A stretch of DNA of 64,000 nt. Source: Macrostomum hystrix (taxonomy: Eukaryota > Animalia > Platyhelminthes). The stretch spans positions 27,156,001 to 27,220,000 of the forward strand of contig CATNEN010000001.1 in assembly GCA_950097015.1 (NCBI GenBank), written 5' to 3'. Each line of letters starts with the position of its first letter. The first letter of the stretch is position 1. Of this stretch, positions 1 through 64,000 are shown piece by piece. The notes beneath the pieces were generated by a model. The model was not told the DNA's origin, searched no databases, and worked only from the letters and a program-made list of their open reading frames with translations. Made by a program: the position numbers and the translations under genes.

Positions 1-176
1 TAGAGTTGCTGTGAAGTTCTTTCCATTGTCCGTGGACATCTCCATCGGGATCCCAAAAGTACAGAACACTGTGAATAGCGGAGGTTTTGCTTGCATATTT
101 TATCTGCCTCCTTTTCCTAATCCATTCATATTGCACTATGCTGTTCAACCCCCGAATCATCATCCCCTCCGCCCAG

Positions 177-1619
177 GTTCAAGATACCCGTCTGCGCAGT
201 TCGGCAAGACAATGCCTTCTGCTCCATCGGCAGGCGGAGCAAGCTCGCAGAGATTCTGCGGAACGCGCGAATCATCGTGTGGGACGAGGCACCGATGACG
301 CACCGCAAGGACCTGGAGATCGTGGACCGGTCTCTGCGAGATCTGCTGCGGGTCGAGCAGCCGTTCGGAGGAGCGCTGCTGGTGCTAGCCGGCGACTTCC
401 GCCAGCTGCTGGCTGTGGTGCCCGGAGGAACGCAGGCGAACACGATCGACGCCTGCCTGACTCAGTCGGCTTTGTGGCCACATTTCCAGCAGCACCATTT
501 GACAAGAAATCTGCGGCTCGAGAGCGACTCTGATGCCAAAAGCTACGCAGATTTTCTTATGCAGGTGAGAAAATAATTCCTTCACTATTTTGCATAAACT
601 TTTAAATTAATGCGTTTCATTCATAATCTACTTTCTAAAACTAATTTCCGAATAACTACAATATTTTGCTTAATCCATTTCTGCATGCTTACGGACACTA
701 TTAAATAAATAATTCTATGGAACGTGAAATGTCTTTTTTATTCCACAATTCCATTAGGTTGGCAACGGAGAGCTGCCAGAGGACGAAGAGGGCATGGTTT
801 CCCTGCCTAGCGAGATTCTCATGCCTGATGACACAACCACTGAGCAGCTCATCCGGCACGTCTACCCGTCGTTCGAGCCAAGCCCGCACCGTGACCAGAT
901 GTTCGCGGAGCGGAGCATTCTGTCGCCGCTCAACAGGACGGTAGACGAGACCAACGCCGCCTGCCTGGCGCTCTTTCCTGGAGACAGTCGGGCTTATCTA
1001 TCAGTCGATTCGATTCCGAACGACGATGTGGCAGCTACCAATTTTCCACCGGAGCTGCTGAACCGACTTGATCCCAACGGCTTGCCGCATCACCGGCTGG
1101 AGCTCAAGGTCGGCATGCCGGTCATGATGATGCGGAACCTCGACCCACCGCTGCTGTGCAACGGAACCTGGCTGCTGCTGCGAGACCTGCGGGACAATGT
1201 GCTGCTCGCGGAGGTCGCCACTGGCATCTACCGTGGGCGGCAGGTGTTTATTCCGCGAATCCCACAGGAGCCGAGTCCTACTGAGCTGCCCTTCACGTTC
1301 CGCCGCCTGCAGTTTCCAATCCGGCCATGCTTCGCCATGACCATCCACAAGAGCCAGGGCCAGTCGCTGAGCACCTACGCTGTCGACCTGACGACGGCCT
1401 GCTTTCAGCACGGCCAGCTCTACGTGGCTCTGAGTCGTGCGCGAAGTGCATCGGGCGTCAAGGTGCGCGCCCCAGGCGGTCGGACGCAGAACATCGTACT
1501 GCGGCAGCTCATTGGTAAGTTGAATTGTTAAATCTCTTACCAATCAAATTCTACATATTTTATACTCAATTTCATACTCAATTTGACTTCATTTTCTCAC
1601 CCTAGCACGCAACTTCTGA
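177..1619 (+). CDS. Helitron Rep/Hel protein, C-terminal PIF1-like helicase exons (5' part outside window)
   Basis: Spliced exons 177-564, 758-1514 and 1606-1619 have GT-AG junctions in consistent phase. PIF1 motifs: RFKIP, IVWDEAPM, AGDFRQLL, LELKVGMPVMMMRNLD, CNGT, RRLQFPIRPCFAMTIHKSQGQSL, HGQLYVALSR. Confidence 0.88.
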
Positions 1620-1639
1620 CATCGCCGCTGACGATAAAG

Positions 1640-1735
1640 CCCGGTTACTTCATCGAGATCTGCGGGACAATGGACTGCTCGCCGTGGTCGCTGCGGCCCA
1701 GTTTCAAAGGCGGTCGGCCTTCATCCCGCGGCGCG
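1640..1735 (+). pseudogene. Degenerate partial duplicate of the helicase segment
   Basis: Translates RLLHRDLRDNGLLAVVAAAQFQRRSAFIPR versus helicase WLLLRDLRDNVLLAEVATGIYRGRQVFIPR. Confidence 0.7.
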
Positions 1736-2147
1736 CAACACTGACCTGCGACAGCTCCCTCGCAGGCAAAGCAGCGCGCCGAAGTGACCGGGTTCGTGTC
1801 CTTCTTTTGCCGGATTTGTCATCTTTGTAAATACTAATAAGTCTGGGCTGCAGCTCAGCCAAAAGTAAAATATCTATAATGTCATTTCTATTTTAGGTAT
1901 GATTTGCACGTTCAAACTAAAAATTTAAGACTAAATAATGCTTCAAATGCAATGTAAATAATGACATTTGAACTTAAAATTAACATCTCAAACGCCCTGC
2001 TGCAGGCCAGACTGATAAATTCTTAATAATTTCTATTCATTTGTTTGCACCAGATCAAGCCTCACATTTTTATGGCTTTTTTTAATGAACATACATTTTT
2101 ATAGCCCTAGAACACTTGATCCGCGCTTTAAAGTCTCCACTCATTTT

Positions 2148-2315
2148 CCTTCCCGCCGGAGCTGCTCAAACTGGACTTCAGCGACTGGCCTCTCAACATC
2201 GACCCGAGCTGAATGTGCCATCAGCCCGCCCATTGCTGCTGTCCCAATGACCCGTTGCTGCTCCGGGATCTGAGGGTCGACACGCCGGCAGCTGAGGACG
2301 CCACCGGCCGGAGTC
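2148..2315 (+). pseudogene. Second degenerate duplicate of the helicase segment
   Basis: Frameshifted pieces PPELLKLD, HRPELNV and LLLRDLRVDTPAAEDATG match helicase PPELLNRLD, HRLELKV and LLLRDLRDNVLLAEVATG. Confidence 0.65.
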
Positions 2316-4129
2316 CCCTGGACAGCCTTCTTGGGAGTCGCTGAAGCCCAAGCTGTGACCGATTTGCGCCCAGCTGCAGCTCCGTGCCATTGCTTCAATC
2401 TGATCAAGTGTTTTATCGTGCTTGACCTGATCGGGTGCCTCATGAATTTTGCATGCCATCTGTCATTTATTGTATATTACTCATTCATTTGTATTTCACC
2501 CATTCAAATATTCCCTTCGATAATTCAGGGCATCAAAAATTACATACGCTATGTCGAAATTCACTTTATGCTTTCTCTACAAATCATTTTCTCAGGATGC
2601 CCTCTATTATCATGCGTACAAATACATTCCCCAGTTGTAAATATATGCCAAAATTTTATATCAGTAGAACTAAGCGATGCAAAATTATTACTAAAATTTA
2701 GCTGCTACAAATTCATAATTTGTAAATTCATACATTCATAATTTCCACTTCCTATATAAATCCCAGCTCGATAGTTCTACTGCTATTTTATTATGCTTTT
2801 TAATTTTTCTGCGTCACTAAATTAAAATAATGTATCTTTCACAATTTTTCTATGTAAATAGAAATAGCAATTATGCAAAAGGCCTCTTCACAAAATTCCT
2901 TCAATCAATTATTATTACAGCTTATATCATCATTCTAAATCTCTAAATTAATTACTAAACTTTAATAGCTGCATTTACGACAATGTCAAAGCGCCTTTTA
3001 AACCATAGAACTGAACATATTCGCTTCGTGAAATGAGGCACAGAAGGGCAGGAAATATTGAAATTTACGTGTTGAGGCCTTTTTCTAATAAATTTCAATT
3101 CATAACTTTTCATTTCCGACTTTCCTTAATCATCTACACAAAATTTACTTAGCAAATAAGAATTTCTTCCTAGGAGATATTTGAAATGGTGAGGGGTGAA
3201 TAAGAGTTCTCAGGGGAGATTGCAAAGTGTGAGCGGGTGACTGAGGTGCAGGGATTTTAGGGGACATCGCAAGGCTCCACATGGAAAGCGATATGGAGTA
3301 CGAAAAACCAATTATTGCAAAGAAAATTAGATTTCGTTATTATCAAAGCAACTAACTGCCAAGCACTGATCACAAAGTCTACAAGAGATAATTTATTGAT
3401 TAACTTTCAAATTCTCTAATTCCCCTTTCAAGCACTCTGCTTTCATTTTCTACTGAAGTAACTTATCGTGTCTTTACTGCTTGCAAGTCTAATGTACTTT
3501 AATTTCTCCTCAATCAAAATCACTTAAGGCCTGCACCGGCCTCATCTCCTGTTCTCATCCCTATGAGAACTTTAATTCATAAATCAATTTAATTCTCCTT
3601 AGTGTCTCCCTGCAATAAATCGAACGAGTTCGACGACTGATCAATTGCCATCGAATCTACTTTATTTTTGACAAGTAATTTTTGCTAACGAACTCTAAAC
3701 TTTAAACTTTAAACTTTAAAACGACACTCTGCACCTTTACACCTCAATAACTATCGGCCCCCACCCCGACAACAGCCTATTGACTCAATAGCGTAAACAA
3801 GCTTAACCCTCTAACAATCAACCCCAAACTCTTAGATTTTCTCTATGCGCTCACAGTGTACAGCTGCAGGCCTATCCTACACAATGACTGCAATGTCTAA
3901 ATGAACAATATCTACACCTGATCTAGACAGAGGCCCTTTTTGTCAATTTTTTTTCAAGGTGCTAAAACCTTTAGCTGGCTACGCCAACCAGTTCTAAACC
4001 AGTTCTATGCAAATCTAGCCCTATAAATGTGACAGCAGCTATTCATCTGAAATAATATCTGCCCCCTAAAATTTATACAGTTTATTTATACCTGATTTAT
4101 TTATAGCTAATTTATATCTAACTTAACTA

Positions 4130-4561
4130 ATGGCTCATCACACAACACCATCCGGCAGCAATCTGGAGAAGTTCGACAAGCAGAAGAAAGCCATGGAGCA
4201 GCACTTCAATACATTCTTAAGATTGACATCGGAAATGATTCAGGCAGACCATGAGACTCTACAACACGAATCGAAAAGCAAGGCATTACTCGCCGAAGTC
4301 GTGGCTGAGCAAAGGCAGCAACTGGACTACTACAAGAAGCGACTGGCAGACACCGAGGCTGAGCTGGAGCGCAAGAAGAGAGAGTGCGAACGACTGGAAG
4401 CCCTGGTGCAAGAGCAGGAGCAAGTCCTGTTCGCCAAAGTCGAGACCAACTTGGAGCCACCAGCCAAGCGACCCCACAGCCAGGACGAGCCCGACAAGAG
4501 CGACACCCTGGCTGAGGAGTCTGCGGCAGCGCCCAAGGAGGACTCTACTGCGGCGAACTGA
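4130..4561 (+). CDS. Small coiled-coil protein of unknown function, possible Helitron cargo or accessory gene
   Basis: 143-aa ATG ORF with GC-rich codons in AT-rich context, heptad-like E/K/Q/L content, and TATAAA at about 4022. Confidence 0.5.
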   Translation: MAHHTTPSGSNLEKFDKQKKAMEQHFNTFLRLTSEMIQADHETLQHESKSKALLAEVVAEQRQQLDYYKKRLADTEAELERKKRECERLEALVQEQEQVLFAKVETNLEPPAKRPHSQDEPDKSDTLAEESAAAPKEDSTAAN

Positions 4562-4761
4562 ACTGACTTTCTGTTTTAATTCTTTTCTGTGCGACTGATG
4601 ATTGATTGCAGTCAAAGAAAACATATTGGATGGGAAAGTCAGGAAAAATTGTATGTCTGGTCAGAATGACAGAAATAACTGAAATTTATAAAAGGCATGA
4701 TGAAAAATAATTAAAGTTATTAAGCATTCTTTTTTCTCTGTACATTTTCTCTCACTTGCAG

Positions 4762-6566
4762 ACAGCGATGACCTGGTCAATATGTTGGATGCCAGGCAGT
4801 TCATTCTCGATGAGACTTCTGACTATTTAAAACAACTTCTGCGTTCATGGGCACTGTCACAAAATCCGACAACATCATCTGTGAATGACTTGCTGCAGCG
4901 TCTGAATAGCAGGTTTCCACAACTTCCTCGGGACTACCGCAGCCTGTTGTCAACACCCCGAACTCTTTCTCTACGCTGTGTGCAGCCTGGAAACTATTTC
5001 CATTTTGGGTTAGCTGCAGGGTTGAAGTTTGTTTTGTCTTGTTTGGACGTAAGCATAAACAGCCTAAAGTTAGATCTCTTCCTGGACGGTGCTCAGGTGT
5101 TTGACAGCACGCAGATTACAATGTGGCCCATCATTGGCCGGCTTCATGGGATTGTTAAATCGGAGTTTCTAATTGGACTTTATTGTGGGAAGCACAAGCC
5201 AAAAAGCGCTAAAGAATTCCTCAGCGAATTGATCGACGAGCTTTCAAATCTCAAGGCAAATGGGTTGAAGATAAATGAGGAATCCTGTCCTATTCCTTTT
5301 GTCGTTGGAATGATAATGTGTGATAGTCCTGCGCGTAGCTTTATTCGAGGGACAAAAGCCTGCTGAGGCTACTCAGGCTGCGACAAGTGCCTCGTTGAAG
5401 GCGAGTACAAAAACAGAAAAGTCTGCTTTTGTGACTCGGATGCCACATTGCGCAACGATCGCGATTTTCGGTCAGGAGTGTATGACGATACGCATGTACT
5501 AACTGCAAGTCCGTTTTTGTCTTTAGCGAGTGTTGATATGGTTTGGAGCTTACCTCTGGATCCGATGCACCTAATTTACGAGGGAGCCGTTTTTAAGTGC
5601 ATAAAAAGTTTGACTTCAGCTGCGGTCCCATATCGTACCAGTGCAGCAGCCATGCGAGCTATGGATGCCGATTTGGTGAGCTTTAGCAGTTTCATCCCTC
5701 GAGACTTTTCGCGCAAGCCGCGACCAACGTCCATTATCGGCTGCTGGAAGGCAACTGAATTCAGACTGTTCGTCTTGTACCTTGCACCAGTCGTGCTAAA
5801 GCCTCATCTTCCCGATTGTATGTACGAGCTGCTTCTGAGTTTGCACACCATTGCCTTCCTAATGTCACACCCGCGGTGCTACGAATTTTGCGAATACGCT
5901 GAAACGTTGGCGAAGTGGTTCGTCCGCCAATGTAGGTCGGCATGGGGCGACGATTTCATTGTGCACACAATACATGCGCTGATCCACATTCCAGACGAGG
6001 TGCGTATGCATGGTCCACTGGAGCAATTCAGCTGTTTTTGGGGGGAGAATTTTCTCCAGTTCATTGGAAAGTACTGCCGTAGCTCCAACCATTGTCTCGA
6101 GCAGGTTGTTAAGCGCGTGAAGGAGAGGGATGTCACTTGCGGTCTGTTCCCAAAGCATTGTACCACGACGGCAGTTTCTTTGAGCGCTCAACTTAATTCG
6201 TTGCCGGACGAGATGCATGGGCTAAGAGTGCTGACTTCTCACACAAGTGCCAATCTGAAGGAGAAAAATACAATTATTACTGTGCACGAACCCGACTGCT
6301 TCGTGTTTCTGTCTGATGGTACTCCGGCGAAGATTGAGTTCATCCTAAATACCGACAATGGAATAGTCCTTCTGTGCCTCCCGTTCTTTGGTATGGGCGC
6401 ATAGTACAATTCCACGATTGATTCAGCGTCGATCAATATTGTCATCTTCGGTGGCATTTCCGAGACCGTGCGGCGAGTCAAGCTGCACGAGGTGCTTTCC
6501 AAGGCCATGGTTTTGCATTTGAGGGGAAAGCATTACGCGTTTCCCATCCTGCATACGATAACTTAA
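4762..6566 (+). pseudogene. EnSpm/CACTA (CMC)-type DDE transposase with two in-frame stops
   Basis: One reading frame with nonsense codons at 5364 and 6402. Motifs: LDG..F....MWPI, CDSPAR, GYSGCDKC, LRNDRDF, LDPMHLIYEG, WKATEFR, H.LIHIPD, HGPL..FSCF..ENF, C-terminal FPILH. Splice acceptor at 4760-4761. Confidence 0.85.
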
Positions 6567-6865
6567 GGGCGCAGGAAAGGTGAATTACGAGTAGCTGGTG
6601 AATCAACTGCACCAGGCAGCTTAGAAATAGCCCTGCTTCAAAGTAATCTACAGTGTATGTACTCGTAGTTTATTGTAGTATCATTAAAATTAGCATTTTA
6701 CGGTGCGTTAACGCTATGTCGTTGCAGCCTATATGTTACATTGCTATATGACTTACTTGATTTAGCGGCAGGGAGCCTCCATGACGGACGCAGCGAGGAG
6801 GCGGCTGATGCCGCCCATATCGCTAACCCCTGGCAGCCAGACAGCCTCCAGCGAGGCGGTGCCGC

Positions 6866-7251
6866 TCAGGGTGGTCCGTCGGTCGATTCCGCCGCGCGAT
6901 ATTCCTCGCCATAGGCTGGGAAGAAATCAGCTCGGCCGGTATCCCGGAGGAAGTGGGCGAGCTGTGGGATGTTCTCGGGCGAGCAGGCTTCGGCGAGAGT
7001 CTGTGCCGGCCCGAGATGTTTTAGCCTAGCCCGGGTGAAGGCCGGGCAGTGGCAGATGAAATGCTCTGCATTTTCGCGTCCGGAGCAGCAGAAGGGACAC
7101 GTTTCCTCAGGCACGTGGCCTTGAAGGTAGCGGTGTCTGGTGAAGCAGCCATGTCCCGAAAGAGCCATAGTGACTGCTCTTAGGTCTCTGCGGTTAAGCC
7201 TGAGTAAGGCCTTACGCAGGTTACTAGAGGGGGTTGGCACGCAGCCCTGGA
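6866..7251 (-). pseudogene. LINE ORF2 C-terminal region with zinc finger, cut off by a stop and a frameshift
   Basis: LSGHGCFTRH and CPFCCSGRENAEHFICHCPAF. TAG in place of Q in CR(Q)SR, plus a 1-nt shift near 7235-7250. Confidence 0.75.
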
Positions 7252-8772
7252 CTAGCGACAGTTCAGGGTGCTGGACCACCTCCTCCGGTGCTGGGTCTCC
7301 ATCCAGCAGTTGATGCTGGAGTTGACAACTGAGATGGGGATCGGGGACTCCGGGCCCGGGCCCATCAGGGAGCTGGCTGCTCCAGCCTTAGCAAGCTGGT
7401 CCGCCATCTCATTCCCTGTGAACCCGGCATGCCCAGGGATCCACAGCAGCTCCACCTTGTTAGACTGCGCCAACCCGTTTAACTGGGTGTTGCAGTCCAA
7501 GGTGGTTCTGGAGCGAGAGGTGCAGCGGCTGAGGGCCTTGAGGGCTGCTTGACTGTCGGAGTGAAAAAAGATCCTCCGACCAGCCAGCTGCCTCTGGCGC
7601 AGCTCAACCGCACAGAAGCTGATGGCGAGCACTTCGTTTTGGAAAACGTTTTGGCGAGACGACTGGGCCCTGCCCCCAGTCCTAACCTCGGGGTCCGAGG
7701 ACCCTTCAGTGTCCGGTACGGTGGTGGGCCCGGTCTGACCTCGAGTTTTATCTGCCTCGAAGGCGAAGATTTTGGTCTTCCACAGACCAATGCAGATGTT
7801 GGCGCCATCTGGGTATCGGCGTGTCCATTGCTCGGACAGGCCCAGAATGGCGGTGAACCCGGTGCCATCGGGGCGCAGGATCGTGCGGTGCACGATCAGG
7901 CCCGCTGTCGGCAGCTCCCGGTTCATCGCGATGAGGCCCATGCGGAGGTCCTCAGCGCTGGTGACGACACTTTTCGCCGGGACGAAAATGCGGTGTCGCT
8001 TGGTCTTTGGTGGCTCGTTCTCCCGGAGGAAGTCGAGGCCAGCCGCCCAGCTCTGCGTGGGCAGCAACTCAAGGAGCCGCCGCCCTGATTCCGCGTCGCC
8101 GGGCCAGACGACGAAGCACGATTCCCTGGTAGCGCTTGCACCGACCGCCAGGGGCTCGCCCTTCAGTTGAAGTTGCCACAGCATAGCATCTATGTTGCGG
8201 CAAATGTTGCTGAGCTGTTCGCTGCTCAGCCTTTTTCCGTCTCTGCCGGTGATGACAACGGCAGGTTGCCTACGTGCGATGGCGGCGTAGGTGGCATGTG
8301 GTCCCGGGCCCTGTCCGGTGGCGACCCCACCCTCGGGATCAGCGTCGGCGGTGGGCACAGGGCCCTCTGCCTCCGCTTCTCCTTCAGGCCGAGCCGCCGT
8401 CCGGATGGGCGCCGGGACCTCCTTGGCCCGCGACCCTGGCCTCGGGGCGTCGTGGGCTCCGCCCCGTGCAGGAGCCTGGGCAGGAGGCGCAAGGCCCCCC
8501 GCCCCAGCCCCCGCCCTAGGCAGAGCCCCTTCGGCCCCTCTGGCCTGGGCCCGGTCCTCGGTCGATGGAGCCGGCTTGCCGTGGGCCATTAAGCGCCTAC
8601 GACGCTTTGCCGCTCCAGAGGTTGTGGAGCGCTTAGCGCCCCGGTCATCGCGCGAGTTGGGCAGCGCGGCATTTGTGGCGGTCGCGGGGCCAGCTAGCCC
8701 GGGCGCCGCAGCGTGTATGGCCTCGGGCACCATGGTGTCCTCGGCCGGAGCAGTAGGAAGGCTGGAAGCCAT
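7252..8772 (-). CDS. ORF1 (gag-like, DUF4780-like) fused in frame to RNase H
   Basis: RNase H motifs VFQNEVLAI, FHSDSQAAL and WIPGHAGFTGNEMADQLAK directly follow an Ala/Pro-rich ORF1-like region. First ATG at 8772. Confidence 0.75.
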   Translation of the reverse strand: MASSLPTAPAEDTMVPEAIHAAAPGLAGPATATNAALPNSRDDRGAKRSTTSGAAKRRRRLMAHGKPAPSTEDRAQARGAEGALPRAGAGAGGLAPPAQAPARGGAHDAPRPGSRAKEVPAPIRTAARPEGEAEAEGPVPTADADPEGGVATGQGPGPHATYAAIARRQPAVVITGRDGKRLSSEQLSNICRNIDAMLWQLQLKGEPLAVGASATRESCFVVWPGDAESGRRLLELLPTQSWAAGLDFLRENEPPKTKRHRIFVPAKSVVTSAEDLRMGLIAMNRELPTAGLIVHRTILRPDGTGFTAILGLSEQWTRRYPDGANICIGLWKTKIFAFEADKTRGQTGPTTVPDTEGSSDPEVRTGGRAQSSRQNVFQNEVLAISFCAVELRQRQLAGRRIFFHSDSQAALKALSRCTSRSRTTLDCNTQLNGLAQSNKVELLWIPGHAGFTGNEMADQLAKAGAASSLMGPGPESPIPISVVNSSINCWMETQHRRRWSSTLNCR

Positions 8773-9028
8773 TTGAAGCTGCAATGAGGAGAGGGGCTTC
8801 CTGTAGACACAGGCAGGAATAACCCGCTCAGCCGCGATCCCAAAGCTGAGCGGGGGCAGCCAAAAAAGTCAAGTTACAACCCGGGGTGGGATGCCAGGAC
8901 TACCGGGAGGGTGGGATGCCAGGACTACCGGGAGGAACCGTAGGAGGCCAGACTACTCCCCGGTCAAGCGTCCATCAGCATGGTCAACACTGGGACATTA
9001 GAGGGCGCTATTTGGCCAGCGCCGGGGC

Positions 9029-9391
9029 CTGCGGACTGGCCGCATACCCTGTTAAGGTCAAAGGGTGACACCTTTCCCTCAGAGCCGTAGCCAGAGGTAC
9101 CTGATCACGCACAGGTGCACGAACGCTGCGGACTGGCCGCATACCCTGTTAAGGTCAAAGGGTGACACCTTTCCCTCAGAGCCGTAGCCAGAGGTACCTG
9201 ATCGCGCACAGGTGCACGAACGCTGCGGACTGGCCGCATACCCTGTTTAGGTCAAAGGGTGACACCTTTCCTTCGGAGCCGTCGCCAGAGGTACCTGATC
9301 ACGCACAGGTGCACGAACGCTGCGGACTGGCCGCATACCCTGTTAAGGTCAAAGGGTGACACCTTTACCTCAGAGCCGGGGCTAGAGGTAC
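9029..9391 (-). repeat. 97-bp tandem repeat (~3.7 copies) in the LINE 5' UTR
   Basis: Unit starts at 9031, 9128, 9225 and 9322. Confidence 0.92.
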
Positions 9392-9432
9392 CCAGTTAGG
9401 CCGGAGGCCCTGGATGGGTCATCCAGCGCTGT

Positions 9433-9661
9433 TGCCCATTCTGTCCCGCTGCCCTAGGGTCAGCCTTGAACACTCGCGGGACGTGTACCCATGGGTCAGC
9501 TGACGGGACAACGTGGAGAGGATTCCTGCACCCGGAGGCACAGGTCTCCTTCCTGCCAAGCCTGCTCAAAAAACGACTGCAGGTGTGAGGCATCGCAGAC
9601 CTTAGCCCGTAGGCCTGGTCTGACTCATACCACACAGGCATTGTGTCCCGCCGGTGCGAGC
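9433..9661 (-). ncRNA. HDV-like self-cleaving ribozyme at the LINE 5' end
   Basis: Minus strand: P1 GCUCGC/GCGAGU with first G-U wobble; P2 CCCAU/AUGGG; P3 GGG/CCC; L3 UACACGU; P1.1 AC/GU; P4 GCUG-CCC/GGG-CAGC; J4/2 CAGA; large J1/2 insert. G1 abuts the TSD. Confidence 0.85.
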
Positions 9662-9685
9662 CATTGCTATATGTATTTCCTATAG

Positions 9686-10450
9686 ATTCCTATAGGAACG
9701 CCGACTCTTCAGCGGCAGGAGTCTACCCAGCCTGGAAGGAGCACACCGGCTTTGCAGGCTAGTAAGTAGCATTTTTGCTTACTCATCCTGATGCCGTCCG
9801 CTTTCCACTTTGGCGCATCCTCTTTTTAGGTGCTTCCTTCTCTGCCAGATTGGAGGTGCTCGAGTCGAAGATGGATAGGCTAATTAACTGGTTAGATCAG
9901 CAAAAGGGAAACAGACAAGACCATCAAATTGCATTGAACAATTCTGCGTTAGATGCACTTCCCTTTGATGAGTGGGACGCGCTGCGTAAGTGGGCATCCA
10001 CAGTTAAGGAGCAGCGGGACGCCACGGAAGATGTGGTAAGTAGTTGGGCTCAGTGTTTTTGCTTTTAATCCAGCCACATTTTTTGTTGGTCCGTTACTTT
10101 TTGATAATGCTCATTGACTTCGAAATTTCGTTGCAGTACGTTTTTTTTCGGCGTCTCGGTGGCAAGTCTGTTCAAGCATTCGTCTCCAACATTATTTACA
10201 AGCTGATGACCAACCGTCTCGCTGCAGAGACCAGCCTTCGGGGGGCCATTCGAAACGGCAAAGCAAAAAACTCATTTAGTGACCTCGAACTCATGTCCCT
10301 CATTAAGAGTAAGTAGAATACATACAGCAGTGCATTTTTATGCATGCGTGCATGTGTCCTCTGTCATAAAAATAATGTATTCCACTGCTGTATAAATTCG
10401 ATCCCAATTTCTCAGACGTTGTTTGGAGCAGCTTCCGTCAGCCTCTCACG
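9686..10450 (+). pseudogene. DUF4806-like accessory gene of the EnSpm element (spliced fragments)
   Basis: Exons about 9686-9760, 9830-10035, 10137-10308 and 10416 onward. Peptides LP...W..L, LGGKSV..FV.NI..KLMTN.LA...SL.G and K..FSDL.L are typical of DUF4806 proteins. Confidence 0.65.
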
Positions 10451-10754
10451 TTTCTAACTACCACTCTCATCAACTCATCCTTCCACTCACTACCCACACT
10501 CTCGCGCTTCCTACCGGTCAGGCTCTCGGTAGCAAATATAACGGTAACTGACTACTCGGTAAAGGACGAGAACTTTGCGTTTTTATACCAGCTCGTCGGT
10601 AATGGAAAAATGACTGCATGCATACGCGCTCTCATCTTAACTTGTCTCCTCTTTTTTTCAACCCAGCTGCAACGTGCAAAGTACTGCGTTGCTGATGCGG
10701 CAGAAACAGCTTCAAAATAAGGCTAAAATCACGTACTAGTATTAATTATACTAA

Positions 10755-11278
10755 AGTTGATATTGCAATGTTGCTGCAATGTAAATTAAAGCCGAGGGAA
10801 AAATTATTGAATGTTGCAACGTCAACGTCGTCAACGTATGCAGCAATGTTGTGCAACGTTGATTTGCAATATTGATTTTTGTTGACATGTCAATGTTGCA
10901 AGTCAAAATATCAACATTGCTGCAATATTTCTGCAATCTAACTGGCGCTGTGGGTATAACATCCATACATTTCATCCGGTTTTCATCCGGAATTGGCTCC
11001 GGTTTCTCATCCGGCTGTAACATCCATACATTTCATCCGGTTTTCATCCGGAATTGGCTCCGCTGTCCCATCCGGCTTCCTCCGCATTACTTATCGGGCA
11101 ATTACCGGACGCATGGCCGGATACCAAACCGGATAAGCGTCATATTTTCTCCACTTTCATCCGTTTTGTAAACTTTTCGTCCGGTTTTTGTCCGTTTTTT
11201 TGCATGTCAATTTGCTATTCGTGCCGGATTAAACTCCGGACAACGCATCAGATAAAAGACGGCTAACTTCAGCCAGGC
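10755..11278. repeat. Clusters of short palindromic subterminal-type motifs (TTGCTGCAA/CAACGTTG; CATCCGG/CCGGAT), probably EnSpm-type ends
   Basis: Many direct and inverted copies of these motifs, with an abrupt junction to Gypsy integrase at about 11280. Confidence 0.45.
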
Positions 11279-11281
11279 GGG

Positions 11282-13330
11282 ACGAACCAAGGGACCAACT
11301 TCACCGGATCCGCCTTCAAGAAGTTTTGCGACTTGTACGGGATCCGACACACTACCACCACGCCGTACAACCCAGCTTCCAATGGACAAGTCGAGAACCT
11401 CAACAAACAGCTGAAGAGTGTGCTGACTTGCCTCCTAGAGCGAGACCACCGCGACTGGGACACCTTCCTCCCAGCCTGCTTGATGGCGCTGCGCTCCGCT
11501 GTCCATCCGGTGACGGGCTATACGCCGCATTTCCTAGTCTACGGCAGAGAGTTTCGTCTACCGATTGACAACACCCTAAAGAAGCTGCTCGAGTACGACA
11601 ACCTGCCTGAGTATGTCAAAGACTTCCAACATCGACTCGACGAAGCAACCGAGCTAGCCAAAAACCGACTGGCCCTACATCAGCAGCTACGAGACGAGCA
11701 CTACTCAAGCCTACCAGCAGCGAAGACGCTCAAGCCTGGCGATCTAGTTTTCATCAACAATCCAACGCTACAACCAGACGAGGCGGCTAAATTTCACCGT
11801 CCTCGGAAAGCCCTTTATGAAGTCGTTGAGCAAAAGGGTGAGGTGGTTTACAAGATCAAACGTAAATTACCCAACCCCCGAGCCCGACGCGATGAGCAGG
11901 TTGTTCACAGACGGAACCTGCTGTTGGTCCCAAGCGCCGACTACGCTCTCTCTGATCCGGAACTCGACGCTAGACCGCAACAACGACGCCGAGGCTCTGC
12001 AGACGGCCCAGGACCCGCGACCCTGCCGACTGTCTGTGAAGGCCCGGATGACTACGACGACGAGGAAGAAGAGCGACCCCTCCGGCGGTGGTACTTCCGA
12101 CCACCATCGACTATGGAGATCCCGCCTGGAGAAGGCCCCACGACAGCACCAGCTAATCAGGCGAGTAATCCTCGGCATGATCCACTGCCGTATGGTGATT
12201 GCCAGGTTTCTTTGTCTGAAATGAGTGTGTCTGTTCCTGCACTTTCTCCCTCTGTTTTTCTTCCACCTCCTGAGCCTCCCTCTCTTGGTGCTCAGAAAGG
12301 GGACGTTTCTTTGCCAATTGATCCCGACGAACATGAACCTCTGGGTTTTCGTAGGCCCTTAAGGGATCGTAGGCAGCTTGATCGGCTAGTTTTAGACCCT
12401 AGGGCGAAAACCTATGTTAGCGGCGTAGCCCGCAGAGTTCGTCGCCTTTTTCCCCGTTCCAGCCTAGCGATGCACTCATCAAAGAGGCAACATTCTTCGG
12501 CGGCTGATGATGAGCCGTCGGGAAGGCGCCGACCGCGAACGGAAGCCACACCGATCGTGGTGCGGGCCATTGGCGCAGCAGCTGGCCAATTCGAGCCTTT
12601 TGGCGGCCCGAGGAACGCTCCTGGCATCCCGGTCCACCTCCGTGTAGGCCACCCGGCGGTGCGTCGCGTGGCACACGAAAACGTGCCGGTCGCTAGCCTT
12701 CGTCAGCGTGATGGCCTGCCCAATCGTCGGCTGTCTAACTCTGCCTCTCGGCCCATGCCACCTACGGAAACCGTCGACCCCGTGTTGCATGGGATCCGCA
12801 TGATTCGCAGGGCCAAGGACACGGCGGCGGCAACCTCGGCAGCAGTTCGTCGACCTCTGTCATTGCTGCACCTAAACATCGAGCCAGTTGTGTCGGTGAG
12901 CAGCACGCTCAACTCTCTTACCCAGTTGCAAGTAAAAATTGAAGCGGTGACGCCGCCACGGACGCCACCCTCGCCTGTACCGGGCATGTTGCTGCCTACC
13001 GCACCGCAAAAAATTTGTGACGCCAGCACCTCGACTGAGGCCGACAACGACACAGCCCAGCTGCGCGACACTGCTGCGCGAGAACTGGCAGCATTGATCT
13101 CCGACGCGGCTCGATTCGACGTCACGTTGGATTTCTATAGCTGGCCTATGCTTCGAGCTGTCCAGGCGTTGACAGTGGCTGGTCAACAAGCCATCTTGGA
13201 CGCCGCCTTGGCCATAGCTCGTCCCGTGCTGCAGCCCGCTCGCCATCCGGTCGCTGCATGGGCGGCCGCCGAGGCCTTCGCCAAAGCGGTGCTTACCCGC
13301 CCGAAGGTGCCAGACGCCCATTTTTTCTGA
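11282..13330 (+). CDS. Gypsy integrase C-terminal part with a long in-frame extension (5' truncated)
   Basis: TNQGTNF (catalytic D changed to N), TTPYNPASNGQVE, W...LP, TGYTPHFLVYGRE, GPY-like ALYEVVEQKGEVVYKI, VVHRRNL. Confidence 0.85.
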   Translation, partial: TNQGTNFTGSAFKKFCDLYGIRHTTTTPYNPASNGQVENLNKQLKSVLTCLLERDHRDWDTFLPACLMALRSAVHPVTGYTPHFLVYGREFRLPIDNTLKKLLEYDNLPEYVKDFQHRLDEATELAKNRLALHQQLRDEHYSSLPAAKTLKPGDLVFINNPTLQPDEAAKFHRPRKALYEVVEQKGEVVYKIKRKLPNPRARRDEQVVHRRNLLLVPSADYALSDPELDARPQQRRRGSADGPGPATLPTVCEGPDDYDDEEEERPLRRWYFRPPSTMEIPPGEGPTTAPANQASNPRHDPLPYGDCQVSLSEMSVSVPALSPSVFLPPPEPPSLGAQKGDVSLPIDPDEHEPLGFRRPLRDRRQLDRLVLDPRAKTYVSGVARRVRRLFPRSSLAMHSSKRQHSSAADDEPSGRRRPRTEATPIVVRAIGAAAGQFEPFGGPRNAPGIPVHLRVGHPAVRRVAHENVPVASLRQRDGLPNRRLSNSASRPMPPTETVDPVLHGIRMIRRAKDTAAATSAAVRRPLSLLHLNIEPVVSVSSTLNSLTQLQVKIEAVTPPRTPPSPVPGMLLPTAPQKICDASTSTEADNDTAQLRDTAARELAALISDAARFDVTLDFYSWPMLRAVQALTVAGQQAILDAALAIARPVLQPARHPVAAWAAAEAFAKAVLTRPKVPDAHFF

Positions 13331-13431
13331 ATGGCGTGGAGTTCGCCCATTGGCACTGAGCCATCACTGTGAAAAAGGGCATCCCTCTGGCCATCTTGGG
13401 GGCTCTGCCGAAATTTTGATTAAATGCGCGG

Positions 13432-14006
13432 TGTGACGCTGAAATTTCATATTTAGTGTGCCATGACTCATGACCCGCATTAAAACTCTAACCCTTTCTC
13501 TTTTCTTTTCTCCCTTTTCCTGCTCTGCTGAATAATTTTAGTGTGCTAATCACAGATTTTGGGCTTGCACGCTCATTGGCTGGGACTGTTTCCGAGAGTT
13601 ATCGATCGCCCTGTTTTACAGTCTGTCTAGTTAATTTAACTAAGGGCTTTAGGCCCGCTCGCGCCCCATTCCCTCTCGCCACCAGTCCTCCTTGTCCTAG
13701 CCTACCTGGTGCTCCTGTTCCTGTTTAACACTGTCTAGTGCCACCAGTTTCTGTCCGCCACACCTCGCTGCCATTCTCTCAACTCGCCTTCGCGCAGCTC
13801 TTATTATCATTACCTTTGCGTGTCATCACCCTTTGTACATTTTGAGCTCCTGCACCTGACTTGTATTAATCCACTGCTTGTTGTGCGCCTCAGTGTTCGC
13901 AAATAAATATTAAGTGCTACCGCTACACCGAATTCTACTCTGTGTGAACTAACTTGGAATCGCTGAGTTATCATCGCCGGACTTGGTTATTTCAAGAATC
14001 GTCACA
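13432..14006 (+). repeat. LTR (TGTGACG...CGTCACA), chimeric and shared between two elements
   Basis: 7-bp terminal inverted repeat. 13560-14006 is nearly identical to 18803-19248, but the first 128 bp differ. AATAAA at about 13902. Confidence 0.85.
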
Positions 14007-14012
14007 CTATTT

Positions 14013-14029
14013 TGGAGGTCCCACCGAGA
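14013..14029 (+). promoter_or_regulatory. Primer binding site complementary to tRNA-Gln 3' end
   Basis: TGGAGGTCCCACCGAGA, 6 nt after the LTR, is the reverse complement of TCTCGGTGGGACCTCCA. Confidence 0.85.
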
Positions 14030-14870
14030 CTCAGACTCTGCACTGCCGGACGCACGACGGTGTTAGCGAGCTCCTGTCTATCGCCTACTGTCTACTGCCT
14101 GTCATCTGTACTATTGTCTATCGCCTGCCTATTGCCTATCGTCTGCCTATTGCCTATCATCTGCTATTACGTGCCGCCTGTATCGATTGTTCATCACCAC
14201 TACCGTCGGCTATTACCTACTGTTTGTCGAGTCTTAAAACGGCCCTTTTAAGGACACCGGGCTGTTTGACCCTATTCACGGCCACCGTCGGTCCATTGTT
14301 CATCGCCTGTTGCCATCGGTTCGCCTGGGGATACCGGCTCGTCGGTCATGGTGATATCAGCAGCTGCACCTGCGGTGACGGCGATCTGGACGATCGCCCA
14401 GTCCCGGATTCGAGCGTGCCAAGCGTGCCGAGCGTGTCGAGCGTGAGCCCGCGGCCGATCAAGGAAGCCGACCGGAACCGAAGCACCCGGTGCGCACTCG
14501 TCGATCCGGTCCCGGCGCCGAGTACGTCGCCCGCTGACAACAGTAGCGTTGAGCTTGACTCCGCGTTCAGGTTACGCTGTGCGCCGATTTTTTTTGTGTA
14601 GGGACTATACCGCCTGACTTGATTAGCTGGGGTGGTTTGCGTGATAGGAATCTCCCTATTAGGCCGTGGTTTTGTGCCCCAGTCAGGCATTTAAGTATTA
14701 GGACGCACTCTCATTCTCTCGCCTTCTCGCCCTGTCCACCCGCCATCGACTTCCGCCGCTTGGCAAAATCGTTTTTGCTGGAATCTTCTTTCGCTCACTC
14801 TGCTCACCTTGCCTAACTGCAGGCCGCTCGTGCCTGACCTTGCTCTTGCACTCTTCGTAGCCGTTTCGCC

Positions 14871-16529
14871 ATGTCCGATAATGGCGACGATCAGGTCCAA
14901 GCCCCACCACAACTCGGTGGAGGCGAAATTGATGCCGACCCTGCCGAAGTAAATTCCATAGGGTCCACCGATCAGCCTGAGGGCGCTGTCGGTGTCAGTG
15001 AGCACGTCTTACTTGCTCAGACTCTGGCTTCTCTTCATAAGATGATAGAGGCTCGTCTTACTGCCCACTCACCGGCGACATCCAGCCTAGATAACTCCTC
15101 GCCGTCAGTGGTACCGAAGCAACCTGAGATTCGCCTTCGGCCGCCACCGGCTTTCAATCCCAAGATGAAATTTGACACTTGGGAGGCTCAGCTCATGTCG
15201 TATATAGCCACCTGCCGTGTCCCAGAGGACCAGCGCTCTGCTGTCCTAGTGTCTCTACTGGCACCCGAGTGTCAGGAAGTCTTCCTCAACTACAGCTGTG
15301 ACCAATTGCCATTCGAATCCGCCATTCGTGTGCTTAGGGAAAGGTACACGGATGCCAAGCAAAAGGATAAGGCATATGTCGAACTAGTTGCTGCTTCTCA
15401 AAGCCATTCGGAACTTATGTCCAAGTTCTTCGATAGATTAGTCTCGTATACCAGATTAGCGGGCCTCTCGCTCACCGAAGCGAAACCCCTGATCAAAGCT
15501 CGGTTCTGTCATGGCCTATGTGACAAGGGGCTTGCCGAAAAGCTTCTCTTGTGGGATCAGGAGACAGATAGTGCGGCCTCTGCTGAAGAACTCATGCAGA
15601 AAGCCAAGGACCTCGTTGGGGTCTACCAGCTCCTAAATATGCCATCTACTATAGCCAGAATTCGCACCGCTGAACCAGATGCCGAAAAAAGGGCTATGGA
15701 ACAACGTGTCGCTGAATTAGAAAGGTTAGTTCACCAACAAGCTGAGGAAATTAAACGAGCTGACCAGACTAGGTTGCCGCCCGTGCAACAGATAGAGCGT
15801 ATGTATCAGACTACACAGAATAATCTCTCACCGCCAAGGCGTCGCCTTGCTCAGCCGCAGCGTAATCTCTCGCCGAAGAGAGAACGACCTTATTATCAGC
15901 CACAGATAAACTCTCGCCCTCCTCGGGCATGCCATAGATGCGGTCGGACGGGCCACTTGGTCGCCGACTGCCCTTCATCACCGCCTAGAATCATTCCTCC
16001 TAATCCAAATAAGGGGAACCAAGGTTCGAAACCGATCCGTGAATCAGGTCTCACGGAGATCGGGACCATAGCTTCTTGGTCATCAAACTTTGGGTTCATC
16101 CAATCCGAACAGCTGCCAGAACAACTGTTCGTCCACGGCAGCCAGCTCTCACCTGAATTAAGACAGCTAGCCGATCAGCATCGTCTGGTGGGAACTAGGG
16201 TGTGCTACCAGAGACAGGTAGACCCCGGTCGCCAACACGATAAGGCTTGTAATGTACAACACCAACCGAAGGATGGCGATCCTCAATGTAGACATTGGGA
16301 TGCTATTCCAGACAAATTTGAATCTAGCTATTTCGTGCAACTAGAAGTAGGTGATTCTAAAATACTAGCTTGTCTAGACTCAGGTGCCACTGCTAGCGCC
16401 ATGGGTGTAGACTTGCGAGATAGATTGGTCGCCGCCGATCCAGTCAACAATGTATTTATGCCTAGTACTTACACCAGCCTTCAATGGATCTACAACCGAA
16501 ATCCTAGGAACGTTGCGTTGCGAAATTAA
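14871..16529 (+). CDS. Gag (capsid-like, coiled coil, CCHC knuckle) + cold-shock domain + protease N-half
   Basis: CHRCGRTGHLVADC (15930-15971). CSD: GTIASW..NFGFI...LFVH...VGTRVCY...DKACNV (about 16056-16260). Protease CLDSGA. Confidence 0.85.
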   Translation: MSDNGDDQVQAPPQLGGGEIDADPAEVNSIGSTDQPEGAVGVSEHVLLAQTLASLHKMIEARLTAHSPATSSLDNSSPSVVPKQPEIRLRPPPAFNPKMKFDTWEAQLMSYIATCRVPEDQRSAVLVSLLAPECQEVFLNYSCDQLPFESAIRVLRERYTDAKQKDKAYVELVAASQSHSELMSKFFDRLVSYTRLAGLSLTEAKPLIKARFCHGLCDKGLAEKLLLWDQETDSAASAEELMQKAKDLVGVYQLLNMPSTIARIRTAEPDAEKRAMEQRVAELERLVHQQAEEIKRADQTRLPPVQQIERMYQTTQNNLSPPRRRLAQPQRNLSPKRERPYYQPQINSRPPRACHRCGRTGHLVADCPSSPPRIIPPNPNKGNQGSKPIRESGLTEIGTIASWSSNFGFIQSEQLPEQLFVHGSQLSPELRQLADQHRLVGTRVCYQRQVDPGRQHDKACNVQHQPKDGDPQCRHWDAIPDKFESSYFVQLEVGDSKILACLDSGATASAMGVDLRDRLVAADPVNNVFMPSTYTSLQWIYNRNPRNVALRN

Positions 16530-17778
16530 ACTAGGGAAACTAACGAAAATACATGTATTTCTAGTGATGGCCGATGCCACTGCCGAAGCCCTTCTGGGCA
16601 TAGACTTCCTTCAGAGTTTCGAGATGATGTTAGATTTCAACTCAAATTGCGTTATGGTAGCCGGTACATCGGTGCCCATCATTGAGAAAGATAATGAGAC
16701 CCTCCAAGTTCGATCTTTCGAAACTCTTTCGCTAGCAAGGGTCGCTGAATGCGATTTCGCTGTAAAATATCGGCCAGGCGCAGAGCGCGTGAATGCCGAT
16801 GCTCTCAATAGACTGCCGACATTCCGGCCCGACCATTCCGATTGTCCCACTTACAGTCGGATTCCAGAATTCCAAGAGAGGTTCAAGCCCAAGGACCCTA
16901 AGTCCAGGGTACCTAAGGAACCCACAGTCCAAATGCGCCACATAAGCGTAAGAACCACGTGCTGTGATGCCACGTGCCAGACCGACACCATCGCGCTGCC
17001 CGCCATCGTGGTGCCCACGCCGAAACCTTTGCTGTCGCCCGAGTCCAATGTCCGATCTGTTGAACCTTCAACCGTTACCGCTTATCCGCAACCTAAACCC
17101 ACTACTGCTAATAACAAGACCGAGACCAAGACCGCCGCTAGACGCCTTGTAGTTACGGAAACTGCAGACGTTAGCCAATGTGAACTTCAGTAACGTAGCC
17201 AACTGAACCATTGCGGAATCACCAAGACGATGTCCGCTCTGAAAGCTCGCTTTGACAATTCTAACCTAGATACGATTACCAAGCGAGTCCCCGCAGAGTG
17301 TAACATTGGTGCGCGGGCGAAAAAGTCAAAGCTCAAAAGGCAAAGGAAAAAGAAAAAGAAGCAGCCAAAAGCCAATCGCTATGGACAAGCCAACACCGCT
17401 GGGTCCTCTTCAAACACACCTAGCCAATCAGACTCTAAGCTATCATCTGACGACTTCAATTTACTCACTCTGCCACACCAGACCACACCTGTAGCCCCGA
17501 CCTCACGTCTTCCGGAAAGAGAGGCGGATGCTGTCGCTGAAACCCTCCCTTCGACCCCTTCGTCGGGAGAGTCTGGAACTGAAACCAGCACCGGAACCAC
17601 TTCCAGTACAACCTCTAGCCCCAGTGCTAGCTCAGAGCAGGAAGAGTTGGTGGAAGAAACTTCTGAATCGGCTGTGTCCGAACCAGTGCCTGCAGTTGAA
17701 GTCAGGACTAGATCAGGACGATTAGTCCGCCCACCAATCAGGTACCGCCCGTACCAAGTCAAACCGCGCTCCTGTTAG
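16470..17778 (+). pseudogene. Protease C-half, RNase H tail remnant and low-complexity tail (frameshifted; stop at 17191)
   Basis: ALLGIDFL; DFAVKYRPG..VNADALNRLP; terminal RTRSGRLVRPPIRY motif typical of pol ends. Confidence 0.7.
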
Positions 17779-18586
17779 GTCTCCGACCTAATTCAGTGGC
17801 TGGGTAGCCAGCACTGAAGGGCCAGTTGTGGCCCTGGGCATTAAACTACCTCCTTCGGCATTAGCAGGCCGACGGTCTCCTGTGGGAAAAGGGAAAACCA
17901 GCGCTGCTGGTCGGCCCTCGAAAGCCGGAGCGCCATGCAGGCGTTTCTCAGCGAGCAAACACATCCAGTCAGCCACACACAGTCGGTCACAAAGCACACA
18001 AGACACCAAGCCACAAGCCAAAGTAAACAAGAAACCAAACCAAGCCAAATCAAGTAACAAAGCCACAAATCAACCCAAGTCACGTAATAGTTCAACATCC
18101 GGTAGGCGCACGCCAACGTGTGCGATCGTGATGCGGTTTTCGCCTCATGGCCTCCTCTGTCATGGCCTCCTCTATCTTTGCCTCCTCTACCCTTGTTCAT
18201 TGCATATCATTTCACCGTCACTTGCTTCACCCTGCTTTTCGCATAGGTATTTGCGCGTGTACTTTGTAATCTTTGTAGTATCCAGCCATGCTGTGCGAAG
18301 CGTGCATCCTCTCCGTTTATGTGGCCCTGTGAGTTGGACCGCAACTCACGCCGCGCCATTCTCACAATTTTTGGTTGTGTCATTTAATCTAGGTTTTGTA
18401 ATGTTGTAATTTTTTGGGTAATCATAATCTATAGTTATATGGGTAGATCCACGCGCCCATATCTGGCCTTGACCTTAGTAATGTGAACTTATGCCTCGCT
18501 CTGTAATACCATTTTCCTCCTCGCTCGCTGTGTTTACCCGTCGCTCGCCATTTTGCTGGTACTCTTTCTTTTTTGGAAGAGGCGAG

Positions 18587-19248
18587 TGTGACGTTGTCAC
18601 TGTCACTGTGAATTGTAACTTACGTACGAATTCCTAATATGTAATAACTTGGGCCGTTTAAATAATGTCTTTTTGCTACCTTCAATTTATCCAGTTCATA
18701 TAATTATTATTCTGTGCGCGCTACTGTAAGTAGACGTGGATGCACACCGCGCTGCCCTAGCTTATTTTCTACTAATGTCTCAAGCTATTCTGCCCTGTCC
18801 AGTGGGCTTGCACGCTCATTGGCTGGGACTGTTTCCGAGAGTTATCTATCGCCCTGTTTTACAGTCTGTCTAGTTAATTTAACTAAGGGCTTTAGGCCCG
18901 CTCGCGCCCCATTCCCTCTCGCCACCAGTCCTCCTTGTCCTAGCCTACCTGGTGCTCCTGTTCCTGTTTAACACTGTCTAGTGCCACCAGTTTCTGTCCG
19001 CCACACCTCGCTGCCATTCTCTCAACTCGCCTTCGCGCCGCTCTCATTATCATTACCTTTGCGTGTCATCACCCTTTGTACTTTTGAGCTCCTGCACCTG
19101 ACTTGTATTAATCCACTGCTTGTTGTGCGCCTCAGTGTTCGCAAATAAATATTAAGTGCTACCGCTACACCGAATTCTACTCTGTGTGAACTAACTTGGA
19201 ATCGCTGAGTTATCATCGCCGGACTTGGTTATTTCAAGAATCGTCCCA
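18587..19248 (+). repeat. 3' LTR
   Basis: Starts TGTGACG after the PPT and ends CGTCCCA. Its 3' ~446 bp match the upstream LTR. Confidence 0.88.
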
Positions 19249-19249
19249 C

Positions 19250-19906
19250 AACGGTCTTATCCTGAAGGTAATCAATTCACAACGAATGCAAGAAGAGACA
19301 ATTCGTTTTTTTATGTCTACAGGTAAGTATAGCCACTTCTAAACAATTTCCTTGCAAGTTTCTTCCAGCGAGCAACAACCTAAAAGAATATTTTCGAAAC
19401 GCTTCTAGATCTGCAGTGCGCTGCGCTGCCTGCACAGCCGACAGCCGCCCGTGATCCGCAGAGACGTCAAATGCAGTAGCATCATTGTGCTTAGTGACAA
19501 CAGGCGAGTCAAACTGATTGACCTTGGTCTTTCAATCAAGCTGGAGCAGTCAGTCAGCCACCTCACGGCCTCCCAATGTCACCAAAGGGCACCTTGCACA
19601 TATTGGCACCAGAGCTGCTGGCACCAGACGATGACAGCTACCCCCACTACAGCAGAGTCGCACATCTGGATGTACGCCCTGCCTCACGCCAGTTTTAACA
19701 ACTTGGTGGTTTTGGCGAGAGTGCTTGATAAAAAGAGGGCGCCCGTAGTTCCCAAAGACTGTTCAGCTGAGCTGAAGCACTTCTACAAACGCTGTACTAG
19801 ACGGACACCCAGGAAGAGAAGCTCAGCGACGACAGAACTGCTGCAGCATGCGTTCCTGACTGAAAAGACAACCCGGCGACACGCTCTTAGATTCGGAAGA
19901 AACTAA
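19250..19906 (+). pseudogene. Ser/Thr protein kinase fragment (degenerate)
   Basis: ICSALRCLHSRQPPVIRRDVKCSSI..VKLIDLGLS (HRD and DFG altered); later CSAELKHF..RC...P.KR...ELLQHAFL. Confidence 0.65.
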
Positions 19907-20499
19907 AAACTGGAGCAATTACTACATTTGCTGTTTGCATGGTATAATCAGTAATTTAATAATTTTTGCGTAAATCATTTCTGTAAATAAAGGAAATTCA
20001 CGGCACGACATGAGGTATGAATGTAATCTACGTATCGATTTTTGTGATTTTATGTCGAAGAGGGAATTACCAGCGTTGTGAAGCGTCTGTGACTCAATTA
20101 GCTTCGTCTCTAGGGTTATTAGTTAAGAATTCAGATAAACCATCAGCTCCGGACCAACCCTACGACCGGACCAGGGCTATTAGTCGAAAGCGCCGTCGAC
20201 CACCTGCAAACCTAATACCTGATGTGGCTGCCTCTAGCAGTTCTAATTCTGTAACCAGTGTGCAGGCTGAAGATGCAGTACCGGCAGTCATTTTTTAAGG
20301 CGAGGAAGTCTTAGTTGTTGCTTGGTGCTTAAGACAAAGACGTGGCATGTTAATTTAAAAAAAATACTTTGTTAAGACTACTGCACTGTTAACTATGGGA
20401 AATCATATACGAAAGTCAAAAGTCAAAATATTCTTCGAACATACTTTCGAAGTCTATTATCTAAGTCTATCGTTCAAAGTCTAAGTCTATCGTCTTTAG

Positions 20500-22440
20500 T
20501 CCCGTCTATCGAACACTTTTTCACTAAGCTAAAGAATGCTAAGTTCGCTAAAGTGGACTTGCGATCCGCATATTGGCAAATAGCATAAGACGAATCCGCC
20601 GAAGAACTGTCCGTAATCAACACATCACGAGGGCTGTATCGCGTCAAGAGACTACATTCCGATCTTAAAGGCGTCTTATCTATCAGGACGACGGTATTGT
20701 CTTCACTGAGAACACTGACGCGCTCAGAAAGCGATTAGCTTCTGTAAAAACCCGACTTGTGTATGTCATCATAAATGAAAGCAAGTGCATCGACCTCTGC
20801 GACGAGATCTCCTTTCTCAGCTTTAAAATATCGGCTGCTGGAATAGCCAGCCAGGCGAACGCCTAGTAGACAAGATAAGACACGTACACGTACAACAAAG
20901 AAGGAAGTGGAGCAGTTATTGGCTTGGTGAATTATTTTGGTCGTCTAATTCCGAACTTCTCTTTTAAAGTCGCGCCATTGAATCGCATCAAGAAGAGAAC
21001 CGAGGAGTTCTGCTGGTCTTTTCCAGTTCGCACGAGCTTTTGAGGATCTCAAACACGAAATTTCTTCACGGACTGTTGTGCAGCCATACAGTCTTGAGAA
21101 GGAGGCCATTCTCACGACGGACGCCTCTAAAGAAGACCTAGCTGGTGTCCTCACTCAGGATGGGCATCCTGTCATATACATTTCAAGAACCATTTCCTCA
21201 ACAGAGGTAAACTATTCCAATATAGAGCGCGAAGCGCTCGCCATCTTCTGGGCAGTTCACCGTCTGCAACACTATCTGCAGGGTCGAAAATTCATCATCC
21301 ACACCGACCACCAACCTCTATTGCGCCTCTTCGGTGGCAGTCTCCCGTTAAACTCGGCGCATCGGCAGTATCGGCGATGTTTTTAATGCAGTTTAATGCA
21401 CTTTCACATTGAGTATCTTCCAGGATTAAAGATCCCCCACGCTGATGCGCTCTTAAGACTCCAATTCAATGAGCCTAGTTTAGAGCCCAGCAACTTTTCA
21501 GCGATTGATTGCTTCACCTTTGAGTCTCCGACGATCAGTCCACAGCGCAATGTATCGGAAATCGAGTCGGACATGCTTCTTAAGTGCATCACCCATCGCA
21601 TCAGGTCCGGTGATTGGAGCAACTGCTCCCAGTCAGAATTGGTCTTTAAAAAGGCCTCGGAAACTTTAACTATAGAGAATGGTCTTTCATACATGCGCCG
21701 CCGGGTGTTAATCGCATTAAGACTTAGGAGAGAGGCCTTCAATGCGGTGCATGACATGCGCTCTGGTGCTGCTGCTGCCTATACTCATCTAGCCCAGACC
21801 TGCTGGTGGCCTGGAATGCAACGAGACGTTGAGCAATACGTACACTAATGCCCGACATGCAATGAGTTAAGACCTCGATTAGGAAAATCTCTTGATGTTT
21901 GGCCTGGAGCTACTGCTCCAGAGAGTGAACATAGATTAGGCGTTCGAGCCTGAATTGGGCAACATTCTCATCATCGTTTGCGTTTTCTGGCTGGATTGAG
22001 GCATTTCCGACTAAAGACAGGTCTGCCGACTGTCACCAGCTCTTTGCGCGAGTATTTACTCGATTCGGCGTCCCTGAATTAGTTGTCTCTGACAACGGTA
22101 CAGAATTAAGGTCCGCCCCTTGCTACAATGGCTCGAATGAAATAGGGCTCAAAATATGGAGATTCCACCGTACTCTCAACAGTCGAATGGTTTGACCGAG
22201 CGCTATGTGCAAACAGAAAAACGAGCACTACGGACATAGACGCAACGGCTCACTCACTCTAATTTCATCGCATTTTTGTAGAAAGTGCTGCTGCATCACC
22301 GCAACTCATCAACGGCACGCGGCTAGACGCCTGCAGAACTCGTATTTGGACGACGCCTTTGTGTACCTGTCATTAGAACCTTCCAACAGGGCGACATCGT
22401 GCGCTACAAGCCCAGATCTGATGCTCAATGCTCCCGAGTA
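20500..22440 (+). pseudogene. Decayed Gypsy pol (RT, RNase H, integrase fragments)
   Basis: KVDLRSAYWQI, LTTDAS, NYSNIEREALAI, HTDHQPL, HADAL, WWPGMQRDV, VSDNGTE, SNGLTER; many stops and frameshifts. Confidence 0.85.
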
Positions 22441-23352
22441 GAGTTGGATGCCCATTTACTGCATCCCAAATTGGATGCAGTAAAAGCAAATAGGACAAAA
22501 AGGGATCATTTATTTTGCCTAAATATATATTGCTTGGATATTTTAAAAATAAAATTATGCAGTTCGCGAAGAACTGCATTAGTGTAAATTTTCAAAGTGA
22601 AAGTTATTACGGAAGTCGATAAGTGTAATTGTTTTTACACTTACACTGGATGATGAAGACACTCTGTGACATTTTGAGTCGTGTAGCTCCACGTAGCTGC
22701 TAACAATGATTATCTATTCATCTACATCATCATGTCATAATAAAAATTTTATAGGACATTTAATATTCTGCATGTTAATATTCGTCAATTTCTTATGATT
22801 TATGAATTATGATGTTCTAATGGTTAAAACTGCAAGCTACTAAAAGTCAAAGCTCAAAATTCAAAAGTCAAAGTCAAAGCCAAACACATAATTTATGTTT
22901 TCATTCACTTGTTTCTGCGTAGTTGTGGAACTTTCCCTTCTTCATAGTATTTTCACTTCTTCGTACTGTGTGCAAAATTTAGCAACACTATTTCCCTTTA
23001 AATACTTGTTTGATTAATTAAATTTGTTGCTATCACAGCCTTCATTGTGTGGTGCTGATTCTATATTTTTTCAATGGGGCTACTTGTGCAATGCTATGCA
23101 TTTAAGTCAGACCATCTATTAGGCAGGCTTAAAATAAATCGAATTAAATAGGTCTGTGATTCACAACAGATCGTCGGAGCGGTGCTCATCCCTGTCTCTT
23201 GAGCCCTGCCCTGAGCCAGTAAGGAGGCTGCAGTCTTTGGAGTCCTGGATTCAGGGCCAGTGTAACTTACCCCATGAGTGTAACTCACCCGTACAGGGCC
23301 AGTGTAACTCAGAGCCCCCAGTAACTAGACTGGTACATAAACCTAAACATGT

Positions 23353-23467
23353 GCCAGGGTGGCGCAGCCCTGTGGTTAGGACGCTGGGCTCGCGATCGGG
23401 AGTTTGTGAGCTCGACTCCCGATAGCAGCGATGCACTATCCAGGGTTCACTTAGCCTTTCATACTTC
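23353..23467 (+). mobile_element. Truncated tRNA-derived SINE (MetaSINE-like core start)
   Basis: A box TGGCGCAGC..TGG, B-box-like GCTCGACTCC, then CACTTAGCCTTTCAT. Confidence 0.55.
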
Positions 23468-23989
23468 AAGCCTTCAAAGACAAAGAGAATTTTAGCTACA
23501 AAGAAGATAGGCTCAAAGGCATTAGGTTTACTGAGAATTATAAATCACGGGCCAAGAATTTGAAATAATAAAATTTAAAGGTCCTCTGACTTAAAGTTCT
23601 TAATGAGATAAACATGCAAAACAAAAAATATGCAGCTCGCCTGCTGGGGTCCAGAAAACGGGGGTATGATTAATATAATGCTGGAACATTGTTCCTTTGT
23701 CTTGCTGTGCTTCACTGTCGTTTCAACTTTATGTAGATATGTCACCTCTCTTTCCAGCTATGACAAAGAGCTTCTGTAGTGGTAGCATTTCCTCTGATTC
23801 GGAGTCAACTCAACTGACAACGATTCCAACTACGAAACTTCCATGGGCGAGTACGGCTTTTTAAGTTCCTCGAATTCTCTTGAGCCTGCGGCTTCAGTCC
23901 TCTGCACGAGGCAAGCGCTGCATCTGATGATGGTAACGAGGCTGGTGCCCAGGCAGTCAACGAGAATCAGGAGGCTAGAACCGATGATC

Positions 23990-26230
23990 TGATCGGCTTT
24001 CATTTGGAGTCTGATGAGAGCAACTTCCTCATCTTCGTGTTCAAAGGCGAGAGTCTGAATTTGGACACTATTTGCGCGCTGCTAAAACTATGGATGATAG
24101 TTTCCGCTATTTCGGAAAAAGCTCTGGACCGACTGCTGCACTTCATCCCGCTTGTTGCTCCTAGCGGAACGTTTTCCGCTTCCTATGATGCACTGATTTC
24201 TAATCTGCGTCGTTCATTTGTTGTGAGAAAGGACTTTGTGATCAAATTGTGCGCAGTTTGTTTGGTGCTAAAAAACTGTTCTGACCATTCTTCCGACCTA
24301 TTTGAAGGTATTTGGCTCCTAAATGTTGGTCAACAGATTGAGCTACTCATCGATAAACATTTTAAGGACATTTTTGCGTACCAGAATGTACTCAGCTAAT
24401 GTTTGAGAACCGATGTGCTGAATTCCGCGGTCACATCTGAATTGGATGCACTGGCAACTCCTCAAACGTTGCACTTGGATTTTCTTTATTGCGCGGATAG
24501 CGCAAACTTTTTTAATGCTGCAAACATGTCCATTTGGCCGTTTTTTGCTGTTTGTCTGAATTTGCCTGTTCAGATGCGGCAACATTTTGTCAACATCATT
24601 ACCATCGCACTATTTGCCAGTCGTGGAAAACGAAATTTTGAAACCTTCCTGCCAATAGTTTTCTTTTTTACCTGCATCACTTCTGCATTATTCCCTGTGA
24701 CCTGTGACTTACCAGCTCTATCTTATTTGTTTGGCATTAAACAGTTCAATGGTTGATTTTCCTGTCCAAATTGTGTGTTGACCAAAGAGAAAGACCATTA
24801 AAAGTCTCGGAAAGGGTTTCGATCACGATATTCCCAACAGTCGAAGGCATTGAATTGCGGAGTCACGCTTTACACCTGCATCATTTGCATGCTTTAAAAA
24901 CTCAAGGACTTCCATAATTCTTTGGAATCAAACGCACCGCGTTCTACTTCGGATTGTTAATTTCCAGACAATTTTATTATTGACTCCATGCACTGCTTGT
25001 GGGAAGGGCAGACAAAGCACATTCTTACCTACTTGACTGACCCTAAGAACCGCAGATCTCCATTTGTGCTTCGAGCTGCCTCGATTAAGGCAGTCTATTC
25101 TCAGCTCAAGTGTCTGAAGTTGCCCCAAGGCATTGGCAGTTAGCAAGCTGTCACTCTGGAAAGCAAAAAACTAAAAGGTTTTCGCGCCTTACCTGCTGCC
25201 TGTTGTTTTTCTACCCAGAGTTGACGATCACAAATTTAGAAGCTTGTTGCTTCTCTTGCATTTGATTTGTGTATTGCTTTCATACATGCGCAACACCCGG
25301 CCGACCCGGCCGAACCGGCCGGGTTAAACGAGGGCCAAGCAAGGTAAGTCGCAAAAACCAATCGACCAAGCGCAAAAAAATCAAAGGGGGGACCAAGGGA
25401 CAAAAAAGGAAGGCGTGAAGAAAAGGAAAAAAGGGAGAGAAAAAGAGAGCAAATGAGAGCAAACTAAGTCGTAAATAGAGCAATGAAACGAACTAAGTCG
25501 CAAATGAGAGTAAAAACTAAGTCGCAAGGCCGGCTAAGATTTAGGAGGTTGCGCATATATGATTGCTTTATTCCTCGAACTCTTGCGTTGCTACCTTAAA
25601 GAGGCTATGCGAAATGTTTTTGCCACTTTGCCCTAAGTTTCCACGAGTGCTGCTATCAAACTTTCACTTACTAAGCCACCTGCCAGATTAATAAGAATGC
25701 ATTGGACCATTGTTTTCTGTGTCGATTTTCCCTTTCAAGTCCGCCATGCATTCGTTTAACCAATTGCATTTTGGCAGTCGCGCACATGGCAAGCAAAGTT
25801 GCGAAAATGTTCTATGGATGAAGCTACTTTTGTATTCGTTGGAAGCAGCAACAGAGTAAAATGTTCAAATTTTTTATGCCCTCTCTGCCATTGCAGGTGA
25901 ATATGTCACTTCTGCAAAGGGCCGTATGAGTAATAGAACCAGGGCTGGAAAACTTTTGAGTACTGTCCGTAACGACGACCTACTGCATATGTGCATCTTG
26001 TTTTGTCTCACAATTTCTGGTTCTTTTTTTGCTATCACCGATTTTGCCGATAGCAAGATAATTGGTCCGTCTCTTTTCATGCATTGCCATCTGATAGACG
26101 TATTGTTTAATGTACAGATGTGCCAGAATCTTGTCCAAGTCAATTCGGACCAGTGTGAACTTCTCGACTTTGCTCGATCTGATATCCCACTCAGCAATGT
26201 TCTCAGCAATGTTATTTGTTCATTATAAAT
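23990..26230 (+). pseudogene. Second, older EnSpm/CACTA-type transposase relic
   Basis: AD...F..ANMSIWP, NLP..MR, TCDLPA, KQFNG..SCPNC, IDSMHCLWEG, H.LSHLPD, HGPL; many stops. Confidence 0.72.
25281..25561. mobile_element. MITE (hAT/P-type), 8-bp TSD
   Basis: TIR CATACATGCGCAAC / GTTGCGCATATATG; TSD ATTGCTTT at 25273-25280 and 25562-25569. Confidence 0.85.
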
Positions 26231-27367
26231 GCATCACTTCTGCATTATTCCCTTCTAGGGTTTGCTCCTTTGCTTGGAACTAAATTGTTTGTTTTTGCAG
26301 AAAATCTGCATAGTTTTAAGGTTCAAAATATAATTTACTTAGAATGTTGTACAACTTACAAACCAATTACTACTCACCCTACTTTCCAGCTCGAGGTCAA
26401 CTGAAATTTTAGCCTGAAATCTAGTCTAGCAATATTTTCATCAAAAAGAAACACATTTTCTATCATAGTTAGTCATGCATAACAAGCATGTTAAAGTGTT
26501 GTGTCTAATCTGCTCAAACTGGTCTGGCCAATCTTATTAACTATGGAAGCATTTTGAAACAGAGAAAACCACTGTATAAGAAGACAGAATCAGGGCCATG
26601 ATTTATTTCTGAAAAGCAAATTCAAAAACAAAACCCTTGGCTCTCTGTCTTATCTGTAGGGCTTTAGTTTTATCTTGTATAAATTCCATGGCTCGGAATA
26701 CCATAATAATACCAGTGCAAATTATTGTTTGGCTGTCAAGCAACTCTTTTTTAGGCTTATGTGCTTTTTATTCATGATACTAATACTCATACTAGCCTGG
26801 GCAACATTTTGAACCATAATTGGCTTCAAAATCATATCCAATTACAAGGCCTCTTGTAATTGCTATCCAGATTGATAATGGTGCATAAAGCAATATGAAT
26901 CAAACTTTAATAATATTAAAAGGATCCGTCCCCAATAAAAGCAAATAGGCCTAGTCAAGTCTAAGCCTTTAAAGCTCAAAAGTAATTCTATCTGCACCTT
27001 TTTCATTTGACTCAAAATAATTTTAACCTTCAGCCCAATGCCTAGGTTCTATAGAAGCCTCACCTATATTATCTTACCTGTCTTATCACTGACCTATCTT
27101 ATCTCACATTTCTCATCTCTGAACTGTCTTATGACTGACCTATCTTATCTCACATTTCTCATCTCTGAACTGTCTTATCTCTTGTCTAGCAATGCACCTT
27201 GTGTTGACAATAAGGCACATTTGTATCACTTGTCTAATTTGCAACTTGTGGAATAGAAGAGGTCTAGGAATGACTGCCCACTATTGGCATCATCATCCCA
27301 AGAGCAAATCACTGCCAATATCAAATTTTGTCCCTTGGAGCATAGGCTACAAAGGGACAAAATTAAA

Positions 27368-27771
27368 TGGCAATCTTGCAGTTCAGCACATTTAATTATT
27401 TTTAATTTCAATTGTATTTCATTTAATTTAATGAATCATTTAGTCAATTTCATAACTTCAGAATAACTTCAGTTTGACAACTCAAACTCAAGTTGCCACT
27501 TGGCAAACTTTGACAGCCTATGGAATTGTGCAACTTGGACACTACAATGCGGAAGATCTTCGGGAATCTTCTATTCTGGGTGGCTTACTACTACCCCGTG
27601 TAATTGGTGCAGCTTTGTTAGTCTCTGACTCTGACTCTGAGGTTTCCAGCATGTGTCTGACTGTCTCTTGTTGTTTCCTGTTGCATTGTATTGCATTCTG
27701 TTGTCGTTATGTTGCCGTCTAAAACAATTTAAATTAAAAATAATTAACCGTGCGGAACTGCAAGATTGCCA
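27368..27771. mobile_element. MITE-like element with ~47-bp inverted repeats
   Basis: TGGCAATCTTGCAGTTC...AATTGT is mirrored at 27723-27771. No clear TSD. Confidence 0.55.
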
Positions 27772-28718
27772 GGGATCCAAACATCTATCCTTGTTCATAC
27801 TGCATTGACTTAACTATCTTTCTTGAGAAACACCTAATTTCCTACAACTGGTTAATGGATACATAAAGAAGATTCAAGTCCCAACTGATGATTTGAATGC
27901 TGCTAGGCCTAATATAGCAGCAAACCTGTTTCTTTGAAACCTACATGATTAAGCTGTCAATGGTGATTTTGCTATTCCTATAAGTTCTATGGCCATTATA
28001 AGTATAATATCAAACAATTAATTGATCTTAATGAGGGATTTCTACACTAATATGTAGACTGTTAACCTAAACTCCTTGCTTTTTGTTCAATCTCTATAGC
28101 TTAGTTATATTTGTTTGTTGCTGACAGTTGCCTTTTATGCACACCTTTAACAATGTTTCTATGCCGATGCATGCTTGCCATGTCTACCACACGAATTGGA
28201 TCAGACATTAATAGGGGTCCATGAGACTTGCCCGCAGGCGAACTGCCCGCCGAGATTTGCCCGCAGGAGATTTGCCCGTCGAGATTTGCCCGCCGAGGTT
28301 TGCCCGCAGAGATGTGCCCGCAGTGCATTCTGCCCGCAGGAGATTTGCCCGTCGAGATTTGCCCGTCGAGATTTGCCCGTCGAGATTTGCCTGTCGAGAT
28401 TTTCCCGCAGAGATTTTCCCGTCGAGATTTTCCCGCAGAGATTTGCCCGCAGAGATTTGCCCGCAGAGATTTGCCCGCAGAGATTTGCCCGCAGAGATTT
28501 TCCCGCAATGCAGTTTTAATCTTGCAAAAATCGACTTATACTTATCGAAATTATTTACCTGCCAGATTTCAACCGTGTGAATCTGAAACTCTTACTGCCG
28601 CAAATGCATAAGATATTTCTTTGGCATTTCGCAGACACCTCAAATTTCCTTTCTGCTAAATTACTGTAGCCTGTTCTATAATCTTTTGTAGCAGCAATTT
28701 TTTGCTGGTGCCTGGTGG

Positions 28719-28926
28719 TAGGGATGGTAAAATCCCGGCTAGTTTCCAATCCCAGGATTGTCGGGTTCGGGATATTCCTGTCCAACTCCCATAAAATCCC
28801 CAGCATTTTCAGTCCCAGCAAATCCCGAAAAATTGAAATCCCGCTGAATGGTGGGCAATTTTAAGTCCTGAGATTGGAATTCCAGGTGTTTGCTCTCAAA
28901 TCCCGGTCCCGGTATTGGAATCTCTA
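28719..28926. mobile_element. hAT-type MITE inserted at the inner edge of the left MULE TIR
   Basis: TAGGGATG...AATCTCTA ends, ATCCC/GGGAT subterminal motifs, flanked by CCTGGTGG / GCTGGTGG. Confidence 0.7.
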
Positions 28927-29644
28927 GCTGGTGGAGCGCTGTCTGTTTCAAATTCACATGTCAGCCGCCTGGATTTTATCACCTCGATCTGCTCAACCAC
29001 CGAACGACAAATCCAGTAAATAAGCCATGGGGTCCTATATGGTGCATGTCGGGGACCCCACGACATTTTATAATCTGGCCCTTACATAGAGTATGAGTAT
29101 GCAGAGCATTTTCTAAAAACATCGCCTTGTGCATGTGGCGACGGGCAGCTGGCTTATCTATATAACAAATTTAATGAAATTTAAAGACCTGCTTATTAAC
29201 TCCTCGCTAAAGATCCAGAAAGCAGTGTAAACAAAGTCTGATGTGATTCTTTCTCGCTAATTCTATCCTGGACCCCTATATCTCAATTCCCAGTCTTCGA
29301 TAAAATGTCCATAAAATCTGTCTGGATTTCATTCTCTCTGGGTCTGGGTCTGGGTCTGGGTCTCTCATTCTCTCTTCTCTTTCTGATTGGCTGCAGGCAC
29401 CCCACCCCTTTAGCCTCCTTCTTGTCTTGCGTGCCCCTCATTCCTTTGATCGCGCCTCCTAACCCAACCCCTCTCTTTGCCCACCCCTCCTTTCTCTCAA
29501 CCCCTTGTTATCTCCTATAATATATAAATACACTGCCCTTCCTTACTGCTTAGTGTATTCAACTTTAGTCTGGTCAAGTTAGACTGCGACAACTCTACAT
29601 ATATAAAGTGAATTTCAAGACAACGTTAATAACAAGCAGACCAC

Positions 29645-31087
29645 ATGGAAGCAGCTCCTCCCATCGCTGTGCGCTTTAGTGCAACAATTCGTGGGAAGCG
29701 CAAAGCAGCCTGCGAAGGCTACTACTTTACACTTGAAAGAACTAGCCTGGTCGACGAAGAGGTGTCATTTTGGCAGTGTGAAGAACGGCGCTTGGGATCA
29801 TGTCCTGCTCGAATCCACATCCGGAATGGCTTTAAAGTGCGACAGCTGAATGACCACAATCACGGACCTGACGGCTCTCGATTCCAAGTTCTTGAGGCTC
29901 TTCGGGAGATTAAATCGGATGCCAGGAACACCGTGAATTCGACGGCAAATATCGTCATGGAACACACAAATGGGCTGTCTGAGTGTGCAGGCATAGCCCT
30001 TCCATCTCAAAGTGCATTAAAGCGGCAAGTTCAAGATGTTCGTCAAACGCACCAAGGTCTTCCAGTACAGCCGCTCAACCGAGCCGAGCTCATTATACCT
30101 GAAGAATTTCAATTCAACAACGGAGCACTGTTTCTGCTGCATGACTCCGGACAGGACAACAATCGAATTTTAATCTTCGGTAGCAAGGATAACATTCAAG
30201 CCCTGCAATTGGCGACAGATTTCTTCTCGGACGGCACATTCGATGCCTCGCCGCCACTGTTCGCTCAACTGGTGACAGTGCATGCCGAACTTCAAGGCTT
30301 CATAAGACCACTCATCTACGCATTGCTACCCAACAAGACCGAAGCAACGTACTGTCGATTTTACGAGGCTCTGCATCAATTGGCGCCGAACATGAGGCTA
30401 CTTCGCTGGATGTCAGATTTTGAGCGAGCTAACATGAATGCTGTTCAGCATGTCTTTGGCATCGAGTCAACAGGCTGTCTATTTCACCTCGTTCAGTGCG
30501 TGTACAGAAGAGCAGTTGCTGAGGGATTAAAGCGTCAGATTGAAGAAGAAGATGGCGAGATGTCCGTCTGGCTGCGTTGCCTTTCTGCTTTGGCCTTTGT
30601 GCCTATTAATAGTGTTCCAGCAGCATTTGATGAGTTAATAATGCTGCCTGACTTTCCTGCGGAGATGGCTTCAACAGCAGACTATTTTGAAGCCCAGTGG
30701 GTCGGCCATCGACTTCCTGGCGGAGGAAGACGGCAGCCTCGATTCTCACCTTCAATTTGGAATGTTCGTGAGCGAACTTTGAATGGACTTCATCGCACGA
30801 ACAACGCAGTTGAAGCCTGGCATAGGAGGTTCCAGTCAATTCTGGGTTGCAGCAATCCGAATGTTTTTCGGCTCATGAAGGACCTCAAAAAGGAAGTCGA
30901 ACACCAGGCACTGCTGATGCAGCGAGCCAACGCTGGTGAAGCACCGAAGGAGCGGAAGAGATACGTGCAGAGCAACGCGATGCTTCTTCGCGTCACGCAG
31001 CGTTGGAACGTCGAAGGTGGCGGTCTGCCTGCTGACTTTCCTTTGCGTTCCTACCTGAGGGGCATCGCTCACCATTTAAAGAAGTGA
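29645..31087 (+). CDS. FLYWCH zinc finger + MULE DDE transposase (intact, 480 aa)
   Basis: FWQC...CPAR...HNH; SDGTF; YALLPNKTEATY; MSDFE; GCLFH; RTNNAVEAWH. Confidence 0.93.
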   Translation: MEAAPPIAVRFSATIRGKRKAACEGYYFTLERTSLVDEEVSFWQCEERRLGSCPARIHIRNGFKVRQLNDHNHGPDGSRFQVLEALREIKSDARNTVNSTANIVMEHTNGLSECAGIALPSQSALKRQVQDVRQTHQGLPVQPLNRAELIIPEEFQFNNGALFLLHDSGQDNNRILIFGSKDNIQALQLATDFFSDGTFDASPPLFAQLVTVHAELQGFIRPLIYALLPNKTEATYCRFYEALHQLAPNMRLLRWMSDFERANMNAVQHVFGIESTGCLFHLVQCVYRRAVAEGLKRQIEEEDGEMSVWLRCLSALAFVPINSVPAAFDELIMLPDFPAEMASTADYFEAQWVGHRLPGGGRRQPRFSPSIWNVRERTLNGLHRTNNAVEAWHRRFQSILGCSNPNVFRLMKDLKKEVEHQALLMQRANAGEAPKERKRYVQSNAMLLRVTQRWNVEGGGLPADFPLRSYLRGIAHHLKK

Positions 31088-33366
31088 TCTGATTGACAAC
31101 GGTAGCTATCCTTACAATTTTGGTTTCTTGCTGCACTACATACACTAAGAAGCAATAAATTTAATATTCTGTGCTCTAGTTTCATTGTGGCCTATATAAT
31201 AATAGCTCCCGCTTCCATGGGATTCGCAAAGGCATTCACTTTGTGCACTTTAAACCCTCGTATTTAGCACTGCGGTTGCTTCTAGTTTCTGAAATTTGGT
31301 TAGGTCAGAGAAGTTCAGTGAACCCACAGTCTTCTGCCTACATAACAACTCACCCCTCCTCCCCATTCCCTTCCCTTCCTCTTGTAGGTTGCCATTGTAA
31401 CTGTATCACTGAATGCTTTTGTTGCCATGTACTCCGTCATCCACCTGTTCCTGTCTTGCGATGCACAGTAAATGTTAACAATTGGTCAATCATTTTCATA
31501 TTGTTTTCATTATTGCTCAATAAAAAGTTATCGTTAAGCGAATGCAAAGTAAAAAATGCAGTAGAGTACAAAGTTGTTTTAAGTAATTGAACCCAAGGAC
31601 TTGATTGAAAGGGAATGAATAGGGAAGGATCAAATGGATGTGCTGGCGCTGCACATCGGAAGATTTGCTCCTTTGGGGTGCTAAATTCCGTTAATGTGTG
31701 AGCTAAGTAGAGTGAAAATTGCTAATTTACCTACTGCAATTCATTTTCGCTTGTATTATGCATGCATAGTGATTGTACAATCGCTGTTGAACCTGTTAAT
31801 TCGCAATTAATGCCAATGATACCTACAGCCTCACCATCTTTTGACTTGCGACGCTTAAATACCTTGTTCTACTTTTTGCCAAGTGAATGTACAAAAATAG
31901 CTATTGTATTGTGCGGTTCTGTCAAGGGAAAAATAAAGTCATTACCTTATTAAAATATGCGACAAGCTATGTGAGCTGCTCCACCAGCAAAAAATTGCTG
32001 CTACAAAAGATTATAGAACAGGCTACAGTAATTTAGCAGAAAGGAAATTTGAGGTGTCTGCGGAATGCCAAAGAAATATCTTATGCATTTGCGGCAGTAA
32101 GAGTTTCAGATTCACACGGTTGAAATCTGGCAGGTAAATAATTTCGATAAGTATAAGTCGATTTTTGCAAGATTAAAACTGCATTGCGGGAAAATCTCTG
32201 CGGGCAAATCTCGACGGGAAAATCTCTGCGGGCAAATCTCGACGGGAAAATCTCGACGGGAAAATCTCTGCGGGCAAATCTCGACGGGCAAATCTCGACG
32301 GGCAAATCTCCTGCGGGCAGAATGCACTGCGGGCACATCTCTGCGGGCAAACCTCGGCGAGCAAATCTCGACGGGCAAATCTCCTGCGGGCAAATCTCGG
32401 CGGGCAGTTCGCCTGCGGGCAAGTCTCGTGCTCCCCATTAATAGAACTGCCATGGCATTCAAATCAACAAGTACAATTACTCTACCATAAACATGTCACA
32501 TAGCTCCATGCACAACTAGTAAATTGAAAACTATCACAAGTTTAATTTTTCACTACTTAAAATATAGTCTTAATTTTTCATAAAATAATTAAACAAGCAA
32601 ATGCAAAACTAGACAATTACCTATAATAATTTTTTTCAACTTTTTTAGTGTGACTGACTGGTAGTAATGAGTTTTGCCATTTAATTTGCAACATAATTAA
32701 ATATATTATATTTTTATGAGTAATAATGCATTCTTTGTAGGCCCCATAGTCCGGATCACCCCTTGCTAACCCTATTGGCGTATATTGGCATACAACCAAA
32801 AAATTGGGCCCTACCTATTGGCGTGAGTGGCGTACACGCTGTTCCTTTTGCAACTTGCAATGTAATGTACATAAACATTAGTATTTTTTGGAATTTGCAC
32901 AATAATTAAAAAAATGGAATTTATGTTAGAAATACATTCACTTTAACAAAATACGAGGGCTGTCCCAAAAGTAGTGTTACTTTTGATTATATCTTTTGAT
33001 CTGATGGTTCAAATAACGTGATTTTACACAGTCTTATAGCGGCAAGTCTCTTCTTTATATTAATTCAAATCTTTTTTCTAACAGACTAGGGAAATAGAAG
33101 TTATCAACGAAAAACTAACAGGACCTCAAACATAGACTTACAGTAAATCAACATGCTACGAAAGTGCTTTCGACTGAGGTCACTCTTTCAACCAAAATTT
33201 CTCAATTTCTCAATCCGCGACAAAGATATGTCTCTGGAAAAATCATAATGAAGTTATAATTTGAAAGTTGTCTCTGGAAAAGATGGAATGAAATCTTCAT
33301 ATCTCTCACTGGGACTTGGCTTCAGTACGAGCATTTTTGTTCTCATTTCTTGCTGTGCTAAAGATC

Positions 33367-34613
33367 ATGGATGTGCATTCAAGTTTTGCCCAGAGGAGTG
33401 TGATTTACACCCTTTGGAAGACGGGGCACAGTGCAGCCGAGATTCATGGGCAACTTTCATCAGCTCATGGGTCTTGCGCGGTCAGTAAAATGACCATCTA
33501 TCGTTGGATAGAACAGTTTCGAGCGGGAAGGACGGACCTTGCTGATCAGCTCAGGACAGGTCGCCCTCATGTTCGAGACTCTATCGTCCTGGCTGACACT
33601 ATCCTGGATCTTCTTGATGAGGACGCACGAATGACGATCAGAGAGATTGCTGACAGGCTGAATACTCCGCGATCAACGGTTCATCGTAGTCTCACCAGCA
33701 TGGATTATGTGAAGCTGAGTGCTCGCTGGATTCCACGCCTTCTGACACCAGACCTGAAAGAGCAGCGGCAGCGAGTGTGCCAGGAGAATCTGGAGCTCGT
33801 CAGGCAACATGGTGGATGGGAAACGTTTCGGCAAATTGTTGTTACTGGTGACGAGACGTGGGTGCCTCACTTCGATCCCCCCACCAAACAGGAGTCCAAG
33901 GTTTGGACAATCAGGGGTTCAGACCCCCTGTTGTGGCTGCTAGCCAAATAAGCGAGGCGAGGCCAAGTCCAGTTAACCAAGGGTGAGGGTGCTCTCTCGC
34001 GTAGCGAGAGCCGTGTATATATATTATTGAACCTCACATGTACAATGATTACATAAGTACACTATGAGCAAATGTGCATTCACAACACCCCCCTGTTAAG
34101 GCACGTCGAGAGCCTCACTGCAAAAAGGTGCTTCTGACTTTGTTCTTCGACAGAAATGGACCACTTACAATCAAATTTCTTGAGCCAGGGAAGAGCATCA
34201 ATGCCGAGTGCTATATTGCTTCCCTTGAAAAATTGAAGTTCGAAATCTGGAACAAGCGTCGGGTTGGAATCAAGCCCTTTCTTCTCCACCACGACAACGC
34301 CAGACCCCATACTGCACAGAAGACCTCCGAGGCTGTCAGCAGACTCAAGTTTAATATTTTGCCTCATCCACCGTATTCGCCTGATCTGGCGCCAGCAGAT
34401 TTCGCCTTATTTCCACTAATGAAGTCACATCTGCGAGGTAAAGTTCATGAGAACCGTGACAACCTCGAACAGGCAGTGCGGAATGTCCTGCTCCACAAAA
34501 TTCCACGCGAGAGTTATGCCAACGCTATTGACGGTTTGTTCAGTCGGTGGCAAAAATGCCTTCAGCTCGGCGGTGACTACGTTGAGAAGTCAAGCATTCC
34601 CACCGACGAGTGA
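33367..34613 (+). pseudogene. Mariner transposase interrupted by a solo LTR
   Basis: WIPRLLT, TGDETW, HDNARPH, YSPDLAPADF (34 residues between D2 and D3). Removing the insert and one TSD copy restores a 360-aa ORF. Confidence 0.9.
33929..34087. mobile_element. 159-bp solo LTR
   Basis: TGTTG...CAACA termini; 5-bp TSD CCCCC. Confidence 0.85.
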
Positions 34614-34916
34614 AGAGGAGCGTTTCAATTGCTACGAGAAAACTTCATATTTGCAACCACTTAACTGTTGGTCATTTTTGCTTGCTTGTTGATTTACTGT
34701 AAGTCTATGTTTGAGGTCCTGTTAGTTTTTCGTTGATAACTTCTATTTCCCTAGTCTGTTAGAAAAAAGATTTGAATTAATATAAAGAAGAGACTTGCCG
34801 CTATAAGACTGTGTAAAATCACGTTATTTGAACCATCAGAACAAAAGATATAATCAAAAGTAACACTACTTTTGGGACAGCCCTCGTATATTCCCATCTA
34901 TTGCTCTATTGAATAA

Positions 34917-36256
34917 GGCAGTGCTTATCCCCACGGTACCATAGAAATAATTTTTGTCTTTTTCCTACAGTAACGTGGGAATAATTTCCTGCTTATCCAC
35001 ACGGCACACTGACGAGATAGCTGTCCTATCTTCAGCATATTCTGTGGGAATAATTTCCTGCTTATCCGCACAGCACACTGACGAGATAGCTGTCCTATCT
35101 TCAACATATTCTGTGGGAATAATTTCCTGCTTATCCGCAAGGCACACTGACGAGATAGCTGTCCTATCTTCAACATATTCCGTGGGAATAATTTCCTGCT
35201 TATCTGCACGGCACACTGACGAGATAGCTATCCTATCTTCAACATATTTTAACTTGGCCTAGAATAAAGTAATAGACTGGATTATAGACTTAGAAGGCTT
35301 GAGCTATAAGATTAGAAAAATACACACTTCAGTTGTATTCTTTTAAATATATAAATAATAGAAATATATATTTTATATACTTAAAAAAGCCACCATATTG
35401 TGTAACTACTTGCGAAAAAAGCAGAAAACTTTAATTTGTTTACTTGCTTTTAAAAACCGGAAGAAAAAAGGAAAATTGCAGTCATGATAAAAAGATAGAT
35501 GATAGGACAGCTATCTCGTCAGTGTGCCGTGCAGATAAGCAGGAAATTATTCCCACGGAATATGTTGAAGATAGGACAGCTATCTCGTCGGTGTGCCATG
35601 CGGATAAGCAGGAAATTATTCCCACTGTACTGTAGCCATAGTCCGGATCATGTCGTTTACGCCGGAGATCTCCGGCGTAAATCTGGTTTGGGATCGGAGG
35701 CTGGCGTAAGTGCTTGGCGTAAGTATAGGCCAAAATGTGCCTTGGCGTAAGTGCTTGGCGTAAGTACATGGCATAAATCAAGTGGCGTAAATGTTAGCAC
35801 AAATGAGATCATTCACGATCAAATGTATCACTATAGAACATAACACATTTGCGTTAATTATGATGTTTGCGTTAATTTGGAGCAGCATTAAAACAAAGTT
35901 CATTAAAATATTGCAGTTCGTATAAATGAGATAGCAGAATATCTATTGTAGGATAGCAAAAGTTTTTTTAGCTTTAAGATGCTAACTTTGATACTTGATT
36001 AAGAATTTGCAACTTGTGAGATTTTTAAACAGTTGCAACTTCTGAATTTAATTAATCACCGATTAACATGATTTGTGAAGGACCTTTTTTTGGGTGGCGT
36101 AAGTCAGAGGGACCTTTTTTGGTTGGCGTAAGTCTGGCGTAAGTGCCAAAAAATGTTGGATTTTTCCTCCGGCGTAAGTCCAGCATGATCCGGACTATGG
36201 TACTGTAGGAATAAGACAAAAATTATTTCTACGGTACCGTGGGGATAAGCAATGCC
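34917..36256. mobile_element. Foldback-type MITE (MULE/Merlin-like), 9-bp TSD, 69-bp internal repeats
   Basis: TIR GGCAGTGCTTATCCCCACGGTACC; TSD ATTGAATAA; four 69-bp units on the left and about two inverted units on the right. Confidence 0.85.
35636..36200. mobile_element. Second CCATAGTCCGGATCA-family MITE
   Basis: 17-bp perfect TIR; TSD TACTGTAG (35628-35635, 36201-36208); GGCGTAAG subterminal repeats. Confidence 0.9.
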
Positions 36257-36386
36257 ATTGAATAATTTTAATATTCTAATAAAACCCACTGCTAGAGGCA
36301 TAATATATTTTTACTTGCTTGCAGTATAACAGGGATATATATAACATAGGTGTAACTGTATTTAAATTGCAATATGCTCTATTTTT

Positions 36387-36849
36387 GTGTATATAACTTT
36401 GACCGATCGGTTTTTACTGACGTTAAACCGACGTTAAAATGTACATACACTGGAGTGGGGTGGCTACTAGCGGGACAAGATTTTAATTGGGGTGTGTGAC
36501 AGGGAATTCCCTAACCCACCCCAAGTGGACAATTAGTCATGCTGATGATTCATCTCTCAATCATCTCTAGTTCATGCTAACTAAAAATATATATGCATTG
36601 ATGCATATGATCGTTAACGTCGGGAAAAGTTTATGTCGGCAATGTATTTCATATGAAGCCTAAATGTTGGTGTTTTTGAGAGATGAATCATCAGCATGAC
36701 TAATTGTCCACTTGGGGTGGGTTAGGGAATTCCCTGTCACACACCCCAATTAAAATCTTGTCCCGCTAGCAGCCACCCCACTCCAGTGTATGTACATTTT
36801 AACGTCGGTTTAATGTCGGTAAAAACCGATCAGCCAAAGTTATATACAT
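36387..36849. mobile_element. MITE with ~175-bp TIRs
   Basis: GTGTATATAACTTTG... is mirrored up to 36849; flanking direct repeat (T)CTATTTTT of 8-9 bp. Confidence 0.82.
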
Positions 36850-38789
36850 CTATTTTTTGTTAACTATTAACTGATTTCTGATTAATGCTAACTGATTAAC
36901 TGACTGGCATTAAGACAAAAGTTAAGACTATATGTAAAAGTTAAAGTTTCTGTTAAACTCAGTAAAGCTGAAAGCACAATGTCATGTAGGTCTACTAGTA
37001 GAAAAAGACTACGAGTTGAAGAAACATCAAGCTCTGCTGAAACTGAAACTGAAAGTGATAGTGAAAGCTATTATAGTATATGGTGTACTATTGCCATTGG
37101 TATCTTGGAGTTGGAAACTATTCAACTTTTCATTGAATAGTTTTGAAGTAGGAAATTTGTACCTGTAAAAGTGGTGTACAGTTAGGGAAGGCAGAAAAAA
37201 TTGGCATACATTGTTGTACAAACTGTGGATCCATCATGTTTTAGTTTGGCGTACACCCTGCCATGATCTGGACTATGGTGTAGGCCTTGCTACAATACAA
37301 AGAATAACCCTCTGATTTGTATAGCCTTTATGTGGTGCACCAGGCAAACTGTTTCAACATTTACATATGCAATCCTAAGCAATTTTGCAGCCTGCAAAAG
37401 TGCAGAAATTGCAAAGATTATGATAACTAGTAGAAACAAATTTAAATTTCTATATCTCCATTGACCTAAAAATATTACACAAAAACATAGGCATAAAATA
37501 TTAAAATTAAAATTATTTTTATAATTACGAATTATGATTATGAAATAAAAATATTTAGATAAAGAAGATATTTACCTATGCAACTCATAACCGCAGCCGA
37601 TTATGCAGTTCCTTTATAAATACAATTAAAGTCTGGAACTATACGCGATATTAGTTTTATACATTGTAAATCAATCGTACTGGGAAAAAAGTAAGCTTGC
37701 GACTTCGTCTTTATTTAGGAAGCGTTTTATAACTTTCTCTTTTCCGCTTCATTACTTGTCCCTTTCTTTTCTTTTCTTAATTATCTCTGCGTCACACGTA
37801 TTAATTAAATCTGTAAAAGTATTTCCCTTTCCCTCAAAATGGTGCGCTGGTTTATTTAAGTAATGTATTTATCTAGTTATAATCTTTGTTATAATATATG
37901 TTAATCCCTTAATATTTTAAAGTCATATGCGCGTCTTTTCCGTGTGCGGCGCGGGCGAGCGTTGCGCTGATATAACCAATAAATACTTTCGTAGTAAGAT
38001 AATTCGAAAAAATATAATTTAAATCGTTCCGGCTACAATACGGTAAATCATTTCCTGATTGACTTTCACATCACATTCACATTCAAACAAGAGTATTGCA
38101 ACTTAAAAAATAACCATTAAACTACAGCGAAACTTAACAGCTCTTCTGATGCAACTAAGACAACGTTCCAAAAAAACATAATTTTGTCAATCCGTAAAAT
38201 AATTACACAGCCTTGAAGTTTGCTTCTATCTCCGCACTGTATTTTCTTGTACTTTCAAAAATATACTTCCATTGCATTAATCGCAATAAAAATTTACAAA
38301 ACCTCTGATGCAATCGAGTTTATTAGATGCGTAAGATTTCAGACTGATTCATGAAAACGTCTGCGAGTTATTCAAGGTTAAAGTGTTTCGTATCTCCATG
38401 TGTCTTTTTTTGGGAGCCAGCTTGACATTGATCAGCTCGCAAACAATTCAAAGCAATTGATCTTTGCGGGCCTCTCTCCCTCTCAGACAGATTTATCTGC
38501 GACAGAGTCCACTATGCAAACACATAGTTGTTTGTTCACACACTAGGACCCCACGGAATTTCCGAGGACTTCCTTGCGGCAGAGTTCTGTTAACCCATAC
38601 TACTACTTTTATATATATCACAAAGACAGTTTTTTACTTTCGTTTTGATTTGTTATTGTTTCTACAAAGTGAAAAAAAAATTTTATACACTTTTATTCTC
38701 CGGTATATTTTTTTCTCCGAGAGACCCGGGCGTACATGTCAGGTCGTCAGCCGAACGAGACGCAGCAGCAAAGACACCGTCAAGCGGAC

Positions 38790-39520
38790 CTCCAGCGTCT
38801 AAGCCTAGGCCATGGGCATCACCGATCGCCCTCGTCAAAGACGGAACAGCACGCTTCTGTTTGGACTACCGGCTGCTCAATGAAGTCACCGAACCGGATG
38901 CGTTCCCAATTCCGAGGATCGACGACACCCTGCATGCACTGCTAGGCAACGCCTACTTCTCGGCACTCGACCTGGAAAAGTGGAAAAGTACTGGCAGGTC
39001 GAGGTTGATAAACGCGACAGGGAGAAGACAGAATTTATCTGTCATCAAGGCCTCTTTGAGTTCAACGTCATGACGTTCGGTCTGCGCAATGCCCGGCAAC
39101 ATTTCAACGCCTCATGCAACTCGTGCTCCAAGGTCAGACCAGCTGGTAAGCGTGCCTGGTGTTCATCGACGACTTCATCGTGATGGGCCGAACAATTAAG
39201 GAGCACAGTTTTCGGCTGCGGGAATTCGGCTTTCGGCTTCGGCTGACGCTTCTTGAATACGTCAATGATCGTCCTCGGCCACCGCGTGTCCAAAACTAGC
39301 ATTACCGTCGACGAATCGAAAACGGCTGCCATTCAGAACTGGCCGACTCCGCGCACCTCCAAGGAAGTGAAGAGCTTCTTAGGCCTGGCAGCTTATTATC
39401 GTCGTTTCATCCAAGGCTATTCGAAGATCGCTGAGCCGCTGCGACGCCTGAAAACGCCAACGGAAAAGTTCGAATGGACGTCAGTAGCTGCAGAATCGTT
39501 CAGCGACTCAAGGCGGCCCT
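38790..39520 (+). pseudogene. Gypsy reverse transcriptase fragment
   Basis: PWASPI, RFCLDYRLLN, FPIPRIDD, YFSALDL, YWQV, FEFNVMTFGLRNA, VFIDD, LGH, VKSFLGLAAYYRRFI; frameshifted. Confidence 0.85.
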
Positions 39521-40228
39521 TTCTTGGGGCAGGCCGCGCCAGGGGGTGGAGCATAAGCCCCTAACCCCTGGGTCAGCACACGGGGGACGGGCGCAGCTGA
39601 GCAAGGGACAAGAGAGAGAGAAAACTAGCCTCGGGGTGGAGGGTTGGGCACGCACAACATAACTTTCAAATTACGACATTATAACTCACTAATACCTCAC
39701 AATGGTGACGATCAAAGGAATGAAAAATGCGGCTATTGTGCTAATCACTGGTTTTAGAGAAAAATGCGTGACATTTCGGGCACAGCAGACTCAGAAAATG
39801 TATACTCGACCTAATTTGAGCCAATGTTACCTCGTTATTCATTGGCAAACCCTTTTTCAATTGGATAATGGACGCCAAGATAGAGTTTTTGCAAATAATT
39901 GAATCCCACTCTCACGCAAAGCCATTCAGCATGTGAAAACTTTATGCAATGAAACTTTCGAAGTATAGCTTAAGGAAAAAGTCTATTATTGGAAGATAGA
40001 AAATTAATTAATTAAATTGACGAAACATTAAAATAATTCAGCGTATGACTCAGTGTTCCATTTTTGTACGAGTACTTAAACTGGCGCATTCTGCACTAGC
40101 TCGTTTAGTTTTTAACAATTTTTTATTCTAGCATAAGTCATCCAAACAGCCTAAGAATATATCATTGTCTTCTTTTTTAGTTTAGAATTTTCTATTGCTT
40201 CAAAGCTAGTTAGTCCATGGGCCAATGC

Positions 40229-40944
40229 TTAGCCGCGCACGTAGAGAGCCCAGTCGGGGCCGCTCAGGCTGGCTGGCGGGTAGGTGAACGCGAGCAGGTG
40301 GCAGGTGAGCTGCCGCTGTGAGAACACGGCAGCCTGACAGTCGTCTCTGGCGCTGCACTGGAGCAGGCAGTCAGCGTCCGTCTTGGCAGTGGCCGGCCAG
40401 AACGAGGTCTGCGAGGTCGCGACTGTCAGGCCGGATCCGCTCGCAACCGTGTACACGTTCCTGTCAGAATACAAGAGGAGGAACGCATGTTTTTCGATGG
40501 CTTGACTCTTTCCAAGCTTCATGTTCTCCTGCTCAAAGCAGACCACTCACCCGCGTAGGTCAGACCAAACACCGAATTGTGATTGGCAGCCCCGCATCTC
40601 TGCATTGAGTTTCCGGAGCAGACTGTGGCACAATTTTCATCCGCAGAGTTGCCCTGCGATCCGTAGGAGTTGGCGCAGAAGCACTGCTGACCCACTTGGA
40701 TTCCGAAGTAGCGGAAGCCGCCTAGAGAGCACACTTGGCTGCACAATTCGTGAGTCATGCTCAAACTTCTGAAGTAGCCGCCGTTCAAGATGTTGAACGC
40801 GCCGATGCTGCCCACTCCGCTGAGGCCGCTCAGGTCTCTAGTCGAGTTGGTGTTGTCCACGAAGCAGCCTAGGTATGAGATGTTGGCAACTCGGCCGGCC
40901 ACTCCGCTCAGCAGCGCACAGAGCAGAAGGAGCTGCCGAAACAT
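40229..40944 (-). CDS. Secreted WSC + PAN/apple-domain protein, copy 1 (splice acceptor mutated)
   Basis: Signal peptide MFRQLLLLCALLSGVAG; WSC YLGCFVD..MTHELC...C...YFGIQVGQQCFC...CSGN...CG. Exon 1 is 40944-40551 and exon 2 about 40464-40229. Confidence 0.75.
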
Positions 40945-42289
40945 TCTCTGTTTTGACAGATGACGTCTTGGCAGGCAGGTCACTGCATGGATGCTTTATA
41001 TTCAGAATTCTGCACCCAATGGCGTGAGGTTCTTCGTGATTTAGTAGCCAGGTGAGACTAGAATCCAAGGAGTGTCATGGGATTTCATTGGGAAAATCCC
41101 CTCAGTTGGATGAGGCGACGGTGGGACAGAGCTGCCGTTCACCCCTGGTTTGATTAATTAGATTTGCTGGAGCTTTCTAGAGCTAGCACCATAGGGTAAT
41201 TATTTGCTAAAAAGAGTTCAGTCATACAAAAAATAGATGTACGCTGCGACCAAAAGGAAGAATTGGGTAAGAATTTAGGGCAGAGCATAGATGCAGGTGC
41301 GTGTTCTGTGAACACTTGGGGTGGGGATCAGTGATGAGGCAGCGAGCTATTATTTTGGTAACAATAGCGCGACATTTTGGCGCCAAAGGTTGTAACGGCA
41401 GGGAACTTCAATCATGTGTAAACAGTTAGGTTGCAAGAGTTTCTGGTGAGTTTGATTGGCTCGTGAGCGTATGATTGATGATGCTTGTGACTGTATTGGG
41501 ATGGTGGAAAACTGCTTGCAATGCTGCATTCCAGAAGCAAAAGCTTTCCAGAACTCTCCAGGATTTTCCTGAATCCTTCGGTCAGCCAAAAGTCCATCTG
41601 TCTCGCAACATGTGTACCTGACGTCAGCGTTGATCTGCGGCACTGCCTCGAGTGACTTGGCTGCATTTATTTTGTGAGGCGGTTGTCAAGACCGTCCTGC
41701 AGTAAAACACCGAAACCTGGACGCTGAAGGGCTCGCTCGAACAGCAAGTCGACGCGCACCGCAGCGACGCTCAGCGTCGAGCGATCGAGTTGCCAACTCG
41801 GCCTGGCATGTCCAAGTGAGCTTCTGCGTCTTCGTCGAATGCCGGCGTCATCAAGGCTGGTTGACGCTGGTAGCCCAACACTTTGCCGGTGGTGCGGTCT
41901 TCGTTCACATGACAACGTCCAATATTTTTATTGCCTAAGTTTTGTGTACTACTGCCAGTATTATGTCATGAATAGTTGCTTGAAACAATAAACTCACGCA
42001 AAATCTGGATACGCCCAGATGCGGCCTCGTTAATTTTATATTGTCCGAATTTTTAGTTCGGCTTTATTCTTGTTTTCTGAAATACAAACACGCCATTATA
42101 ATTCTCAGGCAAAAGTTTTTCAACATTCCCAACCAAAGGCTGTCACTTAATTGATCTACTAAAATGTCGCTTGGATTTCAGGTCTTATGCAATGCTATTG
42201 TTAAGCAGGTATGCAAATTGAAATTAAGCCTAAATCTTGGACTCGATGAACAATCATGCATTTATTTTGTGGCGAGATCGAAGGGCTTG

Positions 42290-42463
42290 TGTGCAGCCTT
42301 TCAGTCCATGGACTGCGTGGGCGCCACTCTCACCAAAATTTCTACCCCAGCTGAAGCTGGTACGCACTTATCAGGTCACAAGGACGTAAATTATTTCCCT
42401 CTTGGCTGAGATTCGAACTCCCGACGTTTCATTCAAAGTCCGAAACTCTTATCACTGGGTTAC
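42290..42463 (-). mobile_element. Degenerate tRNA-derived SINE
   Basis: Minus-strand B box GGAGTTCGAATCTC, A-box-like GTAACCCAGTGATAAG, followed by GTACCAGCTTCAGCTGGGG. Confidence 0.5.
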
Positions 42464-43092
42464 AAACATCAGCAGCTAAGTTGCATGAGATATTTTACTG
42501 AATTATTTATACCTGTCTCAATCGTTACTTTTATATGCAGCAAATATGAAGCCAAATTTGCAGTATCGTTTCTCTGAGTCTGCTCTTATCTGAACTTGCT
42601 GTGCACTTTCTTAGGTTTAATTTTCAACTAGACTTGACCAGCTTAGCTTAGAATCTGCTTTCTAGACGCAGCAGTCATCGCACTAGTGTGAAATGGCTTT
42701 GAAAAATACAAGAATCGTACTAAAACACAATAATTTCAATGCATTGAATTGCTTCAGGTGTGAAAGCAATTGTCAAAAAAGCAAGCCAGGCAGTAAAACT
42801 TGCAATAAAGGTCTTTTTTGCTTAAAAAGCCTTTATTGTCAGCAATTGCGCGCTTGACTGCGCATCTGGATGAAAATTCGTGACCTCAGCCTAATCTTTT
42901 TGCATTCGTAAATTTGCGTGTCATTTTGCAGCTCCTGCTGCTGCTGGTTTGAATATCGAGCTCGTAGGATTCGACTTCGCAAAATGAAATGGAGCTAGCT
43001 AAGAGCTCAGGGTTATTGTTCTTAAGGAAACTCAGGATCGCTTCTCATTCGTGTCAACCTCCGCATCCCTAGCTGAGCAGGCGGTGTCTTTT

Positions 43093-43899
43093 TCAGCCGC
43101 GCACGTAGAGATCCCAGTCGGGGCCGCTCAGGCTGGCTGGCGGGTAGGCGAACGCGAGCAGGTGGCACGTGAGGAGCCGCTGTGAGAACACGGCAGCCTG
43201 ACAGTCGTCTCTGGCGCTGCACTGGAGCAGGCAGTCAGCGTCCGACTTGGCGGTGGTCGGCCAGAACGAGGTCTGCGAGGTCAGGACTGTCAGGCCGGAT
43301 CCGCTGGACCTTGTGTAGATGTTTCTGTCTGAAAGGGAGTTAGGGCAAATCAGGCTAAAAGGTTTGTTCCTTGCTCAGTTGGATCAAATAGTTGGAATTG
43401 TTCACTCTCAAAACCTTGGAAGCCTCTTGCAATTCGCAAACTCGCTCGCACTGATATACACGTCTGCAGGCCAACCAGTGCACTCACCGACATAGATCAG
43501 AGCGAAGACCGAGTTGCGGTTGAAGCCTCCGCACTTCTGCAACGGATCGCCGGTGCACGGGGATCCGCACTGGGCCTCAATGGCCGTACCCTGCGATCCG
43601 TAAGACTTGCCGCAGAAGCAATGTTTGCCGTTTTGCACTCCGAAGTAGGCGAAGCCAGCCAGTGAGCAGACGCCACTGCAGAATTCCCGGGACATTGCAG
43701 TGGCGCTGAACACATTGCCATGCGAAGAATCGACAGAATATTGTCCAAGACGTCCAAACCCGCGGAGTCCGTTGAGGTCCCTCACCAAATTCGTGCCATC
43801 TACAAAGCATCCAACGTACGAGATGTTGTACACTCTACCTGCCACAGTTGCCAAGAGAGCGCACAACGGAACTAGCGACAACTGCTTGATTGCGAACAT
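43093..43899 (-). CDS. Secreted WSC + PAN/apple-domain protein, copy 2 (intact)
   Basis: Exons 43899-43488 and 43328-43093 with a phase-1 GT-AG intron. Signal peptide, WSC cysteine pattern, then CLLQC..RDDCQAAVF...TCHL. Confidence 0.85.
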
Positions 43900-45942
43900 C
43901 TTTCACAATTTGCTTGAATGCTTGAAAACTGACTTAAGAGGCAACGCTTTCAAAATTGGCCTTCTTTTAAGCAGGCATTGTTAAAGTCTTGTGGCTTTTC
44001 CCTGACTTTGTATTTGTATTTGTCGAAAAAAGCTGAACCAATTAAAATTGTCTAGCTTATTGTATAGTAATAGTGGGGATAATTGTCATGTCTACTCGTT
44101 CAACTACAGAAAAGCAGATCGCAAATGTTTGCAAGTCGTCAGTGTGGCACTACCTTTTTGGTATTACTTGCGAGCTGCTCAACCAGGAGAACAGTCAGTT
44201 ATGATTTAAGCAACCCAACTACCGTAGCTCGTTTCCAATGCACCTCCAGCTGAATTGGCTCTCTCTTGCTACAGCTTGAGATTCGTAGCAGTTCTCAAAG
44301 TTTGCTGAATTGTCACACAAGGCAGCTGAAGCCATTAAGTCTGCAGACACTGCGTATACTGTCTGTTCTCAGACTAGCTTTTACGAGGAATTCTGAGACA
44401 TCCTGTAACTGTTCTGAATGCTAATTACTTATACCAGATTAGTAAGCCACTAGTTAAAGAACCTGAAACCCAGTTACCTCACGTACGAGCGTAGTTGGTG
44501 TGGATGCCTATGCATGAGGACATTGGCATCGCGGTGTGACTTCAGGCAAAGTCTTCAATCGACTTCACTTTAACAAAAAAAGTTCACGCGACGTCAATCC
44601 TTAACTTACTGGCGGTACTGGTTCAAATATTAGAAAACGCCAAAAAACTCACCACACTTTCCTTTGATTTAGTGATCTGTTTTCATCGATGATGAACGTT
44701 TGATATCAAAAGAGCTTTTTTAATATTTTCTCCTCGGACGTCAAGGAAAAGGCCTTCTGACTGTAAGCTCCAGAGGACTTTATTGAGGGAGATTAGAAGT
44801 TCTTGCTGCGCATCACATGACTGATGCACTTTAGATCCACAGCTCATTGTAGTTTACTTTTTATTCGCACTTCCCGTTTGGCTCGGACTGAAGCAGATGC
44901 AGATTTTCAATCCAGTCAGTTCCTGTCGCTGTTTCCTCTTCCACGGACAACAACATTCACTTCTGAAGTGCATTTGAATTCCAAGGGAAAAAGTTGCTGA
45001 AATCACTTCCTAACACCCGGCCGATAGCCCGACAATGATACAATGAGCTCTGAATGTAGAACCAGGAGAGGCTGACTACGGGCCTGTCCCACCTATGCAC
45101 TGAGCAAGAGAACTCTGATGCACTTTTTTGGAAAACACCGAAAAATCCCTTTTCTTACAACAGATTTTTTCAAACTTGTTTTGCATTCCTAGAATAGCCG
45201 AACAAATTATCGATATTTCACAATCGTTGCTGAAGCTTGCTTGTCTGCCTGTTTTAACAAGCGAGCTGTGTTCAAAGGAAGTTAAAGAAAAATGAAGCAA
45301 TTTTTTATTAATCACAAAGTTTTAGGTTTTTGGTTTTAGGCACAGCAGATGCACAAGCTTCAGCAGAAAAGTAGAGATGCTATTCAGCTTTTTAATAAAA
45401 CAAAAATTGTGAAAAAAAATTGTCATAAGAAGCGAAAGGTATCAGCATTTTTTCAAGTAGTGTTTGAATTATCTTTCACAGCCTTCGTAAGATAAGCGTG
45501 ATCCAAGTTCCTACCTCACCTGTGTGATTTTCAGTCCTTAATTTTGAACTTCAGGATACGCAAGTAGAGGCCAAAAATACATCAAAGTAAAACAAATTGT
45601 TACGATTCGAATGCTCGCAGGAAAAAAACAGAAGACAAAAGTATATTATTATTTTATCAAAAAACACAAAAACATCATAAAGGCTAAAACATGCTATTGC
45701 ATTGCATTGCGTACAGTGCATTAGCAAAGTACAGTTATGAAATTGAATTTTGAAAACGTTTTTAGACTCGTGAATGATCATCAATTTGCGATCAATTTGC
45801 TGGGACTGCAATACGATTCTCATAAAAATTATAGCCCCTGTGCATAAAAACGCGAGATGTCTCTTAAACCTCAGGTAACTCAGACACAGGATCGCTTCTC
45901 ATTCGTGTCAGCTTCTGCGGACACGAGCAGGCGGTGTCTTTT

Positions 45943-46171
45943 TCAGCCGCGCACGTAGAGAGCCCAATCGGGGCCGCTCAGGCTGGCTGGCGGGTAGGCG
46001 AACGCGAGTAGGTGGCAGTTGAGCAGCCGCTGTGAGAACACGGCAGCCTGACAGTCGTCTCTGGCGCTGCACTGGAGCAGGCAGTCAGCGTCCGACTTGG
46101 CGGTGGTCGGCCAGAACGAGGTCTGCGAGGTCAGGACTGTCAGGCCGGATCCGCTGGACCTTGTGTAGATG
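45943..46171 (-). pseudogene. Orphan PAN exon (copy 3) with 3' flank
   Basis: Nearly identical to exon 2 of copy 2; no WSC exon found upstream. Confidence 0.75.
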
Positions 46172-46220
46172 ATTCTTCTAAATTGGGCGTAGGATTTAGT
46201 TTAGATTATGCCAGACTGTC

Positions 46221-46585
46221 GGGGGCGGGTCGGTGGCAGAGCGTCTGGCACGTTTGCCTCTCGCATCAAGGTCCATGAGCTCGATTTCACTGCGAGGCCA
46301 CATTCATTTGGGGCGCAGCCCTGGAGAGAAGGCTTGAGGGCTTGACGGGCAGTTCATACCCTTTTGAGGGCCAACCTCCAAGGCACAGTGGCAGCGTACA
46401 CTGCCTGGCGATGAGAAAGTCAGGGCAGATGTACATAACTGTGTGAGTATGCCTGCGTACGGTATCTGTGTGCGTTTGTGCTCAGGAGTCAGCGAAATGG
46501 GCGGAATTGCCTCCTCGCTAGCTGCGGGTCTAGTGTCACCAAATGATGTGCCATTGCCCGCAGCCCTCCTGCAATTATTATTATT
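46221..46585 (+). mobile_element. Full-length tRNA-derived SINE with (ATT)n tail
   Basis: TSD ATTATGCCAGACTGTC (46205-46220, 46586-46601) and A/B-box-like head. A related head lies at about 52978-53037. Confidence 0.85.
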
Positions 46586-47654
46586 ATTATGCCAGACTGT
46601 CTTCTAATTTTTTGATAAATTCTGGTTTTTGTTTGACGCGGTGTCGGCTTGGGTGCTAGCAATTTGGTCACCTTTCTGACTCACCTAATTAGAGAAAAAC
46701 CAGGGCTTCTCCGTCTTGATGTTAAAATGCTTTCTTTTTAATTTGTCCTTATAGGGCCAGATGTGCTGCCGAAACCGTGACCATCAAGTCGTGAATCCGA
46801 CACTGAAACCTTTAAGCTCTTACCTTTTTGCAGCAAAATAACTGCAAATTTTATTTATTTTTTTTAGTTTTTCTTAATTAGTATTGCCTTATTATGTGAT
46901 AAAGCGTCTTTCAGAATCGCGCCAATTCAAAAAAATTACCTCGTGAACTAAACTGGCGTACGCATAATGCACTGCACTAAGGAAGGACTTAATAATCGTG
47001 ATCCAGTAATCATTCTAATGTAAATACATCATTCTACGAATTTTCGGCCCTGCATTATAATATTCCTTAGTGAAAGGAATGATCTTCTATGTATCTAAAG
47101 TCTAAACTGCATTATGTCTTATGTCTTTAATTATGTTTTATTTTTACCTAGCCAGCTAGTTAAGTAGGTAATCCCACATCCAGGCTAACGGAGAACTTGT
47201 AGACCTTTACTAAACAGAGCAAATCATATTAATGATTATCTATTCTCTATATAGCAGGTTCGTTTACTGTCATCCATTCAATAAAGTTTTTTAGCGATTT
47301 ATTTTTCTAGCATATAAGCTCTAGCCTTAGCCCTGCTTTTAGCCTTAGCTTATAATTTATGTATTAGGGGCTAGGGCTACACTGTTGCTGACTACTGACT
47401 AGCAGCATGTCTGAGACAATAAGAGCAGATAAATATGAACACAGTCAGGTAGGTCAGAGTCTACCTGATCTACCTGATCTTTTAGATGCTTATCAAAATC
47501 ATAAGTACGATTGAGGAGTTGAGTAGTGTAGTCATAGTGGGGAGAAGAGTTAACATGTGAAAATTAGAAAGAGGAAAAGGCAGAATACTGGTATTTTAAG
47601 ACAAGCATACTGTCCTCAACCATGACTCCAAGTCCAGGAGATAGTCGGCTAAAG

Positions 47655-48029
47655 TTCGGGGTCGGGTCGGGTTTTAAGTCCGGGTCGGGTTCCTGGTTCG
47701 GGGTTAAGGGCTCGGGTCGGGTTCCGGGTTCGGGGTTAAGGGCTCGGGTCGGGTTTTAAGTCCGGGTCGGGTTCCGGGTTCGGGGTTAAGGGCTCGGGTC
47801 GGGTTCCGGGTTCGGGGTTAAGGGCTCGGGTCGGGTTCCAGGTTCGGGGTTATGGGCTCGGGTCGGGTTCCGGGTTCGGGGTTAAGGGCTCGGGTCGGGT
47901 TTTAAGTCCGGGTCGGGTTCCAGGTTCGGGGTTAAGGGCTCGGGTCGGGTTCCAGGTTCGGGGTTATGGGCTCGGGTCGGGTTCCGGGTTCGGGGTCAGT
48001 GTACTGTAATGGAAACCCGAACACCCCTA
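47655..48029. repeat. G-rich CGGGTT/GGGTTAAGGG array, probably a hAT MITE subterminal region
   Basis: Interleaved ~32-bp units ending in AACCCGAACACCCCTA. Confidence 0.75.
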
Positions 48030-49170
48030 ATCTAGAACACAACTTAAATACCATAATATGAAGACACGTTAGACGCAGCCATGTTTCTGGCGAAGTTGAT
48101 CCAAAACTTATATTTACTTTTTATTGAGAAAGTTTTATCGGTCATTTCATATCACAGCAGAAAAAACACGCCATCTTTATTTTTTGAGCAGTTTATGAAA
48201 AATGTGAACAATATGTAGGAAATTTGTTTCCAAAGAGAAACAGTTTGCGTTCTTAAATATCACAAGCACGGAACACAATTGCGCTTCAGCTCACCAACCA
48301 AACGCAAATACTTTAATGCCTAACTATACTCAAATATTGACAGACTAATCAAAATAGTTCGCAGATCAAACTCTACAGTATTTCTACAGAAGAAATTATA
48401 AAGTTGTTAGCCAGCCACTAAAGAAGCTGACGGCCCTGCTTGTCCCTCTGGCGGCTCAGCCACGGTTTTATCGCTTAACATGCCTGTCTGCTGCAGGTGT
48501 GCTCGATAAAACTGCTACACTTGTCTTGTGAATCTCACGCAAAGTGAATGGCTCGCCCGCTGCTGTGCGTGGCTGAGCTGCCTTGTCAGCTTCTTCGTTG
48601 CTGCAGGGTTGACTTGACACGGGCATGTTTACTTTTCTTAGTCGCATTCGAAGCATCCGGAGCGAAATATTTTATTTGCTTTTAATTAAAAAGACAAATC
48701 AATGCAAGCTATCGGTGTAGAATTTTATTTTTTAATGATGCTGTCCTCTAACCTTAATTCCTATCACAAGTATTTGGACAATCGTCAATTTTTAGTTACG
48801 TCCAGTGCCTTGCGACCGACATGGCGTCTATTCGCTACAAAAGAATGCATCCATGTAAAGTAATACATAAGATCGAGAATTGGTCAATGAAAAACAGCTA
48901 GGCTACTGCAGCTAGAATAATGCTTTCAAAATCTGGAACAATTCACTCAGGAAAAGCCAGCTAAAAATAGATTCTCACAAAGCCCTTCATGCCAAGCCTG
49001 TTTGAGTCGCACTTAACACGACAATAAAGTACTTAAAAAAATAATGTTATGAAAAACGAAAGCTGAAAATGGAAAAACGAAAATAATTATCTAGCAAAAA
49101 AGTTCAACCTGACCGCCAAAGTCAGCAAAATGGACTGAAAACAGGGAAGACTCGATGAAATCGCATACCT

Positions 49171-49497
49171 AGTTGGAGTACGGTAACTGCTTTGTGGTCT
49201 CTGAGTTGGAGTACGGTAACTGATTTGTGGTCTCTGAGTTGGAGTACGGTAACTGATTTGTGGTCTCTGAGTTGGAGTACGGTAACTGATTTGTGGTCTC
49301 TGAGTTGGAGTACGGTAACTGCTTTGTGGTCTCTGAGTTGGAGTACGGTAACTGCTTTGTGGTCTCTGAGTTGGAGTACGGTAACTGCTTTGTGGTCTCT
49401 GAGTTGGAGTACGGTAACTGCTTTGTGGTCTCTGAGTTGGAGTACGGTAACTGCTTTGTGGTCTCTGAGTTGGAGTACGGTAACTGCTTTGTGGTCC
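49171..49497. repeat. 33-bp minisatellite, ~10 copies
   Basis: AGTTGGAGTACGGTAACTGCTTTGTGGTCTCTG. Confidence 0.95.
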
Positions 49498-50103
49498 TTT
49501 GAGGTCACAGCCATCAGTCGCGGACATGATTATCGAGGAGCTAAGCCAAGGTGTTAACCTCAGGTGCTAAGTTTGGAGGCGCGACAGCGCAGGATTTACA
49601 GAATATGCAATTGAACGCAATGCTTCGTGATGTTAAATGATATACATCATATTTGAAGTATTCAAATACACGGTAACTTTGAAAGCGAAAATCCCCATTT
49701 GCTGCAGACAACTCTGCTTTAACGACTAATTACTAAAACTACTTTCCTTTAAGTTCCATGTTCCTTCTGTTACATATTCAAATGCTGTAACTACTAAAAA
49801 TAGAAGCCTGCGTACTGGGCCACCGTGTTCGGAACAGACTCAATTTACAACGCAACAGAATCTCATCACTCACACTAAAAGGAAAGGAAAGGAAAAGGAA
49901 AGGAAATAGATGTAAAGCGAAATTCGAAAGCAGGTACTGCCGAGAACTTAAAAAACTATCTTTGCTCTTTGAAGCGCTGGACATGCACAGGGCAGCATTA
50001 TAAAAGACCGACACCTGCAGAAAGTTTTCTCCAACAATAAACCCAAGAGCAGTAAGCCAAAGCTAAGGCATCTTCCAAACCAACAAGCGCAATTCACGCA
50101 GTG

Positions 50104-51030
50104 ATGGCAGCCCAACAGGCGGACAGCTCCGACCAGATCACAACCGTGGTGCTGATGAGCAAGACTGGGTGCGGAAAGAGCTCGCTCGGGAACGCACTCC
50201 TCAAAGAAAAGCGCTTTATCGAAGGCGATGGCTTCACATCAGAAACGAAGCAGTGCAACGTACAGATGCGGATTGTGCACGGTCGCACCCTGATCGTGGC
50301 GGACACTCCTGGCACAATGGACTCCAATGACATTAAGATGCCACAGGGCGAGCTACTGCAAACCTTGAACAACTGCCCCAATGGTGTTGACGCATTTCTC
50401 GTGGTGATGAGAGCTGACAGTCGCTTCACCGACGAGGAGTACAGGGCCATCAAGGAGACCGTGGATGTGTTCGGTCCGGAGTCATGCAAGCGCGCCATCG
50501 TCGTATTCAGCAATGGCGACCGATTCAAAAATGACGTGGATAGGTTCGCGCAGGTGCTCAAAAAGGGTTGCGCTGAACTTCCCGGGCTCAGTGAGCTGAT
50601 GAAGCAGTTTGGAAACCGCTACGTGCTCATGGACAATGGCGAAAACTGCGACCCGAAACTACAGGAGAAGCAAGTAGCGACTCTGATGAGCCTCATCGAT
50701 GTGGTGTCCAAGGCCAACCCGAACAAATACTCAAAGAAGGACATGGACGCGCAGACCGATGAGCGCAAGCGTCGAGAGGAGGCAGCCCAGAAGCAGCAGG
50801 AGACCAGCCTTCAAGAGATGGCGAAGCTGAAGGCCGAAATAGAACTTCTGAGGATGCTGCAACAGCAAGGTCCTGGACTCACGGACGTGCTCAGCGCTGT
50901 CGGCCAGGGAATCGGAGCTGTCCTTGTGAGCCCCGCTGTTGGAGCTGCAAAACTGATTGTTGGAGCTATGTCGATGCCCACAACAAAAATCGGTCCTGCT
51001 GTCTTTAAAACGAAATCTATTTTTAACTAG
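50104..51030 (+). CDS. GIMAP: AIG1-type GTPase (GIMAP/IAN family), intronless
   Basis: VVLMSKTGCGKSSLGNALL, SET, VADTPG, G.DAFLVV...RFTDEE, VFG, IVVFSNGD, NRY..DN, QV..L; coiled coil and hydrophobic tail. TATAAAAG at about 49999 and AATAAA at about 51249. Confidence 0.92.
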   Translation: MAAQQADSSDQITTVVLMSKTGCGKSSLGNALLKEKRFIEGDGFTSETKQCNVQMRIVHGRTLIVADTPGTMDSNDIKMPQGELLQTLNNCPNGVDAFLVVMRADSRFTDEEYRAIKETVDVFGPESCKRAIVVFSNGDRFKNDVDRFAQVLKKGCAELPGLSELMKQFGNRYVLMDNGENCDPKLQEKQVATLMSLIDVVSKANPNKYSKKDMDAQTDERKRREEAAQKQQETSLQEMAKLKAEIELLRMLQQQGPGLTDVLSAVGQGIGAVLVSPAVGAAKLIVGAMSMPTTKIGPAVFKTKSIFN

Positions 51031-51746
51031 AATGAAAGAATTAAACTCACCAGATTAGCTTGTAATTCCATGAAAATAGTTCGGCTGCCTATGATACGAG
51101 ATATTCCATTCTTCTTACTCAATCTTCCAATTTTCTAAATGCTACCGCCTTGCAAAACGGCACCGATACACTGTACCGCCTGCGTATTTGATCAGAGTGG
51201 AACGTCTTTTGCTTTTTCTACTCAAGATATTCAACCATAGCGCTAATCAATAAAACAATTGAAGACAGAAAATGCAAAAAATCGTTAAGTGTGCCTTAAT
51301 ACGAGTAATATAACAGAAAAGTTGATAAAAGGTAGTTTAAAAAGGCACTCATTTATTAATAGTGCATAGAGGATTTAAAAACATGTCAAAAGGTTCGCAG
51401 TGCTTGCTGTCAAAGGTGTACAGGCCACTAGAATACAAGATGAAAATCAAATAGCATCAAGTTGCACTTGGCGAATGTAGGAATAAAGTGCAGCTATCAA
51501 TGTACTTTTAACGAGTAAATAATAGTAGCAATATTCTTAAAGCAATAGTGAGACAAACAAACGAACTTAAGTGTAGCACCCGATCATAGCAGCAGACAGC
51601 AGGTAACGATTAACAGTAAGAAGACACCGGGTTATTTCAAATAGCCACATTCTTCTTTTCCCTGCATTTCCCGAAACATTCAACCAATCGACATTAAAAT
51701 GGGGAACATGAAATGGCTAAAATTTTCCGCTCTATACGATGAAACA

Positions 51747-51966
51747 ACTTCAAGAATCACAGTCTACTCGTAGATGTCCAACAATTCACACGGGGACTTC
51801 AAGAATCACAGTCTAGATGTCCAACAATTCACACGGGGACTTCAAGAATCACAGTCTAGATGTCCAACAATTCACACGGGGACTTCAAGAATCACAGTCT
51901 AGATGTCCAACAATTCACACGGGGACTTCAAGAATCACAGTCTAGATGTCCAACAATTCACACGGG
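51747..51966. repeat. 43-bp minisatellite, 5 copies
   Basis: ACTTCAAGAATCACAGTCTAGATGTCCAACAATTCACACGGGG. Confidence 0.95.
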
Positions 51967-53515
51967 GTGTCTGGTTGTCAGAATTTCATAATGTATCGGC
52001 TATTATTGTTGACTATTTTTGACTGGTAAAATTGTCAACTTTTTATTTTTTACCCAATATGCATTCGCCAAAGATGTTTATACATAGCAATGCTAGTTGT
52101 CCTTGTCACCAGGGTCTCCGACAAGAATCGCTGATTATCTCGACGATGAAGACTCCGGACGGCTTTGAAAGTTGGTTCATCAATGGGCGGAAAATTTAGA
52201 TTCAGTTGTTGGACCTTAACGAAAATCAGTTTTTCGGTTTGGGATTTATCGTAAAGTAGGCAGCGGGTATTTGAAATAACCAAGGGGAATATCGTGGTCT
52301 TACTACTGTTAAACAAAAAATAATCTGCAGTTAAAAAGAAAGAAAAATAGTAGCTTACTAATTTTATTGTTTGTTAGCGCTACAGAAAACATAAAGCAAT
52401 ATGTTAGCTAATACATGTCACAAGCATATTGCATGATATTATGTAAGGCATCGATTTTAATTTAAAGCGGAGGTCGAAAACGGGAATCTTTTAAGCAATT
52501 CAAAAGTGCTTTGATAATGAGTAAAGACGCAAAAAAAATATTTTTAATATTGAACAAAAAATCTCAGCATAAAATAAAGAGAAAGGTCATAAAATAACAT
52601 CCAATTAGGTATAGAAAAAAACAAGGAAAAACTTTTGCTAAAACTTTTACAATAAATATATTGTAAACGAAACAAGGCATTTTGGAAACCCAGAGCCGCA
52701 CGTTCAGTTGCTAGTCGATGCTGATTGGCTCAGGCGCTGATGCCACACCAGTTGGATAACTATGGTGACCGTCTCTGGCTCAGCAGGCCCATTTCGTTCA
52801 TATTATTTCTGGGTGAATCGAGTTCTGGCAAAACAGAAATTGCGGAATGGGAGTTGAGGGGTGCGGTTAGTGTTAAACAGTCCCGCTATATTAGTGTTTG
52901 GCTTGCACACTTCACTACAAGAAGGCGTTAGACTGATGATGATAAGATACGGGCAGCTTGTCAAGGCAGCATTAGTGAGTGGCAGGCGGTCTAACGCGTT
53001 TGCCTCTCGCACCAAGGTCCCAGAGCTCGATTCCTGGATTCACATGATTAGTTTACATTGGCGCGTAGGACCCATCCCAATTCGAGAAGGGGGGTTGGTT
53101 TTGCTAGTCTAGTATACTTAAAAAAGAAACTGTAAACAGTATAATCCTGTTCATGGCAACGAAAAAAAAATTTGATTAAAAATGAAAGAATTTAATGTTC
53201 ACTAAGAAAATATGTGACCTAATTCTGAGAAACGGGATTACCAAAAAGTTTTTTTATCTTAAATTTAACATATTAATTAAATGTTACCATTTCGTTCAAT
53301 GCACCTATAGATCAAAGGACAACACATAAACGATAAAGTCTCAGAAGAATATCGAACTGACACGAATAAACATTTAATAGTACGATCTACATCAGTAACA
53401 TTGTGTCAATAAAATTAAACGTAAACATGCGTTTGTGAGAGAAAGCAAGTAAAATTCTGTGCCGCTGTGGTCTCTATTGTAACCTAAGGACCAACAACAA
53501 GCTACGTACAGCATG

Positions 53516-55983
53516 CTACAGAGCTGTGCTGTGATGTTTCTCTTTTCCACTCACGTTCAACGAGGAGACCGCATCTGGCTCGGTACTGGCTGGGGCGGCA
53601 AGGTGAAGGAGGGTATCCAAGTATTTTTCAGGTTCGCGGGTAAAACAAACAAGCAAGCAATGCTTTACTGGGAGAGTTAATGAGGCTGCAATAAAGTAAC
53701 TTAGCTGAAAACTAAGCAATGCCTTATTAAATCACGATTAAATCAAGGTCAGTCCTGAGAATGTGAGAAAGTGAAGGACAGTCCTGAGGATGTGAGAGAG
53801 TGAAGGACAGTCCTGAGGATGTGGGAGAGTGAAGGACAGTCCCGAGGATGTGGGAGAGTGAAGGACAGTCCTGAGGATGTGAGAGAGTGAAGGACAGTCC
53901 TGAGGATGTGGGAGAGTGAAGGACAGTCCCGAGGATGTGGGAGAGTGAAGGACAGTCCTGAGGATGTGAGAGAGTGAAGGACAGTCCTGAGGATGTGGGA
54001 GAGTGAAGGACAATCCTGAGGATGTGGGAGAGTGAAGGACAGTCCTGAGGATGTGGGAGAGTGAAGGACAGTCCTGAGGATGTGGGAGAGTGAAGGACAG
54101 TCCTGAGGATGTGGGAGAGTGAAGGACAGTCCTGAGGATCTGAGAGAGTGAAGGACAGTCCTGAGGATGTGGGAGAGTGAAGGACAGTCCTGAGGATCTG
54201 AGAGAGTGAAGGACAGTCCTGAGGATGTAGGAGAATGAAGGACAGTCCTGAGGATGTGGGAGAGTGAAGGACAGTCCTGAGGATCTGAGAGAGTGAAGGA
54301 CAATCCTGAGGATGTGGGAGAGTGAAGGACAGTCCTGAGGATCTGGGAAAGTCAAGGACAGTCCTGAGGATGTGGGAGAGTGAAGGACAGTCCTGAGGAT
54401 GTGGGAAAGTCAAGGACAGTCCTGAGGATCTGAGAGAGTGAAGGACAGTTCCTGTAGCTGAAACCGGAATGTAAATGTTGGCTTTGTATAATTTAAATTT
54501 CAAGCCATGAGTTAATAAAATTCGTGCAGCAAGGAAACACCTAGAGAGCTGAATGAAGTGAAGATAAAGAACAACTACCACTGAGAAAGACTTCAACCCA
54601 GATATGAAACAGCAGAGTTTTCAATATCGATCTACTCACCGACGTCAATTCGATCGCCATTGTTGTTGTTGGCCCCACCGCCGGCTTCGAAGTCGCAGCC
54701 ACCGTCGTTGCTGGCATTGGCAAGTGCGCCACAGCCGCCACAGGCTCCAGCATAGCTGGGGCGCAGGTACAGGCTGACCAGAAGAGCCACCACAACGCCA
54801 ATGATCCCACCGCCAACTACATCGCTCCAGTGGTGCTTGTAGTCGCTGACGCGGCTGGCACACACGGCGAGGCCCCAGACCAGCACAAAGCACTGCAGCA
54901 GCCACTTCACAGCGTGGCCCTTCGAGAAGGTGAACCTGGACTGCAGGTAGAGGGCGGCGAACAAAGTCATGTACATGCTGTGCGATGAGTGGCCAGACGG
55001 GAAGGACAGCATGGACTCGCGGTACTGCTTCAGGTCCTGCGGCCGGCAGAACTGTCCGGGGTTCATGGGTAGATGCGCGGCGCAGATGGCGATGTACTGA
55101 GCGGAGCTGATGTTGGCATGGCACACGGCGAGGAAGTGAGGCCGATGTCGGCCTATGATGATCTTGATTGTCACTGTCACCACCTGAGGGAGTTGGATGA
55201 GGCACGAGTAGGGGATCTGAGAGGCTGATACTCGTAGTATATGCTGAGCTTGGGATATGAGAGGCTGGTGGATTATGCTGAGGATCTGGAAGGCTGGTGG
55301 ATAATGCTGAGGATCTAGAAGGCTGGTGGATAATGCTGAGGATCTGGAAGGCTGGTGGATTATGCTGAGGATCTGGAAGGCTGGTGGATAATGCTGAGGA
55401 TCTAGAAGGCTGGTGGATAATGCTGAGGATCTGGAAGGCTGGTGGATTATGCTGAGGATCTGGAAGGCTGGTGGATTATGCTGAGGATCTGGAAGGCTGG
55501 TGGATAATGCTGAGGATCTGGAAGGCTGGTAGTTTATGCTCAGGTGGGGATTAATGAGGCTCTATTGTACTATTTTATCCTAACCTCGGTGAACAATGAG
55601 CCCAGGGCCGCCAGCAGCAGTCCCCTGGCGATGGCCACGGTAGCTCGGGTGCAGCCGGACTCAGGTTTGAGTCCGCAGTTGGCAAGGCAGGTCGCGTAGG
55701 TTCGATCTGATTGGCTGGCCCGGCAGCCGCTGCGCAGGGCGTGCCGAACGATCTCAACGATGAGCACAGTGAGCAGTATAATCGAGGCGCCCACCAAGGC
55801 CGCCACCGCCATGGTGACAGTGTCGGGCTTGTAGCGGTAGCTGATGCTTTCATCGTTGCAGAAGAAGTCGCGTTGAAAAGGCTGCACAGCGAAGTGAAAG
55901 ACGCACACGTAGGCCCCCAGGATGACAAAGACGGCTACAGCCGTCAGCAGGTTGGCGACCTCGCTGCCTGGCAGACAGGCCAT
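53516..55983 (-). CDS. PAP2-family lipid phosphate phosphatase (PLPP/wunen-like), 3 exons
   Basis: Exons 55983-55585, 55183-54640 and probably 53685-53516. Motifs PFQRDFFCNDESISY, KxxxxxxRP, SFPSGH and SRVSDYKHHWSDV. Confidence 0.9.
53745..54449. repeat. 29-bp minisatellite (~24 copies) in PLPP intron 2
   Basis: GAGAGTGAAGGACAGTCCTGAGGATGTGG. Confidence 0.95.
55262..55545. repeat. 29-bp minisatellite (~10 copies) in PLPP intron 1
   Basis: TGCTGAGGATCTGGAAGGCTGGTGGATTA. Confidence 0.93.
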
Positions 55984-56146
55984 TGTATGGCGGACTCTTT
56001 GGCTGGCTAATCAGGCAGGTGAAAATTCAGGCTGTTCTGCTCGCAAAACTGGCAGCTGAAAACATTCAGCATGGCGCACTCTTCAACAATGGCCTGCCTA
56101 GGTCCTATCCTCTGATACATACCCGTCCTGATTCCCGCCTACATCT

Positions 56147-56371
56147 CCTAATCTCCCCCTGCATCCATCTCCTAATCTCCCCCGCATCCATTCCCTAATC
56201 TCCTCTGCATCCATTCACTAATCTCCCCTGCATCCATTCACTAATCTCCCCTGCATCCATTCACTAATCTCCCCTGCATCCATTCCCTAATCTCCCCTGC
56301 ATCCATTCACTAATCTCCCCCGCATCCATTCACTAATCTCCCCTGCATCCGTTCCCTAATCTCCCCAGCAT
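56147..56371. repeat. 23-bp minisatellite
   Basis: CTAATCTCCCCTGCATCCATTCA. Confidence 0.92.
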
Positions 56372-56562
56372 CAAGTTACGTGATTTAAAATATATATTAA
56401 AAAAATAGATCCTATTTTTTAAACTGACGAGCATATTAACAAAAATAAATTCTAAGCACAAGAGTTGATGACAAAAAATTACCAGCCACCAATATGCGGT
56501 GCGTGTTTTACTGCGAATTGTATTTATAACTGCCCTTATTTTTTTCATTATTTTTATTTTTA

Positions 56563-57601
56563 AATACTAGACTCATTGCTGAGGGATGTGGGAATACTAG
56601 ACTCATTGCTGTGGGATGTGGGAATACTAGACTCATTGCTGTGGGATGTGGGAATACTAGACTCATTGCTGTGGGATGTGGGAATACTAGACTCATTGCT
56701 GTGGGATGTGGGAATACTAGACTCATTGCTGTGGGATGTGGGAACACTAGACTCATTGCTGTGGGATGTGGAAATACTAGACTCATTGCTGAGGGATGTG
56801 GGAATACTAGACTCATTGCTGTGGGATGTGGGAATACTAGACTCATTGCTGTGGGATGTGGGAACACTAGACTCATTGCTGTGGGATGTGGAAATACTAG
56901 ACTCATTGCTGTGGGATGTGGGAATACTATACTCATTGCTGTGGGATGTGGGAATACTAGACTCATGGCAATGGGATGTGGGAATACTAGACTAATTGCT
57001 GTGGGATGTGGGAATACTATACTCATGGCAATGGGATGTGGGAATACTAGACTCATTGCTGTGGGATGTGGGAATACTAGACTCATTGCTGTGGGATGTG
57101 GGAATACTAGACTCATTGCTGTGGGATGTGGGAATACTAGACTCATGGAAAAGGGATGTGGAAATACTAGACTCATTGCTGAGCGATGTGGGAATACTAG
57201 ACTCATTGCTGTGGGATGTGGGAATACTATACTCATGGCAATGGGATGTGGAAATACTAGACTCATTGCTGTGGGATGTGGGAATACTAGACTCATTGCT
57301 GTGGGATGTGGGAATACTAAAGTCATTGCTGTGGGATGTGGAAATACTAGACTCATTGCTGTGGGATGTGGGAATACTAGACTCGTGGAAAAGGGATGTG
57401 GAAATACTATAATTATGGAAAAGGGATGTGGAAATACTAGACTCATTGCTGTGGGATGTGGGAATACTATACTCATTGCTGTGGGATGTGAGAATACTAG
57501 ACTCATTGCTGAGGGATGTGGGAATACTAGACTCATTGCTGTGGGATGTGGGAATACTAGACTCATTGCTGTGGGATGTGGGAATACTAGACTCATTGCT
57601 G
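56563..57601. repeat. 30-bp minisatellite (~34 copies)
   Basis: GTGGGATGTGGGAATACTAGACTCATTGCT. Confidence 0.95.
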
Positions 57602-57731
57602 ATGCTCAAGTAAGTGTGGGGACAACATTTTGCAAGGGATTGTTTATCCTGGATTTAAGCTTTTAAGCTCGGAATGAAGTGGCGATGAGAACTGTACTGT
57701 AATTCAATGGATGTGACGTGACTGCAGTACT

Positions 57732-59036
57732 CTATTGTCCCTCGCATGTCGCAGCCTCAGCACCATTGGGTTTTGAGCTCTGGCCTGCTGGGCGGAAGTT
57801 CGATTCCAGCTGGTCGCTGCGAATCCGATGCGGTCGCCGCTGCCAGCTGTCCGCCACATTCGGATAGTAGAACCTGCCATCCGCTGAGTAGCAGCCGCCG
57901 TAGCTGTCGGTTCTACCGACACCATCGACGACACCCCGGCGGAACGGGACAGCTGATGGGTGGAAATCCCGCTGCTTCTGCTTTAACCTTTTTTGGTTGG
58001 TTTGTTGCTGCCTGGGAAGTTGCTCATGGGTCGAATCTGTGTTGGGTACGGAACTACCGAATCTTTCGTTTTGTAGGAAATTTTTGTTGTCTAAAGAGCT
58101 TCCATTCTCTAATATGTTCTGTTGCTGCCCTGCAAGTTTAGGAGGCTGGTTATTGGCTTCGTTGTGACGCCTGTTCCGGGGATTGCGTTGACGATGGCTC
58201 GGATGTCTGTCATGCTGCGGCTGCTCGGAAACGCTTTGATCGTCCTGCTGCTTAGGGGCACTTTCATCTTTCCGCTGCTGAGAAGCGCTTTGATCTTGCC
58301 GCAACTGAGAAGCGCTTTGATCTTGCCGCAACTGAGAAGCGCTTTGATCTTGCCGCAACTGAGAAGCGCTTCCATCTTGATGGTGCTCACGATTCTTTTG
58401 ACTTTGCCGCAGTCGTCGTGGACCGCTCTGATATTGCCGCGGAGCACTTCGCTCTTGGCACTCCTGACGACTCCTTTGATCTTGCCACTGCCGAGAAGCG
58501 CTTTGGCCTTCGCATTCCTGACGACTCCTTTGATCTTGCCGCTGCCGAGAATCGCTTGGGTCTTCGCATTCCTGACGACTCCTTTGATCTTGCCGCTGCC
58601 GAGAATCGCTTGGGTCGTCGCATTCCTGACGACTCCTTTGATCTTGCCGCTGCCGCGAAGCGCTTGGGTCCTCGCATTCCTGACGACTCCTTTGATCTTG
58701 CCGCTGCCGAGAAGCGCTTGGGTCTTCGCACTCCTGACGACTCCTTTGATTTTGCCATCGTTGAGGTGCAGCTGGATTTCTGATTCGTCTAATAACTATT
58801 TGATCTTGCCGCCGTTGAAAATCTCTCTGACCATTCGCTTTCTGGCCAGAGTTGTGTTCTTGCTCCTGTCGATTTCGAAAAGCGTTACGATCATGCCGGT
58901 GCTGATAATCTAGCCGGTGATTTGTCCACTGCGGACGGCTGCACTGATCCGGCCATCGCTGATGATATGGCTCTCGATCTGGCTGCTGATCGATGCCAGG
59001 AGTCAGCTGACTGTGCGCCTCGTTGAGCGAATCGGC
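57732..59036 (-). CDS. Q/R-rich repetitive coding exon, probable last exon of RNF25
   Basis: Acceptor TTCTCCTTTCAG at 59037 is in phase 0, matching the donor at 59886. Contains 18-aa and 9-aa repeats in an open frame. Confidence 0.55.
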   Translation of the reverse strand, partial: ADSLNEAHSQLTPGIDQQPDREPYHQRWPDQCSRPQWTNHRLDYQHRHDRNAFRNRQEQEHNSGQKANGQRDFQRRQDQIVIRRIRNPAAPQRWQNQRSRQECEDPSASRQRQDQRSRQECEDPSASRQRQDQRSRQECDDPSDSRQRQDQRSRQECEDPSDSRQRQDQRSRQECEGQSASRQWQDQRSRQECQERSAPRQYQSGPRRLRQSQKNREHHQDGSASQLRQDQSASQLRQDQSASQLRQDQSASQQRKDESAPKQQDDQSVSEQPQHDRHPSHRQRNPRNRRHNEANNQPPKLAGQQQNILENGSSLDNKNFLQNERFGSSVPNTDSTHEQLPRQQQTNQKRLKQKQRDFHPSAVPFRRGVVDGVGRTDSYGGCYSADGRFYYPNVADSWQRRPHRIRSDQLESNFRPAGQSSKPNGAEAATCEGQ

Positions 59037-59859
59037 CTGAAAGGAGAATGTAGAATGTAGAGGCTTTCTAATCATGGGAACCAACTTAAACCTGTCTAGC
59101 CCCTCCGTGTACATGTAGTTACCCCCCCCAATCGGCCTGCGAGTCATTGAGAACTGCAGGACCAAAACTCGCCAATGAAAATAGAGCATGCCCAAATTGA
59201 AAATTCGAAGTAGAGAACGAAGTTCATAGTCTCTTTAGGTGCAATTGGTCCGTTTGTGATCCCATTAGAGGTGAATTCATAGAGAGAGTGGCAGGCCCAG
59301 TTCGAAATTTCGAAAGCTTTACAACAAAAGGACAAAATGTTTTTTAACGACTCAGGAAAGCACCGAAATAACAGAAAGACTAGTAGGCTTTATAGAACGA
59401 AGTCTATTTCAAATATTTTTTTTATGAAGCTTTTGATTCTTATTTCGATTTTTCGGGCTTTTATAGTAAAGTAACAAAGATCGTCGAGATATTCAATGGT
59501 TCTGGCCGAAGGTCTGATTTTCCCTAAAGCGCTGGTATATTTACGAATTAGCACTGCGCCTTAGTGCTGCCTTACCAGGACTTCAAAATTTATCGGCATA
59601 TCACCCGAATGTGCCTGCATCATCTCCGTCTTCGGTGGTCACCTACCTTTATCTAGACGGACTGCTGGACCTTCAAGGGCTACAACAGCTGGCCCTTTGG
59701 ACACCCTGACGCGAATTTCTCCAATTTCACTGATCAAGCAATCAGTCACCACCCAACGCTGTTAGCATTCAGGCGCTGCCAAAAAAATTCAGGGGGAGGG
59801 GAATTCGCGCCGCCGCTTGGCATAAAAACGGGCGGCAAAACGGAACGGTAGTCCTACTG

Positions 59860-60969
59860 TTAAGACGATTCGTATTCAAAGCCTACCTTCGGCTTCGAGA
59901 CCAAGCAGTCCTCAGACGGCTGACTGGCAGGCGGTTGCTCAGAGGTTTCAAGGCGCTGATTATCGTTGGGCAGTCCAGTCGTAGCAGCGACTGCAGCGGC
60001 AGGAGCTGCTGAGGCATTCTTATCCCCGGTGTCAGCATTAGCCGCAATGGGCTCACAGACCAGTCTGCCACTGCTGGCATCCAACTCAATGCGGCACTGG
60101 CGGCACACGGGACAGGCCACAGCCAGCTGCGGCAGGCTGCGGCAGTGCGGGTCCGCAGCCAGCGCCTCCTGAACCAGCCGCCTGTGCTCAGCCTGCCGAT
60201 GCTGCACAAATTCGGTCAGGCAGTCGGAGTGGAAGTAGTGATAGCAGTCCGTGACCAGTAGGCCGGCCTCCGACTCGAAACTGTCCAAGCAGATTGAGCA
60301 CTGCTCATCTGGCAGGTGCTGCTGAGTCAGGAAGTCCTTCACCATCTGCAATGATTGGTCAGACAGACAGTCAGGGTACAATGGTAACAGACATTTCTCA
60401 AATTCAATGTCATCTCTGGTAGTTCGCTTACGTGATTGTAGATTTTACAATGCATGACAATGTGAAAGTTAGAGCAGATGTACCAGCGTACAGCATCTGC
60501 ATCTGTTTTCACACCTGGTAATGCAGCAAAATAAGCAAAAAACTAATAGAATGCCCGCCCGCCCTTACCTCAATAAGGTGCATGAGCATGAAGTCTCCAC
60601 GCAGCTGCTCAGCCTCTTGGCGCACTTCATCAAGCAGCTGGGCAAGCTTCTCCTGCTCCAGGCCACGTGGGGAGCGCAGTTCAATCGCGGGGACTGCATT
60701 CGGATAATCTAGTGGGCAGTTGGCCAGGAGGTTAACACTGATAAACTGCTTGCTTTGCACATCAGCTGTGGCTGGCCTGATGTCCACTGACACTTGGGTG
60801 GTGCCATCTGCATTGCTGTGTATGTTTTTGCATATGGTGGTGGCTGGTTAACCTATTTAGTCTATGGTAATTAGGCACCTCACTTTGTCAAAGTCAAAAA
60901 GGCTTACCAAATGATCTCCTTCAGTTCCTTAAAGTAGATTTCTTTCAGAATGTTGATTTCTTCATCCAT
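59860..60969 (-). CDS. RNF25: E3 ubiquitin ligase RNF25 (RWD + RING-H2)
   Basis: Exons 60969-60908, 60815-60569 and 60345-59887 (or read-through to the stop at 59860). EEI.IL..IY, RPATAD...QFI, YPNAVP.IEL.SPRGL, CSICL...TDCYHYFHSDCL...CPVCR. Confidence 0.88.
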
Positions 60970-61368
60970 TTTGAGTGAGCAACTTAATAAATCAAAACTG
61001 TTGCTGAAAAAAAATTTGGTAATGGATTATCATACATTCTGTGACAGATGAAAAAATTGGTAATTTTTGGAAATGGAAATGTTTGGTTCTGGCTTTGTGT
61101 GTTTATAGGCTACTTATTGGCTCTGGAACTTTCAGAAAAATCCTAGCATTATAACAAATTATAAATTATAAGATGATTACATTGCATTTCAATATGAAGC
61201 TTGATAAGATAATTAGTTATTCTGACTAATGCCTATGTTAGTGTATGAATGTAGGATTCATACATCGATTTTGCGTGCTTAAATGGTCGATGCACGAGTG
61301 CGCACAGCACGCAAAATCGATGTATGAGTTGCATTGTATTACGTTGGCTTACTACTTTAGATGGCGCG

Positions 61369-61417
61369 CAAGGACAACTTAATAACTCATAAAAAAGCAG
61401 TTATTAAGTTGTCCTTG
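61369..61417. mobile_element. 49-bp minimal MITE
   Basis: 19-bp perfect TIR CAAGGACAACTTAATAACT; 8-bp TSD ATGGCGCG (61361-61368, 61418-61425). Confidence 0.75.
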
Positions 61418-61551
61418 ATGGCGCGTTAGATGCACGCTCAGTTAGACTTTGTCTTAACCATAGACAAAATGCGTGAAAGGCACGCAAGTTGATTGAGTGT
61501 TACGAAGAAGGGAATAAGAAGCTGTTAAATTAAAATCACTTGTGAGAGAAC

Positions 61552-62999
61552 ATGGCTGAGCCACCAACTAAAGTCAGACTTCTGAATCTGAGCAAATTTC
61601 CGAACGAAATGATTTCCGGCTTGTCCACCAATGAGATTGACGACATCCTGAACGAGCCTGATAATCTACCGGAGTCGGCGATTGATCGAGAAGAGGAGGA
61701 TCTTCTGGAGGCACTTTTCAAGAAGATACCTGACGAAGAAGCTGAACTACTTGAATTGGAACAGCTCGTTTCCGAAATCGAGGACACCGCTGCTAGTAAG
61801 AGTGTGACAAAGGCTACCGAATATTATGTCGGTAAGTTGCAGAGCTTCATGGAGAACCATCCGTCAGTTCAGCGTGATTGGCGACTTCTACACCGCGCGA
61901 GATCGATAGTCTATTGCGATACTTCTATGGCTCACTTCGCAAGAGGAATGGCGAATACTTTGCTCCAGCCACGTTGATTTGCATCCGAGCTGCGCTCTAC
62001 CGGCATTTCATGTCGACAAGGCGAATCAATATTCTAACTGACGACGCATTCTATGCTTCCAATACGACACTGAAGTCAATGGGCAGAATCTTCATTGCCC
62101 GAGGCGGACGCGCCCGACACTTTCAATCGATCGAGCCTGTTGATCTGAAGAGGCTGTCTGACTACTTCGATCGGAAATCTCCAGAGGTGCTACTTCATGA
62201 AGTGTACTACAACATTATTTTCTACTTTGGAAACAGAGGTCGCGAGTGGATCCGTTCACTGAGCGATGATTCCTTTCGATTCGAGACGGATTCCGATGGG
62301 ATTGAAGTGGTGCGCTTTGTTGCTGGAACAGTAAAGAATGTTGGCAAAGAACTCTCCAGGAACTCGTGTGACGATGTCAAGCAAGCTGTTATGAGTGCGT
62401 TGCCAGACAGAAGCCGCTGCCCTGTGGAAGCTATGAAGCTCTATTTAGCTCAGCGTGAGCAATCCATTCCATCAAGCAGTTCGGAGACGGTGAAAAGATA
62501 TCCTTTCTTCTTACTGCCGAAAAAGACTGGTTGGGCAAATGGAGCATGGTACTGCCCGAACAAGGCAATTGGTGTGAATCCCTTGGGCCAGCTGATGACC
62601 GTCATTTCAAAGAAGGCGAATTTATCAAAGTCATACACTGCGCACTGCATTCGATCCACGGTAATAAAGGAGCTATCTAACGCAGGTTACAGTGTGTCTG
62701 ATATCTGCAAAGTGACTGGCCATAAGCAGACGCGAACTGTAGAACGCTACTTACGCTTTGGCTCCAGAAGGGACGGTGAAATGCGAGACATGTCGGTCAG
62801 CTTGGCTTCTGCACTACACAAGGATGATTCCATGCAAGACGTGATTATGAAAGACTCTTTTACCGTCATGAGCCAGTCACTGATTATTTCTGACACGTCG
62901 GACGTTGCTGGTGGGACGCCAAGTGATGACGCCAAGAAGAAGCCAACTGTGGTTTACAACTTCTACAACACTGTCAACAACTGCACGTTCAATTCTTAG
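61552..62999 (+). CDS. Crypton-type tyrosine recombinase (DUF3504-like), one frameshift near 61878
   Basis: L..FY..LRK.NGEY...TL..IRAAL.RH, FGNRGRE, RCPV, WY....IGVN, YTAHCIRST, VTGHK, VERY; catalytic R-H-R-H-Y set present. Confidence 0.88.
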
Positions 63000-64000
63000 A
63001 GTGAGTAATAGCAATGAACTTTTCCCATACTGAACTTCCAAATGCAGAACGCCTTCATCTTCATTCGCTTTCCCTGTCTGTGCACCTGCTAACCGTTCCT
63101 GTTACTGTAACTGTAATCGGGATTTACAAAAGCCTGTGTAGGGACCGAAAGGACGGGGGGGTGTGGGGGGCAAAGCACCCCACGATGTGAATACACAATA
63201 AGCGATGTAAAGCATTTTCAATGACTTAAAATGGAAATCACTTGGGTCAGGCGTCTACACAGTCTACCTTGTTTACACAATTCCATGTTGTTCGTTCGTT
63301 GTACTTGTAGCAGAAGTATACTTATTAAAATATACTCACTTTCCGTGCATTACACGCGTTAGACGCACGCTTGTTGTTTTTACTCAGATAGAAAATTGCC
63401 ATAGACAACTACATTAGACGCACAGTAAATCGTGCATCTAACACGTGCCAGTGTGATACAATGGACTATATCATATATTGGCAGACAAAATGACCATATT
63501 GTATATTGGCAGACAAAAAAGGTGGCAGACAAAATGATGGTCAAACTCACCAAAAACTTATAGTTACAAGTACCAAAACTGTCACTAAAAAAATAAATAA
63601 TCTAAGCCCACTGGATCATGGGTGGCAGGGGCTTGCATAGAGATAGTCTGAAAGCAGATTTTTAATAAAAGTTCACCCTTTTCAGAAATTGAAATCGACA
63701 TGGAAATATATTGGAAAGTTCTGAAATTAAAGTTTTCTAAAAACTGACTACGACAGTAACTTTAAAAATTTGCAGCCCAAATTTTATTGCTTGCCAAAAC
63801 TCATAATTTTTTCTTCATTTATGATTTTTTTAGTAAAAACACTAGTGTTGCATTTTTTGCTTGTATACTAACCATTACTTCCAAGAAGGGCTCAATAAAA
63901 CATGTAAGAGCTATAAAAAATGTATTGAAATTTCAAAAACCACTTACAATAGCTGAACTTCTAAAAAAATTGAAATTTTAATTTAAGCAAAAAATCTTAA

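What the first reader, a model, noticed from the sequence alone, without database searches (positions are those of the whole stretch)
9433..9661. HDV-like ribozyme with a large J1/2 insert defining the exact 5' end of a LINE
Seen: all nested double-pseudoknot elements can be drawn on the minus strand. P1 has the G-U first pair; P2, P3, L3 UACACGU, P1.1 AC/GU and P4 are present; the catalytic-position C lies in CAGA. Predicted G1 (9661) abuts the 12-bp TSD. About 170 nt are looped out in J1/2, closed by GGCGGGACA/UGUCCCGUC. Established: HDV-like ribozymes process 5' ends of R2, RTE, L1Tc and LOA-type elements. The AC/GU P1.1 and long insert would be missed by standard descriptors.
Basis: partly seen in the sequence, partly recalled or inferred. 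Interest (0 to 1): 0.75.

Follow-up and report, generated by a model that had tools for sequence, protein, structure and literature searches.

The report
Self-cutting RNA heads flatworm retrotransposon
The first 234 bases of this internally deleted jumping gene, likely from a Macrostomum flatworm, can pair into the fold of a known class of self-cutting RNA that is predicted to cut the element's RNA free at its first base; this is a new example of a known device, and this particular copy carries a private base change predicted to misfold it.

Summary
Observation confirmed, with corrections. All HDV-like helices are present on the minus strand, and G1 (9661) abuts a 12-bp TSD. A relaxed descriptor, written after seeing the sequence, finds only this site in 64 kb and nothing in 300 shuffles. 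Other copies end at 9661-9663 with different flanks. A related high-depth family changes both P2 strands and keeps every pair.

Corrections: J1/2 is 155 nt, not 170. The element is a 2.9-kb internally deleted LINE without endonuclease or RT; its closest named proteins are from Macrostomum lignano. Long J1/2 domains are known (216-498 nt in silkmoth R2). Two published descriptors reject the L3 A; a third accepts it and fails only on J1/2 length.

New: at 9447 this copy differs from nearly all the depth in the six runs laid, and that letter is predicted to misfold the core. The UTR has 13 upstream ATGs and two trans-splice-like acceptors just before ORF1; this is untested.

Cleavage was not assayed and no RNA run was listed. 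The scan noted ribozyme-headed Vingi elements in another genome, not this DNA. Verdict: new member of a known kind.

The parts
9662..9673 (-). Upstream target-site duplication (12 bp)
   Evidence: Exact match to 6739-6750; flanking letters differ
6739..6750 (-). Downstream target-site duplication (12 bp)
6751..9661 (-). Internally deleted LINE, 2911 bp
   Evidence: TSD pair; ORF1 and RNase H homology; no endonuclease or RT
9428..9661 (-). Predicted HDV-like ribozyme; predicted cut between 9662 and 9661
9656..9661 (-). P1 5' strand, starting with G1
   Evidence: Pairs with 9472-9477
9502..9652 (-). P1.2 domain in J1/2: 9-bp closing helix and three hairpin arms, two capped by C(UNCG)G loops
   Evidence: MFE -76.2 kcal/mol, z -5.29, 0 of 200 shuffles
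9491..9500 (-). P2 5' strand with 4-bp extension
   Evidence: two-sided changes in a related family
9478..9490 (-). P3 and the 7-nt L3 loop, with A at the position of HDV C21 / CPEB3 U21
   Evidence: CPEB3 numbering from bioRxiv 2022.09.22.508989 passages
9470..9477 (-). P1 3' strand (9477-9472) and P1.1 3' strand GU (9471-9470)
   Evidence: no other letter listed here, where three contigs span (nearly) the whole stretch
9444..9469 (-). P4, with a private G at 9447 (C in other copies) predicted to create a competing helix 9481-9476/9449-9444
9440..9443 (-). J4/2 CAGA, C9443 at the catalytic position
   Evidence: Fits CNRA of published descriptors
9428..9439 (-). P2 3' strand with extension
9410..9426 (-). 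Hairpin directly after the ribozyme
   Evidence: z only -1.4; one two-sided change in the related family
9029..9392 (-). 5' UTR tandem array, 97 bp x 3.8
   Evidence: no folding signal (z 0.56)
8884..8935 (-). 5' UTR tandem repeat, 25 bp x 2.1
8779..8806 (-). Two YTNCAG acceptor-like sites just before the ORF1 ATG, downstream of all 13 upstream ATGs
   Evidence: motif from PMC8629364 passage; function untested
7252..8772 (-). ORF1 (DUF4780-like domain) fused in frame to an RNase H remnant; deletion junction between about 7741 and 7650
6866..7250 (-). C-terminal ORF2 remnant with Cys/His motif, in another frame after a stop
   Evidence: (53% identity to the end of P0005)
6751..6865 (-). 3' UTR ending in a short AAGT-type repeat, no poly(A)

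Best explanation
This is the 5' end of a LINE family, likely of a Macrostomum flatworm, whose first 234 bases can pair as an HDV-like double pseudoknot that is predicted to cut the RNA just before G9661 and so likely sets the element's start, while this copy is predicted to be weakened by a private base at 9447. Shown: the pairings, the TSD next to G1, other copies ending within 9661-9663, and two-sided changes in P2. Inferred from known HDV-like ribozymes: a transcript reading in from upstream folds as it is made; the 151-nt P1.2 domain and extended P2 hold P1 and P2 together, as in Agam-2; C9443 and Mg2+ drive the cut; the product starts with a 5'-OH G and keeps the ribozyme, which is copied into each new full-length insertion. 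The second P1.1 pair is likely A-U where HDV has C-G and CPEB3 has U-U. This copy lacks endonuclease and RT, so if it moved in this form it would have used those of a full-length parent of about 6.3 kb (inferred from P0001 and P0005).
For: All helices pair and the only descriptor hit starts at the TSD border; 0 hits in 300 and in 5000 shuffles. Summed contig depth in run X1 falls from 40,997 (9645-9658) to 7,841 (9659-9672) to 624 (9673-9686), and the loose ends at 9661 and 9663 are mixtures of different flanks (agreement 0.59 and 0.53). One high-depth contig, seen in X9 and X10 (same study and organism, so one observation), matches 9440-9490 at 46 of 51 letters; its P2 strands read CCCAGA/UCUGGG and GCCG/CGGC against CCCAU/AUGGG and GCUG/CAGC here, all pairs kept. 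Two contigs of a further subfamily (X9, X11) share sequence up to a G that starts a P1-like strand and then diverge. Of 24 listed substitutions between 9441 and 9632, 15 are unpaired, 3 keep a pair and 6 break one, against 60% expected to break (binomial 6e-4). With the common letter at 9447 the minimum-energy fold is the ribozyme's nested skeleton P1.2, P2, P3, P4 with both P1 strands free. A sea-urchin ribozyme in the RNArobo supplement has the same P3 and L3 but CC/GG at P1.1. LOA, R1, R2, R4, RTE and Ingi are listed as ribozyme-bearing clades (PMC5786205, passage).
Against: No cleavage assay and no RNA data. Three of the five differences in the high-depth contig were not located by the tool, so L3, P1 or J4/2 changes there are not excluded; no A-U/C-G exchange at P1.1 was seen within this family, so only the C-G pair may form. 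P1 covariation was not seen directly, since the two strands lie on different contigs. Three of 7 listed boundary contigs run on to 9663, more than random flanks would give (1 in 16 each). With this copy's own letter at 9447 a competing helix has probability 0.99 and P3 0.0. With the common letter, P2 and P3 probabilities fall from about 0.5 to 0.06-0.3 once the RNA extends past 9410. A partial reconstruction of X11 record 9 (9 of its 13 substitutions plus its gap) folded into another minimum-energy structure. The substitution tally uses only rows the tool listed, is not independent, ignores transition bias, and counts 9447 as kept by construction. 80 distant relatives (30-47% ORF2 identity) gave no descriptor hit above controls.
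Confidence: 0.82

Rival explanations
1. The fold is real and selected, but the 5' end is set by an internal promoter that starts at G1; the fold works mainly as a stable 5' cap or protein-binding module and cuts little or not at all.
For: L1Tc's first 77 nt are both promoter and ribozyme (PMC3383444, passages). A stable HDV-like fold improves R2 template insertion, suggested to act by limiting 5' decay (PMC11331408, abstract). The first hairpin arm (about 9575-9641) is the part of the insert still alignable in diverged subfamilies. The UTR has a tandem monomer array.
Against: G1 with its G-U pair, the L3 U and CG, and C in CNRA all sit where cleavage needs them; no change at 9443 is listed. 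These roles do not exclude cleavage.
Confidence: 0.12
2. The family ribozyme is active and this copy is too: the letter at 9447 is a sequencing or assembly error, or the pseudoknot and folding order outweigh the competing helix.
For: The letter is nearly absent from the runs: 41,081 of 41,352 depth in X1 and all depth in X5, X6, X9, X10 and X11 read the other base. ViennaRNA cannot score P1 together with P2; the P1 duplex alone is -8.2 kcal/mol, and P1 and P3 are made before the competing strand. P4 is very variable in R2 ribozymes (PMC3774820, section 16).
Against: The letter widens the gap between the competing helix and the open native skeleton from 1.6 to 7.7 kcal/mol. The copy has other signs of decay (a stop and frame change near 7250).
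Confidence: 0.3
3. The pairings are a chance drawing on a GC-rich repeat.
For: The descriptor was relaxed after seeing the sequence; Rfam found nothing.
Against: 0 hits in 300 window and 5000 element shuffles; the single hit starts at the TSD border; two-sided P2 changes.
Confidence: 0.02

Closest known systems
drz-Agam-2 HDV-like ribozymes of Anopheles gambiae (PMC4908430; first quarter of text and passages seen)
   Same: [quoted passage not shown]
   Different: Here P2 is 5 + 4 bp with an internal loop, not 12 bp; the domain has three arms; activity is untested
R2 ribozymes, including silkmoth R2 (PMC3774820; passages and section 16) and R2 SIDEs (PMC3414825; abstract)
   Same: HDV-like ribozyme at a non-LTR element's 5' end; 6-7 bp P1; long J1/2 (216-498 nt in silkmoths); internally deleted derivatives keep the ribozyme
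   Different: R2 inserts in 28S rDNA and has one ORF; this element is dispersed, has an ORF1, and its relatives have an APE-type endonuclease, RT and RNase H; the deleted copy keeps ORF1
L1TcRz/Pr77 of Trypanosoma cruzi L1Tc and NARTc (PMC3185411, PMC3383444, PMC4035085; passages)
   Same: Cut just before +1 of a dispersed, TSD-flanked LINE; P1.1 of 1-2 bp; downstream sequence can refold the core
   Different: 77 nt with a short J1/2 there; promoter activity shown there and untested here
Baggins/LOA-clade LINE ribozymes (named in PMC5786205 and PMC6765202, passages; the primary paper, Ruminski 2011, was not held)
   Same: Likely the same LINE clade: DUF4780-like ORF1, endonuclease-RT-RNase H-Cys/His ORF2
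   Different: The clade label is recalled from these features and not tested against named references; their ribozyme sequences could not be compared
CPEB3 ribozyme and sea-urchin HDV-like ribozymes (bioRxiv 2022.09.22.508989 passages; PMC4870747 supplement)
   Same: 7-nt L3 ending CACGU followed by GU after P1
   Different: U21-U38 in CPEB3 and C-G in one sea-urchin example, A-U here; P1.1 also varies in C. briggsae and Ackermannviridae ribozymes (U:A with C:U or U:U; PMC13635239, passages)

Membership tests
HDV-like ribozymes | Nested double pseudoknot: P1, P1.1, P2, P3, P4 in the right order | tested here: met
   all helices pair; one G-G mismatch in P4 is private to this copy
HDV-like ribozymes | G1 in a G-Y first pair of P1 | tested here: met
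   G9661-U9472
HDV-like ribozymes | L3 with first U and CG near its end; P1.1 of 1-2 bp | tested here: met
   UACACGU fits TNCNCGY but not TYYHCG.Y; C-G pair certain on paper, A-U pair inferred
HDV-like ribozymes | Catalytic C in CNRA of J4/2 next to P2 | tested here: met
   C9443 in CAGA; listed changes fall at 9441 and, in one low-depth contig, 9442
HDV-like ribozymes | Covariation of helices across homologues | tested here: inconclusive
   Two-sided changes in P2 and its extension in one related family; P1, P3 and P1.1 not phased; no alignment of whole copies possible
HDV-like ribozymes | Mg2+- and C-dependent self-cleavage 5' of G1 | not testable with these tools
   Needs a cleavage assay
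Ribozyme-headed non-LTR retrotransposons | Predicted cut site coincides with the element's 5' junction | tested here: met
   TSD ends at 9662; other copies end at 9661-9663
LOA clade LINEs | ORF2 with APE endonuclease, RT, RNase H and C-terminal Cys/His motif (features recalled) | tested here: inconclusive
   Present in relatives P0005 and P0010; this copy keeps only part of RNase H and the C-terminus; other clades also carry RNase H
LOA clade LINEs | RT groups with named LOA, Baggins, Bilbo or Lian elements | not tested
   No named reference among 120 listed RT relatives; the tree of 21 rows has no clade labels
Autonomous LINE | Intact endonuclease and RT | tested here: not met
   ORF1 joins RNase H directly
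SIDE-like non-autonomous family | The same internal deletion in many copies | not tested

The most novel reading that the evidence does not exclude
The ribozyme turns the 5' UTR into an outron. By cutting away any upstream host splice donor it leaves the acceptors at 8801 and 8779 unpartnered, so the host's spliced-leader machinery caps the coding RNA and removes all 13 upstream ATGs, while the unspliced 5'-OH RNA serves as the template for new insertions. The UTR has no GTRAG donor and two YTNCAG sites in its last 50 nt (0.3% of shuffles; 23 of 2558 50-mers in the window). About 30% of M. lignano genes are SL trans-spliced, at this motif (PMC8629364). This would answer how an uncapped ribozyme product is translated without an IRES. 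The test was chosen after seeing the sequence, weaker donor-like sites exist in the repeats, and no RNA was available.
Probability: 0.17. Interest if true: 0.72.

Novelty: new member of a known kind. Interest (0 to 1): 0.38.

Why it matters
It extends ribozyme-headed LINEs to a likely Macrostomum family; my searches found no such report (Ruminski 2011 was not available). It adds a natural A-U variant at P1.1 and a worked case that published descriptors miss. Macrostomum is a transgenic model with SL trans-splicing, so the open question of how uncapped, ribozyme-cut retrotransposon RNA is translated could be tested directly there. The natural G/C pair of alleles at 9447 is a ready test of misfolding. 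The device itself, and long J1/2 domains, are established.

Tried and rejected
No whole genome is held, so copies could not be aligned. Rfam: 3 weak unrelated matches, no HDV family. The core pattern has no second match in the window and none in metagenome or viral contigs. No RNA holder was listed among 11 runs; this is no evidence on expression. 80 loci of distant ORF2 relatives: strict descriptor 0 hits; looser descriptor 1 sense and 1 antisense hit with C against 1 hit with the three control letters, none at a plausible 5' end; none had a significant match to ORF1 or the UTR, and many do not reach a 5' end, so this says little. Cluster look-ups and an RT search gave no clade names; DUF4780 and LOA literature searches gave no usable link. 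A tRNA origin of the insert was rejected (0 genes). The 97-bp repeat has no folding signal. Pyrimidine-tract strength of the acceptors is unremarkable (7 of 95 YAG sites in the element tie at 13 of 17). The bacterial promoter scan is not informative here. An alternative P1 register using G9662 does not pair. Ruminski 2011 and Webb and Luptak 2011 were not held, and supplements of the bioRxiv preprint were not seen; they may already show LOA ribozymes with long J1/2 or A-U at P1.1.

Full report
1. Observation. The minus strand from 9661 to 9428 can be drawn as a complete HDV-like fold: P1 of 6 bp with a G-U first pair, a 155-nt J1/2 closed by a 9-bp P1.2, P2 of 5 bp with a 4-bp extension, P3, a 7-nt L3 (UACACGU), P1.1 with C-G and A-U, P4, and C9443 in CAGA. 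An exact 12-bp duplication lies at 9673-9662 and 6750-6739, so G1 is the first base of a 2911-bp insert.

2. Chance. I wrote a descriptor after seeing the sequence (L3 TNCHCGY, P1 6-7 bp, P2 5 bp, P3 Watson-Crick, G after P1, CNRA next to P2, J1/2 up to 300). It gives one hit on the two strands of the window, with G1 at 9661, and none in 300 dinucleotide shuffles of the window or 5000 of the element. The P1.2 domain alone folds at z = -5.3; the whole region at z = -3.1. Rfam found no HDV family. With published L3 and J1/2 limits my search finds nothing. In the RNArobo supplement (PMC4870747, parts 3 and 4 seen) the loose-P4 and stem-P4 descriptors need TYYHCG.Y and J1/2 up to 51; the 'mispairs' one allows TNCNCGY but J1/2 up to 15. 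So all would miss it, but not all because of the A.

3. The element. After an 889-nt UTR with a 97-bp x 3.8 array, ORF1 starts at 8772. Its domain scores 0.91 to DUF4780 clusters in the protein atlas (a lead, with no Pfam hit). It runs in frame into an RNase H remnant (E 3.5e-8); the C-terminal part follows a stop in another frame. The best named RNase H hits are Macrostomum lignano proteins at 67-69%, so the host is likely a Macrostomum. P0010 carries both the ORF1 domain and endonuclease, RT and RNase H, and P0005 is a full ORF2. About 3.4 kb is therefore missing (inferred). The LOA label is recalled from these features; no named reference was available. Whether the deleted form is itself a family was not tested.

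4. Other copies. No genome is held. Eleven DNA runs of three coded organisms hold the stretch or part of it; I laid 6 of the 11. In X1 summed depth drops from 40,997 to 7,841 to 624 across the bins 9645-9658, 9659-9672 and 9673-9686. Among listed loose ends (21 of 58 rows), 3 contigs end at 9661, 1 at 9662 and 3 at 9663, with mixed flanks. The boundary is thus 9661-9663; the excess at 9663 may reflect a target preference and is unexplained. Two contigs of a diverged subfamily share sequence up to a G that opens a P1-like strand and then differ.

5. Covariation. In X9 and X10 (one study, one organism) a contig of depth 808 and 648 matches 9440-9490 at 46 of 51 letters. Its loose ends give P2 as CCCAGA/UCUGGG and the extension as GCCG/CGGC, and the downstream hairpin changes U-A to C-G. 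Three of its five differences were not located. A further low-depth contig keeps the AC of L3 while P2 and P3 5' strands differ. Of 24 listed substitutions, 6 break a predicted pair against 60% expected; this tally is limited to listed rows, is not independent and counts 9447 as kept by construction. Within the main family no change is listed at 9470-9490. An A-U/C-G exchange at P1.1 is seen only across species: a sea-urchin sequence in the RNArobo supplement has the same P3 and loop with CC/GG. Eighty distant relatives gave no hit above controls.

6. This copy. At 9447 nearly all depth in all six runs reads C on the minus strand; the window has G. With C the minimum-energy fold is P1.2, P2, P3 and P4 with both P1 strands open (P3 0.77, P4 0.99). 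With G a helix between 9481-9476 and 9449-9444 takes the P3 and P1 3' strands (0.99), and its lead over the open native skeleton grows from 1.6 to 7.7 kcal/mol. The program cannot score the pseudoknots, and the letter could be an assembly error. Against my reading, native helices weaken as the RNA extends past 9410, and a partial reconstruction of one X11 contig folded differently.

7. Mechanism. Most likely (0.82) the family's RNA is cut co-transcriptionally before G1, freeing a unit-length template with a 5'-OH end from a read-through transcript; P1.2 and the extended P2 would hold P1 and P2 together as in Agam-2 (PMC4908430, first quarter and passages). Pairing, boundary and P2 changes are shown; cleavage, metal dependence and the role of the insert are inferred. 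Rivals: a promoter-set end with a mainly protective fold (0.12; PMC3383444 passages, PMC11331408 abstract), and chance (0.02). Separately, this copy may cut normally (0.3).

8. Translation. The UTR holds 13 ATGs, all upstream of 8974, so scanning from the 5' end is unlikely to reach ORF1. An IRES-like role has been proposed for such ribozymes (PMC6765202, passages). Here two YTNCAG sites lie in the last 50 nt and no GTRAG donor in the UTR (0.3% of shuffles for the pair, 24% for no donor; 23 of 2558 window 50-mers). These are the M. lignano trans-splice acceptor and cis donor motifs, and an acceptor without an upstream donor is the stated requirement for SL trans-splicing (PMC8629364, passages). 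A ribozyme that creates an outron is my most novel reading (0.17). It is post hoc and untested.

9. Comparison and novelty. [quoted passage not shown] J1/2 loops of 216-498 nt occur in silkmoth R2 (PMC3774820, passage). P1.1 varies widely (PMC13635239, PMC4035085, PMC3185411, bioRxiv 2022.09.22.508989; passages). Internally deleted elements that keep the ribozyme are known (PMC3414825, abstract). PMC6326823 and PMC10879173 (passages) gave the conserved positions and the control-letter idea. I saw no A21-U pair in these passages and no Macrostomum ribozyme in searches, but Ruminski 2011 and Webb and Luptak 2011 were not held. Earlier scan notes describe ribozyme-headed Vingi mini-elements in another genome and nothing like this DNA.

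10. Verdict. A real feature, a new member of a known kind with a minor P1.1 variant; interest 0.38.

Noticed in passing
window 8762-8806, minus strand: Three YTNCAG acceptor-like sites cluster around the ORF1 ATG (8806, 8784, 8767); the 889-nt UTR has 13 upstream ATGs and no GTRAG donor.
   Followed up: partly
window 9575-9641: The first hairpin arm of the J1/2 insert stays alignable in diverged subfamilies where the other arms do not; a possible protein-binding or promoter site.
   Followed up: no
window 9518-9585: One X1 contig skips 66 bases of the insert while leaving the closing helix strands, a natural shortened insert.
   Followed up: no
window 9440-9490 in runs X9 and X10: A related ribozyme-like family at depth 650-800, about 100 times that of neighbouring contigs; its 784-904 nt contigs could not be read further.
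   Followed up: partly
window 9662-9663: Three of seven listed boundary contigs share the two letters upstream of G1 with this copy, hinting at a target preference.
   Followed up: no
window 9677-9748: Host flank upstream of G1: a 9-bp hairpin at about 9698-9677 and a roughly 45-bp unit that reads as a tandem repeat in X1 and X5.
   Followed up: no
window 4704-6404, plus strand: Long frames resembling a DNA-transposon transposase (weak DUF4218 match); the LINE lies just downstream in the opposite orientation.
   Followed up: no
window 121-1531, plus strand: Pif1-type helicase pieces, likely a Helitron remnant.
   Followed up: no
window 13560-19249: Direct repeats 5242 bp apart flank a gag-like frame (14838-16529) with a zinc knuckle and a cold-shock domain match (E 3e-5, just under the cut-off), unusual for an LTR-element gag.
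   Followed up: no
window 28214-32436, 32948-34892, 34965-35635: Several elements with long terminal inverted repeats built of short tandem units.
   Followed up: no

What the first reader, a model, noticed from the sequence alone, without database searches (positions are those of the whole stretch)
15930..16390. Cold-shock domain embedded in retrotransposon Gag beside the CCHC knuckle (Lin28-like domain pair)
Seen: a full five-strand CSD signature (GTIASW, NFGFI = RNP1-like, LFVH = RNP2-like, VGTRVCY, KACNV) lies in frame between the zinc knuckle and the protease. Established: CSDs are RNA chaperones, and CSD plus CCHC is the Lin28 domain set; Gypsy Gag does not normally carry a CSD. Inference: a captured RNA chaperone for genome packaging or primer annealing, or a counter-defence against small-RNA pathways. 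I know of no description of this, but could not search.
Basis: partly seen in the sequence, partly recalled or inferred. Interest (0 to 1): 0.8.

Follow-up and report, generated by a model that had tools for sequence, protein, structure and literature searches.

The report
Cold-shock domain in flatworm retrotransposon Gag
A small group of flatworm jumping genes carries a cold-shock domain, as well conserved as the capsid, between the zinc knuckle and the protease, where it likely acts as an extra grip on the element's own RNA; similar captures are published for bird retroviruses, but I found none described for this class of element.

Summary
Observation confirmed. Window 16053-16268 encodes a cold-shock domain (CSD; Pfam PF00313, 29.8 bits, cut-off 27), in frame between the Gag CCHC knuckle and the protease of a young, internally deleted Ty3/Gypsy copy (13560-19248). 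It is not a one-off. Three further Macrostomum lignano Gag-Pol families (41-69% identical) carry it in the same slot, in 22 of 22 proteins that span knuckle and protease. It is as conserved as the capsid (55% versus 55%; flanking linkers 25%), so it is under selection. No other lineage with this layout turned up in four protein searches. The 'Lin28-like' reading fails: the order is reversed, there is one ordinary Gag knuckle, and the model lies nearer Unr/CSDE1 (Z 12.6) than Lin28 (Z 8.2). Best reading: an accessory single-stranded-RNA-binding module of the nucleocapsid acting on the element's own RNA (inferred, 0.5); translation control is the main rival. Precedent exists: 46 bird endogenous retroviruses carry CSDs, some between gag and protease (PMC12287698). 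This scan also noted CSDs in other retroelements on other DNA, including a copia element. New variant of a known kind; interest 0.5.

The parts
13560..14006 (+). 5' LTR, lacking its first ~215 nt; ends CGTCACA
   Evidence: 443 of 448 nt identical to the 3' LTR; the first 215 nt of the 3' LTR have no second copy in the window
14013..14029 (+). Primer-binding site (starts TGG, 6 nt after the LTR); looks complementary to a tRNA-Gln 3' end (recalled, not tested)
   Evidence: sequence
14871..16529 (+). Gag-CSD-protease(N-half) ORF, 552 aa (P0001); open through Gag and CSD, leaves the protease frame near 16470
15123..15635 (+). Capsid-like block (PNMA-like Pfam PF14893 hit, E 1.2e-04, below cut-off)
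15930..15971 (+). Single CCHC zinc knuckle (PF00098, above cut-off)
15972..16052 (+). Basic, proline-rich linker between knuckle and CSD (pI 9-12 in all four families, sequence not conserved)
16053..16268 (+). Cold-shock domain, aa 395-466; RNP1 FGFI and RNP2 F-x-H kept; helix between strands 3 and 4 in the model
16269..16322 (+). Acidic linker to the protease (pI 4-4.8 in all four families); likely carries the Gag/protease cleavage site (inferred)
16323..16713 (+). Aspartic protease (DSG at 16377-16385), split over two frames near 16470
16729..17778 (+). Pol remnant: end of the RNase H region, part of the integrase zinc finger (with a stop) and the low-complexity tail; RT, RNase H core and integrase core are missing
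   Evidence: tblastn against P0002; other copies hold 1767 more letters at 16712/16730
18575..18586 (+). Polypurine tract
18587..19248 (+). 3' LTR, about 662 nt, starts TGTGACG; no canonical heat-shock element

Best explanation
A clade of Macrostomum Ty3/Gypsy retrotransposons carries a conserved cold-shock domain at the C-terminal end of Gag, which likely serves as a second single-stranded-RNA-binding module of the nucleocapsid and likely acts on the element's own RNA. Shown: position, frame, conservation in four families, and the predicted fold. Inferred: one ancient capture of an Unr/CSDE1-like CSD. Inferred: because Gag and Pol form one unbroken ORF in the full-length relatives, every Gag molecule would carry the CSD. 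Inferred: the basic linker, knuckle and CSD together would bind and loosen genomic RNA during particle assembly and primer annealing, the jobs known for Ty3 nucleocapsid. The window copy is a young, pol-deleted member that cannot move by itself.
For: Same slot in 22 of 22 Macrostomum proteins that contain both knuckle and protease motif, out of 32 examined. Mean pairwise identity over four families: CSD 0.55, capsid 0.55, knuckle 0.57, linkers 0.25; CSD versus linkers P 2.5e-09, treating columns as independent. CSD and capsid distances among three families run in parallel (51/42/52 versus 51/45/51%), as expected from inheritance together. The three full-length families form one RT clade (support 1.0, stem 0.57) whose next relatives are at most about 49% identical, and they keep protease, RT and integrase motifs. 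RNP1 [YF]GFI and RNP2 F-x-H are kept in all four families; these residues form the nucleic-acid-binding face of CSDs (PMC7825780, passages). Ty3 NC has one knuckle and promotes primer annealing, dimerisation and packaging (PMC4974528, passages). Human Unr associates with HIV-1 Gag through NC in an RNA-dependent way (PMC9413769, abstract). Among sister copies, 3 of 4 changed CSD codons are silent versus 2 of 5 in the preceding linker (too few to test).
Against: No binding or expression data. The CSD of this copy is not basic (pI 6.35; others 7.9-9.6). The conserved Trp aligns with a Leu of Unr, not with the exposed base-stacking Trp of bacterial Csp (register recalled), and the aromatic after the RNP2 His is kept in only 1 of 4 families, so affinity may be low. 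The strict Prosite RNP2 form [YF][YF]H is met by 1 of 4. Other Gypsy elements replicate without a CSD. The CSD may be cut off the nucleocapsid by the protease. The HIV precedent points to translation as much as to packaging.
Confidence: 0.5

Rival explanations
1. The CSD controls translation or stability of the element's mRNA, like Unr acting on internal ribosome entry sites: Gag carries its own copy of a host cofactor and uses it to boost translation or to switch the RNA from translation to packaging.
For: Nearest structures are Unr/CSDE1 domains: 8 of the 12 rows with Z of 8 or more, rank 1 in Foldseek, best though not significant in sequence search (E 0.08). Unr stimulates HIV-1 IRES translation and Gag enhances this (PMC9413769, abstract). 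The leader from LTR end to ATG is long, about 860 nt.
Against: Unr works with several CSDs; this is a single one. No IRES is shown; Rfam finds nothing in 13400-19400. The position beside the knuckle fits a nucleocapsid role more simply.
Confidence: 0.27
2. The domain keeps the OB fold as a structural spacer or protein-contact module (particle assembly, protease regulation, granule targeting) and does not bind RNA in a way that matters.
For: Near-neutral charge in the window copy. Two canonical aromatics are poorly kept. Non-RNA-binding CSDs exist in CSDE1 (PMC7825780, passage).
Against: The exposed RNP1 aromatics and RNP2 Phe and His are kept across families that differ at about half of their capsid residues.
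Confidence: 0.14
3. Lin28-like counter-defence: knuckle plus CSD binds small-RNA precursors and dampens piRNA or miRNA silencing.
For: Both domain types occur in Lin28; Lin28A is among the structural hits (Z 8.2).
Against: Reversed order, one knuckle of ordinary Gag type, and a fold closer to Unr by more than 4 Z units. The domain evolves at the capsid's pace with no sign of fast change.
Confidence: 0.06
4. A recent chance insertion of host sequence in one dead copy, with no function.
For: The window copy is defective in pol.
Against: Present in four families, three of them with full-length open Gag-Pol, at capsid-level conservation.
Confidence: 0.03

Closest known systems
CSD-bearing bird endogenous retroviruses (He et al. 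2025, PMC12287698; abstract, passages and part of Supplementary Table 6 seen)
   Same: A PF00313 domain captured by an LTR retroelement; 46 ERVs, several independent captures. In the one table part I read (8 of 65), two corvid ERVs have the CSD between Gag_p24 and the retropepsin, the same slot as here.
   Different: Retroviridae, not Ty3/Gypsy. Positions vary. The table gives no reading frame and the passages seen report no test of conservation. Their Pfam E-values are much stronger (1e-14 to 1e-25), as for recent captures; this CSD is diverged, in frame, and fixed across a clade.
Ty3/Gypsy (Metaviridae) elements of Macrostomum lignano (Ustyantsev et al. 2025, PMC12801592; first part of text, passages, supplements searched) and yeast Ty3
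   Same: LTRs, PBS, PPT, Gag with one CCHC knuckle, PR-RT-RH-IN order in the relatives; Ty3 Gag-Pol is the best solved-structure hit (E 2e-93).
   Different: Extra CSD between knuckle and protease. That paper and its five supplements do not mention a CSD. Which of its clades (Mag, CsRN1, Gmr1/Osvaldo, Mdg3) holds this group was not tested.
Unr/CSDE1 cold-shock domains (PDB 4qqb, 1wfq, 2yty)
   Same: Best structural match (Z 12.6, rmsd 1.6 A, 72 residues); gap-free alignment over strands 1-3.
   Different: Only about 25% identity; one domain instead of an array; helix inserted between strands 3 and 4; descent from Unr is not shown.
Lin28
   Same: CSD and CCHC knuckle in one chain.
   Different: Order reversed, one knuckle, weaker structural match (Z 8.2).
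Burro giant Gypsy elements of planarians (Arkhipova and Yushenova 2019, PMC6431247; passages; authors recalled)
   Same: Flatworm Gypsy polyproteins with captured host-type domains.
   Different: Their extra domains concern apoptosis and ubiquitination; the text has no 'cold' or 'CSD'.

Membership tests
Ty3/Gypsy LTR retrotransposon | Two LTRs bounded TG...CA with PBS and PPT | tested here: met
   the 5' LTR has lost its start
Ty3/Gypsy LTR retrotransposon | Domain order Gag-PR-RT-RH-IN | tested here: met
   full-length relatives P0002, P0005, P0006; the window's remnants are collinear with P0002
Ty3/Gypsy LTR retrotransposon | RT of Ty3/Gypsy type | tested here: met
   in the relatives: best PDB hit Ty3 Gag-Pol, E 2e-93; the window copy has no RT
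Ty3/Gypsy LTR retrotransposon | Target-site duplication | tested here: inconclusive
   5' end of the element is lost
Named Gypsy clade (Mag, CsRN1, Gmr1/Osvaldo, Mdg3) | RT groups with GyDB references | not testable with these tools
   no reference set available; the tree has no clade labels
Autonomous element (window copy) | Intact protease, RT, RNase H and integrase | tested here: not met
Cold-shock domain (PF00313) | Profile score above gathering cut-off | tested here: met
   29.8 bits versus 27 on the isolated domain; 24.2 on the whole ORF
Cold-shock domain (PF00313) | Five-stranded OB barrel of about 70 aa | tested here: met
   predicted model, Z 12.6 to 4qqb; the alignment used contained other CSDs
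Cold-shock domain (PF00313) | RNP1 [YF]-G-F-I | tested here: met
   4 of 4 families
Cold-shock domain (PF00313) | RNP2 [YF]-[YF]-H | tested here: inconclusive
   F-x-H in 4 of 4, strict form in 1 of 4
Cold-shock domain (PF00313) | Binds single-stranded RNA or DNA | not testable with these tools
   needs an assay
Lin28 | CSD N-terminal to two CCHC knuckles | tested here: not met
   one knuckle, before the CSD; Lin28 order recalled
Unr/CSDE1 | Array of several CSDs | tested here: not met
   one CSD per protein
Unr/CSDE1 | Domain descends from a CSDE1 repeat | tested here: inconclusive
   nearest by structure; the tree of 55 repeats has support 0.70 above the transposon clade and lacks animal Unr, YBX and Lin28 sequences

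The most novel reading that the evidence does not exclude
This Gypsy clade has built the host cofactor Unr's RNA-binding unit into its own Gag, making a knuckle-plus-CSD nucleocapsid. Together with bird retroviruses, and with the copia and other elements noted by this scan, it marks a recurrent, convergent upgrade of retroelement Gag that frees the element from a host cold-shock-domain protein.
Probability: 0.3. Interest if true: 0.7.

Novelty: new variant of a known kind. Interest (0 to 1): 0.5.

Why it matters
Fixed, long-kept additions to Gag are uncommon in LTR retrotransposons. Host CSD proteins are known partners of retroviral Gag (PMC9413769), and birds' retroviruses captured CSDs repeatedly (PMC12287698), but the passages read did not show whether those captures are kept in frame and selected. 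Here a CSD is fixed in frame across four diverged families at capsid-level conservation, in a flatworm with transgenic tools (PMC12801592). That makes 'why do retroelements keep picking up cold-shock domains?' testable with a small protein fragment.

Tried and rejected
No whole genome is held for this window, so copy number and solo LTRs were not counted. Word search with residues 340-530 among proteins of 303-966 aa: 0 hits among 908 candidates; relatives appeared only among longer proteins (5 of 7986). ESM Atlas: no usable hit for residues 345-530; for the CSD alone, leads at 0.85-0.86 to phage and bacterial CSD clusters, under the 0.9 mark. Single-sequence fold failed. Metagenome and viral contig scans: 309 and 68 pattern matches, none confirmed. 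No RNA holder was listed among 8 sequencing runs, which says nothing on expression. Rfam: 0 matches in the element; ARAGORN: no tRNA in the window. No canonical heat-shock element in the 3' LTR, so no link to the heat-induced families of PMC12801592. Dinoflagellate origin was considered: multi-CSD proteins (one named from Gymnodinium smaydae, most unnamed) share the inserted helix and score best against the transposon CSD profile (up to 31 bits versus 21 for a CSDE1-like protein). They were picked by a search with this very sequence that sums over repeats, and the tree is unresolved, so it stays open, not supported. An amplifying non-autonomous family was considered: contigs of the deleted form have about the depth of the unique flank in run X2 (105 versus 106), a weak hint of a single locus, and depth is no copy number. 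A CSD-only profile search of the Protein Data Bank was not obtained (one search used the whole-protein alignment and was filled by RT hits). Literature: ten full-text searches listed no paper on a CSD in Ty3/Gypsy Gag. Repbase, GyDB and the 2020 classification of M. lignano LTR elements (reference 16 of PMC12801592) could not be seen and may mention it.

Full report
1. Observation. The ORF at 14871-16529 (P0001, 552 aa) holds, in order, a PNMA-like capsid block, one CCHC knuckle (15930-15971), a cold-shock domain (16053-16268, aa 395-466) and the first half of an aspartic protease (DSG at 16377-16385). PF00313 scores 29.8 bits (cut-off 27, E 5.6e-07, model 4-64 of 66) on the isolated piece and 24.2 bits on the whole ORF. 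A model built on a 20-row alignment (pLDDT 88.7; five strands, one inserted helix) matches Drosophila Unr CSD1 best (Foldseek E 6.4e-06; Z 12.6, rmsd 1.6 A, 72 residues). Lin28A ranks 12th (Z 8.2). The alignment held 16 non-transposon CSD proteins, so the fold is not independent of that choice; a single-sequence fold failed. The Pfam hits are independent of it.

2. The element. Two LTRs agree at 443 of 448 nt, so the insertion is young. The full 3' LTR runs 18587-19248, after a polypurine tract. The 5' LTR lacks its first ~215 nt and abuts the tail of another Gypsy element. A TGG primer-binding site follows at 14013. Against the full-length relative P0002 the window copy changes frame inside the protease, and lacks RT, RNase H core and integrase core. 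Contigs of public DNA runs carry this deleted form with no differences (X1, X3 across 16572-17238) and also a longer sister form with 1767 more letters at 16712/16730. The deletion is therefore real, and longer relatives coexist. No canonical heat-shock element lies in the LTR.

3. Relatives. A search among long proteins gave 5 hits among 7986 candidates, all named Macrostomum lignano: P0002 (1921 aa, 69%), two gene models of the same family, P0005 (45%) and P0006 (41%). The host is therefore most likely a Macrostomum flatworm; P0001 itself is not in the collection. P0002, P0005 and P0006 are single Gag-PR-RT-RH-IN ORFs with PF00313 hits of 28.7, 21.8 and 20.6 bits at the same place and intact catalytic motifs. 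Of 32 proteins in these clusters, 22 contain both knuckle and protease motif, and all 22 have the CSD between them; the other 10 are partial or chimeric models. Mean pairwise identity across the four families: CSD 0.55, capsid 0.55, knuckle 0.57, protease N-half 0.66, linkers 0.25. CSD distances track capsid distances. The three RT-bearing families form one clade (FastTree support 1.0, stem 0.57; 118 of 120 sequences used, two dropped for short alignment).

4. Range. HMMER over 1.84 billion representatives gave 57 hits; the only two at E under 1e-30 are P0003 and P0005. The rest match either the CSD (multi-CSD proteins), the knuckle or the capsid; the capsid and knuckle hits have no CSD by my four-family profile. 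Of 117 other RT relatives (the best-listed of 3026), none scores above 10 bits with that profile. Only 21 of the 117 show a knuckle-protease junction, so 21 is the informative number, and their RTs are distant (at most about 49%). Metagenome and viral scans confirmed nothing. Within these limits the layout is confined to one Macrostomum clade; transposon proteins are poorly represented in such collections.

5. Mechanism. Shown: a CSD fixed in frame and conserved like the capsid, with RNP1 and the RNP2 Phe/His kept, preceded by a basic linker and followed by an acidic one in all four families. Established: CSDs bind single-stranded nucleic acid by stacking on these aromatics with little sequence choice (PMC7825780, passages). 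Ty3 NC, with one knuckle, drives primer annealing, dimerisation and packaging (PMC4974528, passages). Human Unr binds HIV-1 Gag through NC in an RNA-dependent way and raises IRES translation (PMC9413769, abstract only). Inferred: every Gag of these single-ORF elements carries the CSD, which adds a second RNA grip to the nucleocapsid and acts on the element's own RNA (0.5). Translation control is the main rival (0.27). A non-binding spacer gets 0.14: the window's CSD is near neutral (pI 6.35), its Trp aligns with a Leu of Unr, and the aromatic after the His is mostly lost. Lin28-like counter-defence gets 0.06. The donor is unresolved: Unr-type by structure, while multi-CSD proteins of probable dinoflagellate origin score best by profile (31 versus 21 bits), with a selection bias and an unresolved tree.

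6. What is known. CSD capture by LTR retroelements is in print: 46 bird ERVs, several captures, varied positions (PMC12287698, passages). In the one part of its Supplementary Table 6 that I read (8 of 65), two corvid ERVs have the CSD between Gag and protease, frame not given. The 2025 survey of M. lignano LTR elements (PMC12801592; first part of text, passages, five supplements searched) has no mention of CSD or cold shock. PMC6431247 and PMC8775202 (passages) have no 'cold' in their text; PMC11011659 likewise. Ten full-text searches (listings and abstract starts only) showed no CSD in Ty3/Gypsy Gag. UniRef auto-names one gene model 'CSD domain-containing protein', so the domain is machine-annotated. 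Repbase, GyDB and the 2020 Macrostomum classification were not seen. Earlier notes of this scan report CSDs in a copia element at the same junction, in a frog non-autonomous element and in tyrosine-recombinase elements; these are unchecked leads, and one gave me the bird paper.

7. Verdict. Real, conserved and apparently undescribed for Ty3/Gypsy, but a variant of a known theme, and not Lin28-like. Novelty: new variant of a known kind. Interest 0.5.

Noticed in passing
window 11267-13559: Integrase C-half and long tail of an unrelated Gypsy element (26% to P0002) run straight into the truncated 5' LTR at 13560; a contig of run X2 spans 13300-13589 with no difference, so the junction is real.
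   Followed up: partly
P0035, P0037, P0047, P0069, P0039, P0050, P0056: Proteins made of 5-8 cold-shock repeats, one named from the dinoflagellate Gymnodinium smaydae, share the inserted helix and the GT(I/V)xSW start with the transposon CSD.
   Followed up: partly
window 16572-17238: The same deleted form, with no differences, is in runs of both organism A (X1) and organism B (X3).
   Followed up: no
window 17779-18574: About 800 nt between pol remnant and PPT with no Pfam or Rfam match above cut-off; no envelope-like ORF seen.
   Followed up: partly
window 20499-22371 and 38813-39507: Two further, heavily decayed Gypsy pol remnants (tblastn).
   Followed up: no
window 28214-32436: 484-aa ORF (29633-31087, minus) that looks like a Mutator-type transposase (recalled), between long inverted repeats built of 14-nt units.
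   Followed up: no
window 32948-34892: Mariner-like transposase in two pieces (recalled motifs) between 216-nt inverted repeats.
   Followed up: no
window 75-1531: Pif1/Helitron-type helicase pieces (recalled motifs).
   Followed up: no
window 4704-8868: A CACTA-like transposase remnant (4704-6404, plus) and a non-LTR-like ORF with an RNase H end (6866-8868, minus); labels recalled.
   Followed up: no
window 40211-46176: Three tandem copies of a gene with a WSC-like domain (label recalled), spaced about 2.85 kb.
   Followed up: no
window 50056-51030: Single-exon AIG1/GIMAP-like GTPase ORF (label recalled).
   Followed up: no
window 61878-62999: 373-aa tyrosine-recombinase-like ORF, Crypton type (label recalled).
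   Followed up: no
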